Positions 1 to 64,000 of a DNA stretch of 64,000 nucleotides are shown piece after piece. Numbering within the stretch: position 1 is the first letter of the stretch; each line of letters starts with the position of its first letter. A program made the translations under genes and the position numbers. The notes below the pieces were generated by a model. That model ran no database searches, was not told the origin of the DNA, and saw only the letters and a program-made list of their open reading frames with translations. Origin of the DNA: Candidatus Xiphinematobacter sp. (GTDB lineage Bacteria; Verrucomicrobiota; Verrucomicrobiia; Chthoniobacterales; Xiphinematobacteraceae); NCBI GenBank assembly GCA_016766635.1, contig CP068473.1, forward strand, positions 242,673 through 306,672, in the 5' to 3' direction.

Positions 1-635
1 GGATTATTCGTACAAATCTTCTCGACAAAGGCGGAGGAGGGATACAGCCAGAGGACTTTAAGTTAGTGCGTGATGGCCTGTGGAAAGTTGTCAACTCTGA
101 AAGAGGTACGGGAGGGAAGGTACGCATACAAAACATTTCTGTGGCTGGCAAGAGTGGGACCGCCCAGTTCTGGCGTGACCGCATCAAGGATAATCGGGTC
201 TGGTTTGTTGCCTTTGCTCCGTTTGAAAAACCCAAATACGCCGTGTGTGTCATGGTGGAAGGAGCACGGTCCGGAGGTGGCGTTGCCGCTCCCATTGTAA
301 AAAAGATTCTTTGGGACATTCTCGCTATAGAGAACGGCACAGAGATTCACCTGACTGCGCTAAGGCCGGCTAAGGGGGATTTCTCCCAGATTGAATCGGT
401 AAATTTCGATGATACTGGGGGTACGACCATTGAGGATGAAGGAGCCGTCAAAATCCCTGGCCCTTCAGATCTACGCGCTGCAGGCAGTAGTGAGGCAATG
501 CACGTTGCAGGACCCGATATTGGTGATAAAGAAACGGATCTGGAAGGACACACGTCCAGACTGCCTCAGTTTAAGACGGGAACCAGGGGGTTTTCGAACT
601 CCGTCGAAACGGGATGCAACAACTTCCTCCGCTAG
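1..635 (+). CDS. mrdA: Penicillin-binding protein 2 / peptidoglycan D,D-transpeptidase, C-terminal part (5' end lies upstream of the window)
   Basis: The frame of ORF 66..635 stays open back to nt 3. The translation has the transpeptidase C-terminal signature 'VAGKSGTAQ' (KTG/KSG box) and 'VWFVAFAPFEKPKYAVCVMVEGARSGGGVAAPI', followed by an acidic low-complexity tail. Confidence 0.8.
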   Translation, partial: IIRTNLLDKGGGGIQPEDFKLVRDGLWKVVNSERGTGGKVRIQNISVAGKSGTAQFWRDRIKDNRVWFVAFAPFEKPKYAVCVMVEGARSGGGVAAPIVKKILWDILAIENGTEIHLTALRPAKGDFSQIESVNFDDTGGTTIEDEGAVKIPGPSDLRAAGSSEAMHVAGPDIGDKETDLEGHTSRLPQFKTGTRGFSNSVETGCNNFLR

Positions 636-837
636 GGAAGGGCACGCAAGTAACAGATAATAGAAAACAGCTGATCGCTCTCAGTATAACTTTCCGAAAG
701 GGTGCAACAAAAAGAAGGTACACTGTCCATCCCGCATCTATTTTGTAACTTTTCCTAGCGTGACGCACTAGCTGCTAAAGGAAAGAGTGTACTCTCTTCT
801 CTACCGCCTGCAGTCTCCATTGTCCCCCTTATCTTCC

Positions 838-2418
838 ATGATTGAATCAGTCAAGCGCCTCCTCGGTTTTGGCAAAAGCAAACTCGATATTACTCTCGTT
901 GTGAGCTGCGAAAGGCTCGAGAAACGCGTCGCACTCTTAGAGGGTGGCCTCCTGGAGGAATATTCCACGGAGAGGGAAACAGAACACAACATTGTTGGTT
1001 CCATCTTCAAGGGGAAGGTACGTAATATTGAACCTGGAATTAAAGCCATGTTTGTCGATATTGGTTTTGGAAAAAATGCCTTCCTCCAGTTCTGGGACGC
1101 TATCCCAACAGTATTAGACAGTGGAGTTGAAACCGTCAGCCGGAGTGGAAAGGAAAAAAAACCTGTTGCAGGCAATAAGGTCACGGTCAAGGACGTCCCC
1201 TCCATTTACCCTGTTGGTTCGGAGATCATGGTCCAAGTGAAGAAGGGACCTATTAGCAACAAAGGACCTAGAATTACAACGGACATTAGTTTACCAGGAC
1301 GCTATTTGGTTCTTATGCCATTTAACGATCAATGTGGCATTTCACGCAAAATTGAGGTTCCTAGAGAACGCGAGCGTCTACGCACCATTTTAAGGAAGCT
1401 TCGTCTTCCAGAAGGAATGGGCCTCATTATCCGAACAATTGGCCAAAAACAACGTGAACGTTTCTTTGTACGCGACTTGAGTCTCCTACTAGAGCAATGG
1501 CAGCAAATCCAGACTGGAATGGAGAAAAAGACCGCTCCCGCCATACTTTCATCAGAACCGGATCTCATCGACCGTACAGTTCGGGACTTCCTAACAGACA
1601 GCGTGGATGCCGTATATCTGGATGATAGGCAGGCATGTGAGCGCGTGCAAACTCTAGTTGGACACGTTTCTCGGCGTGCTCGCAGTAAGGTCCACCTTTA
1701 CAGTGGACAGCAGCCTATTTTTGAGAATTTTGGAGTCCAGAGGCAGATCGAGGCAGCTTTTCTACGAAAAGTGTGGCTGCCTTGTGGTGGGTACATTGTT
1801 TTCGACGAAACAGAGGCGATGATTGCCATCGATGTCAATACAGGTCGCAATAAAGGCGTAAAGGACATAGGAAAAACTATTCTTCAGACCAACCTTGAAG
1901 CTGCGGACGAAATCGCCCGCCAACTCCGTCTCCGCAACATCGGAGGTATCATCGTCGCAGATTTTATTGATATGAAGAACCGAAAGGACCAGCAGGCTGT
2001 CTATCAAAGGCTTCGTGAGCGTCTTAGACGGGATAAGGCGCGCACGAATATCCTTCCTATTTCCCCACTGGGCCTTATGGAGATGACTCGTCAGCGTGCT
2101 AAAGAAAGCCTAGCTAGCGTTCACTACCTTAATTGCCCTTATTGTCACGGGCATGGTACTGTCAAGAGCCCGACCACGATGAGTGTTGAACTGCAAAGAG
2201 CCATCCACTCTGTCGTGCGTAAGCACGCCAACAACATCCGAGAAATTAAAATTATCGTACATCCAGATCTTTTGGGTCGCTTACGTACAGATGAAGAGTT
2301 ACTCCTAGACATTGAGCGTCGTTACGCTGTGCGCTTGAGCTTCCGTACGGACTCCAGCTTCCACCATGAGAGATTCATAATTCTAAATGCTTTGACCGAT
2401 GAAGAGATGAAACCTTAG
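838..2418 (+). CDS. rng: Ribonuclease G/E family endoribonuclease
   Basis: S1-domain start 'GSIFKGKVRNIEPGIKAMFVDIGFGKNAFL', catalytic-core 'AIDVNTGR' and 'GGIIVADFIDM', and a CPxCxGxG zinc link 'CPYCHGHG'. The ORF track starts at a GTG at 787. The ATG at 838 (MIESVKRL) is the more conventional start. Confidence 0.85.
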   Translation: MIESVKRLLGFGKSKLDITLVVSCERLEKRVALLEGGLLEEYSTERETEHNIVGSIFKGKVRNIEPGIKAMFVDIGFGKNAFLQFWDAIPTVLDSGVETVSRSGKEKKPVAGNKVTVKDVPSIYPVGSEIMVQVKKGPISNKGPRITTDISLPGRYLVLMPFNDQCGISRKIEVPRERERLRTILRKLRLPEGMGLIIRTIGQKQRERFFVRDLSLLLEQWQQIQTGMEKKTAPAILSSEPDLIDRTVRDFLTDSVDAVYLDDRQACERVQTLVGHVSRRARSKVHLYSGQQPIFENFGVQRQIEAAFLRKVWLPCGGYIVFDETEAMIAIDVNTGRNKGVKDIGKTILQTNLEAADEIARQLRLRNIGGIIVADFIDMKNRKDQQAVYQRLRERLRRDKARTNILPISPLGLMEMTRQRAKESLASVHYLNCPYCHGHGTVKSPTTMSVELQRAIHSVVRKHANNIREIKIIVHPDLLGRLRTDEELLLDIERRYAVRLSFRTDSSFHHERFIILNALTDEEMKP

Positions 2419-2452
2419 CGGATTAAAAAAGTGCCTCCCTCGCAAAGATTAG

Positions 2453-4411
2453 TCACCGCTGCAGGCGTAGTATGCATGCCGGCCGCAGGGGGCTCAGGGT
2501 TACGCGGTTGTGTTCTCTAGCCCAGACAAGCTTCTCTCCGTCAAGTAGATCTTTTAGTTGATAAGTGTCTTGCTCCGCCGAATAACCGCACTCCCTGAGG
2601 GGAACATTCATATAGGTGGACTGTGCATTATGGGGATCCAGGCTCACCGCAAAAAGGAGGACGTTATTTTTGGAAGGAGTAGATTTGCTGTAGAATAGAA
2701 TTTGGTCGTTGTCCACTGGATGAAATCGGAGGCTTTCATAAGAGCGCAGCGCCCTGTTCTCTCGGCGGATCCTGTTAAGTACAGCGAGGTAATTCTTAAT
2801 ATTTCCAGGAGCATTCCAGTCTCGCGCCTTGAACTGGTATTTTTCCGAGTTTAGATACTCCTCACTCCCTGGGATCGCCAAATTCTCGCACAGCTCGAAA
2901 CCGCTGTAGATACCATAAACTGGGGCAAGCGTGGCTGCCAGGGTAGCACGAATTTGAAACCCGGCACGACCTCCTTGCTGGAGAAAATATGGCAAAATAT
3001 CCGGAGTATTAGTAAAGAGGTTTGGGCGGAAAAATTCCTTCATTTCTGATCGGGTAAGTTCGGTAAAATATTCTACGAGCTCCTGTTTGGTATTTCTCCA
3101 AGTGAAATAGGTATAGCTCTGGGTAAAACCTACCTTTGCAAGCAGTTGCATCATTTTTGGATGTGTGAAAGCCTCGCTTAAAAAGATAGCCTGCGGGTAT
3201 TTCTCTTGTACCTTGCCAATGATCCACTCCCAAAAAAAAACGGGTTTTGTATGTGGATTATCTACACGAAAGATAAGTATTCCTCTGGCACACCAGAATA
3301 GCAGCACCTGGTATAGTTCCTTCCAAAGGGCCTTCCAATTCCTGGCATAAAAGTTAAGCGGATAAACATCCTCATACTTTTTAGGCGGATTCTCTGCACA
3401 CTTAATAGAGCCATCTGGACGCCGAAAAAACCACTCAGGATGGTCACGAAGATAAGGATGATCTGGAGAACAATTGATGGCAAAATCTAGCGCAATTTCC
3501 ATGTCCCGCCTACGTACTTCTGAAATCAACCATTCGAAGTCCCTAAGTGTTCCCAACTCAGGCGCTATATCCCGATGTCCACCACCCATTTCCCCTTGTC
3601 GGAAGTTGCCGATTGCATAGGGTACTCCTGGGTCCCCGGGAATGCATTTTATGCTATTATTCCTTCCCTTGCGATTAGTTTCCCCAATAGGGTGGACCGG
3701 AGGAAAGTAGACGATGTCAAAGCCCATTTCTTTTGCATCGTCGATCCTGTTCAGGCAATCCCGCAAGGCCGATCCAGATTCCGCTTTTCCTTCCGCCGAA
3801 CGTGGGAAAAACTCATACCACGCTGCAAAAGCCGCTCTTTGACGATCTACGCGTACCCTTCGATAGGGCTGTAACATTGTAGAAAGTGATCGCTTTCCCC
3901 AACACATCATTAGTGCGACCAGCTCTTGGTCCTCACAGAGGATACGCAGCTGTTCGGCATTGGCCCGTCGAGTTACCTCGGAAAACTTTTCTAAAATCGA
4001 AGCGTCAGCAGTCGTCTCTGCATTCCTAGCAGCTTGCTCTATAAATTGAGATCCCTCTAGGGCCTCGTTGTGGAGTGCATACACGCCGTTGTCAAATTTT
4101 TTGCAAACTCCCCACTGCCAGGAAAGAAATTCATCTTGCCACGCTTCGATAGTGTACTCCCACACTCCTATCTTAAGGAGGGGAAACGCCCCCCTCCATC
4201 GACTATTCTCTAGAGCAAACATCATCCCCTCGTTCCATACCTTGTCACCTACAAATCGCCACTTTAGGAGGGCCCTAATCGCTTCATATCCTTCCTTAAA
4301 GATATCTGCTTCAATGCAAAGATCCTCTCCTACCACCCGCTTTAGGGGAAACTTTCCACAGTCCAGCTCTGGAGTAAGATGTTGAATAACGATAGTGACT
4401 GGCTGTTTCAC
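2453..4411 (-). CDS. glgE: Alpha-1,4-glucan:maltose-1-phosphate maltosyltransferase (GlgE, GH13)
   Basis: 652 aa. Contains 'FDIVYFPPVHPIG...NRKGRNN', 'IALDFAINCSPDHPYLRDHPEWF', 'GILIFRVDNPHTKP' and 'FLSEAFT', the typical GlgE catalytic-region blocks. GTG start at 4411. Confidence 0.85.
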   Translation of the reverse strand: MKQPVTIVIQHLTPELDCGKFPLKRVVGEDLCIEADIFKEGYEAIRALLKWRFVGDKVWNEGMMFALENSRWRGAFPLLKIGVWEYTIEAWQDEFLSWQWGVCKKFDNGVYALHNEALEGSQFIEQAARNAETTADASILEKFSEVTRRANAEQLRILCEDQELVALMMCWGKRSLSTMLQPYRRVRVDRQRAAFAAWYEFFPRSAEGKAESGSALRDCLNRIDDAKEMGFDIVYFPPVHPIGETNRKGRNNSIKCIPGDPGVPYAIGNFRQGEMGGGHRDIAPELGTLRDFEWLISEVRRRDMEIALDFAINCSPDHPYLRDHPEWFFRRPDGSIKCAENPPKKYEDVYPLNFYARNWKALWKELYQVLLFWCARGILIFRVDNPHTKPVFFWEWIIGKVQEKYPQAIFLSEAFTHPKMMQLLAKVGFTQSYTYFTWRNTKQELVEYFTELTRSEMKEFFRPNLFTNTPDILPYFLQQGGRAGFQIRATLAATLAPVYGIYSGFELCENLAIPGSEEYLNSEKYQFKARDWNAPGNIKNYLAVLNRIRRENRALRSYESLRFHPVDNDQILFYSKSTPSKNNVLLFAVSLDPHNAQSTYMNVPLRECGYSAEQDTYQLKDLLDGEKLVWAREHNRVTLSPLRPACILRLQR

Positions 4412-4412
4412 T

Positions 4413-4442
4413 GGACAATTTTACCTTTGGACAGTTTTACCT
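4413..4442. repeat. Tandem direct repeat GGACA(A/G)TTTTACCT x2 (16-nt period) abutting the glgE start codon
   Basis: Read directly: ggacaattttacct (4413-4426) and ggacagttttacct (4429-4442). On the glgE sense strand this is AGGTAAAACTGTCC / AGGTAAAATTGTCC. Confidence 0.7.
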
Positions 4443-5160
4443 AAAGTACGCCCCTTTCCGCCCACTTCAGAGCAAGCACCCATCTCCACGAGGGCTCCTT
4501 GGTCCAAAGAGAGCAAGCCGGGTTTCTAGGCCCAGCTATCAGTAGAACACTGAAGGACTGCATTACCTCTGGACATTCTCTTCCCGCCCCATATCTGAAG
4601 GTTACTTTCATACGCCTACACTCATCGCAAATCACTTGTTGAGGAGGGGCTGTACATTCTAGTTCGCTGGAATAATGTGCCTCCCAAGCTCTTCCACCGG
4701 AGCGTTAGGATAAAAATCCCGTTCTCTCCGTTAGAGTATGCCTGTAGGCTTGTCCAGCATGTTCTCAAACCATGGAGGCTGGTAAAATATATAATCCCCC
4801 TTTGCATGACCCCTGTACAAAGAGGGGCGCGCAAGACCGTATAAAAAATATCTGCCGCCAAGGATCTCACCGACGTAAGCAAATTACCCAGGTAGCTCAT
4901 TCCTTTTGGGATATGCCAAGAAACTCTACTAACTCAAGCCCAATGAATGTGCATATCCTGTGGGTTCTACTTCTTTTTAGCAGAGGTGAGATGTACTCAT
5001 CCGCCTGTCACAACCTCGGTATTGTCTCTGTGCGACAACGCGGTTTGACTGCTGAATGCGTTATTTTTAGACTGGGCCGTGCGGTGGAGATAGGCCATGG
5101 TGCAGCTCGTGACGTCTCGCTGAACCCCAATCTCGGAGGTGGGCTGCGTGTTTCTGTGGA

Positions 5161-5176
5161 GCGCGGCCGGCCGCGC
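5161..5176. repeat. Perfect 16-bp GC palindrome GCGCGGCCGGCCGCGC
   Basis: Read directly. It is self-complementary and sits in a 1.16-kb stretch with no convincing ORF. Confidence 0.8.
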
Positions 5177-5574
5177 GCGGGGCTAACTGAGTGAGGATTA
5201 AGCTTCTTTTTGTCTCTAGATTGCCAGAGAGATGGGACGTGGTCTTTACGTGCGAATGTGGTTATGTTTTAGTCGATCAGGTGAGTGTTCCTTTGTTTAG
5301 GTGGGAGGGTACCTTGGACCACAAGGATCACCTCAACAGAGGTGGTTTTCGGACTCAGCAACCGAGGGTAGTCTGCGACTGTGGATGTTAGGCTTTTTTG
5401 AGGTGAGCTTGTGCTTGTAAGTTTTCCCGCCCCTAGCGCCTCCATCCCCCTCAGGTGGGGAGTCTTGCTGACAGCTATTTCAGGGTGGCTCGTGCCTGGT
5501 AGTCTGGCGTCTAAGGGCCAAGTTATTCTAGCCCTGTTACCCTCTTCTATAAACTTGAGAGCGGAAGTTTTTGG

Positions 5575-7176
5575 ATGGAGGAACTCGTGAAATTTGAGGA
5601 TGGCGACGATTTGTCCACTAGTCCTCGGAGGGGGGGTAGGGAGAATCTATTCTGCTGGACCGTTTTTATCCTCTTTCTCGTCTTGCTTGCCGCATTCTGT
5701 TGGTTGGGGAGTTACTATATCTTCGGGTATCCGGAAAAGCCCCTGAGTTATGAGGCTCTAAGGAAGCTAAAAAAGTTAGAGAATATCCAAAAATTTGAGC
5801 TGACAACTGCACCGAGGGGAGAGTTTTTGAATCCAAAAACCCTCTTCCAGCGCTATGGAATGATGAGTCCCAAGGTTTTAGAAGATACTAATGCTCGGTT
5901 GCTGCGCAACTTCATCCGCAATTACCGGGAAACGCGCGATCTGGTTCCTTATGTTATTGGGACTTATACCATCCTCGACTCATTTGGGCTGGGTGCCCAC
6001 AATCTTTTCTCTTCCGGTGTAGTTGCCCTTGCCCAATCTATAGACGTTTCAAGTGTACTGCTAGAGAGCGTCTTTACTGCCAGACAGCAAGTAGTACCTC
6101 TCCTTCAGAAAACTCTTCTCACTGGGCTACACATACGTCTAGAAAAGCGATTTGATCTTTCTGCATTAATCCACATAGAATATGTTGGGGATGGGCGTAT
6201 TCTTTTTACCACTCTCCCAATCCTTTACGGGAGTTACTCTTCCTACCATGGTCCTGAAAGCTTTTCTCTGTCTCCCCCAGATTTTCTTAACGTCAAAGCG
6301 GGCCTGCCAATTCTTTCCAAAGAAGAAATAGAAGTTGCCAGAAGATCCTACTACCTCTGCCGTAGACAATCCGAATTAAAGGCTCGCCCAGCACAATCTC
6401 AGTCCCTTCGTAAAGGGGAGGCTCCTCCACGTACCCTTTCCGACACAACTGGGCCCTCCAAAATAGGCCAGCTTATACGCATCGAAAGGCCAGCACTACT
6501 TCTGAAAAAAACTACTAACCTCTCTCCAGAGAGCTGCTCTCGCCGTCCGCTTACTTCTCTCCAGAATATCCAATCTAAAAAAGCAAGGACTCCTTTTCCT
6601 ATTTTTGAAACAAAAGTGGCTAGAGCGGTACCAGTTCAAGCACGCGCCGCGCTTTCTATTCCAGTACAATTTGCACGCTCTCCAAAGGAGATTGCGTCTA
6701 GCGTTTCCTCGACTCAATCAGAAGACTACTCCTTAATCTCTTCCTCTGTTTCTCATACATCCCTTCCCGCAACCCATCCCGTAACCACGCCACTTACCAG
6801 TCTTCCCACTGGGAGTTGGCAGACCTATAAGGCGGGCCAAATGCCTTTGGGGAAACTAGTGGAAATTTCGGAGATACAGCAACTCATGCAGCACAGGCTA
6901 TGGAACAAACGAGTCTACCTTATGGGTAGTTTTCGAGTAACTGCCTCTCGCCTCAATCAGGCCGTACTTCGCCCTCAAGGCTTTAGGCCGCCTTTCTTTC
7001 TGAAGCGCCTGGATAAGAAAGTCCGCGTCGTTGTCGAATTTCCCTCTCACTCATCCGCCCCAAAGTTAGGCGTCTCCCTCCATCGTGGAAGACGCCGTCC
7101 CTTTCTCATCATAGATATCCAGAGATCTTTAGTCGGTACAACTGACATATTCGCCAAGGAAATTACCCACGATTAG
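5575..7176 (+). CDS. Hypothetical membrane-anchored protein (N-terminal TM helix, Ser/Pro-rich linker, basic C-terminal domain)
   Basis: 533-aa ORF with an ATG start. It has one hydrophobic helix 'LFCWTVFILFLVLLAAFCWLGSYYIF', a long S/P/T-rich middle region and no family motif I recognise. Confidence 0.5.
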   Translation: MEELVKFEDGDDLSTSPRRGGRENLFCWTVFILFLVLLAAFCWLGSYYIFGYPEKPLSYEALRKLKKLENIQKFELTTAPRGEFLNPKTLFQRYGMMSPKVLEDTNARLLRNFIRNYRETRDLVPYVIGTYTILDSFGLGAHNLFSSGVVALAQSIDVSSVLLESVFTARQQVVPLLQKTLLTGLHIRLEKRFDLSALIHIEYVGDGRILFTTLPILYGSYSSYHGPESFSLSPPDFLNVKAGLPILSKEEIEVARRSYYLCRRQSELKARPAQSQSLRKGEAPPRTLSDTTGPSKIGQLIRIERPALLLKKTTNLSPESCSRRPLTSLQNIQSKKARTPFPIFETKVARAVPVQARAALSIPVQFARSPKEIASSVSSTQSEDYSLISSSVSHTSLPATHPVTTPLTSLPTGSWQTYKAGQMPLGKLVEISEIQQLMQHRLWNKRVYLMGSFRVTASRLNQAVLRPQGFRPPFFLKRLDKKVRVVVEFPSHSSAPKLGVSLHRGRRRPFLIIDIQRSLVGTTDIFAKEITHD

Positions 7177-7317
7177 GCATTCACTGGATGTTCGGGTATT
7201 CCTCCAACCCACCCCCTTCTCAGCTTGAAGGGGATGGATTGGATAAGATCAATTCCCCCTATTTCGATGCAGTTGCCTGAGAAAGAAATAGGGTAGGAAC
7301 ATCCCCACAGAAAAAAC

Positions 7318-7390
7318 TGGAGGTATGGGGACTTGAACCCCAGACCTTCTCGTTGCGAACGAGATGCTCTACCAACTGAGCTATACCCCC
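7318..7390 (-). tRNA. tRNA-Ala (anticodon CGC)
   Basis: The reverse complement GGGGGTATAGCTCAGTTGGTAGAGCATCTCGTTCGCAACGAGAAGGTCTGGGGTTCAAGTCCCCATACCTCCA folds as a 73-nt cloverleaf. Anticodon loop is TTCGCAA. The G3:U70 alanine identity pair is present. CCA is not encoded. Confidence 0.9.
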
Positions 7391-7428
7391 AAGCAGACCT
7401 TCGCTCTTACCTAAAAAAATTTAAACTG

Positions 7429-8760
7429 CTAACTAGCCGCTGACATACTGGGAACAAGGATTGCCTCCGGCATCCCATGAATAAGTTTTTTATCAGCAGG
7501 CACAATCGTAGCAAGCACCCCACCAAGCACCGTCTGTGGTACATGGGTGAAGTAATATGGACAAAGACGGACTCGGCCCTGTAATGAGTGTATAGAATTA
7601 TCTGCCTCTACGTAGGCATGTTCTACTATCTGTCCCTTGTAAAACTTTTGGAGTACCCACGGATGAGTCTCAAACTCAATAAGTGCCCTCTGAATAGCCT
7701 TGGACCACTGTGCTTGGGGAATGTCTTGAGCTACGATAACCCCGCGTGATCCCCAGGCCAGCTCGGAGAATCCGCTGACCTTTAAAACAAGTTCACGCTG
7801 TTTTTGGCTAAATTGTGCTAGACACGTCCAGTCTTGAATATCCAAGTGTGGGAGGACCGCGTGCGGAGGAAGTGGTGTAGGATCGACAACCCAGGTATAT
7901 GGGATAATTCTCTTCAGAGCTACAAAGGTACGTTTACCCAATACCCGCAGCCAGAAGGACTCTAAGGGTTTCATCCAAAACAAGGCAAACCAGATCTTTT
8001 CCTCTAGGGCAGGTTTTAGTGGAGGGGTAATAGAAATTTTTCTAGAAAGGAGCTTTGCTTTTAGGGCTCCAGCAGCGGAGATATTTTTAAGATCAAAATT
8101 CTCAAAGAAGCGATAGACATTGGGCTGCCAGTCTTCCCTTGGAGTAGCATCAAAGACCCGGAATTCTTTTCCATCTAGCGGCGTGTCCTTATTAAGCCGC
8201 CGCGCTAGCCACTGCATTTCTGGGAGATAAGCTCCTGATTCCTCTGAAACCAGAATATCTCCACCTGGAAGGATGTTACGAAATGCTCTTAGCATCCCCT
8301 CACGTCCACCTAAGATTGGCATCCCCATATCTGCATAGGTTTCATTTAAGCAGGCTGTTAGGCCAATGCCCCCTGGCACACTGTCCAGCTCAGTGGCAAT
8401 AATTCCTTCCTCCGTCAAGAGAAGGTCTGGACGCAATACTCTAGGAAGATCGTTAGCAAACACTTTTTCCCTCTGGAAAGCAATGAGCCATGGGGGTTTC
8501 CCACGATCTAGCAGCTCAGAAATCCACAGGGGACTCCTTCCGTCACAGCTTAGGCGATAAAGCAAATTGCATGCCTTAATAAAAAGAGTGAGACAATTTC
8601 CGAGTTGATGAATTGCCCTCAAAAGAGGAGCTGATAATGGGAAGGGATCTGGAGAGATTCTCCATGACTTTTCATGAAAGAACCGTCCTTCTGGAAAGGC
8701 ATCCCGAATGCGTGCTGCTCTCCAGAGGGCCGCTTGCCTAAATGATGCTTCTACGCTCAC
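7429..8760 (-). CDS. Uncharacterised protein, possibly an ATP-grasp-like fold (weak, by-eye resemblance only)
   Basis: 443-aa ORF with a GTG start 12 nt after the ruvA stop. Segments 'LRPDLLLTEEGIIATELDSVPGGIG', 'LVLKVSGFSELAWGSRGVIV' and C-terminal 'VLGGVLATIVPADKKLIHG' are reminiscent of (circularly permuted) ATP-grasp / glutathionylspermidine-synthase-like proteins. There is no Walker A motif, so it is not RuvB. Confidence 0.5.
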   Translation of the reverse strand: MSVEASFRQAALWRAARIRDAFPEGRFFHEKSWRISPDPFPLSAPLLRAIHQLGNCLTLFIKACNLLYRLSCDGRSPLWISELLDRGKPPWLIAFQREKVFANDLPRVLRPDLLLTEEGIIATELDSVPGGIGLTACLNETYADMGMPILGGREGMLRAFRNILPGGDILVSEESGAYLPEMQWLARRLNKDTPLDGKEFRVFDATPREDWQPNVYRFFENFDLKNISAAGALKAKLLSRKISITPPLKPALEEKIWFALFWMKPLESFWLRVLGKRTFVALKRIIPYTWVVDPTPLPPHAVLPHLDIQDWTCLAQFSQKQRELVLKVSGFSELAWGSRGVIVAQDIPQAQWSKAIQRALIEFETHPWVLQKFYKGQIVEHAYVEADNSIHSLQGRVRLCPYYFTHVPQTVLGGVLATIVPADKKLIHGMPEAILVPSMSAAS

Positions 8761-8772
8761 GGAGCTACTAGT

Positions 8773-9390
8773 CTAAGGGCTTCTTTTTAGTTTAAGGGCT
8801 TTCCGGACTAATTCTTCTGAGGAAGCCACCCCGGGCGAGTGTTCTTGTTCTAACACTTGATGAACTGCTCGGCGAGCCTCTTGCTCCCCATAACCCAGGG
8901 ATATTAGGGCAAAGACCGCATCACCAACATTGGTAGAAGCACGTTGACCTGCACGAGCGGATCCAGCTCCCTCCCATTCTGCTACTACGCCTAGCTTATC
9001 CTTTAATTCCAGGATGACCCGCTCAGCTGTTTTCCTGCCCATACCATTGACACATGAAATGGTTCCCAAATCTGAGTGGATCACAGCAGACTTAAAGGCA
9101 TCCACGCTCATCCTGCTCAGGATGGCAAGTGCTAATTTGGGCCCTATACCTGAAACGCGTTGTACTAAGAGCCGAAAAAGATCCCTTTCAGCGGCAGAAG
9201 CGAACCCGTACAGGACATGGCTATCCTCCCGAATAAGTAGGTGAGTCAAAATCTGCACTCTTTCCCCTACCTTTGGCAATTTGCCGATGGTCGATGCGGG
9301 AACATGAACCTGATAGCCAATTCCATGTACATCGATAGTAACCTGCGTAGGTAGTATCTCAGATAAGATGCCTTCCAAAAAGGTAATCAT
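8773..9390 (-). CDS. ruvA: Holliday junction branch-migration complex subunit RuvA
   Basis: Canonical N-terminus 'MITFLEGILSEILPTQVTIDVHGIGYQVHVP' and HhH motifs 'VSGIGPKLALAILS' and 'VNGMGRKTAERVILELKDK'. The ATG at 9390 is chosen over the longer 9495 ORF. Confidence 0.9.
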   Translation of the reverse strand: MITFLEGILSEILPTQVTIDVHGIGYQVHVPASTIGKLPKVGERVQILTHLLIREDSHVLYGFASAAERDLFRLLVQRVSGIGPKLALAILSRMSVDAFKSAVIHSDLGTISCVNGMGRKTAERVILELKDKLGVVAEWEGAGSARAGQRASTNVGDAVFALISLGYGEQEARRAVHQVLEQEHSPGVASSEELVRKALKLKRSP

Positions 9391-9747
9391 GAAACATCTC
9401 TCACTCACCCCCACCTCTACCGCGCGGAAGACTAAGTTCCCACATTCAAGGAGGCAGAGGGATCCCTTACTTTTTAAAGGTACTCGGTGCCACAACTATC
9501 TCCCATTACTCCCCTTCGCCGAGGAGATCGAGACCGATCGATCTTCCTGTTTTTTGGGCTCACAAAATGGAAGAGGCCTCCAAAAGGGTCCACCGAAGCT
9601 CTTTGTGAAGAGCGTATCGCGGGTGCTCCCAGACTACGAGCACTCTTGGTAGCTGGTTGAACAGTTGCGTTGCTGGCAACTATAGGAAGAGAAGCACGGC
9701 GCCACAAAGCCTTCTGGCTAAGAAAATAGCCCAAGGCTCTTCCATTT

Positions 9748-12111
9748 TTAAGCAATCAGCTCCCGCAATTCTGTAAGTGATAGCCGGTTGATCGCTTCCT
9801 CTAAGTTCAAGACCCCGCTCAGCAATCCCCTCTTATCCTTTTGCATGCGCAGGATACGTTCCTCAACAGTCTTACGCGCAATAAGCTTAATAGAAGTTAC
9901 TGTGTGCTTTTGACCAATACGATATGCGCGAGCTGTAGCTTGCTCCTCGACTGCTGGATTCCACCAAGGATCAAAATGGATCACCGTATCCGCTGCAGTC
10001 AGGTTGAGTCCTACTCCGCCCGCTTTCAGGCTGATTAGAAAAACAGTTAACGAATAATCCTCTTGAAATCGGTTAACAACGTCCTCACGGTCCCGAGTAG
10101 ATCCATCCAGCCTACAGTAGCGGATACTTTCCCTATCCAGAGCTAATGCTATAAGATCCAGCATGGAAGTAAACTGGCTAAAAACCAGCACACGATGGTT
10201 TCCGCCTATAACTTCTCGCATCAGCTCCAGAAGTGCCGTAATTTTTGTGGAGGATTCCATCCCATCTCCGGCCTCTGGATGGACCAGACGGAGATCACAA
10301 CAGAGTTGTCTTAAACGTAATAGAGTAGTTAGGGATAGCAGGCGAGCCACATTAGGATTGGATTTTTTTATGAGGGTGTCGATTTTGCGCTGAGCAGCGA
10401 GTTGAAAGGCCATGTACGCGTCCTTTTGGGTCCTGCTTAGCTCCACCTCCACCACTCTTTCAATTTTGTCGGGGAGATCGTCTACAACCTCCTGCTTTAG
10501 CCGACGCAAAACGTAGGGTCGGACACGACGGCATAGACGACGCAGTACGTCGTCTTTCACAACCCCCTCAAGAAGAGGAGCTTCGTATCGATCCCTAAAA
10601 GACTGCAGCGGGCCTAGATACCCAGGAAGAAGAAAATGAAATAGAGCCCACAAATCACGTATGGAGTTTTCAATAGGGGTCCCGGTAAGGATAAACCTGC
10701 TCTTAGCGCGAAGGGAGTAAACTGCTTTTGCATTTTGACTCTCCGGACTCTTGATGTATTGACCCTCATCCAGAATAACGACAGAGAAAGCAATATCTCG
10801 ATATTGATCTATGTCACGGCGTAAGAGCGCATAACTCGTTATGCCTAACCTGCACTCCGTAGTCTCTGAAAAAAATGCTGCCCGTTTTGGGCCGCATATG
10901 GTAGTGACCTTTTTTCCAGGGAAGAACTGTTTAGCCTCTCTTTCCCAGTTCCAAATTAAAGAGGATGGACAAACTACTAGTGCAGTTCCACCTACAACCT
11001 CCAACATAGCAAGTGTCTGTATTGTTTTCCCCAGTCCCATCTCATCAGCAAGGAGGCCACCGAGGCCAGCTCTTGAGCGATCCACAAGCCACTGTACTCC
11101 TCGAATTTGGTATGGGCGCAGTCGCCCCTTCATAGTCTCTAGGTTCCCCAAGCGGAATGTATCGGGAGATACGGTTGAAGCCATGCCGGACCATATCGCC
11201 GTACTATCCTGTAGATAGGGGGCAAACATCGCGGGAATGTGCCATACTCTACCCCTCTGAATTGGGTTACAATCCCGAAGCACCTCTTCTATATCAGTAA
11301 GTGCTGCTACATTGGCTACGGCTATACTGCCGCTTTTTAGATGGACGTAAGAACGTCCCTTCAAGAGGAGTTTCTGTATATCTGCCTGGGAAAAAGTGGC
11401 TTCTGTGCCAGCCTTGTAATGGATATGGAAATCCAACCAACCGTCTTCACGCTTGCAAATGGCAAACTGAGGCTCAATAGGCATAAGGTTCCCAGCAGCA
11501 TGATTCCACCTCGTGCCTTCTGTGATTTTCCACTTACCGCGTAATCTGGGAAGACCTGTGGCACAAAAGTTGAGTATTGCATCCTCTCCATGGAGATGCA
11601 TGTGTTCCCCTCTTCCATGTTCAAATCCCCAGTCGAGCAATTCTGTAAAAATGATGTCTTCTGCCACGGGATTCTGATAGTTAGGTTGTGAATAATGAAA
11701 ACGGAGCTTGGCTTCCATGCAGCGGAGTGAGCCTTCAAGGAATAGCTGCACTTGCGGGGATTCACCTTTTTTTCCGCCCTCTCTATCCGGCAGACTGGAA
11801 AGAGAAGCAGAAGTTGGTAACGGAGTATCGGGGACCGATGGAAGTAGTGAGCTGAGCCCTATGGCTACTGAGTGTTCACAAATAATCCCATAGAGACGTG
11901 ATTCCCTACAGGAACACAGGTTTTCTACATCAATAGAACTGCGGACTAGCAAACCGGAAAACAACCGCCTTCCGCAGATCTTAATTTTTCCCTTGAGTAC
12001 CGGCGGTTCATAAGAAACTTCGCTGATCAGACCATCCACACATAGGCGTTTTGCCTTGAGGAACACTTGTGCTCCACTCATAGACATCAAAATTTTCTCC
12101 GTTAATTCCAT
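9748..12111 (-). CDS. SNF2-family DNA-dependent ATPase/helicase with N-terminal SWIM zinc finger
   Basis: SWIM CxC...CxH 'CSCRESRLYGIICEH'. SNF2 motifs 'LRPYQIRGVQWL', 'LADEMGLGKTIQTLA', 'ILDEGQYIKS', and helicase-C 'GGVGLNLTAADTVIHFDPWWNPAVEEQATARAYRIGQ'. The ORF track starts at a GTG at 12147. The ATG at 12111 (MELTEKIL) is an alternative start. Confidence 0.85.
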   Translation of the reverse strand: MELTEKILMSMSGAQVFLKAKRLCVDGLISEVSYEPPVLKGKIKICGRRLFSGLLVRSSIDVENLCSCRESRLYGIICEHSVAIGLSSLLPSVPDTPLPTSASLSSLPDREGGKKGESPQVQLFLEGSLRCMEAKLRFHYSQPNYQNPVAEDIIFTELLDWGFEHGRGEHMHLHGEDAILNFCATGLPRLRGKWKITEGTRWNHAAGNLMPIEPQFAICKREDGWLDFHIHYKAGTEATFSQADIQKLLLKGRSYVHLKSGSIAVANVAALTDIEEVLRDCNPIQRGRVWHIPAMFAPYLQDSTAIWSGMASTVSPDTFRLGNLETMKGRLRPYQIRGVQWLVDRSRAGLGGLLADEMGLGKTIQTLAMLEVVGGTALVVCPSSLIWNWEREAKQFFPGKKVTTICGPKRAAFFSETTECRLGITSYALLRRDIDQYRDIAFSVVILDEGQYIKSPESQNAKAVYSLRAKSRFILTGTPIENSIRDLWALFHFLLPGYLGPLQSFRDRYEAPLLEGVVKDDVLRRLCRRVRPYVLRRLKQEVVDDLPDKIERVVEVELSRTQKDAYMAFQLAAQRKIDTLIKKSNPNVARLLSLTTLLRLRQLCCDLRLVHPEAGDGMESSTKITALLELMREVIGGNHRVLVFSQFTSMLDLIALALDRESIRYCRLDGSTRDREDVVNRFQEDYSLTVFLISLKAGGVGLNLTAADTVIHFDPWWNPAVEEQATARAYRIGQKHTVTSIKLIARKTVEERILRMQKDKRGLLSGVLNLEEAINRLSLTELRELIA

Positions 12112-12193
12112 GGGGCAGCAGTTATTTTTACTAGCCAGAGGGGCCACTCAGGACCATCTTCAGCTTGTGCCAAGAGGCGCACAGGCACCATAC

Positions 12194-12622
12194 CTAGGTT
12201 CCTATGGCGGCTATATCCACTGTCCTGGAGTGGGTAGTTTTACGATGTTCAAAGACAAATATCCCCTGCCATCTTCCTAAAGCGAGCTTGCCACAGACAA
12301 TTGGCAAAGCTTCACTTGTGCGGGTGAGTGCTGCGCGTAAATGACCAGTGGAATCGTCTGGCCCCTCTACTGTATGAACCAAATTCGGATTTTCTTCCGG
12401 TGCCATGCGATCAAAGTAGGAATGCAGGTCCTCTCTGGCAGTGGGATCAGCATTCTCGTAGGTTATTAAGCTGGCACTTGTATGCCGAATAAACACTACT
12501 GCCACTCCTGTCTGAATCAGCGATTGCCGTACGACCTCTTGAACCATTTGGGTAATCTCATAAGTCCCTTTTCCATGAGTAGGGACGATAATAAGCCGAT
12601 GAAGAGCTATCATGAGCAGCAC
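12194..12622 (-). CDS. yjbQ: YjbQ/UPF0047 family protein (secondary thiamine-phosphate synthase-like)
   Basis: 142 aa with 'GVAVVFIRHTSASLITYENADPTAREDL' and 'HLRAALTRTSEALPIVCGKLALGRWQGIFVFEH', typical of UPF0047. Confidence 0.8.
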   Translation of the reverse strand: MLLMIALHRLIIVPTHGKGTYEITQMVQEVVRQSLIQTGVAVVFIRHTSASLITYENADPTAREDLHSYFDRMAPEENPNLVHTVEGPDDSTGHLRAALTRTSEALPIVCGKLALGRWQGIFVFEHRKTTHSRTVDIAAIGT

Positions 12623-12642
12623 TGCATGCAGGGAGAGTACAA

Positions 12643-12691
12643 CCCCTTAACCCCTTACCCCCCTTAACCCCTTACCCCTTTGGAGGGGGGG
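12643..12691 (-). repeat. G-tract microsatellite (GGGG-TAA/TTAA)x5 plus an adjacent C7 run, upstream of yjbQ
   Basis: The minus strand reads CCCCCCCTCCAAAGGGGTAAGGGGTTAAGGGGGGTAAGGGGTTAAGGGG. It lies 21-69 nt upstream of the yjbQ start codon. Confidence 0.8.
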
Positions 12692-13104
12692 ATAATCCAT
12701 CCTAGTCCTAGGGGAAGCAATAGTGCCAGTCGTTCCTGGCGGGTGCAAGCAGGTAAGCAAAGAGACGGCCGACAAAACCCAGAAAACCCAGTAAAGTCCG
12801 GCCACAACTAACTAGTTAGCAACCAACTAGGGTCCCCACCCTGAAGGAGGTAGGAAAGTAAGTGCTGGAAATTGAGATTATTGCCGCCTTGCCGCCTAAA
12901 TAATTGTTTCATACATCGGTCACACCTCCGCATCCAAGATACTTTTTCCCTTTTTCCTGCCCCCTACGTGGAAGCAGCTAACAAATAAAAAAACCGACCT
13001 TCGCAATATCTTCCTCCTTTTTTTCACCTTGTCAGCACGAAGGAATGAGGTTAGCGTCAGTGCGAGGTTGCGTTGATGAAACTTTGGTAGAGGAGGGAAC
13101 GGCT

Positions 13105-13368
13105 ATGCTTAAGGCGGAAAGTTCTGAGATAGAAGGACGGCTCCGGCTCCACCAGCGGGACACTGGTAGTGCGGACGTGCAGGTGGCCCTTCTTACGAAG
13201 CGGATTAGCCGTCTGACGGAGCATCTTAGGGGGCACAGGAAGGACTACTCCTGCCGAAGGGGTCTTACCAGGCTTGTGTCATGCCGCCGTCGTCTGCTAG
13301 AATACCTAAGGGACGTCTCCTTTGGGCGTTATCAGAATGTCAGAGAAAAGCTCCAGCTTAGAAAATAA
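13105..13368 (+). CDS. rpsO: 30S ribosomal protein S15
   Basis: 'TGSADVQVALLTKRISRLTEHLRGHRKDYSCRRGLTRLVSCRRRLLEYL' matches the S15 core. The internal ATG at 13105 gives an 87-aa protein of normal size, and pnp lies immediately downstream as usual. Confidence 0.9.
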   Translation: MLKAESSEIEGRLRLHQRDTGSADVQVALLTKRISRLTEHLRGHRKDYSCRRGLTRLVSCRRRLLEYLRDVSFGRYQNVREKLQLRK

Positions 13369-13386
13369 TAATAGGGAGTAAGGAAT

Positions 13387-15507
13387 TTGTACTCTGTAAC
13401 TCGTCAGATAGGAGAGGGCACGGTTACCGTTGAAACGGGTAAGATGGCAAAACTTTCCGATGGTGCGGTCACCGTTTGCTGTGGAGAGACTATCGTTCTC
13501 GTTTCTGCAGTCTCCTCGACTACCCTCAAGGAGGGGCAAGATTTTTTTCCCCTTACTGTAGACTACCGTGAAAAGGCGGCTGCGGCCGGTAAGTTTCCTG
13601 GGGGATACTTTAAAAGAGAGGGACGTCCCACTGAAAAGGAAACGTTGACCTCTAGAATGACTGACCGGCCCCTCCGCCCCCTTTTCCCAAAGGGGTACTT
13701 CTATGACACGCAGATCATCAGTCTTCTGTTGAGTGCTGATGGAGAAAATGATCCTGATATCCTTAGTATCAATGGTGCCTCTGCTGCGCTCGCCGTTTCT
13801 GACATTCCATTTGCTGGGCCGATAGGCGCCGTGCGCATAGGATACGTCTGCAGCAAGTTTGTTGTGAATCCCACTCATACACAACGCGCTCAGAGTGATT
13901 TAGACCTTGTTTATGTAGGAGACGGAAAAAATGTCATTATGATTGAAGGCACTGCGGAGGAGTTACCTGAGTCGAAGCTCATTGCAGCATTCCCAATCGC
14001 CTGCGAATACGTTGCTGCTTTAGTCGATGCTCAGAGAGAACTTCAGCGCCTTGCTGGAAAAGCTAAGCGCGTGGTGCCTCTACTTACCGTATGTGATGCC
14101 CTATCGGAGACTGTCTATCAAGTGGCTGGTAGTCGAATCGAGGCAGCCCTCTATACCTCTGGTAAGCAAGCTAGGGAAAGGGCCATTGGGGCCTTAAGAG
14201 AGGAGGTGAGAACTGCTGTGCTTGCAAAATATCCTCAGGCAACTCTTTTTGACGTTACTCAGGCATTTGACCTCCTCCAGAAGAGAGCATTTCGCGCCGG
14301 CATCCTGGACCGCCATCAGCGTTGCGATGGGCGTGTCCTCCATCAATTGCGGCCAATTTCTTCCGAAGTGGGGTTAGTTCCACGAGCTCACGGTTCAGCG
14401 ATGTTCCAACGTGGTGAAACTCAAGCCCTTGCTCTGGCAACTCTTGGTACCATTAATGAGGCTCAGATGATTGATGCCTATGGTGGCGGGGAGGAGAGCA
14501 AGCGGTTTATCCTTCATTATAACTTTCCACCGTTTAGTGTCGGGGAAACGGGCCGGATGGGAGGAAGTAGTAGACGGGAAGTTGGGCATGGAGCTCTAGC
14601 TGAGCGTTCCATTGCGCCTGTTGTTCCTACTGAGAATGAATTCCCCTATGCCATCCGCATAAGTAGCGAGGTAATGGAGTCGAATGGTTCCACATCGATG
14701 GCTGCTGTCTGTAGCGGAACTCTGGCTCTTATGGATGCAGGAGTCCCAATTGATCGGCCTGTGGCTGGCATCTCTGTTGGCCTTGTTACTGAGTTCGCAG
14801 ACGATGGGTCTCTAACCCGTCACGCTACCTTCACCGACATTATTGGCCTGGAAGACCATTTTGGAGATATGGACTTCAAACTCTGTGGCACCTCTTTGGG
14901 GGTAACTGGATTCCAACTCGATCTCAAGCTTCCTGGGATCGGTCACGAGATCCTAACCGAGGCTGTAGAGCAGGCTGCAGAGGCTAGAACCCATATTCTT
15001 CAGCAGATGGTCGCGACTATTTCTGCACCTCGTGCAGAGCTCAATCCCCATGCTCCTCGCATTGAGACTATTCACATCCCCAGTGAGAAGATCGGGCTTC
15101 TAATTGGCCCCGGTGGGAAAACTATCCGCGGCATCGTTGCCGAGAGCGGAGCAGAGATTAATATCGAAGACGATGGCTCCGTCCGCATCTACTCTAATAG
15201 CAGAGACAGCCTTCAACGGGCCAAAGAGATTATTCAGGGGATGGTTAGGGAGGTAATGGTAGGGGAGATGTATCAGGGTACTGTGGTGTCCATTAGAGAA
15301 TTTGGTGCCTTTGTCGAGATCCTTCCAGGAAAAGATGGATTGGTGCATATTTCCGAACTTACTGATTCACGTGTGAAAAGGGTAGAGGACGTGCTCTCCG
15401 TCGGAGACAGCGTCTGGGTGCAGTGTATCGGGATTGACGAAAAGGGGCGCGTGAAGCTTAGCCGAAGAAAGGCCATGAAAAGGCGCAGTGTTGTTGAAGC
15501 TGCATAG
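13387..15507 (+). CDS. pnp: Polyribonucleotide nucleotidyltransferase (PNPase)
   Basis: 706 aa with two RNase PH domains ('FPLTVDYREKAAAAGKFPGGYFKREGRP', 'RREVGHGALAERS'), a KH domain ('IGLLIGPGGKTIRGI') and an S1 domain ('GTVVSIREFGAFVEILPGKDGLVHISEL'). TTG start preceded by GGGAGTAAGG. Confidence 0.95.
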   Translation: MYSVTRQIGEGTVTVETGKMAKLSDGAVTVCCGETIVLVSAVSSTTLKEGQDFFPLTVDYREKAAAAGKFPGGYFKREGRPTEKETLTSRMTDRPLRPLFPKGYFYDTQIISLLLSADGENDPDILSINGASAALAVSDIPFAGPIGAVRIGYVCSKFVVNPTHTQRAQSDLDLVYVGDGKNVIMIEGTAEELPESKLIAAFPIACEYVAALVDAQRELQRLAGKAKRVVPLLTVCDALSETVYQVAGSRIEAALYTSGKQARERAIGALREEVRTAVLAKYPQATLFDVTQAFDLLQKRAFRAGILDRHQRCDGRVLHQLRPISSEVGLVPRAHGSAMFQRGETQALALATLGTINEAQMIDAYGGGEESKRFILHYNFPPFSVGETGRMGGSSRREVGHGALAERSIAPVVPTENEFPYAIRISSEVMESNGSTSMAAVCSGTLALMDAGVPIDRPVAGISVGLVTEFADDGSLTRHATFTDIIGLEDHFGDMDFKLCGTSLGVTGFQLDLKLPGIGHEILTEAVEQAAEARTHILQQMVATISAPRAELNPHAPRIETIHIPSEKIGLLIGPGGKTIRGIVAESGAEINIEDDGSVRIYSNSRDSLQRAKEIIQGMVREVMVGEMYQGTVVSIREFGAFVEILPGKDGLVHISELTDSRVKRVEDVLSVGDSVWVQCIGIDEKGRVKLSRRKAMKRRSVVEAA

Positions 15508-15516
15508 AGCACTGCC

Positions 15517-16698
15517 TTACCCTGCTCGTTTTCTGGTACTTTGGCAACGGACCCTTTTTTCTAGCACCTTGCGGTAAACCTGCAGGGTCTCTTGCATTCG
15601 GCAATTGAGCGAGAATCGCTCTCTTCCTCTCGTTGCTGCCTCCCTTGCAAGCCTCGATCGTAGTGCACCATCCTCTACTAACCTGGTCATCGCCCCAGCT
15701 AGGGCCTCTACATTACCAGGAGGCACCAGTAGCCCGACCTTCCCAGCATTGACTACCTCGGGGAGGCCACCGGCACAGCTCGTGATTACCGGCTTTCCAA
15801 GACAAATGGCTTCAGGCGTGGTCCTAGACTGAGCTTCCCTTAAAGAGGGAATTACTGCAACATCCAGGGCAGCAGTTGCTTCTGCTACTTCCTCGGCATG
15901 TCCATGTAGAATTAAAGGGGTCTTCCTAGAAAGGACTATCGGGTTCCCCGGCCTCCAGCCATCATAGCCAAATTCCTCCTGTACAATCTTCAGGTATTTT
16001 TCCCGCATCGAAGAACCGTGCTTGGGATTATCCCCAACGATAACGAAACGGGCACTCGGTGAGCATCTCCTGACAATTGCAGCTGCCTTGATAAAAATAT
16101 CCTGTCCTTTCTCGGGGCGCAGCATGCCCACGCAACCAAATAAAACGTCCTTTGGAGTTGCTCCCCAGAGAAGGCGAAAATTACCTCCATCTACACCTGG
16201 GTGAAAGCGTTTGATGTTCACCCCTTCTCCAATAACGGTCATCCTTTCCGGCGGAATCCGATTGTTCTCCAAAAGGGCATCATGAATTACCCTTGCAGTG
16301 GGTAATAGATGATCACATCCATATCGGTAGCAGAACGTTCTGAAAAAACTCCTTCCTACTGGGTTGGTAATATGGCGACTTCGAACTATCGGGATGCCAA
16401 ATAGCCGCAAGGGGACAGATATCCAAGCATCGATCGGACTATGCGTGTGCACCAAGTCACAGTTGAGCTCACGGACCAGCCTAAATAGTTTCCAAGTAGA
16501 TGAAGGGGCAAATGTGGAAACCATCTTTAGTGGTAGAACGTATGTGCCGTGAGCAGGTCCAGTTTGAAAGAGTTCGCTATCCGGATTACATGCTATCCAA
16601 GCTTGATGCCCAGCTGCATTTAACCATTGTACCTCATCAGAAATTCGATACTCTTCCCCTCCGGAGTTAAGTCCGGACTCTATGTGCAAAATACGCAT
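15517..16698 (-). CDS. Glycosyltransferase, GT4 family (GT-B fold)
   Basis: 393 aa. N-terminal 'MRILHIESGLNSGGEE' and the C-terminal EX7E-type region 'PSLREAQSRTTPEAICLGKPVITSCAGGLPEVV'. Confidence 0.8.
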   Translation of the reverse strand: MRILHIESGLNSGGEEYRISDEVQWLNAAGHQAWIACNPDSELFQTGPAHGTYVLPLKMVSTFAPSSTWKLFRLVRELNCDLVHTHSPIDAWISVPLRLFGIPIVRSRHITNPVGRSFFRTFCYRYGCDHLLPTARVIHDALLENNRIPPERMTVIGEGVNIKRFHPGVDGGNFRLLWGATPKDVLFGCVGMLRPEKGQDIFIKAAAIVRRCSPSARFVIVGDNPKHGSSMREKYLKIVQEEFGYDGWRPGNPIVLSRKTPLILHGHAEEVAEATAALDVAVIPSLREAQSRTTPEAICLGKPVITSCAGGLPEVVNAGKVGLLVPPGNVEALAGAMTRLVEDGALRSRLAREAATRGRERFSLNCRMQETLQVYRKVLEKRVRCQSTRKRAG

Positions 16699-16699
16699 T

Positions 16700-17431
16700 T
16701 CATGCCTTACCTTCTCCCGCGACTTCTTGTCGTTTCTGTTGGGAAAGAGCTACCCCACTTTCGATCTGTATCCATCGATCCCCACGGCGTGCAAGAGAGA
16801 GATCATGAGTAACCGTCACAAGAGTTAAGTCCTCTTGGTGTACCAGATTTAGAAGGAGACCAATGATTGTTTTACCAGTGCATGAGTCCAAGTTTCCTGT
16901 GGGTTCATCCGCGAACAAAACGACAGGCCTATTGATTAGAGCTCTGGCAATCGCGACGCGTTGTTGCTCCCCACCGCTTAGTTCTGCAGGTAGATGACTC
17001 CAGCGCTTCCCTAAGCCTACCCGATCTAAAAGCTCCTGAGCACGGTTGGTCGGCCGATTACCGAGGATTATGGCCGGCAGGAGTGTATTTTCTAGGACAG
17101 TTAATTCAGGAAAAAGAAAATAGGATTGAAACACAAACCCCATCCTAGAGTTCCTTAACTTGGTGATCCAAAGAGGGTTCATCTCATAAAGAGACACACC
17201 TTCAAAGAGAATCTGTCCTGACTTAGGCCGTTCTAGCCCTGCTAAAGCATAAAGCAGGGTCGTTTTCCCAGCTCCTGAAGTACCGCAAATAAACACGGTC
17301 TCTCCATGGAAAATTTGTAGATCGACGCCCCCAAGGACTTCCACGCACTCCCCCCCTACCTGGAAGGACTGGCGAAGCCTAACTGCCTCTATCTGTATTT
17401 CGGACACTAGTGTGGAAGATAAAAACCCCAT
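16700..17431 (-). CDS. ABC transporter ATP-binding protein, LolD/MacB/FtsE-like subfamily
   Basis: Walker A 'GTSGAGKTTL', Q-loop 'FVFQSYFLFPELTVLEN', signature 'LSGGEQQRVAIARAL' and Walker B 'VLFADEPTGNLD'. The ATG at 17431 is preferred. Its stop codon lies 1 nt before the downstream GT4 start. Confidence 0.85.
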   Translation of the reverse strand: MGFLSSTLVSEIQIEAVRLRQSFQVGGECVEVLGGVDLQIFHGETVFICGTSGAGKTTLLYALAGLERPKSGQILFEGVSLYEMNPLWITKLRNSRMGFVFQSYFLFPELTVLENTLLPAIILGNRPTNRAQELLDRVGLGKRWSHLPAELSGGEQQRVAIARALINRPVVLFADEPTGNLDSCTGKTIIGLLLNLVHQEDLTLVTVTHDLSLARRGDRWIQIESGVALSQQKRQEVAGEGKA

Positions 17432-17556
17432 CTGGAAGCGCAACTTAAATCGGAAAGCCACCCGCAGGGGTACCAAATTTAATACTTTTTTCTAGCATTT
17501 CTTCAAACGGGAGAAGACACCAAGAGGGGAGAGGCTGAATCTATCCAACGTCATCC

Positions 17557-18564
17557 ATGAAGTTCTTTTTACTCGTCCCTGTCTATTGGGCTGCACTCTC
17601 TCTGGACACGGCCGTTTTCGCAAGTACGGAAAAGCAGATTTTTCTACAGGGAATAGGAGCCTCTTTTCCAGCCCCTCTTTATCAACGTTGGATCGCCGAG
17701 TTTAGCAAGAGGCGCCCAGACATCGAAGTGAACTACCAAGCAATTGGAAGTGGTGCAGGTATTAAGGGCTTGAGGAGGCGTGTTGTGGACTTTGCTGCAA
17801 GCGACGTCATAGCCCCTAAAAAGGGTGCAGCCATCCCAAAGGGGATTGTAACAATTCCAGTCATTGGAGGATCAGTTGTCCTAGGCTATAATCTTCCTGG
17901 TATTACTTCCCTCAGGCTTTCCCGCAAAGCTTATGTCGACATTTTTCTTGGAAGAATTACCTGTTGGAATGATCCGGATATTGTCTCTACAAACTGCGAA
18001 GTAGTACTGCCGGACCTCCCCATCCTTGTTGTCACGCGCTCAGATGGGAGTGGAACCACGTTTGCATTTACCCGACATCTCTCTGCAATCAGCCAAGATT
18101 TCAAGAAAACTATTGGTGCTAACAAATCTGTAGCTTGGCCTACTGGTGTAGCTGGAAAGGGAAATGACGGAGTTACTACGCTTATTAAGCAAATCCCTGG
18201 CGCCATCGGCTACATGGAATACGGCTACGCCATCAGCAGCGGGGTTACGTTCCCTGAACTGCAAAATAAGTCTGGAAATTTTGTAAGAGCTACACCAGTA
18301 AGCGGCTATACTGCCTTGTCCTCTATCTCCTCATCTGAGAACTCACCAACTGACCCGGACGGAGGGGGAGACTACCCAATTGTTACCTTCAGCTGGCTCC
18401 TTCTGTATAAAACCTATAAAGATGCCGAAAAAAGCAGGGCTCTGAAGGCCTTCGTAGGTTATGCTCTGACCGCTGGTCAATCGTTGGCTGCACAACTTGG
18501 CTACATCCCCCTACCGTCCCTAATAGTAGGGCCAACCCAAGAAAAGTTGGCTGGTGTAAAATAG
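17557..18564 (+). CDS. pstS: Phosphate ABC transporter substrate-binding protein PstS
   Basis: Signal peptide, then 'GASFPAPLYQRW...YQAIGSGAGI' and 'VVTRSDGSGTTFAFT'. It heads the pstSCAB-phoU block. Confidence 0.9.
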   Translation: MKFFLLVPVYWAALSLDTAVFASTEKQIFLQGIGASFPAPLYQRWIAEFSKRRPDIEVNYQAIGSGAGIKGLRRRVVDFAASDVIAPKKGAAIPKGIVTIPVIGGSVVLGYNLPGITSLRLSRKAYVDIFLGRITCWNDPDIVSTNCEVVLPDLPILVVTRSDGSGTTFAFTRHLSAISQDFKKTIGANKSVAWPTGVAGKGNDGVTTLIKQIPGAIGYMEYGYAISSGVTFPELQNKSGNFVRATPVSGYTALSSISSSENSPTDPDGGGDYPIVTFSWLLLYKTYKDAEKSRALKAFVGYALTAGQSLAAQLGYIPLPSLIVGPTQEKLAGVK

Positions 18565-18608
18565 CCAACCCCGATCTGCCTACAATCTGTCTAGAATAGG
18601 CTGTCACT

Positions 18609-19559
18609 ATGAAGGAGAAAAAAAGGGCGAAAAGGCTGTCTTGGTCTCATCCGGCAGACTGGCTATACGTCCTCTGTTGGACAGCCGCAGCAGCCACTGT
18701 AGCACTCCTAGCCTGGATCGTCCTGGAAATTTTCAGCCAGGCACTGCCCTCTCTCAGAAAATTTGGACTGCAGTTCTTTATCCGTGCCTCTTGGAATCCT
18801 AACACGGACCACTTTGGAGCGCTTCCTTTCCTGGTTGGTACCACAATGAGCTCTGTCTTTGCACTCCTCATCGCCCTGCCCCTTGGGATAGCAATTGCAA
18901 TCTTTTTAAGCGAGGATTTTCTCCCTCCTGTATTTCGCCAGTCTATCCGTTTTGTAGTAGAACTTCTTGCTGCTATCCCTAGCGTGGTTTACGGGCTCTG
19001 GGGCGCTGCCATAGTGATTCCAATTGTTCGAAAGGGTGGCAATTGGCTATCCAACTCTCTAGGATTTATTCCCCTATTTCAGGGGCCAGTCTTTGGCAAC
19101 AGCATGTTAGCCGCAAGTTTGATCTTAGCTCTTATGGTGCTGCCCACTATTACCGCCATTTCTCGTAATGCTCTAGTTGACGTGCCTAAAACCCTGAGAG
19201 AAGGAGCGTACGCACTTGGAGCAACCCGTTGGGAAGCAATATTCGGTGTCATTCTACCAACTGCAAGCCCCGGCATTGTCGCTGCGACCATTCTCGCCCT
19301 TGGTCGAGCTATGGGGGAGACAATGGCTGTGGCCATGCTTATCGGGAACAGCACACGGTTAACGTTTTCTCTTTTAGCCCCGGCTGGAACTTTGGCTAGC
19401 CTATTGGCCAATCAATTCGCTGAGGCGGAGGGGCTACAAGTTTCCTCTCTGATGCATGCTGCACTCTTACTAATGTTGCTCACTCTTTTGGTAAATGCTA
19501 CTGGAGAGATCATCCTCAGACGCACCCAACGTATCACGGTAAAAATTCGCCAACGATGA
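18609..19559 (+). CDS. pstC: Phosphate ABC transporter permease PstC
   Basis: 316-aa polytopic protein with the EAA-type loop 'LREGAYALGATRWEAIFGVILP'. It follows pstS and overlaps pstA by 4 nt (ATGA). Confidence 0.9.
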   Translation: MKEKKRAKRLSWSHPADWLYVLCWTAAAATVALLAWIVLEIFSQALPSLRKFGLQFFIRASWNPNTDHFGALPFLVGTTMSSVFALLIALPLGIAIAIFLSEDFLPPVFRQSIRFVVELLAAIPSVVYGLWGAAIVIPIVRKGGNWLSNSLGFIPLFQGPVFGNSMLAASLILALMVLPTITAISRNALVDVPKTLREGAYALGATRWEAIFGVILPTASPGIVAATILALGRAMGETMAVAMLIGNSTRLTFSLLAPAGTLASLLANQFAEAEGLQVSSLMHAALLLMLLTLLVNATGEIILRRTQRITVKIRQR

Positions 19560-20434
19560 TGAGTGTTATAAATTCCCTGGGCCCTCTGGTGGATACATCC
19601 AAAACACCGCAGGTGAAACTGCGTTCCTCCCTCAGCATTTTTTTAAGTTTTATTTGCGCTGGTCTTTCGCTACTTACGCTTATTCCTTTGCTGTCAATCG
19701 TCTTTCTTGTACTCAGAAACGGCGTCCCGCTTCTTAAGCCTTCTCTCTTCACTAGTCTACCACCTGCGGTAGGATCGGCAGGAGGTGGATTTGGCAATGC
19801 TGTTATTGGCACCCTTATCATGGTAAGTCTAGCCTTATTCATTGCAGCCCCAGTTGGTATTCTCGCCGCGATTTATATTAATGAATACGACCGTGGCTCT
19901 GGATTTTCCTGCGCGGTGCGTTTTATAGCCAAGCTGTTAACCGGTATCCCCTCCATTATTTGTGGAATCTTCGTTTTCTCCGTCCTAGTTGTCCACCTAG
20001 GGTTTTCTGCTATGGCGGGTAGCATTGCTCTTGCCATACTTATTCTTCCTACCATTCTTCTTACCTCTGAACAGGCCCTATTGGGGGTACCCTATGCTCT
20101 TCGAGAAGCTTCCACCGGATTGGGTGCCACTGTATTTCAAACCATCTGGTGTATAGTGCTCCCAGAGGCTTTGCCAGCTATGACGACTGGTTTAATGTTA
20201 GCAATTGCTCGCGCTGCAGGTGAGACAGCTCCTGTACTCTTCACGGCGCTCTTTAGCTCTTATTGGCCAAAGTCCATCGGACATCCCACCGCCTCTCTCT
20301 CAGTACTTATTTACAACTTCTCTAACATTCCATACGACTACCAGGCGAATCTGGCGTGGGCTGCTTCATTGGTGCTGGTGGGCATCGTTACGATTACCAG
20401 TGTCACCGCGCAGCTTCTCGTCAGGAAGAGGTGA
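19556..20434 (+). CDS. pstA: Phosphate ABC transporter permease PstA
   Basis: 292-aa polytopic protein with 'LREASTGLGATVFQTIWCIVLPEALP', located between pstC and pstB. Confidence 0.9.
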   Translation: MMSVINSLGPLVDTSKTPQVKLRSSLSIFLSFICAGLSLLTLIPLLSIVFLVLRNGVPLLKPSLFTSLPPAVGSAGGGFGNAVIGTLIMVSLALFIAAPVGILAAIYINEYDRGSGFSCAVRFIAKLLTGIPSIICGIFVFSVLVVHLGFSAMAGSIALAILILPTILLTSEQALLGVPYALREASTGLGATVFQTIWCIVLPEALPAMTTGLMLAIARAAGETAPVLFTALFSSYWPKSIGHPTASLSVLIYNFSNIPYDYQANLAWAASLVLVGIVTITSVTAQLLVRKR

Positions 20435-20577
20435 TTTTAGGTAAAGATTTTAGGTAAATGCGTTGGATTTGGAGTGGCTGGCCAGGCTCCTCCAGTGGAT
20501 TCCCGGATCCGGTGGAGAGGCAGAGAGTGGCGGTACGGAATATAACTAACGACGAAGAGGGCTTGTCCCTGATTACT

Positions 20578-21354
20578 ATGGAGCCAAAATCTGTAAGGCG
20601 GGCAGACTTACTTTCGGTTCAGAACTTCAGCTTCTACTATGGTTCTAAGAAAGCCCTTCACGACATCTCTATGGAAATCCCAGAAGGGGAGGTAACTGCC
20701 TTCATTGGACCTTCGGGATGTGGAAAGTCAACTCTCTTGCGCAACTTTAATCGTATGAACGAGTTGATTGAGGGGGTGCGCCATGAAGGCGATATTACCT
20801 TAATGGGAAGAAGTATCTATGGGCCCCGGGTAGAGGTTATCGCTTTGCGGAGAAGAATTGGCATGGTCTTTCAAAAATCCAATCCCTTTCCCAAGTCCAT
20901 TTACGAAAATATCGTGTACAGTCTTCGGATTGCCGGGCAGAATGAGAGAGATTTCCTGGATCAAACCGTGGAGCGAAGCCTGCGAGATGCCGCACTTTGG
21001 GGGGAGGTCAAAGATCGCCTTCATGAAAGTGCGTTAGGACTCTCAGGTGGTCAAATGCAGCGCCTCTGCATCGCCCGCGCCATTGCGAACCAACCAGAGG
21101 TACTTCTCATGGATGAGCCCTGTTCGGCTCTTGATCCTATTGCCACCGCTAAAGTTGAAGAATTGATCCAGAGGCTTAAACAGAAACTCACCGTTATTAT
21201 AGTTACCCATAACATGCAACAAGCCACACGTTGTTCTGATCGAACTGCATTCTTCTACCTGGGATATCTCGTCGAATATGGTACTACCACAAAGGTCTTT
21301 TCCAATCCCAGAGAGAAACAAACGGAGGACTACATCACGGGGCGTTTTGGCTAA
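20578..21354 (+). CDS. pstB: Phosphate import ATP-binding protein PstB
   Basis: '[14 protein letters not shown]', '[14 protein letters not shown]', '[12 protein letters not shown]' and 'IVTHNMQQA'. The ATG at 20578 gives the normal ~258-aa length. The 20458 extension has no family support. Confidence 0.92.
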
Positions 21355-21400
21355 ACCACATTGGGATGGAGAAGGGGAGAGCTATAAGACGGCCAAAAGG

Positions 21401-22084
21401 ATGAATGCACGTACCTCACGACGCCATATTTTAGGTACGTTCGAAGCCGCGATGACCTCTTTGCGAACGAATGTGCTTATGATGGCAAGTCTTACTCAGA
21501 GAAACTTACAAAACTCCCTCATTGGATTGATTCGCCGTGAGGATCAATCTTGCCTAACCGTCCTTGCCAACGATGAAGAAATTGACGCTCTAGAGGTTCA
21601 GATTGACCGAGAGGGTACTGAGACAATGATGCGCTTTAACCCAGTCGCCTCCGATATGCGAGAGGTCCTAGCTACCATGAAACTAAGTGTTCATCTTGAA
21701 CGCATTGCCGATCAAGCTGTCGGGATTTCACGCAGAGTAATTCGACTCAATGCAGCCCCTCTAGTTCCGGAAGTTATAGCAACTCACGAAATGTTTCGCC
21801 ACGCCACTAGCATGTTTGGGGATGCCCTGCAGGCGTTCGCTAACCGAAATATTGAACTTGCCTTGACACTCAGATCGCGTGATAGAGAGCTGGATGACAT
21901 GAACGAGGAAATTGCTGAGCAACTTAGCGATGCTATGATGCTGAGGGATGTCTTTCGTGTTCGCACCTACTTGAATTTGATTTTTATCGCCCGTTATATT
22001 GAACGCATCGGGGATCATTCTACCAATATTGCGGAGGATACAGTTTTTCTCATCTCAGCACTGGATATCCGACACCGGGACTAA
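21401..22084 (+). CDS. phoU: Phosphate signalling/transport regulator PhoU
   Basis: Two PhoU repeats ('LERIADQAVGISR' and 'IERIGDHSTNIAE'). The ATG at 21401 avoids overlap with pstB. Confidence 0.9.
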   Translation: MNARTSRRHILGTFEAAMTSLRTNVLMMASLTQRNLQNSLIGLIRREDQSCLTVLANDEEIDALEVQIDREGTETMMRFNPVASDMREVLATMKLSVHLERIADQAVGISRRVIRLNAAPLVPEVIATHEMFRHATSMFGDALQAFANRNIELALTLRSRDRELDDMNEEIAEQLSDAMMLRDVFRVRTYLNLIFIARYIERIGDHSTNIAEDTVFLISALDIRHRD

Positions 22085-23134
22085 AAAAGAGTTTACGAAG
22101 GACTTCCGGAAGGGTGATGTGCCCTTCCAATGGAAGGGAATACCCCTTGCGAGGACACGCACTTCTTTCTCTCGTCAACTTCCTGACTGACAAGTCAGTG
22201 TGTAGTTTTGTAGCGGAAATGTTTTGTTACTAGCCTATCCTAGCATAGCCGTCTGGTTCTTTGTTCTTACCTTGGTTGCTGCTGTCGCGGCCATAAATTG
22301 CCGAACCTGTTTGTGTAAATGGTATTTTACTGTGTACCAATCCCCCCATGGAAGTGCTTGGTTATACATAAAATGGTTCGCTGCGCGCTATGGAGATGGC
22401 AACTAGACGGAAAGCTAAAAAGTCAAGGCCATCCTACTAGGCAACGGGCGGCGCTTTAAGACTTCAAACTCCCTTAGATAAGGCATGCATAGAGAAAAGG
22501 TGAGGTACTTCCTCTCCGAAGGAGGTTCTTATAGAGGAGGGTGCCTCGCGCCACACAATCTGTGGAACGACCTATCGGCCTGTATACTGTGTCTTAATGG
22601 ACCGTGGACCGAGAGTCTTTCACTGTGGGAAGCTCCTGGTTGGCCTCACTTTAGCAGCAGAAAAAGCAAAACTGAAGGTGTAGATATAGAACTAACAACT
22701 ATCTTTTCCAGATACTTCGCCTTGAGAAGACACTGTTCTCTATTATCCAAGAATAGAGAAAGCTGACTTCCCACGCGTCCAAAAGGGAAACGTCCCACGA
22801 CTTTTGTTGCTATACGTCCTTGTTGGATAGGCAAGAGACCATGTTTCTTGTATTGTCTCCCTATGGATACTTGCCACTTTCGCTAGCCAGATACATTCTA
22901 TTGGATACTAGAGCGAGTAGAGAACATGCGAATGTAATAGGCTTAATGAGAAGAAAGATACTGGGCCCTTGTCATAAAAAAGATTTTTTACCAAAGGCAT
23001 GAACAACCGCATACGTGCTTGACTGGTCACCGCTGTCTAGGATTCTACTACCGTGCGTGGTAGAAGTGGTTAGGGTAAATTGACCAGTGGGGGGGTTTAG
23101 CCGTATTAACCACTTCCTGTTTCAAAAAAAGAAT

Positions 23135-24406
23135 ATGGAACGAGAAATCCATTTGGATCCTGTTTTCAAGATGGCTCGGCAACAGTTCGACACTGTGGCT
23201 GATATGTTGGAGATCCAAGATGGTGAACGCGATCAGCTGATTCTACCAAAACGGGCGATCTCTATATCAATCCCCATTCATCGCGAAGATGGAAGCATCG
23301 CTGTCTTCCAAGGCTACCGTGTGCAGCATCACCTTGCCCTTGGTCCTACAAAAGGGGGTACCCGCTTTACGCCTTCCTTAACTTTGGGGGAATCTGCGGC
23401 ACTGGCGGTGTGGATGAGCTGGAAATGTGCACTTGCTAGTCTTCCCTACGGTGGCGCAAAGGGAGGAGTCGCGGTAGATCCCAGGAGCCTGACTTTAGTT
23501 GAGCTTCAAAGGATTTCTCGCAGGTACATGTTGGAAATGATTCCCTTCGTCGGACCACAGACGGACATTATGGGGCCAGATTTAGGCACAAATGAACAAA
23601 TTATGGCCTGGTTTATGGATGCCTACTCCTCTCATTCAGGTAAGTCAGTTGCTGAGATTGTCACTGGAAAACCAGCAGCACTAGGTGGATGTGCCGGTAG
23701 AAGAGAGGCTACTGGACGCGGTGTGACATTTCTGGTGGAGCGTGCTTTTAACCACCTGCAGATTAGTCCGCAGGGTCGTACTGCCATCATACAGGGGTTT
23801 GGCAATGTAGGTTCTGTAACAGCCTGCGGTCTTGCCTATCGCACTGGAATGAAAATCATCGGTATCAGCGATCAGGCAGTCGCCATTTACAATCCCAAAG
23901 GAATTGACGTAGCCATGGCAGATCGATATGCCGCGGAACACAATAAGAGTTTAGCAGGATTTTCGGGGGGGGAAGTTATTGACCCTGAAGAACTCCTGAC
24001 CCTTCCTTGTGACGTGCTGATTCCGGCCGCTATAGAGCGCGTTATCACGGCTTCCAATGCCGGAAAACTTCGCTGCCGTATTTTAGCAGAAGCCGCCAAC
24101 GGCCCTACAACCCCGGAGGCTGACGCCATCCTAGATCGAAGGCGGGAGGAGATTTTTGTTATACCAGATATCCTTTGCAATGTAGGCGGCGTTGTGGTGT
24201 CCTACTTCGAGTGGGTCCAAGATATGCAAAACTTCCTTTGGAGCAACACAGAAGTGATTGATAGGTTGTGCAGGATTCTTGAAGGCGCTTTTTCCGCAGT
24301 GGTGCGCAGAGCAAAAGAGAGGGGTATTTCTCACCGGAACTCGGCCCTCTCAATTGGTATCGAACGCGTCCAGGCTGCTAAGCGGATGAGGGGCCTCTTC
24401 CCGTGA
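23135..24406 (+). CDS. gdhA: Glutamate dehydrogenase (Glu/Leu/Phe/Val dehydrogenase family)
   Basis: 'GPTKGGTRF', catalytic-Lys block 'LPYGGAKGGVAVDP' and NAD(P) Rossmann 'IQGFGNVGS'. ATG at 23135 (MEREIHLDPVF). Confidence 0.9.
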   Translation: MEREIHLDPVFKMARQQFDTVADMLEIQDGERDQLILPKRAISISIPIHREDGSIAVFQGYRVQHHLALGPTKGGTRFTPSLTLGESAALAVWMSWKCALASLPYGGAKGGVAVDPRSLTLVELQRISRRYMLEMIPFVGPQTDIMGPDLGTNEQIMAWFMDAYSSHSGKSVAEIVTGKPAALGGCAGRREATGRGVTFLVERAFNHLQISPQGRTAIIQGFGNVGSVTACGLAYRTGMKIIGISDQAVAIYNPKGIDVAMADRYAAEHNKSLAGFSGGEVIDPEELLTLPCDVLIPAAIERVITASNAGKLRCRILAEAANGPTTPEADAILDRRREEIFVIPDILCNVGGVVVSYFEWVQDMQNFLWSNTEVIDRLCRILEGAFSAVVRRAKERGISHRNSALSIGIERVQAAKRMRGLFP

Positions 24407-24807
24407 AAGGGGAAGAGGCACAGTTGGTTCCGCCCACAAGGGTAGGGTAGCTTTTCTTTTTTGCATCCTTAGGCTGCTTGGTACATCCAGCCGGCTGATT
24501 TTCTACCTGGGGGTAACCTAACCATGGAGATTGCAGCGTAGTGGAATGTGCCTAGGACATGTTATTTCCATAGGGACTGTCCCCCTAGTTAAGGGTGGTG
24601 TTAAAATATTAAACTACCGCAAGTGAGCTGTGTGCATGCAGGGGAGGGGGACATGCTGGAGAAGGGGGGGGGAGCGCTTGCTCTCCGAGAGCCCCCGCTG
24701 CCCTAGGAGACACTGCGTTACTTGACTTAAGTCATTGACTGGCAACTTATAGAAAATTATCCTGTCTTCAGTCCTTGTTTTTCTCTCGTTCTTCTCAAAT
24801 TCTTTTG

Positions 24808-26559
24808 ATGCAATCGGTTTTGTTTGTTTGTGCCGGCAATACTTGCCGCAGCCCAATGGCAGAAGCTCTCTTGAAAAAGCTGCTGTGCGATCGAAAAGAT
24901 GTCGAGGTGTGGTCTGCCGGCCTCCATGCCCTTTCTAATGCCCTCCCCAGTCAATTTGCCTCACAGATTCTTCAGGAGGAGGAAGGCATTGATATTTCTT
25001 CCCATCGGAGTCGTCCTCTTGTGGAGGAACACATTAGGCGTGCCACACATATCTTTGTTATGAGTCGTGAACAGAAAAGGAGACTCACGCTATTTTATCC
25101 ATCAGCTGCGAGTAGGTCTTTTCTGCTTCGTGAACTTGAATCCTCCGATACATCCCTGGATATCCCAGATCCCATCGGGAACGATCTGGGGACATATCGG
25201 CGGTGTAAGGATACAATTAAGAATGCTGTACAAAAAATTCTTGCCCTCTTGGACCGCTTGCCCTCTTCCTTTCCTACCCTTCCGCAATTGGATACTTTGG
25301 ACCCCGAGACTGCCCAGGCGATTTTCGGTGAGCAACGCCGACAGTTTGAACACATCGAACTCATTGCCTCAGAGAACTATGCGAGTGTCGCGGTAATGCA
25401 GGCTCAAAGCTCCTGCCTTACAAATAAATATGCAGAAGGCTATCCAGGAAGACGATGGTACGGTGGCTGTGAGTTTGTAGATACCATAGAATTACTTGCC
25501 GTTGAGCGTGCTAAAAAGCTATTCGGCGCCGAACATGCAAACGTCCAGCCTCATTCAGGAAGTCAAGCAAATATGGCTGTATGTTCTAGCTGTCTAGAGC
25601 CTGGCGATCGTGTGCTGACGATGGACCTCTCTCATGGAGGGCACCTTACTCATGGTCACAAGGCAAATTTTTCTGGAAAACTCTATGAGATATACCACTA
25701 TGGAGTGGATCAACGAACAGAAAGAATTGATTATGACGCCTTGGTCCGTCAGGCTGAGACGGTTCGTCCTAAGCTGATCATAGCGGGAGCTTCTGCTTAT
25801 TCCCGCATCATTAATTTTGCCTTGTTTAAGCAAATTGCTGATCTGGTCGACGCGTTGTTACTTGTAGATATGGCACACATCGCTGGCCTGGTAGCCGGCG
25901 GAGTACATCCGAGCCCTGTTCCCTATGCCGATTTTGTAACTGCCACTACCCATAAAAGTCTCCGGGGGCCCCGTGCTGGACTAATCCTATGCAAACAACA
26001 ACATGCCAAAAAGGTGGACTCCACCGTTTTTCCTGGTGTACAGGGTGGACCACTGCCACATGTTATTGCCGCAAAAGCAGTCTGCTTTTATGAGGCGCTG
26101 CAACCCGCTTTCGCATCCTATGCACGGCAAGTTATTGCTAATAGCAGATTACTTGCTGCCCAGCTCTCTGCGCTGGGCTATCGCATCGTCTCTGGCGGCA
26201 CAGACAATCACATGTTTCTCTTGGACCTCCGTCCTCAAAACATTCATGGGGCTGAGGCCCAAGGTATCCTGGATAAAGCTGCTATCACAGTTAATAAAAA
26301 TGCGTTGCCATTCGACACAGAACCTATCACAAAAACCGGAGGTGTTCGTCTTGGCACACCGGCCGTGACTACGAGAGGAGTAAAGGAGGAGGACATTGGG
26401 GAAATTGCAGGTTTTGTCGATGCTGCCCTCAAAGTGCGTGCAGACGATCAAGCCCTCGCGAAGATTCGTTCCAAGGTGGTCGACTTTACTTTGGGGTTCC
26501 CTCCTCCCGCGGTCCATCCTAGTGGATGGCTTCCCCTATGGAAAGTGGTTTCCTACTAA
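24808..26559 (+). CDS. glyA: In-frame fusion: low-molecular-weight protein phosphatase domain + serine hydroxymethyltransferase
   Basis: The N-terminal ~155 aa carry the LMW-PTP P-loop '[16 protein letters not shown]' (CX5RS) and the DP acid 'DIPDPIG'. From about '[28 protein letters not shown]' onward it is a full SHMT with 'HSGSQAN' and the PLP-Lys block '[12 protein letters not shown]'. There is no stop and no ATG between the two parts. Confidence 0.85.
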
Positions 26560-27330
26560 GAGCTAGAGCTAGGTTCCTGCTAAGAGCTAGTCTAGTCTAG
26601 GGATGACCGCACCTTTGGACCCTATTAAGGAGGGATAAGAGAAAGTACAGCTAAGCAGTCCGTTTCCAAACTGCCTTTTCCTATCCCATCTCTGGAGGAA
26701 CGTTCCTCATCTTCATAGCCTCCGTTAGCATAAGGTGTGCAACTGGACCGCTTTTTTTCGGTAGGGGCAACACGTATCTCCTTCCTCCTAAGGAAGGAGA
26801 TACAAAGTGAGCGACGAAGGCAAGGCATCAACCATACTGTTCTCCATTTTGTTCCCCCTCTATTTGGATCCAGTAGATCCATTCGGGATCCAGTAGAATC
26901 TGGCCGGCGCTACCCTGAAATAGGAAGGGTTGCTAGGTCAAGTGCAAGATGTGCGCTTTTACCAAGACTTCCTCGGCAAAAAAAATCCTGCGGATGGAAG
27001 CAATGCCTTCTTATCCTCATTCTCCCCCCATTCTTGCTAAGTTTTTTTTTCTTTCTTAACATGTGCAGTGCTGCAAGGGCCTAAAGTTAATGCGATCCTC
27101 CTATTGCAGGGATTTGACTAAGACTCAGAAACAGACCGCCCGCTCTCCTCTATTCTCCGAAAGTTTCCTACTATGCCTGCTTCAGGAGCCTCGGTAGGCG
27201 GCTTTTATCCTTACTGCAGGCAAATGAAAGGCATTGAAAGACTGAATATCTAATTGACTTGGGGGAGACCCCTGAGACTTCCACCCATAACTGACATAGG
27301 TAGGCTCACGGGCTGGTTTCCCATTGCGAT

Positions 27331-28452
27331 ATGTCTATTCCATCACTCCATAGGCCCAGGACCTTCTATCTTGTAACGGGCTCAGAAGAAGCTGCAGTCC
27401 GATCCAGCGCCGTAAATCTGGCCGAGCGCTTGGTACCGCGTGCGTGTTCCTTCGCTAGGGAAGTTATTGATGGGGCGGCAGAAACGGTTGGTCGTGCGAT
27501 AGCAGCCATTACAAGTACTATTCAAGCTCTATTGACTGCTCCATTCTTACATGAGAACAAGTTGGTCTGGTTGAGAAATGCCTCGATGCTCACGGACCCT
27601 GTAATCGGACGCTCAACAGTTCTCAACTCCGTCCTAGAAGAGCTGCAAAATATCCTAAAATCTGGCATTCCCACCGGTGTCTTCTTTCTCCTGAGCGCGC
27701 CCGCTGCAGATAGGCGAAGGTCCACTTATAAGGCATTAGCCAAGCTGGCAGAGGTAATAATTTGCGATGGCCCTAGCTTGAGGGGGCACGCCACTAGAAC
27801 TGATATCACTGAGTGGATAAAAAAAAACTCTGCAAAGCGTCAGTTCCATTTTGAACCTGCTGCCCTAGATCTCTTTGTGATTCGTGTTGGGGAGGATACC
27901 CTTTTGGCTGAGTCAGAGCTTGAAAAACTTTCCATATCGTTAAGTTCAGAAACCGGTAATACCGTCACGGAGGCTATGGTGCGCGAGCTAATCCCCAGTA
28001 CACGTGCAAGCAGCATCTTTGATCTCTCCAACGCAATCTTGACCCGCAATGCACCACTCTGCTTAGAGTTCCTACGAGAACTCATCCTTCAAGGCGAACA
28101 AGCTCTCAGCATTTTCTTAGTGGCCATAGTTCCTACCGTACGTAACCTCCTTATCGTCAAAAGTCTCATAGAACACCACGACATCTCCCCACCCATAAGC
28201 GCGAATGCCTTTGTTCACTCAATTAAAAAACTTCCCATTGGAGCAGTTTCTCATCTTCCAAGAAAAAAAGACGGTACCATAAACACATACGCCCTCGGGC
28301 TTTCTGCGATACACTCTGCCAGATACTCACAGGCAGAACTTAGAATTGCTCTAAGGAAATGTCTGGAAGCAAATCATTCGCTCACTAATCCCTCCCCATT
28401 GGGAGAAGTCGCCATTCTCACGCGTCTCCTTTTACATATTGTGGTAAGATAA
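27331..28452 (+). CDS. holA: DNA polymerase III delta subunit (HolA), probable
   Basis: 373 aa. 'FYLVTGSEEAAV', 'LAESELEKLSI' and 'IFDLSNAILTRNAPLCLEFLRELILQGEQALSIF' follow the HolA pattern (YLLyGeE..., ELeKL, iFdL.dAi..g....al..l..L...ge.p..i). Confidence 0.65.
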   Translation: MSIPSLHRPRTFYLVTGSEEAAVRSSAVNLAERLVPRACSFAREVIDGAAETVGRAIAAITSTIQALLTAPFLHENKLVWLRNASMLTDPVIGRSTVLNSVLEELQNILKSGIPTGVFFLLSAPAADRRRSTYKALAKLAEVIICDGPSLRGHATRTDITEWIKKNSAKRQFHFEPAALDLFVIRVGEDTLLAESELEKLSISLSSETGNTVTEAMVRELIPSTRASSIFDLSNAILTRNAPLCLEFLRELILQGEQALSIFLVAIVPTVRNLLIVKSLIEHHDISPPISANAFVHSIKKLPIGAVSHLPRKKDGTINTYALGLSAIHSARYSQAELRIALRKCLEANHSLTNPSPLGEVAILTRLLLHIVVR

Positions 28453-28584
28453 CTCTATACCCCAACCGCACCTTCCAACCTAATTCTAGGTAACTAGGTG
28501 GAGTGCAATATCCTGCTTTTCCAATACCATTTCCCTGTGATTCTGCCAACAAAGCTTCACCGCGCCAACTATTCAAATCCCTCT

Positions 28585-29070
28585 GTGAGTCGTTTTGTGT
28601 CGCTTTGGTCCACTATCCTCCTTCTTATTGGATCAGTCGGCTGCGGGGTGCTTAAGCCGATCAGCCCTATAGTTTGTGACCCTATCAGCATACAAAGAAG
28701 GTCTGCTCTGGGGGGTGGTTCCAAAGGTCATTTTATTGGAAGACGGATGTACAAAGTGGACTACAAGACATGGGGTTGGATAAGAAAACCTAAGGAGCGT
28801 TGGAGCAATGCCAAGTTGTCCATATTAAATGAGCAAACATGCCTTACTCCCGATCGAAAGCTAAATAGGATTGGATTTGACAATAACTACGAGTACTCCC
28901 TTGAGGGATATTTTTCTGGTCAAACCGTATATGAGCCTGCGAGTAATCAGTTCTATCCAGAGTTTGTTTTGCTGCAGGCCGTTCTCCTTTCCGTTGCACC
29001 GGTTAATATCTACCGGTACAAGGAACAGCTTAATCCCAATTGCCGTTTGCTTGTTCCCCCCTGTCCTTAG
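28585..29070 (+). CDS. Hypothetical lipoprotein
   Basis: A GTG at 28585 gives 'VSRFVSLWSTILLLIGSVGC', a lipobox-like signal peptide. No recognisable family. The ORF track version starts at 28498. The stop lies 11 nt before ybjQ. Confidence 0.4.
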   Translation: MSRFVSLWSTILLLIGSVGCGVLKPISPIVCDPISIQRRSALGGGSKGHFIGRRMYKVDYKTWGWIRKPKERWSNAKLSILNEQTCLTPDRKLNRIGFDNNYEYSLEGYFSGQTVYEPASNQFYPEFVLLQAVLLSVAPVNIYRYKEQLNPNCRLLVPPCP

Positions 29071-29081
29071 GTATAAGCAAT

Positions 29082-29438
29082 ATGGGTTCTTCAAGTTTTT
29101 TTACTACTACTGCAAACGAGTTAGCAGGATATCGAATAATCCACCAGTTGGGGATTATGCACAGTGCTACCATACGTTTCTCTATTGGATCTCAGAGATT
29201 TCTGGATTTCCTGAAGATAATAGCTGGGGGCCGCAAGACACTATACACCAAAGTCTGTGAAAGAGCTCGCCAAGAGGTCTTACATACGCTCATCACGCAA
29301 GCGTCTGAGCATGGGGCCAATGCACTCCTTGCTGTCCACTATGACAGCACCGAACTTTTACAGGGCGCCACTGAAGTCTTTGCCTATGGAACGGCCGTTA
29401 TTGTCGAACCGATAAATTCCCCCCCCTACTCAAATTAA
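29082..29438 (+). CDS. ybjQ: YbjQ/UPF0145 (DUF74) family protein
   Basis: 'TTTANELAGYRIIHQLGIM', 'CERARQEVLHTLITQASEHGANALLAVHYDS' and 'FAYGTAVIVEP' match the UPF0145 pattern. ATG at 29082. Confidence 0.8.
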   Translation: MGSSSFFTTTANELAGYRIIHQLGIMHSATIRFSIGSQRFLDFLKIIAGGRKTLYTKVCERARQEVLHTLITQASEHGANALLAVHYDSTELLQGATEVFAYGTAVIVEPINSPPYSN

Positions 29439-29479
29439 CTAGGGCATCTTGTGGGTATGTCTCCAGCCTATACCTGCTC

Positions 29480-30409
29480 CTATACCTTCTCCTGGACTCT
29501 CTTGCCTAGAATCCCTGTTGGGCGCAGCAACAGAATTAGAATAAGAATGCTAAATGCTACAGCATCTCGATAAGAAGAGATTGGAGACCCTCCAATTAGA
29601 CTTTCTACTACGCCTAAAAGGATCCCCCCTAAAGCCGCACCAGGCAAGCTCCCAATCCCTCCCAACACTGCTGCAACGAAGGCTTTCATACCTGGCAGAA
29701 TGCCCATGAGAGGGTCAATAGAATGGATATTCAAGGCGTAAAGGATTCCACCGGCACCAGCGAGCGCAGAGCCAGCAGCAAAGGTGAGAGAAATGATAAT
29801 ATTTGTGTTGATCCCCATAAGTGCAGCCGCTTCCTGGTTATGGGCTAATGCCCTCATGGCCAAGCCTAGTTTGGTGCGCAGCACCAACAGGCGTAACACT
29901 AAAAGTAATATTCCAGATACCCCAAGCGCTACTAAGTGGTTAGAAGCTACACTTAAACCAAATCCTAAGGGAATTCGAAAGGATGGAAGAAGGCTTGGGA
30001 ATGGCTTAACGCTGACACCAAAGAGAATTTGTCCACCATACTCCAACAAAAGAGACACACCAATTGAGGTAATTAGTACCGTAAGCCTTGGATGGCTCCT
30101 CAAGGGACGGTAGGCGAAAAACTCGATGGAGATCCCCAACAAGGCGCAAACCACCATCGTCAACATCAGCACAGCGATTCCAACTGGTATCAGTCCGCAA
30201 CCACCCAAAAAAGCGTGCACTCCCGGAGCTAAATAATAGCCTACGAAGGCCCCCACCATTAGAATGTCTCCGTGCGCGAAATTAATAAACCTCAGGACAC
30301 CGTACACCATGCTGTAGCCTAAAGCAATAAGTGCATAAATTGAGCCGAGTGAGAGTCCGTTGATTAGCTGTTGAGAGAATTCCATTTGTGAAGTAAGCCC
30401 TCTAGGCAA
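29480..30409 (-). CDS. livH: Branched-chain amino acid ABC transporter permease (LivH-type)
   Basis: 309-aa polytopic protein. 'LINGLSLGSIYALIALGYSMVYGVLRFINFAHGDILMVGAF' is the canonical LivH N-terminus. Confidence 0.85.
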   Translation of the reverse strand: MPRGLTSQMEFSQQLINGLSLGSIYALIALGYSMVYGVLRFINFAHGDILMVGAFVGYYLAPGVHAFLGGCGLIPVGIAVLMLTMVVCALLGISIEFFAYRPLRSHPRLTVLITSIGVSLLLEYGGQILFGVSVKPFPSLLPSFRIPLGFGLSVASNHLVALGVSGILLLVLRLLVLRTKLGLAMRALAHNQEAAALMGINTNIIISLTFAAGSALAGAGGILYALNIHSIDPLMGILPGMKAFVAAVLGGIGSLPGAALGGILLGVVESLIGGSPISSYRDAVAFSILILILLLRPTGILGKRVQEKV

Positions 30410-30770
30410 GTAAGCAGATTTCCTGCCCGTACACGAGAATTACTATGGCAGATCTTCTGGATTCCGGTTTCGTTGCACTGGAGCCCCCGATAGGGAGGGG
30501 GATTGTTGGGCTTAGATCTTAGTCCTTTCCAAAAGGCTTCCACTAGTGGTGGTATCGACCCTCTGAGGTAGTGTGCCTGAGTGGTAGGGACACAAACACA
30601 CGGGCCCATGGCCAGAAAAGAGGTAGGAAGATTACCATATCCCCCTCCTCATAATTTTCTAGCACATCAGAGCATCGTCTTGTGGCCTCTGATTTCTGGG
30701 AACCATATGTCTGCTCTATTAAATTTTCATAACCTTCCATAAGAGATAAGAGTGCACCTTACACTTTTTA

Positions 30771-32024
30771 CTAAAGATGGGTTTCTTTTTGGACGAACTC
30801 AAACCGCCCATGGCGAACACGTAGCAGTACCATGGCTTTAGCGGGATCACCATTTTTATTAAAAGTAATCCTACCGCTAACAGCCCTATAGTCCTTGGTC
30901 TCCGCAAGCGCATCGCGAATCGCATGCCGAAAGCGTTTCAACTTGCTGGGATCCTTCGGATTGAAATCTGGGCCGTCGGCCTTAACGCGCTCAATAGCAT
31001 TCACCATTAATTTAAGCGCATCAAAGCCTGTTACAGCAAGAGCTACGGGCACAGCATGTGGGCCGTACTTACGCTGATAGCTCCGGACGAAGGATTGTAC
31101 AGTAGGATCGGGATCATCAGCAGAAAAGCTATTTGTGAAGATCGCTCCTTCAGCTGCTTTGCCCGCCACGTTGACAAGAACTGGAGAGTCCCAGGAGTCC
31201 CCACCAAATGTGGGAAGGTTTAGTCCCAAAGACCGCGCCTGTTTCATAATAGTTGCACACTCCGTATAAACTCCAGGGAGAAAAAGACAGTCAGCACCAG
31301 AGTTCTTGATAGCAGTAACCTGAGCCTGAAAGTCCTTGTCATGAGCATTGTAACTTTGCTTTTCGACGACGCTACCGCCTAATGCAGTGAACTGTCTCTT
31401 GAAACTGTCAGCTATGGTGGCACTATTATCCCTGCTAGAATCCACGAGGAGTGCAGCCCTCCTTTTTCCTAAAAGGTACACATATCGCGCCAGTACCCCA
31501 CCCTGCTGACTATCACGATAACTTACGCGAAAAACATAGCTCCCAATTTTCGTCACCCTGTCATTGGAGGCGGAGTTGGCAAGCAAAGGGACATGATATC
31601 TCTGAGCAATAGGTGCTGCCTCCAAGGTACGCCCTGAGGAGACCTCTCCAATGAGAGCTACCGCATGGTAGCGACTAATGAGTTCCCTAGCAATAGCTGA
31701 AGTTTCCCCTGGTTTGGATTGATTATCACGCACGATGATCTCAAGGGGACGCCTTAGAGAATTTTTCTTTCCCAATTTCACCAATACCCCCCCCTGGGCG
31801 TTAATTTCGTTCATAGCCATCTCGATTCCCTTCATCACACTCCGGCCAAAACTAGCTTCTGTTCCAGTAAGCGACTGAAATACCCCAATGCGAATTGGTC
31901 CCCGCATGTCGTTGCCAATGTGTTCACCTCCCCTTCTCTGAAGAGCCTGGAAGAAAAGTACTGAAAGGGCAAGGACGGAGGACAATGCAAGAGCCAAGCT
32001 CTTTGGAGAAATCATCTGAGACAT
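30771..32024 (-). CDS. ABC transporter substrate-binding protein, Leu/Ile/Val-binding (LivK/LivJ) family
   Basis: Signal peptide, then 'IRIGVFQSLTGTEASFGRSVMKGIEMAMNEINAQGGV' and 'VALIGEVSSGRT', a type-1 periplasmic binding fold. Confidence 0.85.
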   Translation of the reverse strand: MSQMISPKSLALALSSVLALSVLFFQALQRRGGEHIGNDMRGPIRIGVFQSLTGTEASFGRSVMKGIEMAMNEINAQGGVLVKLGKKNSLRRPLEIIVRDNQSKPGETSAIARELISRYHAVALIGEVSSGRTLEAAPIAQRYHVPLLANSASNDRVTKIGSYVFRVSYRDSQQGGVLARYVYLLGKRRAALLVDSSRDNSATIADSFKRQFTALGGSVVEKQSYNAHDKDFQAQVTAIKNSGADCLFLPGVYTECATIMKQARSLGLNLPTFGGDSWDSPVLVNVAGKAAEGAIFTNSFSADDPDPTVQSFVRSYQRKYGPHAVPVALAVTGFDALKLMVNAIERVKADGPDFNPKDPSKLKRFRHAIRDALAETKDYRAVSGRITFNKNGDPAKAMVLLRVRHGRFEFVQKETHL

Positions 32025-32675
32025 GGGAACGAAAGGACAGAATGTTACGTCAGGGTAACTTCACACGCAAAGCAGGTGCCCCTGCCTTGGGAATTCACAT
32101 TAACCTCTTGGCAAAAGAGAAGCACAGCCCCCCCTCTTTTTTATAGGACAAGACCCCTCCTATGGAGGACTACCATTTGTTGGAGTCACAGGCTCGCGAA
32201 AATCGCTCCCACTTGCCAAGTAAAAAAATGCTGCTTTCACGAAAAAGCAGGATGAAGGATGTTTTTTGCTTCTTCTACTCGTAATTTCTCGTTAGGCTAC
32301 TCCTTGTCTCTCTGAGTGTTGTTCTGTTCGAGGGCTTGTTGGTGCGGTCGGCGGCTTCCTCGTTATGTTTATGACTCGGATAGGTGCTGTCTGGGATTGC
32401 CTTGTCTCAAAGAATTGAGAGGGTTTTTATGTGCCCGGGCCGGTTGTATTGGTTGTATGGTGGGAAGGTAGGTGTGCACCCGTTCTATCGTTCTATACTA
32501 AGTTGGTCCGCTTTTCTCCCTCGCGAGGGGCTAGATTTGGGCTGGCCCTCTATAGAAAGGCAGCGGCTGCGCGGTTAGCCTCCTATTCTCTCCCGATCGT
32601 CGGGTCTTGCTTTCCATTGTTACCCAAAAGCAATCTTAGTCTATAGCCCTAGCTGGGCTAGAGTTTTTTTCTTTC

Positions 32676-33452
32676 ATGTCCACCATTGCCTTGCTCTGTA
32701 CTGACTTTGACGGCACCCTGATTGATCCATTTTTTCAAGGGCAGTGCACAGAGGAATTCTTGAGCAGACTTTTTTGTCATCAACAAGATGGAGGAACTTG
32801 GGTGATCAATACTGGCCGCTCCTTTACGTACACTTTAGAGGGACTCAGCAAGTTTCGGTCTCCTGTATCTCCCGAGTATATCATCTCACTCGAACGAGAA
32901 ATCTATCGTCGGATTCCCTCCGGGGAGTGGAAGTACTTCAGTGAGTGGACAGAAGCAGGGCGCGCCCAACATAAAGAGCTTATGCTTCAATGTCGAGAAT
33001 CACTGCAAGAAATTTATAAACAAGCACTTCGATATCATGGGGTGACAATCGTACGTGAACAGGAGGCTTTTATCGGTCTCATTATCCCTGAAGAAAAAAC
33101 CATGCGCCGGTTCATCCTGGAATTGGAGGATATTTGTAGACACTTCCCAAAGTTCTCTTTTCAGAGAAATACTATTTACCTGCGTTTCAGCCATGCTGAC
33201 TACCATAAGGGCTCTACATTGGTAGAGCTCTGCAGACTTATTAACCTCTCTCGGGAGGCTGTTCTTGCTATTGGGGATAGTTACAATGACCTTCCCATGT
33301 TGGGCGGAGAAACGGCGTCCATGTGTGCTTGCCCTGCAAATGCCGTCGCTGCAGTGAAGCAAGCCGTTGCGCACGCAGGCGGATTTGTTGCCTCCAGGAC
33401 TTTTGCTTCTGGGGTGGTGGAAGCCATGGACCACTTTCGCAGTCGAGAATAG
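32676..33452 (+). CDS. HAD-superfamily hydrolase, subfamily IIB (Cof/sugar-phosphate phosphatase-like)
   Basis: Motif I 'LLCTDFDGTLIDP', motif II 'VINTGRS', motif IV 'AIGDSYNDLPML'. Confidence 0.75.
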   Translation: MSTIALLCTDFDGTLIDPFFQGQCTEEFLSRLFCHQQDGGTWVINTGRSFTYTLEGLSKFRSPVSPEYIISLEREIYRRIPSGEWKYFSEWTEAGRAQHKELMLQCRESLQEIYKQALRYHGVTIVREQEAFIGLIIPEEKTMRRFILELEDICRHFPKFSFQRNTIYLRFSHADYHKGSTLVELCRLINLSREAVLAIGDSYNDLPMLGGETASMCACPANAVAAVKQAVAHAGGFVASRTFASGVVEAMDHFRSRE

Positions 33453-33831
33453 ACTCTCGCCGCCACCTAGGTCAAATCTCTGGGGTATTCTCACCTCGAG
33501 AACGGGGAGGCGCCACGTTTTGCTTGCCGACAGCGGAAGCCTCTTGGCAAAGAAAAGCCCTTTACGTTGCCGGAAAAAGTACAGCAGGCACTTTTGTGGG
33601 TTACACAATCCAAAGCAACAAGCTTTGTCACAAAGTAGTCGTTGACGGTGGAGAATTGCAAGCCTACTACCGTAGAAACAAAAAAAGCAGCAGCAAACTG
33701 CTCCCTAACTGTCACAAACCGCGTGGTGCTCTCCGAGACGAGGAAGGGAACTCCCCAAGAGCCAGCAGGTTTACGAGCAGAAACGCTGTTCATTCCTCAC
33801 TCCCATCCAAACGTATAGGCAAAACGTTTGT

Positions 33832-34932
33832 ATGTACCCCTTTCTAAGGAAACTGCTAGGACTTAACTGGCTTCTGCTGGCTCTCACGTTGGGGTTGGGA
33901 GTCTACGGCATTTACTCTATTTATAGTGCAACTTGGATGCGAGACCTACGCTTCTATGATTTGCAAATCGTATGGTTTCTACTCTCCCTACCCGTTTTCC
34001 TCACGTTGGCTCTCCTAGATTACCACTGGCTCAGATGGTGTGGACCCCTACTCTACCTCTTAGGAATTGGCAGTTTGGCGATCACATACTCAAGCGCTAA
34101 GGTTATCTACGGCAGTAGTCGTTGGCTGAGTCTTGGTTTTTTTAGCTTCCAACCTTCAAACCTGGCGGTTGTAACTGGCATCGCCATGTTGGCCGTCTTT
34201 TTGCATCGATCACATCGACTACATCCACTTTTTCGCATTACAGTTAGCCTAGTTCTTGTAGGAATTCCTGCAGCTCTGGTACTTCTGCAGCCAGATTTGG
34301 GGTCTTCTTTGGTGTGGGGATTCACCCTAATGGGAATGCTTTTTGCAGCCGGCATTCCCAAGCGCTACTTAATCACTATGCTACTAGTTGCGGTGGCAGC
34401 TGTGCCGGTGGTGGTATATTTTGGCCTCAAGCCTTACCAGCGAGAGCGAATCACGACTTTTTTGAACCCTGATGTTGATCCATTGAATGCCTCCTACAAT
34501 ATCAACCAATCCTTGAATGCCATTGGTTCTGGTGGCTTTTATGGGAAAGGATTCAAGGCTGAAAATACTCTAAACAGGCTTGGATATCTACCGAGAGCGG
34601 CTGTCCACAACGACTTCATCTTTAGCGTGATGGGAGAACAGCACGGCTTTTTGGGGGGATTGTGCCTGATCATTGCATATGCTCTCCTGCTGCTGACTGG
34701 GCTCTATATTGCTTCTCGAGCTGGTGATGATTTTGGATGTCTACTTGCTCTAGGTATCATAATGATGCTTTTCGCGCACATTTTTATGAACCTTGGCATG
34801 ACCGTCGCGGTTACACCCGTCACGGGTTTGCCACTACCATTCATGAGCTATGGGGGAACCTTCTTATTTACAGTAATGACTTCTCTAGCTTTCTTGCAGA
34901 GCATCTGGATTTACCGAAAAAGGCCACGATAA
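33832..34932 (+). CDS. rodA: SEDS-family peptidoglycan glycosyltransferase (RodA/FtsW)
   Basis: 366 aa, about 10 TM segments. 'LQPDLGSSLV', 'NPDVDPLNASYNINQSLNAIGSGGFYGKGF', 'HNDFIFSVMGEQHGFLG', 'TGLPLPFMSYGG'. Confidence 0.85.
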   Translation: MYPFLRKLLGLNWLLLALTLGLGVYGIYSIYSATWMRDLRFYDLQIVWFLLSLPVFLTLALLDYHWLRWCGPLLYLLGIGSLAITYSSAKVIYGSSRWLSLGFFSFQPSNLAVVTGIAMLAVFLHRSHRLHPLFRITVSLVLVGIPAALVLLQPDLGSSLVWGFTLMGMLFAAGIPKRYLITMLLVAVAAVPVVVYFGLKPYQRERITTFLNPDVDPLNASYNINQSLNAIGSGGFYGKGFKAENTLNRLGYLPRAAVHNDFIFSVMGEQHGFLGGLCLIIAYALLLLTGLYIASRAGDDFGCLLALGIIMMLFAHIFMNLGMTVAVTPVTGLPLPFMSYGGTFLFTVMTSLAFLQSIWIYRKRPR

Positions 34933-35010
34933 ACTCATGCAAGAAAGCTCCAGGTAGGATTTCAAGCAGCAGGGCCACATAAAAAGGGTGGAACCCAAGC
35001 ATATAATCTC

Positions 35011-35487
35011 CTACATACCACGGCCTTGAGCAGCCGCTTCCCGCTCCACTTCGCGTCGTACAGCCCTTTTCTTCAAGACTTCTCGCTTGTCGTAAGAGGT
35101 TTGTCCTTTTCCAAGGGCCAGTTCTACCTTGACTCGTGCATTCTTCCAGTAGCAGCGCAACGGTACCAAGGAACAGCCCTTCCTTAATACCTTGCCGAGG
35201 AGCTTATTGATCTCACGCCTATGAAGGAGGAGCTTGCGTCTACGCCTAGCCTCGTGCTGCTGCTCACGGCAAGCCCGTTCGTACGGCTGAATATAGAGGT
35301 CGTACAAAAACACCTCCCCCCCATCCACCTTCGCATAGGCAGCCTGAAGGTTCATCGAATTCTCGCGGATGGATCTTACTTCCGCACCCTGAAGGGCTAT
35401 CCCAGCCTCCATCTTATCTAGGACTGCGAAGTTTCGCAAAACTTTGCGGTTGCTAACGATCTCTTCGACATGGAATCGCGTGAACAC
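35011..35487 (-). CDS. smpB: SsrA-binding protein SmpB
   Basis: 'NRKVLRNFAVLDKMEAGIALQGAEVRSIR', 'LYDLYIQPYE' and 'RRRKLLLHRREINKL' are typical SmpB blocks. GTG start. Confidence 0.9.
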   Translation of the reverse strand: MFTRFHVEEIVSNRKVLRNFAVLDKMEAGIALQGAEVRSIRENSMNLQAAYAKVDGGEVFLYDLYIQPYERACREQQHEARRRRKLLLHRREINKLLGKVLRKGCSLVPLRCYWKNARVKVELALGKGQTSYDKREVLKKRAVRREVEREAAAQGRGM

Positions 35488-35541
35488 TTTGGAAAAAACA
35501 GTGTCTCCACAAACAAATAGGCTAAGGTGGGCAAAACCCCC

Positions 35542-35760
35542 TTAACTCCTGACGGCGGGATTGACAGGACCCTGGGCCAGCCCCAACTTCCCAGCTGTTA
35601 CCTCAGAAAGAGCAATGTCAGACAGCCCCATACCAGGACACACCACCACCATGGGGCGACTACCAGCGCTCAACTGGCGCACACGCCTAGAAACCATGTT
35701 AATCAGGACCGGAACACTCCCTACCTGCTTAGAGGCCTCCTCAAGGATGTGGCTATTCAT
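35542..35760 (-). CDS. rpoZ: DNA-directed RNA polymerase subunit omega
   Basis: 72 aa. 'VLINMVSRRVRQLSAGSRPMV' and 'LSDIALSEVTAGKL' follow the omega pattern (Lv..a.kRarQL..g..p.v ... A..Ei..gki). Confidence 0.75.
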   Translation of the reverse strand: MNSHILEEASKQVGSVPVLINMVSRRVRQLSAGSRPMVVVCPGMGLSDIALSEVTAGKLGLAQGPVNPAVRS

Positions 35761-36274
35761 GATAGAGCTCCACCGCTAGCAAGATTTTTCCCACTTGTCA
35801 ACTTGTCAAAGCTAATAATTGGTTAGCAATAACCTATCGAGGATATAGGCGCCCTCATGCTCCATGTCCCAACTGGAACATTAATGCTTTTATCATTTAA
35901 GGGTGCAGCAAGTATGGCCTCACTTCTACCGTGCTCAGAAGGTATAAGCATACCATGTCCCTCCTCTAGCCAGAATTTTTCCCGCTCAGCTCACAATCTA
36001 CAATCCCTCTCTCGCCTCTGCTATAATGCTGATTGATAGTTAGGAAGTAGATTTGCCTAACCTAACTAAGTAGGCACCTAACACTAACTAACACTAACGT
36101 CATGTTCTCACTGGACTATCCTCCAGAAGGTCCTCCAGAAGGACTAGCACTTGTTCCACTTCTCCTACAAGAAGGGGTGTAGCCACTCTCCTCTCCCTAA
36201 ATTTAGCGAGAGCTTTGGAGTTCCTTCAGAAAAGGACTTGCCCTCTTCTCCACGATTTTTTTATCTTCCTCAGC

Positions 36275-37225
36275 ATGAGGGTATTGGTAACGGGAGGTGC
36301 TGGATTTATAGGCTCGCACCTGGTGTCTGCCCTGTCTAGAGAAGGGCACGCGGTGGTTGTTCTGGACAACTTTAATAGTTTCTACGCACCGAGTCTTAAG
36401 CTTGCAAATGTCTCTTCTTTCGCAAGGCAAGTTAAGGTGGTAGAAGGGGATGTTTGCTGCTCGGCTACCGTAGATGCACTCTTTGACCGTTGGTGTTTTG
36501 ATTCTGTGATTCATCTTGCAGCTTACGCTGGGGTGCGGTCCTCCATTCGGCACCAAACGCTCTACCTGAAAACGAACATTGGCGGTACATTGCAGCTTCT
36601 CAGGGCTGCGTCCAGGATGGGCGTCTCCAAGTTTTTGTTCGGCTCAAGTTCTTCTGTTTATGGTCCGAGAGAAAAGGTTCCCTTCTCTGAAGGGATGGCC
36701 CTTTCACGAACACTTAACCCCTACGCAGCTAGTAAACTTGCTGCTGAGCGGCTCTGTAGAGACTTTGCTCAGCTCTGGGGCATACGCGTGGTTTGTCTAC
36801 GATTTTTTACTGTATATGGACCAGCACAGCGCCCAGATCTTGCCATTCATAAGTTTACTCGATCCATCCTTAAGGAGGTTCCACTTCAAAAGTTTGGTGA
36901 CGGCACCACGCAACGTGACTACACTTACATTGACGATGTCGTTCAAGGTATTCTAAAGGCCCTGTACTATAATGAGGGAGGAACCTTTGAGGTTTTTAAC
37001 CTTGGAAAAAATAGTGCTACGACCCTCAATGAGCTTATAGCGACTATTGAAGAAGTCCTTGGGAAAAGAGCGGTTATTCGGACGCTCCCTGAACAAAATG
37101 GTGATATGCTTTACACGTGTGCAGATGTCTCAAAGGCATGTAGATTGCTTGGCTACCAACCGCAAGTTACCATCCCTATTGGGATCAAAAAATTCGTGAG
37201 TTGGTACTTAGAGAAGATGCGGTGA
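36275..37225 (+). CDS. NAD-dependent nucleotide-sugar epimerase/dehydratase (extended SDR; UDP-glucuronate/UDP-glucose 4-epimerase-like)
   Basis: 'MRVLVTGGAGFIGSHLV', catalytic 'YAASKLAAE' (YxxxK) and 'LRFFTVYGP'. ATG at 36275. Confidence 0.85.
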   Translation: MRVLVTGGAGFIGSHLVSALSREGHAVVVLDNFNSFYAPSLKLANVSSFARQVKVVEGDVCCSATVDALFDRWCFDSVIHLAAYAGVRSSIRHQTLYLKTNIGGTLQLLRAASRMGVSKFLFGSSSSVYGPREKVPFSEGMALSRTLNPYAASKLAAERLCRDFAQLWGIRVVCLRFFTVYGPAQRPDLAIHKFTRSILKEVPLQKFGDGTTQRDYTYIDDVVQGILKALYYNEGGTFEVFNLGKNSATTLNELIATIEEVLGKRAVIRTLPEQNGDMLYTCADVSKACRLLGYQPQVTIPIGIKKFVSWYLEKMR

Positions 37226-37303
37226 GGATTGCTCTTTTTGAGTTTCCGTCCTAACGAACTGGGGGGTTTTTTATCTCTCGGCGCCCGGGGGCGTTCTTTC
37301 TAT

Positions 37304-38821
37304 ATGAAACCACAACAGGCGATCTCTCCCACTCGCGAAGAAAACTTTGCAGGGTGGTACCAGCGGGTTATCCAAGTTGCTGGCTTGGCAGAAAACTCTG
37401 AAGTGCGTGGCTGCATGGTTATCAAACCGTGGGGATACGCACTCTGGGAAAATATACAAGCAGCACTCGATTGCATGCTAAAGGCAACCGGCCACCGAAA
37501 CGTTTACTTCCCCCTGTTTATTCCCCTCAGTCATCTCCAGAGGGAAGCTGGACATGTTGAGGGGTTTGCCAAGGAATGCGCAGTAGTCACTCATTGCCGT
37601 TTAGAAGCACATGATGGTGGCAAATTGATTCCCACTGCTCCTCTAAAAGAGCCGTTGGTAGTGCGTCCTACTTCAGAAACTATTATTGGATCTACTTTTG
37701 CTAGATGGATCCATTCTCACCGTGATCTTCCTATCCTCCTTAACCAATGGGCTAACGTAGTCCGATGGGAAATGCGGCCCCGTTTATTCCTGAGAACTAC
37801 TGAATTTCTTTGGCAAGAGGGCCATACAGCCCATGCGACAGAAGCTGAGGCAACTGAAGAGACTGAAAGTATGTTGCGCCTCTATGAAAATTTTACTAGA
37901 GACTACCTAGCCCTGCCTGTAGTTAGAGGAGAAAAGACAGCTTCCGAGCGCTTTCCTGGTGCTGTACGCACTTTCTGCATCGAGGCCATGGTCCAAGATC
38001 GCAGAGCTATCCAGGCTGGGACCTCCCATTTTTTTGGGCAGAACTTTTCTCGCGCTTCAGGTATTCGCTTTCAATCACGCTCCGGAGGGTTAGAATACGC
38101 CTGGACCACTAGTTGGGGGGTTAGCACGCGATTGATTGGGACTCTCATCATGGCACATAGTGATGATGATGGACTAGTTTTGCCCCCGCGTGTCGCGCCA
38201 ACGCAGGTAGTTGTCGTGCCTATTCTTTTCAAGGGAGAGATGCGTGCTCAAGTGCTCGCTCGTGCGGAGCTAGTTGCTACACAGCTCCGCAGGGGCTGTT
38301 TCTGCGATCAACCCATCCGTGTGGAACTTGATAACCGCGATTTGGGGAATGGGATAAAAAAGTGGGAATGGATCAAGAGGGGAGTCCCCATACGCCTCGA
38401 GTTGGGCTCGAGGGACCTAAAAACCGGCTCTGTCACTCTTTTCAGGAGAGACCTTTCTCCCGAGGAGAGATATCTCCTCCCAGCCGACCGAGCCGCAGAC
38501 GAAGTACCCCGCCTTCTTGCCAATATTCAAGCCAACTTACTGACTCGCGCCACAAATTTTTGTGGTGCACACACTCACCGTATCAATTCTGAAAGAGAGT
38601 TCTATCAATTTTTTACTCCTCGGAATGCTAGGAAGTCTGAAATTCACGGAGGATTCGCTCTGGCACATTGGAGCGACTCCTCGAACATTGAGGAGAAACT
38701 TAAAGTAGATCTTAAGGTCTCCATCCGCTGTATCCCTTCCGATACCCTCAAAGAACCGGGGCAATGCATCTTTACTGGTAAACCGAGTGCTCAACGGGCT
38801 CTCTTTGCCAGGTCCTACTGA
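37304..38821 (+). CDS. proS: Proline--tRNA ligase, archaeal/eukaryote-like type
   Basis: 'FAGWYQRVIQVAGLAENSEVRGCMVIKPWGYALWENIQ', class-II motif 2 region 'RPTSETIIG...NQWANVVRWE' and 'QAGTSHFFGQNFS'. It ends in the C-terminal Tyr ('...FARSY') characteristic of this ProRS type and has no INS editing domain. Confidence 0.9.
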   Translation: MKPQQAISPTREENFAGWYQRVIQVAGLAENSEVRGCMVIKPWGYALWENIQAALDCMLKATGHRNVYFPLFIPLSHLQREAGHVEGFAKECAVVTHCRLEAHDGGKLIPTAPLKEPLVVRPTSETIIGSTFARWIHSHRDLPILLNQWANVVRWEMRPRLFLRTTEFLWQEGHTAHATEAEATEETESMLRLYENFTRDYLALPVVRGEKTASERFPGAVRTFCIEAMVQDRRAIQAGTSHFFGQNFSRASGIRFQSRSGGLEYAWTTSWGVSTRLIGTLIMAHSDDDGLVLPPRVAPTQVVVVPILFKGEMRAQVLARAELVATQLRRGCFCDQPIRVELDNRDLGNGIKKWEWIKRGVPIRLELGSRDLKTGSVTLFRRDLSPEERYLLPADRAADEVPRLLANIQANLLTRATNFCGAHTHRINSEREFYQFFTPRNARKSEIHGGFALAHWSDSSNIEEKLKVDLKVSIRCIPSDTLKEPGQCIFTGKPSAQRALFARSY

Positions 38822-39066
38822 GGCATTGGTGATTCTATTTGTCAAGCGGTACATTTCCCACCAGGGAATGACACACCAGAATCTTCTGGTAACTAAAGGG
38901 GTGCATGTCTAAAAGTAAGTGAAAGCCAAACAACACCCCCGATTGAAATCACAGATCCTAGTCCTGGGCAACCTATCCTCCACCATACTATGAAGCCATT
39001 TCGGACGATGTTAGTTCCGTTCGGTGGGCTGGTACGTCACGCTCCGTACCCGGTGCTCCGCTCACG

Positions 39067-40191
39067 CTAAGGAATATCTCGGTTAGTAGAACGTAGCCAG
39101 AGAAACCAGGAGCCAAGGAGAGAGTACCCTATGAGGGGAGACCAAGCCGCTACGAACGGGGAAATGCGATTCCCTTTCCCTAAGGCGACAAACACCTTAT
39201 CCAGAAAGATCAGACAGAAAAAGAGGGTAATTGCTATGGTAATTTCTCGAAAGAGACAGTGGCGTGAGTAAACGATTCCGAGTGGCCCAGCTAGAAGGAC
39301 CGCTACCATTACCTGCCAGGGGAGTGCAAAGCGGTGCCACAGGTGGGTACGATAGGGGGCTAAGTGATTCGGGGAAGAATCTGTGTTGTAAGCGAGATAT
39401 TCCCGCAATTCCGGTACAGAAAGGTAATTAGGATTTGCGGCTAGACTGGCAACACGTTGCGGCGTCTCGCTCCAATGCCCGACAGTTAGCCAATCGGAGT
39501 CGACTTTCTTTAGGATATTTCCTTGTGGATCTAGTTTGAGGTGTCGCACCTGCAACAGAGTCCAGTTCCCTTTGGAGGGGTCATAGGCAGCTCTCTTGGC
39601 AAACCATTTCTCGGTGATTTCATTATCAGTGTTTTGTTGAATGATTTGCAAATCTTCTACCTGCCACTTAGTTTGTTTCTGAAAAATACGGTGCACAAAC
39701 CAAAGGCGGTGGTCGTGACAGTTCCGGAATGTGTGAGCCATGATGGAGCTGTTTGTAGCAGCCCCGCCCCGCCTTATTTCATCTAATATTTGTTTCTTTG
39801 CGTGCTGTGCGTGTGGGGTGATAGCCCAATTAAAATAGGAAGATACCCCTACGAGTAGTAGGCCTACCGTTAAGAGTGGAAATAAAACGCGCAGTACACT
39901 TTTTCCAGCGGCCAGCATAGAAATAATCTCATTACTACGAGACATTGCAGACAAGCCGTACAGAAGTGCAAGGAGAGTACCTACGGGAAGAAAAATCACA
40001 AGAGTGGCCGGAATCTGAGACTGATAATACCGGATCCGAAGAGAAAAATTGGCCTCCCCCTTTAGGAGAGAGGATAAATTATTACTCAAGTCAAAGACAA
40101 ACCAGACCATGATAAACCCTATTACGCAGTAAGAAAGAGGGATTAGGAACTTTTTTAAAAGGTAGCGATCCAGGATAGTCATCCAAGTCAA
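39067..40191 (-). CDS. LPS export ABC transporter permease, LptF/LptG (YjgP/YjgQ) family
   Basis: 374 aa. N-terminus 'ILDRYLLKKFLIPLSYCVIGFIMVWFVFDL', a central periplasmic domain flanked by TM helices, and 3 C-terminal TMs. Confidence 0.8.
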   Translation of the reverse strand: MTWMTILDRYLLKKFLIPLSYCVIGFIMVWFVFDLSNNLSSLLKGEANFSLRIRYYQSQIPATLVIFLPVGTLLALLYGLSAMSRSNEIISMLAAGKSVLRVLFPLLTVGLLLVGVSSYFNWAITPHAQHAKKQILDEIRRGGAATNSSIMAHTFRNCHDHRLWFVHRIFQKQTKWQVEDLQIIQQNTDNEITEKWFAKRAAYDPSKGNWTLLQVRHLKLDPQGNILKKVDSDWLTVGHWSETPQRVASLAANPNYLSVPELREYLAYNTDSSPNHLAPYRTHLWHRFALPWQVMVAVLLAGPLGIVYSRHCLFREITIAITLFFCLIFLDKVFVALGKGNRISPFVAAWSPLIGYSLLGSWFLWLRSTNRDIP

Positions 40192-40823
40192 CTGCCTCCA
40201 TTTTGAGAGTAAAAATGCTTCTTCACTTAGACAATTCGCCTAGCCCTGCAGAGGCGCTAGATGTTTCGCTCTATATCCATCCAATTTATGTTCTCATGAG
40301 AACGGTCAAGCGGGGAGCGTTTTACCACCATATCCTATGTGTTTGGCCTGTAGAACGAATCACCCTTTTTGAGAATCCCACTGAGGAAGGGCGATTCTGA
40401 AACCAGGTGTCGCGCGGAAATGCCATCCTATCTTCTATCTACTGCTCTATTCTGACAGATTGAAGCCAGTCACGAAATTGTGGCCTGAAAACTCTAGAGG
40501 TTATCGGGACAATCACACCAGAAGACACCCTAGACAAAAATACTCCGACTGGAGGTTTTGTTGTGTGGGTAGGCTTGTGAGGGTATAGGCCTTATAATCC
40601 TCCCCTACCTTGGAAGTAGACTAGCACAAAGGCCGTTTCTGCAAGTTGTTGCTAACAAAGCGGGGACACCCCGAGAATGGAATTGCGATGTGCTCACGCC
40701 CTTGCGTCTAAAGGAACACACCGGTTTATAGACTACGTTCAGCTGCTTTTTTTCTTATCCTGGTGACAAAACCCCCAGAGCTACCCTGGAATCTTTTCGG
40801 TGGCTTCCTCTTTCCCACACTTC

Positions 40824-43800
40824 TTAGTGGATCGTAGTAGTAGAGCGGTTAAAGGCCTCTGTGATATCCCCTCCCCATTCATCAACCACTTGCAGCATTT
40901 GATGGGCAGAGCAGAGGGGGATACCAAGAAGGGCGGGGCGATAACTCAATTCATACCGGATTTCGTAGAGCGCTTTGTCAAGAAGAAAAACCTTGAGAAG
41001 AAAAGTGAAGTCTTTCTCTGTCTGGGGTAGAAAATCTGCCTTAGCAGCACCAGTCAAGTATCCATCCAGGAACGCAGAAGTAATGTGGCTTTTCCAAAGA
41101 TCATACCAGGGAGAAAGCCGGATATGATCCTCTTGGCGTTCGATAGCTAGCAAGGCACTTTGTGCAGCATAATCGAACGAGCGCAACATGCCGGCAACAT
41201 CAACCAGCGCGGGGCGCTTGAGTAGTCGTTCTCCGAACGGACGACATGGTTCTCCCTCGAAGTCGAGGATGACAAAATCCCTACCAGTGTTAAGAACTTG
41301 ACCTAGATGGTAGTCGCCGTGGCTGCGAATTTTTTTTGCTGGTATCTTTGCTCTAAGGAGTCTTGCATAAAAGGCAAGTAGGCGGGGTGTCGCTGCAATC
41401 CAACTCCTGGCACGTACCTGAAGAGACTCCGGGAGATATGGGATTTTGCTAGCTAAGTCCAATTCGGTCCGGCGTGCTAGGCTGCGCAGTGTTTGATAAA
41501 GTGAACGCTGATAAAGGCTAGTAAAAAGCTCCGGCGTAAAAGCTGCCCCTGGGAGTGTTGCCAAGCATCGGTGAAGTTCTCCTGTGCGTAGGCCAAGTTG
41601 GTACGCTCGTTCCGGATAACCGGCCATGAGTTCTGGGAGAATTTTGCTGCCTTCTTCAAGAGGGGGCGCAGCGAGCGCGCCCTCAAAGAAACGTCCAAGT
41701 GAGTCAAGGGTATGTGTCCAAGCATCTCCCTGGTTTGGGACATAAGCAGTGAGCAAGGCAACGGTTCCCTGTTGACTACCACTCATGTACCGTATTTCAC
41801 CACAGTAGCGTGGTACATGTGCAAACCCCACCTTTCCTAAGGCTCGAAGAAGGTCGACATCAGGGTTGCTGCCAGATTCATACCGGCGTAGAAGCTTTAA
41901 GTTAAATTGTTCATTAAAGACAAGTGACGAATTAGATTGTTCACTTCCACACAATCGAGAAGTGGTAGGCTCCGGCAAGATGTCCTCTCCTATACCAAAA
42001 AGTTGTGAAGTTCCACAATGCCACGTTTGTTTCTGCGCGACGAGATTGAGAAAATGTCGATGTACCTCTTGGACATACAGTGCGTCCAAAAGCATTTCAC
42101 CGCTCGCGAAGCAAGCCACAATGGAGTGAGCTGGGGGAGTGCTATCATCGCCAGCCTGATTTCTGATGGTTAGTGGAACTACATAGATCGCGGTGTGTCC
42201 TTGTGTAAAGGCCACCTCCGTCAAGAGAATCTGTGTGTTCGGGTCCTCTTTCGGGGAAAAACTTCCTGTAATACGAACCTTCTGTAACGCCAATTGTTTT
42301 TCTCCAAACCAACGGCACCTTTGCATATAGTCCGGGAGAACTGCGCGCTCCAGCGTACGATGCAATTTTGGTGTCCATTCGGCCACCTCAGCAAGCAGGG
42401 GAGGGACATGATGATCGGTTAACACTCTCTCCTCTTCTACAGAAAGGGGGTGTAGTTGCAACCAGTAAAACCCATGCGGCCCGAGAGTAAAAAGATAAGG
42501 AAGATTGCTAATGATAGGGAATCGTGTGTTGCCGAAAAGTTCCTCTGGAAATCGATCGTGGAATTCGGAAAGATCCAAGGAAACTGCCTGGGAATAACGT
42601 GAAAGGTTGGCTACTATGAGCAGGACCTGGTCTTCTCCATATCGACGGAGGTAGGCTAACACCTTAGAGTTCTCTGTAGAGAGGAATTGAATACCTCCAA
42701 GCGCAAATGCCAGATGTTTTTGGCGAATTCCTAGAATTCGCCGCATCCACCAGAAGAGTGAGGAAAGATTCCTTTTTTGCACGTCCACATTCACTGTTTC
42801 ATAGTGAAATTCAGGATCTATGATAATAGGCAAAAATAACTGCTGTGGATTAGCACGTGAAAACCCAGCATTGCGGTCGGCGCTCCACTGCATCGGCGTG
42901 CGTACTCCATTACGGTCTCCTAAATAGAAATTGTCCCCCATGCCGATTTCATCTCCATAGTACAAAATAGGAGTGCCAGGCAGAGAAAGTAGGAGGGATT
43001 TCATTAATTCGATCTTGCGGCGGTTATTTCCCAGCAATGGGGCTAGCCGGCGACGAATGCCCAAGTTGATGCGAGCCCGGATGTCTTCCGCATAAAGACG
43101 CACCATGTAGTCTCTCTCCTCATCAGAAACCATTTCTAGCGTCAATTCATCGTGGTTACGGAGAAAAATAGCCCACTGACAATTTTCTGGAATAGTGGGG
43201 GTTTGATCGAAAATGTCAGTTAGTGGGAAGCGATCCTCCATCTGTAAGGCCATAAAGAGCCGTGGCATAAGGGGGAAATGGAATTCCATATGGCACTCAT
43301 CTCCTGCTCCAAAATATGCAGCCGCGTCTTCTGGCCATTGGTTGGCTTCCGCCAGGAGCAAACGTCCTGGAAACTTTTCATCCACATGTCGACGCAAGCG
43401 CCGTAGGAAAGCATGGGTTTCTGGCAAATTCTCACATGAAGTCCCCTCCCGCTCAAAGAGATATGGGACAGCATCTAATCTTAATCCATCAACTCCTAAC
43501 CCTAACCAGAAGTTCACTACGTTGAAGACCGCCTCTTGAACGGAGGGATTATCAAAGTTTAAATCCGGCTGATGGGAGTAGAACCGATGCCAGTAATAAG
43601 CCTGCGCTACTGAATCCCAGGACCAGTTCGATTTTTCGAAATCACTAAAAATGACACGCGCATCCTCATAACATTCGGTGGTGTCGCTCCAAACATAAAA
43701 ATCTCTCTCAACTGACCCTGGAAGAGCCAAACGTGAACGCTGGAACCAAGGATGCTGGTCTGATGTGTGGTTCAAAACAAGCTCTGTAATGACATGCAAT

Positions 43801-44081
43801 CTTCGTTGATGGGCTTCTGCTAAAAAATTACGGAAATCATCCAGCGTTCCATAGCTTGGGTTCACTGATAGGTAATCGGAGATATCGTAACCATCATCCT
43901 TTAACGGAGATGGGTAAAATGGAAGGAGCCAAATAGCCGTTATTCCTAGATCTTCCAGATATCCTAGCCTTTTACATAGTCCCCGGAAGTCGCCGACCCC
44001 ATCGGCTGTGCTATCGCAGAACGAGCGTACATGTAACTCATAGATAACTGCGGTCTTGAACCATGGTAGATCTCGTTCCAT
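40824..44081 (-). CDS. treS: Bifunctional trehalose synthase / maltokinase (TreS-Mak/Pep2 fusion)
   Basis: 1085 aa. The N-terminal GH13 part has '[29 protein letters not shown]', '[25 protein letters not shown]', '[13 protein letters not shown]', 'LLAEANQWP' and '[11 protein letters not shown]'. The C-terminal kinase part has '[10 protein letters not shown]' and '[10 protein letters not shown]'. Confidence 0.9.
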
Positions 44082-44098
44082 AGGAATACCTTACTTGG

Positions 44099-44770
44099 CT
44101 ATAAAGAATGGGTAAGATGCGACAGCCATTGATTAAGGTAAAGGCAGAGGCGCATTTTCGTTGGAAACGAGAGCAAAGTGTCCTCTCTTCCCAGAAAGAC
44201 GAAGTTGCCTCCCAAGGCGGGGCCATTGACGATACACGCGTCTGTTGCGCTCTCTGTAATCTGTTGATACCCTATGGAAATGGCTTCTTTAGAAAGCCCC
44301 TTCAGTTCATATTTCCACCCCACAATATAACTGTGAGGGAACAAGCCTCGGAGTTTCCGGACGATTTTCGGAGTTGGCTCTAGAGTTAGGTGTATACTTC
44401 CAGAACGACTGCCTAGTTTCTTCGGTATAACTTCGACGCCATGGCTGTTTTCCACGCGCACTACTCGGAAATCGCAAAGAGCAGCCGCGTGAAAGACACC
44501 CACTATGCTGGGGAGTTCCGATAACCGGTTAAGACATTTCTCCAGGTCCATATTAGTCGAGAATGGAAAAATATTGGCATGAGCGGGGCGCGGATAGGTG
44601 GCACCCGTTCCCCGTAGACAGAATACTTCCCATCCTTTCTCAGTTAGGTGGTTACATAAAAGTGTTCCTAGTTCTCCAGTTGAAAAATTAGTGATGCGTC
44701 TCACTGCATCGATGGGTTCAAAAGCAGGGCCACAGGTGACGATGATCTGTCCCTGAGAAAACTTTCTCAT
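44099..44770 (-). CDS. coaB: Phosphopantothenate--cysteine ligase domain protein (stand-alone CoaB)
   Basis: 223 aa. 'IIVTCGPAFEPIDAVRRITNFSTGELG', 'HAAALCDF', 'KKLGSRSGSIHLTLEPTPKIV' and 'VGWKYE' parallel the CoaB half of Dfp/CoaBC. No flavoprotein (CoaC) half is attached or adjacent. Confidence 0.75.
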   Translation of the reverse strand: MRKFSQGQIIVTCGPAFEPIDAVRRITNFSTGELGTLLCNHLTEKGWEVFCLRGTGATYPRPAHANIFPFSTNMDLEKCLNRLSELPSIVGVFHAAALCDFRVVRVENSHGVEVIPKKLGSRSGSIHLTLEPTPKIVRKLRGLFPHSYIVGWKYELKGLSKEAISIGYQQITESATDACIVNGPALGGNFVFLGREDTLLSFPTKMRLCLYLNQWLSHLTHSL

Positions 44771-45082
44771 ACTAGAAGAGATAAAAAAGAGAGATGAAAG
44801 GGAACTAAATACGCAAAGACTTGAGTTATGCCTCTTACAGAGAGATGTCGGAGGATGGGCGGCTTGTCGAATAGCTTTTTTTGGAAAAAAATTCCGTTCG
44901 ATGAATCTTGTACAGGCGTACCGCTTGCTAAGTCTAGGCTGGAACTTGTCCCTTTACAGTAGCTATCAGTAGCTATCCAAAGCTATCTTTCTGTCGGATA
45001 GATGCGAGATACGACAATTCGGGGATAAAAGACCCCTCGGGGAAGCCGCGTACACGTACAAGTAAAGGGTAAGGGGTCAGCG

Positions 45083-45155
45083 CGCGCCTGGCAGGATTCG
45101 AACCTGCGGCCAATGGATTAGAAATCCACTGCTCTATCCCCTGAGCTACAGGCGC
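45083..45155 (-). tRNA. tRNA-Arg (anticodon TCT)
   Basis: The reverse complement GCGCCTGTAGCTCAGGGGATAGAGCAGTGGATTTCTAATCCATTGGCCGCAGGTTCGAATCCTGCCAGGCGCG folds as a 73-nt cloverleaf with anticodon loop TTTCTAA. Confidence 0.9.
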
Positions 45156-45626
45156 TGCGGTTGGCAGACTAGCTAAACCTCAACCTATAGGCAAAAGAAG
45201 AATTGCTTAACCATAAGGAATGTGCCACCCCAACGGTAGTTGGGGTGAATTGCTCTTTCTCCAATTCACGGTGCCTCCCCCTTCCCTTCTAGGAAGACCA
45301 GCTAATGTAGCAGAGGCCAAATTGTGCTGTAGCCCTCATTAGTCAAGGAGGGAATCATAACGCTATGAGCAGGCTATACTTACTGCATGAACGTACTAGG
45401 CTGTCTCCAAGATTGGATCATCCTAACTTTACAAAGAGCGTCCTTTCCTTTGCTGACACATAAAGAAAGAATGTTTTTCTCGTAAAACAATATGGGCAAT
45501 ACAGGCTAAGGCCATCTCTCATTCATTCCAGAAAAACAGGTCGGTATGATGTACCGAAGGGCGAGCATATCATACGTTCTCCCGTCTATTTTTGTTGTAT
45601 GTCTGTAGCAGAGTATCCCTAGGTTT

Positions 45627-46484
45627 ATGGAAACTAGTCCATTGGTAATCGCTGGAAAGCAGTTTCGGTCCAGGCTGTTGTTAGGAACAGGGAAGTTTTC
45701 CTCCTATGCTGTGATGCAGCAAGCCATGGAGGCAAGTAGAGTAGAAATTGTGAAGCGTTCCGGCGTGCCGACCTCTCCGGAAGGAGAGACCCCTTTGCTG
45801 CTATTCTTAGCTACATAGACCCCTAAACGTTACCTTGTACTTGCTAATACAAGTGGAGCCATGAATGCAAAAGAAGAAGCGATTCGCTTGGCTCGTCTTT
45901 CCACTTCCGCTGGGTTGCCAAAGTGGATTAAATTGGAGATCCATCCTGAACCTCACTACTTACTCCCGGATCCCATAGAGACGTTTTTAGCTGCGGAAAG
46001 TCTCACTCAGGAGGGGTTCGTCGTCTTGCCTTACAGAAATGCCGATCCAGTTTTAGCCAAGCGCTTGGAGGAAATCGGTGTCGCTGCAGTGATGCTACTA
46101 GGGTCACCCATCGGAAGCAATCGGGGCTTGGAGAGCCGAGAGCAAATCAGGGTTATCGTTTCACAGGCTACCGTTCCGGTAATAATTGATGCTGGTATTG
46201 GCACTCCGAGTCATGCTGCTGAAGCTATCGAAATGGGAGCAGACGCTGTTTTAGTTAATACTGCTATCGCAGTGGCGGGGGATCCTGTGCGGATGGCCCA
46301 CGCCTTCCAGCTTACTGTAGAAGCTGCCAGGGGAGCATTTGAGGCAGGCTTACCAAAGACAGAGGAGGATGCGGTAGCAAGTAGTCCGCTTGAAGGGTTT
46401 TGTCATCAGAGCTCTACAGGGGGAAGACCCAGACCTTTCCAACAGCTAGCAGAGAGACTGTTGCGTTGGAAGTGTTGGAAGTAG
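45627..46484 (+). pseudogene. thiG: Thiazole synthase ThiG, interrupted by two compensating frameshifts and an in-frame TAG
   Basis: Frame 0 45627..~45751 gives '[21 protein letters not shown]...EASRVEI'. Frame +2 45752..45823 gives '[24 protein letters not shown]'. Frame 0 again from 45822 gives '[25 protein letters not shown]...WIKLEIHPE...LLPDPIETF...GFVVLPY...PIGSNRGL...[31 protein letters not shown]'. Joined, these align colinearly with ThiG. As written, frame 0 hits TAG at 45816-45818. Confidence 0.75.
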
Positions 46485-47097
46485 AAGCGGGGGGTAGACA
46501 CGTGAAAATCCGGAGCCAAAATGCCACGGATATTCCAGAGACTGCCACCTTATAATGGGCAAGTACTGCTCTCCTGCGCAGAGCAATCCGGTATGTAGAG
46601 CAGAAACCTAATAAACCGGCATAAAAAAGCTTTCCTTACCTCTGTAGGAATAAAGGGGGAGCTGTGCACAAATAAATCTATTTGATTGTTGCTCAACTAT
46701 CCCAAAGAAGGGGGGACTTGCTTGCGGGTAAAATAACCCACTCCCAGTAGGTGTCTTAAGTGGTATTCTTGGTCAGAATCCCTTGCTGCAGTGTGTTTTT
46801 CAAATAAAGAGGTTTTTCCAGTCTTGATGAATCGGAATCGATCTTATGGAGGGTCATGCGCCCACATTTTTTCGGAGATTCTCGTCGACTGTCCGATCTT
46901 TTCTGGTAAAACCTCTAGCTGGCTTTCTCTGTTAACCGAATATTAGCTCCATGCAGGGCTCTAGTTTCAATCCCTATGCTGGGAGATACTCTTCCAGTGT
47001 TCCGCACTGTTGAATCCCCTCTCCTTTCTTTCCGGGAAAGAAGAGATCGGGGTGGAAAGCCTATGGTCGATTGTAGAATCGGGCCTCGTAAGGTAGG

Positions 47098-47133
47098 ACA
47101 TGCCATGATGCAACTAACATGCCATGACGCAAC
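47098..47133. repeat. Tandem 17-mer ACATGCCATGA(T/C)GCAAC x2 (19-nt period)
   Basis: Read directly: 47098-47114 and 47117-47133, one mismatch. It lies about 250 nt upstream of guaA. Confidence 0.7.
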
Positions 47134-47381
47134 GATAGAGAGGGTCCCGAACTGCACCGTTGCTTGTCAATGTCGAGCAATCAAGAAAATAACTACAATC
47201 CCTCCTGGCTGGGCTATACTTTTCTTCTAGCACTATTTATAACTCGGAAGAGAACCCTTCTCAGGCTACTTCGCTGCGAGCATCAGGCAAATAGGACAGG
47301 CCAGTGTGAGAAAGAAGGACCCCCAACCGCTCCAGTGGTTCGTCTGTTCCAAGAGGCTAGGTCAGATTTAAACTCATCAGG

Positions 47382-48941
47382 ATGCACTCCACCTCCAACA
47401 TACTTATCCTCGATTTCGGTTCCCAATACACCCAGATCATTGCACGCCGTATCCGAGAATGCCATGTCTACTCGGAAATAGTTCCTTATCATGCCAGCCT
47501 AGCCCGGGTTCAAGCGGCCGCTCCCTCAGGAATTATCCTCTCCGGAGGGCCTTCCAGCGCTTGCTCACCAGAGGCGCCCACCTTCGACAAGAAAATTTAT
47601 GAACTAGGGGTTCCTATCCTCGGCATTTGCTATGGTATTCAAATAATAGCCAGAGATTTTGGCGGAATTGTGGAAAGGTCTTCTCGCCGTGAATATGGTC
47701 CTGGAGTTCTCCATGTTGACCGTCACTGCCCTTTGTTTCGTGGACTACCTGACAAGGTCAATGTCTGGAGTAGCCATCGAGACAGAATCGTTTCCCTCCC
47801 GGAGGGATTTTCTGCTGTCGGGAGAACTGAGCATTCCCCTTATGCCGCGATAGCCTTCCAAGGGAAGCATATCTATGGTCTACAATTCCACCCAGAAGTC
47901 ACCCATACTCCCTGCGGAAAGGACATTCTACAAAATTTCCTGACTATGGTTTGTAAGTGTACCCCAAGCTGGACGTCGGAGGCATTTATTGCGCGAATCT
48001 GTAAAGAGCTAAGAGAAAAGATAGGCGAAGGGCAAGTGATGCTTGGGTTGAGCGGTGGGGTAGATTCTTACGTTGCAGCTGCTCTATTGCAACTTGCTGT
48101 TGGAAAGCAGCTTACCTGCGTTTTTGTAGATAACGGCCTTTTGCGTGCTGGAGAATCCCAGACAGTAAACAAACTTTTCACCTGCAATTTTCATGGCATT
48201 CGGCTCAAAATGGTGGACGCCTCGGGGAGTTTCTTCTCTAGACTCAGGGGAATAATCGACCCTGAGAGAAAACGGAAAGTTATCGGCAACGAGTTTGTAC
48301 GGATATTTCAGTTAACTGCTCAACAGCTTCAAGCTTCACTAAGGTGCCCCTTTCACTATCTCGCTCAGGGAACCCTCTATCCAGACGTTATCGAGAGTAC
48401 TTCACTAGCTAATAACTCTCTTCCAATCAAGAGTCATCATAACGTAGCGGGTCTTCCATCTCAGATGGAGTTCGAACTAATAGAGCCGTTGCGTCACCTC
48501 TTCAAGGATGAGGTGCGAGAGGTTGGCCTGAAGCTAGGGCTACCTCAGGAACTCATCTATCGCCAGCCCTTTCCTGGGCCTGGGCTTGCAGTTCGCATCC
48601 TAGGGAAAATAACCCGTAGACGTCTGCACATTTTGCGTGGTGCCGACGCTATTGTCACCGAGGAAATGCAAGCCTCTGGCTGGTATTGCAAAGTGTGGCA
48701 GTCGTTTGCTATCTTGCTACCTGTACGCTCAGTAGGAGTAATGGGGGATGAACGTACTTATGAAAATACTGTCGCTATACGTATAGTAGAAAGTCGTGAT
48801 GGGATGACAGCTAATTGGGTTCCAGTTCCCCATAGTTTGCTCGCAAAGATTTCCTCCCGGATTACTAATGAAATCAGCGGTGTTAACCGAGTTTGTTACG
48901 ATATTTCCAGTAAGCCGCCTGCTACTATTGAATGGGAGTGA
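47382..48941 (+). CDS. guaA: GMP synthase (glutamine-hydrolysing)
   Basis: GATase 'ILILDFGSQYTQIIARRIRE' and 'GICYGIQ' (Cys nucleophile), 'QFHPEV', PP-loop 'LGLSGGVDS', and C-terminal 'TIEWE'. Confidence 0.95.
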   Translation: MHSTSNILILDFGSQYTQIIARRIRECHVYSEIVPYHASLARVQAAAPSGIILSGGPSSACSPEAPTFDKKIYELGVPILGICYGIQIIARDFGGIVERSSRREYGPGVLHVDRHCPLFRGLPDKVNVWSSHRDRIVSLPEGFSAVGRTEHSPYAAIAFQGKHIYGLQFHPEVTHTPCGKDILQNFLTMVCKCTPSWTSEAFIARICKELREKIGEGQVMLGLSGGVDSYVAAALLQLAVGKQLTCVFVDNGLLRAGESQTVNKLFTCNFHGIRLKMVDASGSFFSRLRGIIDPERKRKVIGNEFVRIFQLTAQQLQASLRCPFHYLAQGTLYPDVIESTSLANNSLPIKSHHNVAGLPSQMEFELIEPLRHLFKDEVREVGLKLGLPQELIYRQPFPGPGLAVRILGKITRRRLHILRGADAIVTEEMQASGWYCKVWQSFAILLPVRSVGVMGDERTYENTVAIRIVESRDGMTANWVPVPHSLLAKISSRITNEISGVNRVCYDISSKPPATIEWE

Positions 48942-49432
48942 AACGCGCTCTCTATCCAGGAAGTTTTGATCCCGTCACCAATGGTCACTTGGACGTCATT
49001 CACAGGGCAACAGAGCTGTTTGAAGAGATTATTGTGGCTGTCGCGGTGAATGATTCCAAGAGCCCTCTGTTTTCTGCTCAGGAAAGAGCGGACTTGGTTT
49101 GCCAATCTTTGCACAAGGGAACCCCTTCGGTACGTGTTCGTGTCCTAATACTGGAGGGGCTCCTTGCTGAGTTTGCTTGGAAGAACCGGATTCAGGTAGT
49201 AATCCGAGGCCTAAGGGCGGTTTCGGATTTTGAATTTGAGTTCCAAATGGCTCTTATGAATCGTTCTCTCTATCCAAAACTAGAGACCATCTTCCTAACC
49301 CCTCAGGAGAAGTATACTTACCTGAGTTCTCGGCTAGTCAAAGAGGTTGCTCTACTGGGGGGAGATGTTTCCAGATTTGTCTCGTCTGCCGTGGCGGCAC
49401 GGCTAAAAAGAGTCTACTCTCAGCGTAGATGA
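48932..49432 (+). CDS. coaD: Phosphopantetheine adenylyltransferase
   Basis: 'ALYPGSFDPVTNGHLDVIHRA' (T/HxGH), 'VIRGLRAVSDFEFE' and 'SSRLVKEV'. It overlaps the guaA 3' end by 10 nt. Confidence 0.9.
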   Translation: MGVKRALYPGSFDPVTNGHLDVIHRATELFEEIIVAVAVNDSKSPLFSAQERADLVCQSLHKGTPSVRVRVLILEGLLAEFAWKNRIQVVIRGLRAVSDFEFEFQMALMNRSLYPKLETIFLTPQEKYTYLSSRLVKEVALLGGDVSRFVSSAVAARLKRVYSQRR

Positions 49433-49905
49433 AAGTCTATCCTGTCAGTTCCTTTTCCTCTTTAACCCCAAGTGAGGAGACACTTGGGAGACTTGGGAAG
49501 AGTCTCTCCTAAGCTGGACTGTTGCCCAGTGGATTGCGAGTGGAGCCTTTTGAAAAATTTTTCCGGGTGGCAAGGCCGGTCTGACTCAGGTTTGCACTCA
49601 CAAGTAAGTATAATAGTCGCATGTCTCCGTGCCCTACTGTACAGTACAGATCGATGATTTCTGACAATCCCTCTGTTCAGCTAAGAATTAGCCGCCAGGA
49701 GAAAGCATAGGCTTGACCCACTTTATACGAAAGGATACCCTGCTTGCTTTTCTGAGTCGCTAGATGTAAGCCCGTGCTTCACCGCTTCAGCCCCTATATC
49801 CTGCTGAAGCTCTTGTGGTGTCCGTAGAGGAAATGAGTGATCGACCGTCGCTGCTGGCCTGGCGGTTTTTTAAAAACCTAACGCTAAAGACAGTTAATTT
49901 TTTTT

Positions 49906-50094
49906 ATGGGAGTGCCAAAGAGAAAAACTTCCAAGATGCGTTTGCGCACGCGCAAAGCGTCGCACCACTGGAGGGCTGCCAAGGTTGTTTCCTGCCCACG
50001 ATGTGGAGCGAGGGTCCTGCCCCATACTGCTTGCACTTCCTGTGGCTACTATAAGGGTAGGCTAGTTCTGTGTGCTGGGAAATCTTTGGCTTAG
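49906..50094 (+). CDS. rpmF: 50S ribosomal protein L32
   Basis: 'MGVPKRKTSKMRLRTRKASHHW' and a zinc ribbon 'CPRCGARVLPHTACTSCGYYKGR'. It precedes plsX-fabH as in many bacteria. Confidence 0.9.
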   Translation: MGVPKRKTSKMRLRTRKASHHWRAAKVVSCPRCGARVLPHTACTSCGYYKGRLVLCAGKSLA

Positions 50095-50204
50095 ATCTTA
50101 GATGTGTGCGATCAGAATTTGGCACACATTCCTGGGAAACCGCTTGGCTTCCGAACATTTGAGAGCTGCCTTTAAAAACAATTTTGCTGCTCTCTCTTGA
50201 TTCT

Positions 50205-51206
50205 ATGAGGATTGCTCTGGATGCGATGGGCGGCGATTATGCCCCAACCAACATTGTCTCTGGTGCTATTTTAGCCTTGCGTGAGTATCATAGAATTTCC
50301 AAGCTTTTTCTGGTTGGTGATAGAGACCAGATTATTAGACATCTGGGGGAAAAAAACTGCAGAGACCAGAGAGTAGAGGTTGTCCATACTACTCAGGTAG
50401 TAGAGATGTCGGACTCAGCAACGGAATCTGTCCGCCGTAAGAAGAATTCTTCTGTTTCCATGGCAGTTGATCTCGTCAAAAATGGGAGTGCCGATGCACT
50501 TGTTAGTGCAGGTCATACGGGAGCTACTGTTGCTGCTACAACCATCAAATTGCGGACTCTTGAGGGTGTCGAACGTCCTGGAATTGCTTCCTATCTACCT
50601 ACGGAGCATAATGTTTGTGTTCTGATTGATGCTGGTGCTAACATCGAGGCGCGTCCGGAGTACATGCTGCAATATGCTATCATGGGCATTGTTCTTTCTA
50701 AGCACGTTTTAGGATTTTCCAATCCAGCAGTTGGCTTGATGTCCATTGGTGAGGAAGATGCGAAGGGAAGTGACTTAATCAAGGAAAGTTTTAAACTCCT
50801 GAAATCTGCGAAGTTGAATTTCCGGGGTAATGTGGAGGGACACGATCTTTTCGAACGTCCAGTCGAAGTGGTGCTCTGCGACGGTTTTACTGGTAACGTA
50901 GTCCTTAAGACCTGCGAAGCCACAGCTGCAGCAGTTTTTCGCTGGCTCAAACGTGAATTGAGGAAAGGTGTGCTGCATCAAGTGGGAGCCTACATGGTAC
51001 GTAATGCCTTTCGGACAATTTGGAATAAGACTAATTATGAAACATATGGTGGCAGTCCATTGCTCGGGGTCAACGGGGTCTGTATCATTGCCCATGGAGC
51101 TAGTAGCCCACTTGCTGTCAAGAACGCCGTGCGTGTTGCTACTGAATTCGTTGAGCAGGGTATTAACCCACGCATCATTGAGGCGATTAAGCGGTGCGGG
51201 GTATAG
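50205..51206 (+). CDS. plsX: Phosphate acyltransferase PlsX
   Basis: 'MRIALDAMGGDYAP', 'SAGHTGA', 'GFTGNVVLKT' and 'GGSPLLGVNGVCIIAHGAS'. ATG at 50205. Confidence 0.9.
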   Translation: MRIALDAMGGDYAPTNIVSGAILALREYHRISKLFLVGDRDQIIRHLGEKNCRDQRVEVVHTTQVVEMSDSATESVRRKKNSSVSMAVDLVKNGSADALVSAGHTGATVAATTIKLRTLEGVERPGIASYLPTEHNVCVLIDAGANIEARPEYMLQYAIMGIVLSKHVLGFSNPAVGLMSIGEEDAKGSDLIKESFKLLKSAKLNFRGNVEGHDLFERPVEVVLCDGFTGNVVLKTCEATAAAVFRWLKRELRKGVLHQVGAYMVRNAFRTIWNKTNYETYGGSPLLGVNGVCIIAHGASSPLAVKNAVRVATEFVEQGINPRIIEAIKRCGV

Positions 51207-51233
51207 GCAGCCGTTTTTATTGCTCTTCAGGAA

Positions 51234-52280
51234 GTGAGGTTAACGTCTAGTAAGCAGTCTGGTGGGCAGTGGCGAGCCTTACCTCCAAATTCACCACCAA
51301 GCCGCACAGCCTCTATTGTAGGAACTGGAGGCTATGTACCACAACGAATCCTGACCAATACTGAGTTGGAGAAAATTGTGGATACGAGCGACGCTTGGAT
51401 TACTTCCCGTACTGGTATCAAGGAGCGGCGCATTGCCGCACCGGAGGAATTTACCAGCCATATGGCTGCAAAGGCGGCTCGAGAAGCCATGGAACAGGCG
51501 AAAGTGCAAGCTAGTGAAATTGACATGATTGTTCTTGCTACCATCTCCCCAGATACTTTTTTTCCGGCAACTGCTTGCCACGTCCAGCGTCTGCTTGGAG
51601 CGAAGCATGCTGCCTGCTTTGATATTTCTGCAGCTTGCTCTGGCTTTCTTTACTCGCTGGAGATTGCGCGGCAGTTTATCTGTACCTCCACATATGACAC
51701 TGTACTTGTGGTTGGTGCAGACAGGTTAAGTTCTCTAGTGGACTGGCGTGATCGTAACACTTGTGTCCTTTTCGGGGATGGAGCAGGTGCGGCCGTCCTA
51801 AAGTATAGAAGGGGATCCAGGGGAATTATTACGACATTCATGGGAAGCAATGGAGACTACGGGGACATTTTATGTATGCCTGGAGGAGGCTGTGCTCTAC
51901 CTGTTACTCCTGAAAATTTTGCGAGGCATTTTAACACTATTCGGATGAACGGAAAGGAAACCTTCAAGCTGGCCATCACTTCCATGCAGTCAGCCGCTCT
52001 TTATGCTTTACAACAGGCGGGATTAGCTATTTCCGATATCAAGTGCGTCGTTCCGCACCAAGCCAATATTCGCATCATTGAAGTGCTTGCAGATCGACTT
52101 AAGGTTCCTATGGAAAAAGTGTACGTAAATTTGGATCGATTTGGAAATACCTCAGCTGCTGCTGTGGCAATAGCCCTAGACGAAGCTAATCGCAACGGAC
52201 GTTTTAAAGCTGGTGATTACATTTTGATGGTGACTTTTGGTGGAGGGTTGACTTGGGCAAGCTCGATAATCCAGTGGTGA
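51234..52280 (+). CDS. fabH: 3-oxoacyl-ACP synthase III (FabH)
   Basis: 'IVGTGGYVPQRILTNTELEKIVDTSDAWITSRTGIKERR', active-site Cys 'SAACSGFLYSL', 'VPHQANIRI' and 'GNTSAAAV'. The GTG start gives a somewhat long N-terminus, so the exact start is uncertain. Confidence 0.9.
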   Translation: MRLTSSKQSGGQWRALPPNSPPSRTASIVGTGGYVPQRILTNTELEKIVDTSDAWITSRTGIKERRIAAPEEFTSHMAAKAAREAMEQAKVQASEIDMIVLATISPDTFFPATACHVQRLLGAKHAACFDISAACSGFLYSLEIARQFICTSTYDTVLVVGADRLSSLVDWRDRNTCVLFGDGAGAAVLKYRRGSRGIITTFMGSNGDYGDILCMPGGGCALPVTPENFARHFNTIRMNGKETFKLAITSMQSAALYALQQAGLAISDIKCVVPHQANIRIIEVLADRLKVPMEKVYVNLDRFGNTSAAAVAIALDEANRNGRFKAGDYILMVTFGGGLTWASSIIQW

Positions 52281-52358
52281 GGTTAATGGGTCTTTCGTTC
52301 AGCTTCTTTGCTACCTTGCATAGAAGGTATACGTGCCCCGTTCTCTTTGTTGTTCTCT

Positions 52359-53189
52359 ATGTTGATTGACACACATGCTCATTTAGATGAGTTAGAGTAT
52401 ACTCTGGATCTAGAAACAGTAATTACTCGTGCAGCTGATGCAGGTGTTCATCGCGTACTGAGTATTGGAACTGGGCTTCGAAGCAGCCTACAAGTGGTGT
52501 CTCTCGCGGAGAGATTTCCTTCCCTATATGCAGTTGTTGGGGTTCATCCAACTAACATTGAGAAAGAGGGGGGGGATTTTTTCGAACAGCTTCAGGAAGT
52601 CGCTTTGCATCCCAAGGTTGTTGCTATTGGTGAAACTGGGCTGGATTTTCACTGTCTTCCTAGTAAGAGTGGAGCACCCCTTCGTGGCCGGTCTTCAAAG
52701 GAAGTAGACAGTGCTGCCGTAGACAGGGCATATAAATCTCTCCAAGTCCGGGTGTTCTTACAGCATTTAGATCTAGCCGCACAACTTGGTCTCAACGTAG
52801 TCATTCACCAAAGAGATGCATGGGAGGACACATGGCGTCTCCTTGCTCGCTATTCTGGGCGGCTGCAGGGAGTCTTCCATTGCTTTGGAGGAACGATCGA
52901 ACAGGCTAGGGAGATTATTACAGGAGGTCACCTTGTCTCTTTTACTGGGATGGTGACATTTAATAATGCCGAAACTGTACGTAACACGGCCGCTCAAGTA
53001 CCCCCTGACGCTTATATGGTGGAGACAGATTGTCCCTACCTTTCGCCTGTACCATTTAGAGGCAAAAGATGCGAACCCGCTTATGTCCGGATAGTGGCAG
53101 AAGCCATTTCTCGGGTGCGCAGGGAGGGCCTTGACGCTGTTGCTCGGCAGACTACCGCTACGGCTAAAGCATTTTTTCGGCTGAAGTAG
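52359..53189 (+). CDS. tatD: TatD-family metal-dependent hydrolase/DNase
   Basis: 'MLIDTHAHLDE', 'AIGETGLDF', 'VVIHQRDA', 'HCFGG' and 'VETDCPYL'. ATG at 52359. Confidence 0.85.
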   Translation: MLIDTHAHLDELEYTLDLETVITRAADAGVHRVLSIGTGLRSSLQVVSLAERFPSLYAVVGVHPTNIEKEGGDFFEQLQEVALHPKVVAIGETGLDFHCLPSKSGAPLRGRSSKEVDSAAVDRAYKSLQVRVFLQHLDLAAQLGLNVVIHQRDAWEDTWRLLARYSGRLQGVFHCFGGTIEQAREIITGGHLVSFTGMVTFNNAETVRNTAAQVPPDAYMVETDCPYLSPVPFRGKRCEPAYVRIVAEAISRVRREGLDAVARQTTATAKAFFRLK

Positions 53190-53265
53190 TGATAAAAAAC
53201 AGAGTCCTTCTTGCCAACTGGCCTGACAACTTAAGATGGAGGAGGGCTTCCATCCACGAGTTTAA

Positions 53266-53481
53266 TTAGTACATGTCCTCCTGTGCCACGCTGGTTTGCA
53301 CTCGGCTAGCAAGGAGCTGTGCATGTACAACTATCTCGCTTACGTCGGCGTTGAAACGATAGCTATGGCAATTAGGGCACGTTGCTGCTTCAAGCATTAG
53401 GATTGAATCACAACCCTCGCAAATCTTGTACCGCTCTGGATGTCCGATGATCTTTGCAGCACGCTCCGCTCGCTCCTCCAT
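53266..53481 (-). CDS. Small zinc-ribbon protein (hypothetical)
   Basis: 71 aa from the ATG at 53481. It has two CxxC pairs 'CEGCDSILMLEAATCPNCHS'. No known family recognised. Confidence 0.4.
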   Translation of the reverse strand: MEERAERAAKIIGHPERYKICEGCDSILMLEAATCPNCHSYRFNADVSEIVVHAQLLASRVQTSVAQEDMY

Positions 53482-53775
53482 ATGGGTATTTCCTGGGTTA
53501 GAAGACTTACACATCGGGCCAGTCTTCACCAAAATAGCCTGGACCACAACTCTAGAGGTAAAGAGGGCCCCAGGGGTGGAGAAACTTCAGGCAGGCAAAG
53601 CTGTTTTTCTGAACTGCATGCCAGCGAGTGGCCGCAAAAGTCCACCCCCGCGCAATTGATTTTTCTTTGGAGAGTCTTTGGAGAGAGCTGGCGATATTCT
53701 GTTTCCAGTTCTTTTAATAGTTTTAGGGTTACACGCAGTGGAGGTCGTTGCAATAGCCATCTCTCTAGAGAACAT

Positions 53776-54426
53776 ATGAGTTTTCCCTTCAAGTATAAAG
53801 ATGAGAGGGGTTTGGATATCTCCAGAAAGTATCCCTTCGTTCCAATCAATGGCCAAGTTTTGGGATTTGGGGAGGTCCACCTATGGGGATGGCTCTTTTC
53901 CGGAAGAAAAGACACTTGTGCTATGGTCCAACGTATCGCTGGTGTCTACTCAGGAAGTACGCCCAGAAAGGTGCGCTTGAGATATTTGCCTGGTGGAAAA
54001 CCGCACTTTGGGAGGAAGGGACCTCATTTCAGTCTTTCCCATACAGATGGCAGGGTTCTTGCAGCGTTTTCCCGATTTTCTATAGGACTAGACATAGAAA
54101 AGGAAAGCCGCTCTGTCTCTGCAAACAAGATTGCCCGCCGATGCTTTCATTCTTCCGAATGTCTCGCTTTAGCGTCCTGCCCTCAAGAGAATCTTCAGAA
54201 GATTTTTCTTCGCATGTGGGTTCAAAAGGAAGCCGCTGTTAAGTTAGCTGGTGAGGGGATAGCTCTTGGGCTAAAAAAGATCAAGATAAAGACAAATACG
54301 CCTTCCTGGCGGGTATATCGACAGGACAGGAGGCTTCATATAAAGGAAATCAACCCCTGGCCAGGGATTGTAGGTGCTCTGGCATCGGAGTGCCAGTTTA
54401 TAGTGACAGTTTTCCGAGAAAACTAA
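53776..54426 (+). CDS. 4'-phosphopantetheinyl transferase, Sfp type
   Basis: 'GGKPHFGRKGPHFSLSHTDG', Mg-binding 'IGLDIE' and 'WVQKEAAVK' (W/FxxKEAxxK). The ATG at 53776 gives about 216 aa. The 53440 extension has no family support and overlaps the antisense zinc-ribbon ORF. Confidence 0.8.
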   Translation: MSFPFKYKDERGLDISRKYPFVPINGQVLGFGEVHLWGWLFSGRKDTCAMVQRIAGVYSGSTPRKVRLRYLPGGKPHFGRKGPHFSLSHTDGRVLAAFSRFSIGLDIEKESRSVSANKIARRCFHSSECLALASCPQENLQKIFLRMWVQKEAAVKLAGEGIALGLKKIKIKTNTPSWRVYRQDRRLHIKEINPWPGIVGALASECQFIVTVFREN

Positions 54427-54702
54427 TAACGGTCCCCGCATGTTCTGAGGTCTTCATGTTGCTTGTCTCGAAAGTGCGCGGTTTGGCTGCATACTCCGGA
54501 GGCAATAAAAGCTACCTCTTTAATTGCTCTGCCGGCACGCGTAGAATTGCGCTTGGTCCCTTTGGGCAAGGGTAGGCTTCTGTGGTACGTTGCGTCGTAC
54601 TGTTCCATGCTCCATGCTCTCACTTTCCCTAGCAGGGGTAGGAAATATACTAGCAATTCCGGGAACCCAGAACATTAGAACATTTTGAGACCGACCGACT
54701 TC

Positions 54703-57474
54703 ATGAATGCCCATATCCCCTCAGCAACTTACCGTCTGCAGTTCCACGGTGCATTTACCTTCGCAGATGCCACTGAAATTCTGGGCTATCTCCATAGCCT
54801 GGGTATTACAGACATCTATGCCTCCCCCTACTTTCAAGCTGGGGTGAAAAGCACACACGGGTATGATATCGTCAATCATAATACCCTGAACCCAGCGCTT
54901 GGTAGCACCTCTGACTATGAGTATTTTATCTCGGAGTTACGTCAGCATCAAATGGGGCAACTACTCGATTTTGTACCTAACCACATGGGTATAAATGAGT
55001 CCTTAAATCGGTGGTGGATGGATGTGCTAGAGAACGGCCCTGCCTCGGTCTATGCAAACTACTTTGACATTGACTGGCACCCGGATAAAGCAGCCCTTTC
55101 CGAGAAAGTTGTGCTTCCTATCCTAAATGACCGCTATGGAAAAACTCTGGATAGTGGCGATCTCACACTGGAACGGGAAGGGGGCAATTTCTTTATTCGT
55201 TACCGGTATTCTGCTACCAAGCTTCCGGTATGTCCAAGCACCTATCCCATGATCCTTCGGAGGAGCCTTAGCTACCTCCAGGGCCGGAATGTCACTCAGC
55301 TTAGTAAGGTCATCGATCGCTTAAGGAGTGCCTCTCCTCCAAGCGTTACAGCCAGAGCACAATTAGAAGCCCTCATCCAGAGCGATGCAGAGATACGCCA
55401 TGCTGTGGACCTTGCAGTAGCTGAATTTCTAGGTGACCCTAATGCCCCGGAAACATTCGATGCTCTTCATCAACTCTTGGAGGGCCAGGCCTATCGGCTG
55501 AGCTACTGGCGCATGGCGGCGGAAGAAATCAACTATCGCCGATTTTTTGACATTAATAGCTTAGCTGCACTCCGTGTAGAAATTCCCCAAGTATTTCAAG
55601 CTTCTCACCAACTGCTTTTTAGACTTCTTGCTCACGGTGACGTGACCGGATTACGCATCGATCACGTGGACGGTCTGTGGGATCCGAAGGGGTACTTGTG
55701 CCGCCTTCAAGAAGGCTATGCCAGCCTCCTCCAATCTTCCTCACCACTTTACATAGTTGTGGAAAAAATACTTAATATGTCCCACGAGAAGCTTCCCTCT
55801 GATTGGCCAGTTTTTGGAACCACAGGTTATGACTTTGCCAATCAGGTAGTGCATCTGCTTATCGATGCAACTGCTGCAGTGCATCTTACCGAAACCTATT
55901 GGCGCTTTATTGGCAATTCCACTTCCTTCTCTAATCTTCTCTATGAGAAAAGGCGCTTGGTCATAGAGACCTCTTTCCAGAGTGAAATACTCTCTTTGGG
56001 AAAACTTCTTGATGGACTTTCTGAGCTTTATAGAAATTACCGGGATTGTACCCGTAGTCTGTTGACGAATGCCGTCAGAGAAGTTATTGCCTGCTTTCCA
56101 GTCTACCGTACTTACATAACGGCAACCCATCCTCCGTCAGAATTTGAAGAGCGCTCCATTCTACGCGCTATAGAAATAGCGAGTAGAAAGAATCCCACTA
56201 TTGACAAACCTGCATTTGACTTTTTACGCAGGCTTCTCCTTGTGGACCCGCCAAAGAAACTCTCTCCTAAGGAGCGCGATGCTCACTTTCACTTCATAAT
56301 GAAGTTTCAGCAATGTACCGGACCGGTGGCAGCGAAAGGGTTAGAAGATACGGCTCTATATCTTTACAACCGGCTGATTGCGGTCAATGAAGTAGGAGGC
56401 AGTCCAGACATATTGGGTCTGAGTCCTTCTGAGTTTCACCAGCTCAACCGCGAGCGTACCCCCCATGCGCTGCTTGCTACTTCCACACATGACACCAAAC
56501 GCAGTGAGGATGTGCGAATGAGAATCGCCGCAATTTCTGAAGTGCCAGGCCAGTGGCGCAGGGCCGTTCTTAGGTGGAGGCAGATTAATAAGAAATTTCG
56601 AATCCAGGTCGGAGATGAAATGGCCCCTTCTCCTAATGAGGAATACTTCCTCTATCAAACCTTGCTAGGGATGTGGCCACTAGACCTCTCCTCCGAAGAT
56701 TGGGAGAATTTTGTTGACAGAGTTCAAAAATATCTTGTGAAGGCCCTGAAGGAGGGAAAAGTTAATAGCAGCTGGACTCAGCCCAATGAAGAGTGGGAGC
56801 GAGCGGTGGCGCAGTTTGTCGAGAAAATCTTGGATGCTCAGTCGGGGGCTACTTTCCGGAGGGCATTCATTCCTCTCGCTGAAGAAATTGCTCGCCTTGG
56901 TGCTTGGAACTCACTCACCGAAACAGTACTGAAATGCACGGTGCCCGGGATTCCAGACTTTTACCAAGGCACCGAAATTTGGGATTTTAGCCTTGTCGAC
57001 CCTGATAATCGTCGTCCGGTGGACTACGCTTTGCGTCAACGGCTCCTAAATTCACTGTCGGAGATTTCCCCAAGGGAACTGCTCTCTGAATGGAAAAGTG
57101 GACGTATCAAACTCTTCATTATCCAGAGGCTACTACAATTTCGCCGCAGTTATACTAGTTTCTTTCGCATGGCAGACTACCAACCCTTGCTCTCACAAGG
57201 GTCGCGGAAAGATCATGTTATTTCCTTCCTGCGTCAGCATGATAGCATGACCCTCTTAGTTATCGTTCCCCGCTTGACGGCCAAGCTATGGCTAGTACCC
57301 TGTGACAGTCGTATATGGTCTGGGACAAAGATAGTCTCGGAATCGTTTATTGGCTCCTGGAGAAATATTTTGACGGAGGAGCTGTATCGCTGCAACCAGC
57401 AGGAAATGCGCATCTCAGATGTTTTGACGCATCTGCCTGTTGCGGTTCTCTACCGTAGAGATTCCTGCTCCTGA
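54703..57474 (+). CDS. treY: Malto-oligosyltrehalose synthase (TreY)
   Basis: 'PSATYRLQFHGAFTFADATEILGYLHSLGITDIYASPYFQA...THGYD', 'DFVPNHMG' and 'GLRIDHVDGL', about 920 aa. ATG at 54703 (the TTG at 54685 is also possible). Confidence 0.9.
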   Translation: MNAHIPSATYRLQFHGAFTFADATEILGYLHSLGITDIYASPYFQAGVKSTHGYDIVNHNTLNPALGSTSDYEYFISELRQHQMGQLLDFVPNHMGINESLNRWWMDVLENGPASVYANYFDIDWHPDKAALSEKVVLPILNDRYGKTLDSGDLTLEREGGNFFIRYRYSATKLPVCPSTYPMILRRSLSYLQGRNVTQLSKVIDRLRSASPPSVTARAQLEALIQSDAEIRHAVDLAVAEFLGDPNAPETFDALHQLLEGQAYRLSYWRMAAEEINYRRFFDINSLAALRVEIPQVFQASHQLLFRLLAHGDVTGLRIDHVDGLWDPKGYLCRLQEGYASLLQSSSPLYIVVEKILNMSHEKLPSDWPVFGTTGYDFANQVVHLLIDATAAVHLTETYWRFIGNSTSFSNLLYEKRRLVIETSFQSEILSLGKLLDGLSELYRNYRDCTRSLLTNAVREVIACFPVYRTYITATHPPSEFEERSILRAIEIASRKNPTIDKPAFDFLRRLLLVDPPKKLSPKERDAHFHFIMKFQQCTGPVAAKGLEDTALYLYNRLIAVNEVGGSPDILGLSPSEFHQLNRERTPHALLATSTHDTKRSEDVRMRIAAISEVPGQWRRAVLRWRQINKKFRIQVGDEMAPSPNEEYFLYQTLLGMWPLDLSSEDWENFVDRVQKYLVKALKEGKVNSSWTQPNEEWERAVAQFVEKILDAQSGATFRRAFIPLAEEIARLGAWNSLTETVLKCTVPGIPDFYQGTEIWDFSLVDPDNRRPVDYALRQRLLNSLSEISPRELLSEWKSGRIKLFIIQRLLQFRRSYTSFFRMADYQPLLSQGSRKDHVISFLRQHDSMTLLVIVPRLTAKLWLVPCDSRIWSGTKIVSESFIGSWRNILTEELYRCNQQEMRISDVLTHLPVAVLYRRDSCS

Positions 57475-59336
57475 CTCACACGAGAAAAGAGTACCACCAG
57501 CCCCTTTTCCAGGAAGGCGATTCTTCCTTCTGAAGGGATATACTCTATGCCACCTTTACCTCCAAAACGTTTTTCCTCCGTAGAAAAAACGAGTGACCAC
57601 TTTCTTCCATCAGAGTCGAAGTTTCCTGTATGCCCTCCCATAAGATCAAAGACCACTAAGCAGTCAGCTCTCTCTCCTCCATAACAGATTGCCCCAGCTC
57701 CCCAAGGCAGGCGATGGATGCTCCAGTTTTCTCTTGTAGTAGGGATGGGGAGGACACGGCGGCGCAGACGAAGGCACGCGGCATAAAGAGAGCGTACTTC
57801 TGCGTGTTTGTCTTCTTGAGATTCGCACCATTGCAGCTTTGATCTTAGGAAGGATTCTTCCATCTGAGGGTCAGGAATTTTTTGCCCACACATATCTAAG
57901 AACTTCTGGAACCCAAAAAACTCCCTCTTCCGCCCCTCTGTAACTTTCCTTCCCATTTCTGTGTCGTGGTCGGTAAAATAGAGAAATGGAGTAGATGCAG
58001 CCCACTCCTGCCCCATAAACAAGAGAGGAGTATAAGGGGAGAGGCAGAGCAGAGCGGAAAGAGCACGATACGCTGGGGGAGAGATTTGCTGAGATAAGCG
58101 CTCCCCTAGCGCCCGGTTCCCGACCTGATCATGGTTGGAGATGCAGTGTACAAATTGACTTGGAGGTAAGTGGCGGCATGGTGTTCCTCGAGAGGAGCCG
58201 GTGCGCCGTGAAATTTGCCCCTGATACAGCCATCCATTTTCCAGGACAGAAAGGACTTCCGTGAGCGAGCCGTCAAAATCGGCAAAATAGGAGGATTGTT
58301 CAGCCGTCTGAGTTATTCGTAACGTGTGATGGAAATCGTCTGCCCAAACCCCATCAAACCCCATACCTCCTTCTGAACGGTTGCCGAGTAAGGACTCGAG
58401 ATTGCGTTCGTCCTCCGCTATCATGTAGCCGTTGTTTCTGTGGACCGCCTCTGACATTTCGCTGAGGATGTGAGTCCGGGAACTGTCCCGTATCTCGTGT
58501 GTAGCATCCAATCGAAACCCATCAACGTGAAATTCTTCCATCCAGTAGAGAAGATTGCGTAAAAAAAACTCGCGGACAGGACCAGACATTTCTGAGTCAA
58601 AATTTATAGAGTCCCCCCAGGGGGTGTGATGTTGTGGGTTGAAGTAGTATGGGGTGAAGCGAGAAAAATAGTTTCCGGATGGCCCGAGGTGACTGTAGAC
58701 CACGTCTAGAATTACGGCGAGGCCATGTAGGTGTGCGCAGTTAACTAATGCGCGAAAATCGTCGGGCGTCCCATAGCACCTTGCGGGAGCGTAGGGAAGG
58801 ACACCATCGTATCCCCAGTTTCTTCTTCCAGGAAAGTCGGCAACCGGCATGATCTCTACAGCCGTAATTCCCAGTTCTTTCAATAGGGAAAAACGCTCAC
58901 ATGCACCCAGAAACGTTCCCTCCAGAGTGAAGGTGCCAACGTGTAGCTCGTAAATTATGAGGTCCCTAAAAGGGGGGCGGCGCCAGCCACTATCTGACCA
59001 AGAAAATTTCTTGGGATCTACTACTAGGGAAGGACCGTGTACATCTATCTGTTGAGCACGAGAGGCTGGATCCGGGTAATACCCAGTCCTCCCTTCTAGA
59101 TCTAGACAATAGAAGTAGGCGTCCCCTGCTTGCCCTCCTTGATCTAATCCTGTATGGAACCCCTTACTATTCCGCTGAAGTGGAAGGATGCGCGTCCCCT
59201 CCCCGCATAAGGTATGAATTTTTACCCGGACCAACTGTATGTCTGGTGCCCATACACAATAGACGACCTGTCCGTTTGGAAGTATTGTTGCCCCAGGTGG
59301 GGATGGGAAATACTGCAGCAGACCCCCCACTAACAT
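57450..59336 (-). CDS. treZ: Malto-oligosyltrehalose trehalohydrolase (TreZ)
   Basis: GH13 blocks 'IYELHVGTFT', 'GITAVEIMPVADFPGRRNWGYDGV', 'VILDVVYSHLGP', 'GFRLDATHEI', 'MIAEDERN' and 'SNHDQVGNR'. Confidence 0.9.
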   Translation of the reverse strand: MLVGGLLQYFPSPPGATILPNGQVVYCVWAPDIQLVRVKIHTLCGEGTRILPLQRNSKGFHTGLDQGGQAGDAYFYCLDLEGRTGYYPDPASRAQQIDVHGPSLVVDPKKFSWSDSGWRRPPFRDLIIYELHVGTFTLEGTFLGACERFSLLKELGITAVEIMPVADFPGRRNWGYDGVLPYAPARCYGTPDDFRALVNCAHLHGLAVILDVVYSHLGPSGNYFSRFTPYYFNPQHHTPWGDSINFDSEMSGPVREFFLRNLLYWMEEFHVDGFRLDATHEIRDSSRTHILSEMSEAVHRNNGYMIAEDERNLESLLGNRSEGGMGFDGVWADDFHHTLRITQTAEQSSYFADFDGSLTEVLSVLENGWLYQGQISRRTGSSRGTPCRHLPPSQFVHCISNHDQVGNRALGERLSQQISPPAYRALSALLCLSPYTPLLFMGQEWAASTPFLYFTDHDTEMGRKVTEGRKREFFGFQKFLDMCGQKIPDPQMEESFLRSKLQWCESQEDKHAEVRSLYAACLRLRRRVLPIPTTRENWSIHRLPWGAGAICYGGERADCLVVFDLMGGHTGNFDSDGRKWSLVFSTEEKRFGGKGGIEYIPSEGRIAFLEKGLVVLFSRVSQEQESLR

Positions 59337-59417
59337 GATACTGGCACTTTTATAAGGTTCAAAGGTCTAAATCAGTCGCTCAGTCGCATTGCGCTTCACG
59401 AGAGCAACAACATTACA

Positions 59418-59489
59418 TGGGTTGACTGGGACTCGAACCCAGAACCAACGCCTTAAAAGGGCGCTGCTCTACCGTTGAGCTATCAACCC
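59418..59489 (-). tRNA. tRNA-Lys (anticodon TTT)
   Basis: The reverse complement GGGTTGATAGCTCAACGGTAGAGCAGCGCCCTTTTAAGGCGTTGGTTCTGGGTTCGAGTCCCAGTCAACCCA folds as a 72-nt cloverleaf with anticodon loop CTTTTAA. Confidence 0.9.
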
Positions 59490-60402
59490 AATCCTTTTTG
59501 AGATCCGGAACTCTTCGCTTTTACTTCAAGGCTTTCTTGCCAAAAAAACCAGCGTTGTTTGAAACTCCTCCTATTGTGCCCACACCAGCATGCATCACGG
59601 ATTTGAACAATCCTCCTGAAGCCGGTCCCTTTCTGTCTTTTAAAAACCTGAGAAACGGACACATTTCCAAGTGGCACTCTAACACCTTGGCAAGGGCCTT
59701 ATTGGTATCAGCAATTTAGAAAAAGGGAATATCGTATTTACCGTGCACCGTTTTTTGTGCAAAAAAACCCCACCCAGACAATCTTGGGATTTTGCGCCTT
59801 AAAATCTTCAAATTCTCACCTTAAGGCAGTTAAGGTCTGTGCAGTGTAATCTAGAGGCATTCTCTTCCTAGATAAGTAAGAACGCTACAGGTACAGGCCT
59901 TTCTTGGTAAATCCCGCCCAGTCTATCCGTTTTTTCTGTTCTGATTAATGGCTGTGCCTGCTGGGGCAATGGCACCAGTAAGTGGAAAAATCTGCTCTGG
60001 AGCAACAGGAATAATGGAACGGGAAGACACCAAGGAGACCTCAATTAAGAAAAGTACAGATGCTCGTCCTATGTATGCCAGAGGGAATAAATCTTTAATG
60101 CCACCTTGACTTGTACGTACCTTTTTCCCAGAAGTGTCTTTCTATAAAAATAAGTAATTCTCCAACAAAAGGTACAAGCATCCTGGCAAATGTCCCTAAC
60201 TGTCCCGGGGGGACAGCCTGTCGCTCTAAGCATGTCGGGGCGCACCATTTCCGGCTGCCACGCGACACTACAGCAGTACCACATACCGCGAGACTCAAAA
60301 ATCCCACTTTCCTCTTCAAAAGGCGTGGATTCTAGTTTCAGGAACGGCTTACCACCACTTATTCTTAGACCTGGTTCGACTTGTTCCTCCTCTCCCTCTT
60401 CT

Positions 60403-63400
60403 ATGCACGAATTTCCAGCCTCTCCCATGCAAGAAGCCATCTATGCCGCTTCCACAGCAGACACCCCCCATGGAACAGCCATAACTGGCAACATACAGAT
60501 TTCTTTCAATTTTGGAGAACCTGTTGATATTCAACTGCTCCAGAAATCTTGGAAATGGGTGACACGACGGCACGGCCTGCTCCGCTCCAGTTTCAGTAAG
60601 AAAACTGGCGACATACTCTCTTTCCACGAGCATGAAGACTGTGAGACTACCTGGCGTTCCCTTGACTGGTGCAATCTTTCCGGCGAGCAAATAAGCACCC
60701 AATGGAACCGACTACAGGCTGAAGATGCAACGGAACCCTTCACCCTCCTACAACCGCCCCTATTACGCTTCTGCTCTATTAAACTCCCCAGAGGAATGCA
60801 CCACTTTCTTTGGACCTGTCACTCAATCTTGCTGGATAGGGAATCCATCTTTTTGGTGTTACGTGATTGGCTGGTTTCCTATGAGGAGCTCTCTTACGGA
60901 CGTCAACCTTCTTTACAAGAGCCTCCCTCCTATGCAGCTGCTATCGGTGCTGTTGAAAGCATAGACCCTGCAGCTGCTCGTCGGCACTGGAAGTGTCTCT
61001 TGCAACGGGTTGATCCTCTGCCATTGATAGCCACTTCCCCCCTTCAGGCGGATTGTACCCCTGTGAGCCCACCGTTAAAACACGAGGACTTCCTCTTGGA
61101 AAGGGAAACTACTAAGCGACTTATTCATTTAACTAATCTGGCAAACACTTCCTTACCTGTTCTCCTTGCGGCGGCCTGGGGTTTAGTTCTTGGACGTATC
61201 AGCATAAATGGAGAGGCAATGTTTGGTATCTATCGCTCTTGCCGCCATCTTTCGGGCCCACAGGCTGCAGAATCGGTCGGTCTATTTGAAAGCTTCCTGC
61301 CCTTTCCTATTCAAATTCCAGAGGACTTAACTTGTGAAATGTGGTTACGCTCCCTGCAGGAGGTTGAAGTTAACACTGAGCCGTTCCTTATAAGCAATAT
61401 CCAAGAAGTATGGAACCACCTTGGTCGTTCCGACCCCTTTCCTCAACTTAGCAGCACCCTAAATTTCCTACCGGAAAGTATTAATAGTCGCATTCATGCT
61501 TGCCTACCCCAGTGGATGCGTTTTGACGCTCGCATACACCAATACTCTCGGTTTCCTATACAGGTTCTGGCTTGCGGAGAGGAACGCCTCTCTATTGGTA
61601 TTGAATACCTTCCAAGTAAGATTTCTCCACGGATCGTGCACCAGCTATGTAGACGTCTCTTCAGAGCACTACACCACCTTACAGAGCCGAATACACCAAT
61701 TTCCGAGATTAAGCTGAATCTCCCCAGTGAAGAGGAGGAATCAGTTCGTCTAGGGATGGGAGTATCTCGCTCAGTGCAGCCAACCTCACTCGATTTATTT
61801 ACAGCCCTACAGAGAATCGCCCAACTGTACGGCTCCTGCACATTTGTGGAAAGGGGAAATGATTCTTTAAGTTTTTCTCTAATGGAAATCTATTCCAGTC
61901 AATTTTCCACGTTTTTAAGAAGTCGTTCTATAGGCACTGGAACAGTCCTCGCACTGATGATGCCCTCTTCCCCATGGACGTTGGTTGCCCTACTCGGGGC
62001 ACTAAGGGCTGGTTGTACTTGCTTGCCACTAGATCCAGAAGCATTGCCTGATGAACTCGGGGAGTATCTCTCCAGGCATCAAGTGTCTACTGTGATAGCC
62101 GACAGGGGCAAGGAGGTTTTTCCTGGAAAAGGAAAGATCCAACAAACTCTGCTTGTACTGGAGGAGTCTCTGTGGAGAAGAATCCTCTCCCTTCCAAGGC
62201 AAGCGTTCATTACTGCTCTTTCCCCTGCTAGTCCCATGGTTTCTGTCCTACACTCCAACAGGGATCGCAGGGTAATTTCTTATGCAGAGCTACAAACTGT
62301 CGTTCAAAATGCCATCTGCGCCTACAATGTACAGCCAAACGACCGGATTCTTTGCCACCACCTCCAGGGTAGTGCAGCTGCAATAGAAGAATGTTTCGTC
62401 GCCCTCCTTACTGGAGCTACACTGATTTTCCCAGAAAAAAATATTAAAAGCACACGCACCGCCTTTCAGGAAACTCTTGAGTCTGTGGGGATCACACATC
62501 TACGCCTTACAGCTGCTTTCTGGAGTCAATGGATACACTATCTTAGTGAGTTACACCATTCTGCCCCTCGTACTTTACATCGGATAGTAATCGAGGCAGG
62601 TCATGTCTCGCCTTCGATCATCTCCAAATGGGAAGAACAGAACACTGGACAAGTCGAATGCGTTGTATTCTACAGCCCCTCAGAATTCTTGGGGGGCGGT
62701 GTCGTGACTGAAATCCTTGGCACGCCACAGCTCTGCAAGAGAGGACTAGTCTGCGGCCGCCCACAGCCGGGTGTTGCAGTATTTCTCGTGGATAGCCATC
62801 AGCGGCAGCTACCTCCTTACTCTCCCGGAGTGCTTGCATATTGTCTATATAAAAACATTCAGAGTGGGATGTGTGAGGACGGGAAGGCCGTAGCTGCGAC
62901 CATGGGCGGTCGCACCTGGCAGCTTTCTATAACAGACGAATGGGCACAATGGAACTCGGAGGGACAACTGGTACTGATTAGTCAACCCTACAGTCAGCCC
63001 CCGGGTGTTTTGGATTGGATAACCTTGCGCAGGATAGAAGGTGCACTTACTTCTCATCCGGACATTATGGATAGCGTAGTCCGCAGCTTTACTCCGATTG
63101 GGGAGCAGTCATCCTGTTTGGGAGCATGGATTGTTTTGCGCGACAGTCACGTGACATCGTTACCAACTACGCTAGATCCCCATTTAAAAGAGCACCTTCC
63201 AAGAGAACTGATACCCACGCACTTTGCACTTGTTACCCGATTCCATTTGGATCCTTTCGATCAGATAAATTCACTATTTCTAGCATCTCCAAAATTTCAG
63301 CCTATACTCGCTTCAACCGTTCCTCCCCAAGGAGAAGTAGAGGCTGGTGGTTACCTCCATCCCAATCCTGCCACAGGATCCCTACGACAGTCACCTATCG

Positions 63401-64000
63401 TAACACTACAAACAGGAACCAGTGGAAGTATAGCACTCTACTTCATTCACGCCGGCCGTGGTCTCGCCGAAGACTACCTCCCCATAGCTCAATCCTTGTC
63501 CAACAAATATGCCATACACTGTTTTATGGTTTCTCCTAGCAAACTATCAGCTTCCTTGGCTACCGTAGAGGAGATCACCTGCAGTTCGGCACTCGTTCTT
63601 CGAAAGCATCTCTCGGGTGATTTTGTTCTTGTCGGTATTGGTGTTGGGGCAGTGTTTGCTTGGGAGCTAGCTCATCAATTAGATCAGGAGGACGAAAAAA
63701 GCTTGTCCCTTATCCTTTTTGACATCCCTCCTATTGGTCGTAAACCTGCAAGGTGGCTACGAGGTCTAAGAAAAGCGTTCCTTAGGGAGAAAACAGGTCC
63801 AAAGGACCTGGTAGAAATAATTGCCGAATATCAACCCCCAGCGCTCCAGAGAGGACCTTATTTTTTTGCTAGAGGGAAACCTGACCCCCAGTGGTGTCAG
63901 CGCTCCCCAATGGGAATATGGAGCCAACTCTATCTCGAGGGAAGATCCCCACTGGACAAGCCAGCCGAGGTGGCTAGCCTCCTCACTGGGGTTCTTTCTG
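60403..64000 (+). CDS. NRPS-like multidomain protein: condensation domain / degenerate adenylation-like domain / thioesterase-like domain; 3' end beyond window
   Basis: Frame 1 is open from 60154 to the window end, so it is absent from the ORF track. Candidate ATGs are 60190, 60232, 60403 and 60427. C-domain: 'FPASPMQEAIY' (C1), 'LLRSSF' (C2), 'WTCHSILLDRES' (C3), 'VGLFESFLPFPIQI' (C5). A-like: 'LRAGCTCLPLDPE' (A2), 'FYSPSEF' (A5-like), 'LPRELIPTHF' (A9-like). TE-like: 'IALYFIHAGRG...FVLVGIGVGAVFAWELAHQL'. Confidence 0.8.
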   Translation, partial: MHEFPASPMQEAIYAASTADTPHGTAITGNIQISFNFGEPVDIQLLQKSWKWVTRRHGLLRSSFSKKTGDILSFHEHEDCETTWRSLDWCNLSGEQISTQWNRLQAEDATEPFTLLQPPLLRFCSIKLPRGMHHFLWTCHSILLDRESIFLVLRDWLVSYEELSYGRQPSLQEPPSYAAAIGAVESIDPAAARRHWKCLLQRVDPLPLIATSPLQADCTPVSPPLKHEDFLLERETTKRLIHLTNLANTSLPVLLAAAWGLVLGRISINGEAMFGIYRSCRHLSGPQAAESVGLFESFLPFPIQIPEDLTCEMWLRSLQEVEVNTEPFLISNIQEVWNHLGRSDPFPQLSSTLNFLPESINSRIHACLPQWMRFDARIHQYSRFPIQVLACGEERLSIGIEYLPSKISPRIVHQLCRRLFRALHHLTEPNTPISEIKLNLPSEEEESVRLGMGVSRSVQPTSLDLFTALQRIAQLYGSCTFVERGNDSLSFSLMEIYSSQFSTFLRSRSIGTGTVLALMMPSSPWTLVALLGALRAGCTCLPLDPEALPDELGEYLSRHQVSTVIADRGKEVFPGKGKIQQTLLVLEESLWRRILSLPRQAFITALSPASPMVSVLHSNRDRRVISYAELQTVVQNAICAYNVQPNDRILCHHLQGSAAAIEECFVALLTGATLIFPEKNIKSTRTAFQETLESVGITHLRLTAAFWSQWIHYLSELHHSAPRTLHRIVIEAGHVSPSIISKWEEQNTGQVECVVFYSPSEFLGGGVVTEILGTPQLCKRGLVCGRPQPGVAVFLVDSHQRQLPPYSPGVLAYCLYKNIQSGMCEDGKAVAATMGGRTWQLSITDEWAQWNSEGQLVLISQPYSQPPGVLDWITLRRIEGALTSHPDIMDSVVRSFTPIGEQSSCLGAWIVLRDSHVTSLPTTLDPHLKEHLPRELIPTHFALVTRFHLDPFDQINSLFLASPKFQPILASTVPPQGEVEAGGYLHPNPATGSLRQSPIVTLQTGTSGSIALYFIHAGRGLAEDYLPIAQSLSNKYAIHCFMVSPSKLSASLATVEEITCSSALVLRKHLSGDFVLVGIGVGAVFAWELAHQLDQEDEKSLSLILFDIPPIGRKPARWLRGLRKAFLREKTGPKDLVEIIAEYQPPALQRGPYFFARGKPDPQWCQRSPMGIWSQLYLEGRSPLDKPAEVASLLTGVLS

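Follow-up and report, generated by a model that had tools for sequence, protein, structure and literature searches.

Why does Candidatus Xiphinematobacter, a nematode endosymbiont with a genome of ~0.92 Mb and ~817 genes, carry an intact 3.6-kb reading frame for a protein built like a nonribosomal peptide synthetase (NRPS) module, in which the residues of NRPS chemistry are replaced? We analysed a stretch of 64,000 nucleotides (the window), of which nt 60403-64000 (+ strand) are open in frame 1 through 1,199 codons. By chance, a run of 1,199 random codons without a stop is expected with a probability of ~1e-26. The ORF of about 1200 aa described in an initial annotation of this DNA was thus confirmed, and every string quoted in that annotation was found in the translation. 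The database entry P0001 ('AMP-binding protein [Candidatus Xiphinematobacter sp.]', 1,201 aa) matches the window ORF at 100%. Because the full protein has 1,201 residues, the window misses just the last two codons and the stop, so that the gene hardly runs off the window's end as had been thought. The start, MHEFPASPMQ, is common to the orthologues. A scan of the upstream spacer for a promoter and a terminator found neither.

Pfam placed the protein in the Condensation (aa 3-445, 1e-35), AMP-binding/ANL (two stretches, 5e-29) and Thioesterase (aa 1012-1113, 29 bits) superfamilies, with every score above its curated gathering cutoff (PF00668, 123.6 vs 30.6 bits; PF00501, 101.6 vs 29.9; PF00975, 28.9-33 vs 26.4). 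The scan returned neither PP-binding (PF00550) nor AMP-binding_C, and the profile searches gave no catalytic motif of other families besides the three degenerate NRPS domains. NRPS domains are usually taken as markers of secondary metabolites, and genome mining would label this gene an NRPS fragment or an 'AMP-binding protein'.

An AlphaFold model made from the 8-member family alignment alone (pLDDT 41) was discarded. Adding 34 canonical NRPSs to the alignment gave a usable model (mean pLDDT 82, pTM 0.75), which is biased toward the canonical fold because of those same sequences. The condensation-like domain (aa 1-445; nt 60403-61737, + strand; PF00668, 1e-35 to 9e-37) and the adenylation-like core (aa 446-860; nt 61738-62982, +) were mostly modelled at pLDDT 85-95, and the A-sub-like domain (aa 861-960; nt 62983-63282, +) at 86-91. 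The thioesterase-like alpha/beta-hydrolase domain (aa 1006-1199; nt 63418-63999, +) reached 33 bits with PF00975 when scanned alone and gave profile matches to the type II TE 6vap, the PKS TE 7r0x and the DEBS TE. With the model as query, Foldseek found C-domain matches for the first domain, and the best matches overall were the termination modules SrfA-C, ObiF1, EntF and AB3403; TM-scores against termination modules and C-A didomains were up to 0.8 (normalised to target length). In the predicted model, whose alignment included canonical NRPSs, the three-dimensional fold is retained. Pfam and the model together bear out the order C / A-like / TE-like given in the initial annotation, and we regard it as confirmed that the protein has the predicted fold of an NRPS termination module (C, A, TE) minus the carrier domain.

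The state of each motif was determined by alignment with 11 canonical NRPSs and up to 34 references, and for the TE also with solved thioesterases. None of the canonical A3, A4 and A10 motifs, the GGxS site or the TE Ser was present in these profile alignments. In the condensation-like domain, HHxxxDG has become a degenerate C3 motif, C-H140-S141-I-L-L-D145-R-E-S (nt 60817-60846, +). It had been claimed that the Asp and the catalytic His are kept and that the Gly is Arg. The Asp and the Arg stand, but the His register was off by one: in ungapped alignments with McyB, TycB and 30 or more NRPS C domains, His140 falls on the first, structural His, and the second, catalytic His is replaced by Ser141 in most members of the family and by Pro in P0002 and P0003/L008/L009/L011. 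The Trp is replaced by Glu; across the family, Gly-Trp is Arg/Glu-Glu/Lys, and the overall pattern is H[S/P]xxxD[R/E]. Along with His140 and Asp145, the domain retains Ser148 and the C2 motif RHGLLRSSF.

The losses in the adenylation-like domain had been read correctly by eye, and alignment with the 11 canonical NRPSs showed that intact A3, A5, A8 hinge, A4 Asp and A10 Lys are all missing. At A3, the P-loop remnant SVLHSNRDRRVI (nt 62242-62277, +) is 4 residues shorter than YTSGSTGKPKGV through a deletion, and S/T-G-S/T-T-G is absent. The A4 position (nt 62362-62382, +) reads LQGSAAA for SFDAS, with GSAA in place of FDxS and without the Asp for the substrate alpha-amino group, and the A5 position (nt 62665-62685, +) reads VFYSPSE for NxYGPTE. 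At A10, Lys has given way to a family-invariant Gln (Gln954, within FDQIN at nt 63250-63273), and no A8 hinge motif is left. With a shortened P-loop and no adenylation Lys, the protein is very unlikely to carry out ANL-type chemistry. The A core has 74 columns that are conserved in canonical enzymes; the family keeps 15 of them, has fixed a different residue at another 15 and varies at the remaining 44. Several blocks (KSTRTAFQ, THLRLTAAFWSQW, IEAGH, FYS and, in the TE-like domain, GIGxGAxFAWELAxQL) show no variation or almost none. The family also has numerous invariant His, Cys and Glu, including C651, H652, E662, E663, H699, H712, E731 and H734. A new site could be built from them, and loss of the canonical residues need not mean that all catalysis is lost.

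Absence of a carrier domain, also noted at the outset, was corroborated in several ways. Relative to the 11 references, the carrier has been removed by a single clean gap of ~70-80 columns lying exactly over it, and with it the GGxS phosphopantetheine site. A purpose-built carrier-domain HMM recovered its held-out controls at 83-100 bits but matched none of 14 family sequences (E<=10). A Pro/Ser/Thr-rich linker (aa 961-1005; nt 63283-63417, +) takes the place of the deleted domain; it has pLDDT <50 at residues 969-995, invariant columns make up just 9% of it, and no other part of the protein has so high a dN/dS. In the TE-like domain, GWSFGG has become GIGVGA; the nucleophile elbow GIGVG (nt 63634-63648, +) has Gly1080 for Ser, as previously read, and this replacement is invariant in the family. 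The rest of the Ser-Asp-His triad is also missing: the segment bearing the His is deleted, and the acid position varies among D, A and E. With the C catalytic His lost as well in the corrected register, all four NRPS functions are therefore disabled by canonical criteria. GIGxGA was also considered as a Rossmann GxGxxG/A motif and set aside as a by-eye likeness.

The family comprises nine distinct lineages, from the endosymbiont and from free-living (soil) Verrucomicrobia relatives. All are intact at 1,182-1,204 aa and carry the same motif substitutions, at identities down to 44%. Because YN00 saturated or failed for distant pairs, dN/dS was taken only from pairs with dS of ~0.7-1.3. For two endosymbiont genomes it was 0.19 (95% CI 0.16-0.23), which is near the top of the 0.09-0.20 spanned by neighbouring housekeeping genes (FabH, TatD, PPTase, TreY and TreZ) of that pair, and for two free-living genomes it was 0.125 (CI 0.10-0.15). 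The C-like, A-like and TE-like domains each gave values below 0.3 (0.09-0.20), and no bootstrap replicate reached 1. The orthologue search and dN/dS comparison proposed in the initial annotation thus yielded intact orthologues, none riddled with stops, under purifying selection. We saw neither the broken frame nor the dN/dS near 1 of a pseudogene, which agrees with the earlier view that the gene is not decaying. Loss of ancestral catalytic residues combined with purifying selection would, judged from sequence, make these proteins pseudoenzymes.

A profile search of 1.84 billion representatives returned two family clusters among the 150 matches listed. The other 148 were multi-module NRPSs of 3,700-7,800 aa, and since the summed scores of such proteins swamp the best 150 matches, remoter relatives without a carrier may have been masked. 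Five further candidates from pattern matching, L005 (Victivallales) and L012-L015, turned out to be ordinary NRPSs with canonical motifs and served only as comparators, outside the family.

Near the gene, no NRPS, PKS or carrier genes were found in five genomic contexts (64 kb of the endosymbiont genome covered), and it does not lie in a biosynthetic cluster with partner or tailoring genes. Its neighbours are trehalose genes, a tRNA, ABC-transporter genes or unrelated genes. Synteny was read from L001 and L006, and the L002 context stood in for P0005. Downstream, both syntenic genomes carry ABC-transporter genes in convergent orientation, and the expectation that partner genes might lie downstream was not borne out. 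The neighbourhoods in free-living relatives are unrelated and likewise lack NRPS, PKS and carrier genes; their divergently transcribed upstream neighbour is an intact peroxiredoxin gene matching Pfam AhpC-TSA. In the endosymbiont, this gene has decayed to stop-interrupted fragments, while the adjoining 3.6-kb gene is still intact. Using three intact orthologous peroxiredoxins in tblastn, we detected a Bcp/AhpC-type relic with an in-frame stop at nt 59662-59817 (- strand), with 40-47% identity over 45-52 aa (E 3e-7 to 1e-6 against the spacers, 1e-5 against the whole window). A truncated ThiG, another decaying endosymbiont gene, is also present in the window. A Sfp/HetI-type PPTase gene is kept 6 kb upstream.

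We conclude that the protein is very likely dead for NRPS chemistry yet functionally maintained. Because it is conserved yet lacks every canonical active site, it is probably kept for some other job. The opposite view, that the gene is a non-functional relic in slow decay whose frame has stayed open by chance, is already effectively refuted. It would account for the disappearance of all canonical active sites, and endosymbiont genomes do hold decaying genes, as the truncated ThiG and the peroxiredoxin illustrate. However, the improbability of so long a stop-free frame, the nine intact lineages and dN/dS values of 0.1-0.2 with tight bootstrap intervals all contradict it, and the true relic next door shows how unselected sequence looks in this lineage. 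Very improbable, in our estimate, is a trans-acting condensation enzyme, an option raised in the initial annotation, whose C-like domain would form amide or ester bonds from free carriers such as fatty-acid ACP, with the dead A and TE serving only as structural support. Free-standing acyltransferases of the condensation family, VibH and PapA5, do exist, and His140, Asp145, Ser148 and the C2 motif are kept here. Yet the option loses its basis because the retained catalytic His on which it rested is Ser or Pro, the remaining His being the structural one and Gly-Trp being replaced by Arg/Glu-Glu/Lys. Nor was a linked carrier-protein gene found in the contexts examined, and such an enzyme would not explain why the A-like and TE-like domains are just as strongly constrained. 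Retention of the PPTase fits such an enzyme, but a PPTase is required for fatty-acid ACP anyway.

A neo-functionalised enzyme deserves more weight, although we consider it unlikely. Residues fixed in the A-like pocket, the C-like tunnel or the TE-like cleft would carry out a different chemistry, on a free small molecule rather than a carrier-tethered one. Selection that is strong, purifying and even across all domains fits this reading, as do the 15 canonical A-core positions swapped for family-invariant residues, the many invariant His, Cys and Glu, and the location of the most conserved blocks at the canonical A-domain substrate-pocket position. Linkage to a thiol peroxidase gene in free-living relatives could even hint at redox chemistry, but the peroxiredoxin was lost in the endosymbiont and the gene retained. 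Against an enzyme of this kind, catalytic motifs of known families are lacking beyond the three degenerate NRPS domains, adenylation is compromised by the P-loop and Lys losses, and position 141 in the C-like domain is itself variable (Ser or Pro).

On balance, the best overall explanation is that a dead NRPS module has been retained as a non-catalytic binding or scaffold protein; this repurposed role, suggested in the initial annotation, remains the most plausible reading given the intact lineages and low dN/dS. The binding or scaffolding role taken by itself is a tentative assignment, drawn by analogy and put at somewhat below an even chance. The ancestor would have been an NRPS termination module, C-A-T-TE, which gave rise to a stand-alone derivative without NRPS chemistry through loss of the second His of C, of the P-loop, substrate-amine Asp, hinge and Lys of A, and of the Ser and His of TE, with excision of the carrier. 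These losses presumably arose a single time, in a common ancestor of the Xiphinematobacter endosymbionts and the free-living Verrucomicrobia related to them, and the three-domain protein would then have been kept by purifying selection, through genome reduction to ~0.9 Mb. A rigid C:A platform with its TE-like domain might thus act as a binding or scaffold protein, as the X-domain of glycopeptide NRPSs does, and a protein partner, a small ligand or both may occupy the remodelled former active-site regions.

It is nearly an even question whether the family represents stand-alone 'pseudo-NRPS' proteins, in which a whole termination module lost four chemistries and was exapted to a non-enzymatic platform role. 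In the literature, we found no pseudoenzyme described in a nonribosomal peptide context, and inactive adenylation domains led only to ubiquitin E1. The gene is absent from the main texts of two published Xiphinematobacter genome accounts and from the PMC7857533 supplements examined. If the exapted 'pseudo-NRPS' reading is true, the role is important enough to survive in a ~817-gene genome that discarded the adjacent peroxiredoxin. A whole module could then lose its chemistry yet remain selected in nine lineages diverged to 44% identity, including a minimal symbiont genome, which would add a bacterial multidomain case to the pseudoenzyme concept. It would also suggest that Xiphinematobacter, which lives in nematodes that are crop pests and virus vectors, has a function peculiar to its lineage, and would offer NRPS structural biology a natural 'architecture-only' module, a C:A:TE platform without a carrier domain. 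Were it a cryptic enzyme instead, new chemistry on ANL, C or alpha/beta-hydrolase scaffolds could be expected.

Among known systems, the X-domain of glycopeptide NRPSs has a C fold with HRxxxDE for HHxxxDG and serves as a non-catalytic recruitment platform (PMC6565677). Both proteins retain the first His but not the catalytic one, and a charged residue stands in place of Gly, though the motifs are not identical. An X-domain lies in the last module of a glycopeptide NRPS, inside an active assembly line and adjoining a loaded carrier domain, and binds Oxy P450s. Our protein, in contrast, appears from its sequence to be a wholly dead, stand-alone module, with neither P450 nor NRPS genes in the contexts examined. 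No entry named X-domain occurred among the PDB sequence matches. Because no specific sequence relationship was seen, the resemblance is convergent, an analogy and not membership. VibH and PapA5 likewise present a C fold outside a canonical module and without an in-cis carrier; they keep the catalytic HHxxxDG His, whereas this family lacks it and maintains two large dead domains under selection. Compared with type I/II TEs of NRPS and PKS systems (6vap, 7r0x, DEBS TE), the TE-like domain is ~60 residues shorter, with GIGxG for GxSxG, a variable acid position and the His segment deleted, but it can be aligned with them in the N-terminal half of its alpha/beta-hydrolase core, which contains the strand, elbow and helix surrounding the nucleophile. 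The closest counterparts are canonical C-A-T-TE termination modules. The family lacks their carrier, C catalytic His, A3/A4/A8/A10 motifs and TE Ser and His, is only 16-26% identical to any canonical NRPS and stands alone without a biosynthetic cluster. Nevertheless, sequence homology extends across all three retained domains, and domain order and predicted fold are alike in SrfA-C (2vsq), EntF (5ja2), AB3403 (4zxh) and ObiF1 (6n8e), which Foldseek aligned with the model over ~1,300 columns (E 4e-69 to 3e-57).

The gene at 60403-64000 (+) is open in frame 1 for 1,199 codons without a stop, a run with a chance of ~1e-26 at the base composition of the window. This bears out the long intact frame reported in the initial annotation, and all of the peptide strings quoted there occur in the translation. 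The gene had also been described as running off the window. However, the window protein matches a 1,201-aa database entry, 'AMP-binding protein [Candidatus Xiphinematobacter sp.]', at 100% identity; because two codons and the stop alone fall outside the window, the gene has no long unseen continuation. Xiphinematobacter is a verrucomicrobial endosymbiont of Xiphinema dagger nematodes and has a reduced genome. This genome has a GC content of 47.7% and encodes 817 proteins (PMC4607532). In a Pfam scan, residues 3-445 match Condensation (1e-35), AMP-binding matches as two stretches (5e-29), and residues 1012-1113 give a Thioesterase match that is marginal yet above threshold; neither PP-binding nor AMP-binding_C was found. 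NCBIfam returned only matches far below threshold, to NRPS and acyl-CoA ligase models.

The lack of a carrier domain, also proposed earlier, is supported jointly by Pfam, alignment, and a carrier HMM with controls. Relative to all references, the family (this condensation-like/adenylation-like/thioesterase-like protein and its orthologs) has a single gap of ~70-80 columns that coincides exactly with the carrier domain, including the GGxS site, and the remnant there is a 45-residue Pro/Ser/Thr-rich linker. The HMM, which was built from 33 reference carrier domains and run with filters off, scored held-out positive controls at 83-100 bits. It gave zero matches at E<=10 against 14 family sequences and no credible match when the window was translated in all six frames.

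To define the other motifs, seven family members were aligned with 10 canonical C-A-T-TE proteins and one A-T-TE protein, and a second alignment compared the family with 34 canonical references. The A3 P-loop, YTSGSTGKPKG, is four residues shorter in the family and reads L-x-[S/P]-[N/D]-[R/G/E]-[D/E/K]-R; at A4, GSAA replaces FDxS and the Asp is absent; at A5, (V/I/T)FYS(P/F)(S/F)x replaces NxYGPTE; and the A8 hinge, GRxDxQVKIRG, is not recognizable. Both the A7 Asp to Glu and the A10 Lys to Gln954 changes are invariant across the family. In the thioesterase-like domain, GWSFGG has become GIG(V/T/M)GA, with the Ser invariantly replaced by Gly1080, an assignment also given by profile alignment to the solved thioesterases 6vap, 7r0x, and DEBS TE. 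The acid position is D, A or E among family members, and the segment of ~15 residues carrying the catalytic His is deleted. Thus, the A3, A4, A5, A8, and A10 readings of the initial annotation, as well as its Ser to Gly reading of GIGVG, were correct. The substitutions are themselves conserved: 15 canonical A-core positions carry a substitute residue that is family-invariant, and the family-specific blocks KSTRTAFQ, THLRLTAAFWSQW, IEAGH, and FYS lie at the substrate-pocket location of canonical A domains. A second conserved block, GIGxGAxFAWELAxQL, corresponds to the former nucleophile elbow and its helix. A protein of a Victivallales MAG (locus L005, 2648-5269, +) was picked up by a pattern scan because the family's TE helix recurs in it identically (FAWELAHQL); its motifs are canonical, so it is an ordinary A-T-TE protein rather than a family member and was used as a comparator.

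The condensation-like motif called for a correction. In HHxxxDG, the first His is generally regarded as structural and the second as catalytic, and the sequence CHSILLDR had been taken to keep the second. However, three residues separate the second His from the Asp in HHxxxDG, whereas four lie between His140 and Asp145 in the family. Furthermore, this C3 region is ungapped and anchored on both sides in every alignment (HMMER versus McyB and TycB; MAFFT versus 30+ C domains), as in FLWTC-H-H-LVL-D-GW of P0018, a Pirellulales comparator, versus FLWTC-H-S-ILL-D-RE of the family. Given this spacing and these anchors, the retained His140 is the first His. The catalytic position is occupied by Ser141, or by Pro in two lineages, and is therefore not even fixed in the family; the Gly-Trp after the C3 Asp has become Arg/Glu-Glu/Lys. 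Judged by canonical criteria, the condensation domain is disabled as well. P0018 itself (994 aa, C-T-TE) has an intact catalytic His within its C3 region, FFLWTCHHLVLDGWC, in a context strikingly close to that of the family, HFLWTCHSILLDRES, and it may have a relationship to the type from which the family's C-like domain arose. Taken together, the alignments show a protein that would be incapable of adenylation, thiolation, condensation, and thioester cleavage in their canonical forms.

AlphaFold with an alignment of only eight family members gave an unusable model (pLDDT 41). Adding 34 canonical NRPSs raised the mean pLDDT to 82.3 and the pTM to 0.75, although the canonical members bias the model toward the canonical fold. 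This model resolves the C, A-core, and A-sub domains well; the linker is disordered at residues 969-995, and the TE-like alpha/beta core has moderate confidence, with low confidence for the 'lid' and C-terminal loops. Its best Foldseek matches were the complete termination modules SrfA-C, ObiF1, EntF, and AB3403 together with C-A didomains (TM ~0.8, rmsd 4.7-5.5). The predicted structure shows that all three folds are retained.

Seven further full-length family proteins (1,182-1,202 aa, 74-44% identity) have the three Pfam domains in common with the window protein; the next-best match, at 26% identity, is to an ordinary, carrier-containing NRPS. A profile search of 1.84 billion representatives placed two family clusters, among the matches listed, above the mass of multi-module NRPSs. 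With extra copies from genome and metagenome scans, the ortholog search proposed in the initial annotation yielded nine distinct lineages (1,182-1,204 aa), every one with an intact frame. Four belong to a Xiphinematobacter-type clade, in which the two genomes checked (L001 and L006) are syntenic with the window, and five derive from Verrucomicrobia MAGs of groundwater, Danish soil, and Amazon soil that are larger and apparently free-living. The motif losses had occurred before the endosymbiont and free-living clades diverged.

For the window gene and its 74%-identical ortholog (dS 0.75, unsaturated), dN/dS was 0.19 (bootstrap 95% CI 0.16-0.23), with 0.09-0.20 for neighboring genes of the same genome pair. 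The values were 0.18 (0.13-0.23) for the C-like domain, 0.20 (0.16-0.28) for the A-core, 0.16 (0.07-0.31) for the A-sub, 0.17 (0.10-0.26) for the TE-like domain, and 0.28 (0.10-0.61) for the linker. Two free-living members gave 0.125 overall and 0.09 in the TE-like domain. The fraction of family-invariant columns is comparable, at 0.23, 0.24, 0.27, and 0.28, for the C-like, A-core, A-sub, and TE-like domains, and is low (0.09) in the linker. Constraint is about equal across all three domains.

The syntenic endosymbiont-type genomes have TreY/TreZ and tRNA-Lys on one side of the gene and convergent ABC-transporter genes on the other. Partner genes had been anticipated downstream, but no linked NRPS, PKS or carrier gene was found in any genomic context examined. 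The sole neighbor common to three free-living relatives is a divergently transcribed Bcp/AhpC-type peroxiredoxin gene; in one free-living relative (L003), part of a transposase with HTH_21 and an incomplete rve integrase core (7520-8080, -) lies ~1 kb beyond the peroxiredoxin gene. Within the ~900-bp spacer (59491-60402) upstream of the window gene, we detected a stop-interrupted relic of this peroxiredoxin (59662-59817, -; 40-47% identity over 45-52 aa; E ~1e-6 versus spacers, 1e-5 versus the whole window). Outside the window, relic sequence is present in L001 at ~9156-9266 (-); the fragment kept in the genome of the 74%-identical ortholog differs from that of the window. Because the peroxiredoxin is intact upstream in the three free-living relatives, adjacency of the two genes is the ancestral state, with loss of the peroxiredoxin in the endosymbiont.

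Between the relic and TreZ lies tRNA-Lys(UUU) (59417-59490, -); the other window tRNAs are tRNA-Ala(CGC) (7317-7391) and tRNA-Arg(UCU) (45082-45155). TreZ (57450-59336, -) is convergent with TreY (54685-57474, +), with a 25-nt overlap. This tiny genome retains two trehalose-synthesis routes, TreY plus TreZ and a TreS-maltokinase fusion (40824-44081, -). Trehalose is a major nematode sugar, and the dual routes may be relevant to the host. An Sfp/HetI-type 4'-phosphopantetheinyl transferase (53440-54426, +), 6 kb from the carrier-less gene and under selection (dN/dS 0.20), presumably serves the fatty-acid ACP. Its ACPS domain occupies only aa 214-287 of a 328-aa ORF, and since the L001 ortholog is annotated with 196 aa, translation probably begins much further downstream. 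A 223-aa DFP-family ORF (44099-44770, -; PF04127, 1e-22) has a counterpart of similar size (226 aa) in L006. A ThiG-like 207-aa ORF (45861-46484, +) aligns to the 247-position ThiG profile (2e-71) over positions 75-247 only and has an unrelated C-terminal tail. It represents a thiazole synthase truncated at the N terminus, in agreement with a pseudogene of this enzyme reported in Xiphinematobacter (PMC4607532).

That this feature is real is well supported, and it is very likely that the protein is dead for NRPS chemistry yet functionally maintained, both in a minimal symbiont genome and in free-living relatives. Gene decay, which the initial annotation had already doubted, is effectively refuted by the dN/dS values of 0.19 and 0.125 and by the intact frames in nine lineages. 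In addition, the stop-interrupted relic next door indicates that unselected genes do decay in this lineage, and the adjacent 3.6-kb gene did not. A trans-acting C-domain enzyme, another option raised earlier, is improbable and is weakened by the loss of the catalytic second His. The main rival, in which the old scaffolds would have acquired a new kind of catalysis, seems to us unlikely, though less so than the trans-acting enzyme. Tentatively, we favor a non-catalytic role in binding or scaffolding. In such a role, the protein would act as one unit in a non-canonical, most likely non-catalytic, capacity, and its remodeled former active-site regions might bind a partner protein and/or a small ligand.

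In the open-access literature, we came across no account of a C-A-TE protein that is both stand-alone and fully degenerate, and the main text of neither of two Xiphinematobacter genome papers mentions the gene. Both homology and fold identify the protein as derived from an NRPS termination module, but it does not qualify as an NRPS module on any functional criterion; on its sequence features, it is a predicted NRPS-derived pseudoenzyme. The X-domain of glycopeptide NRPSs has a C fold with HRxxxDE in place of HHxxxDG and serves as a platform for P450 recruitment (PMC6565677). The protein described here is not itself an X-domain, as it is encoded by a stand-alone gene without P450 partners and shows no specific sequence affinity. 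Nevertheless, the family motif, H[S/P]xxxD[R/E], is changed in an analogous, though not identical, way, and the X-domain is the closest functional analogy.
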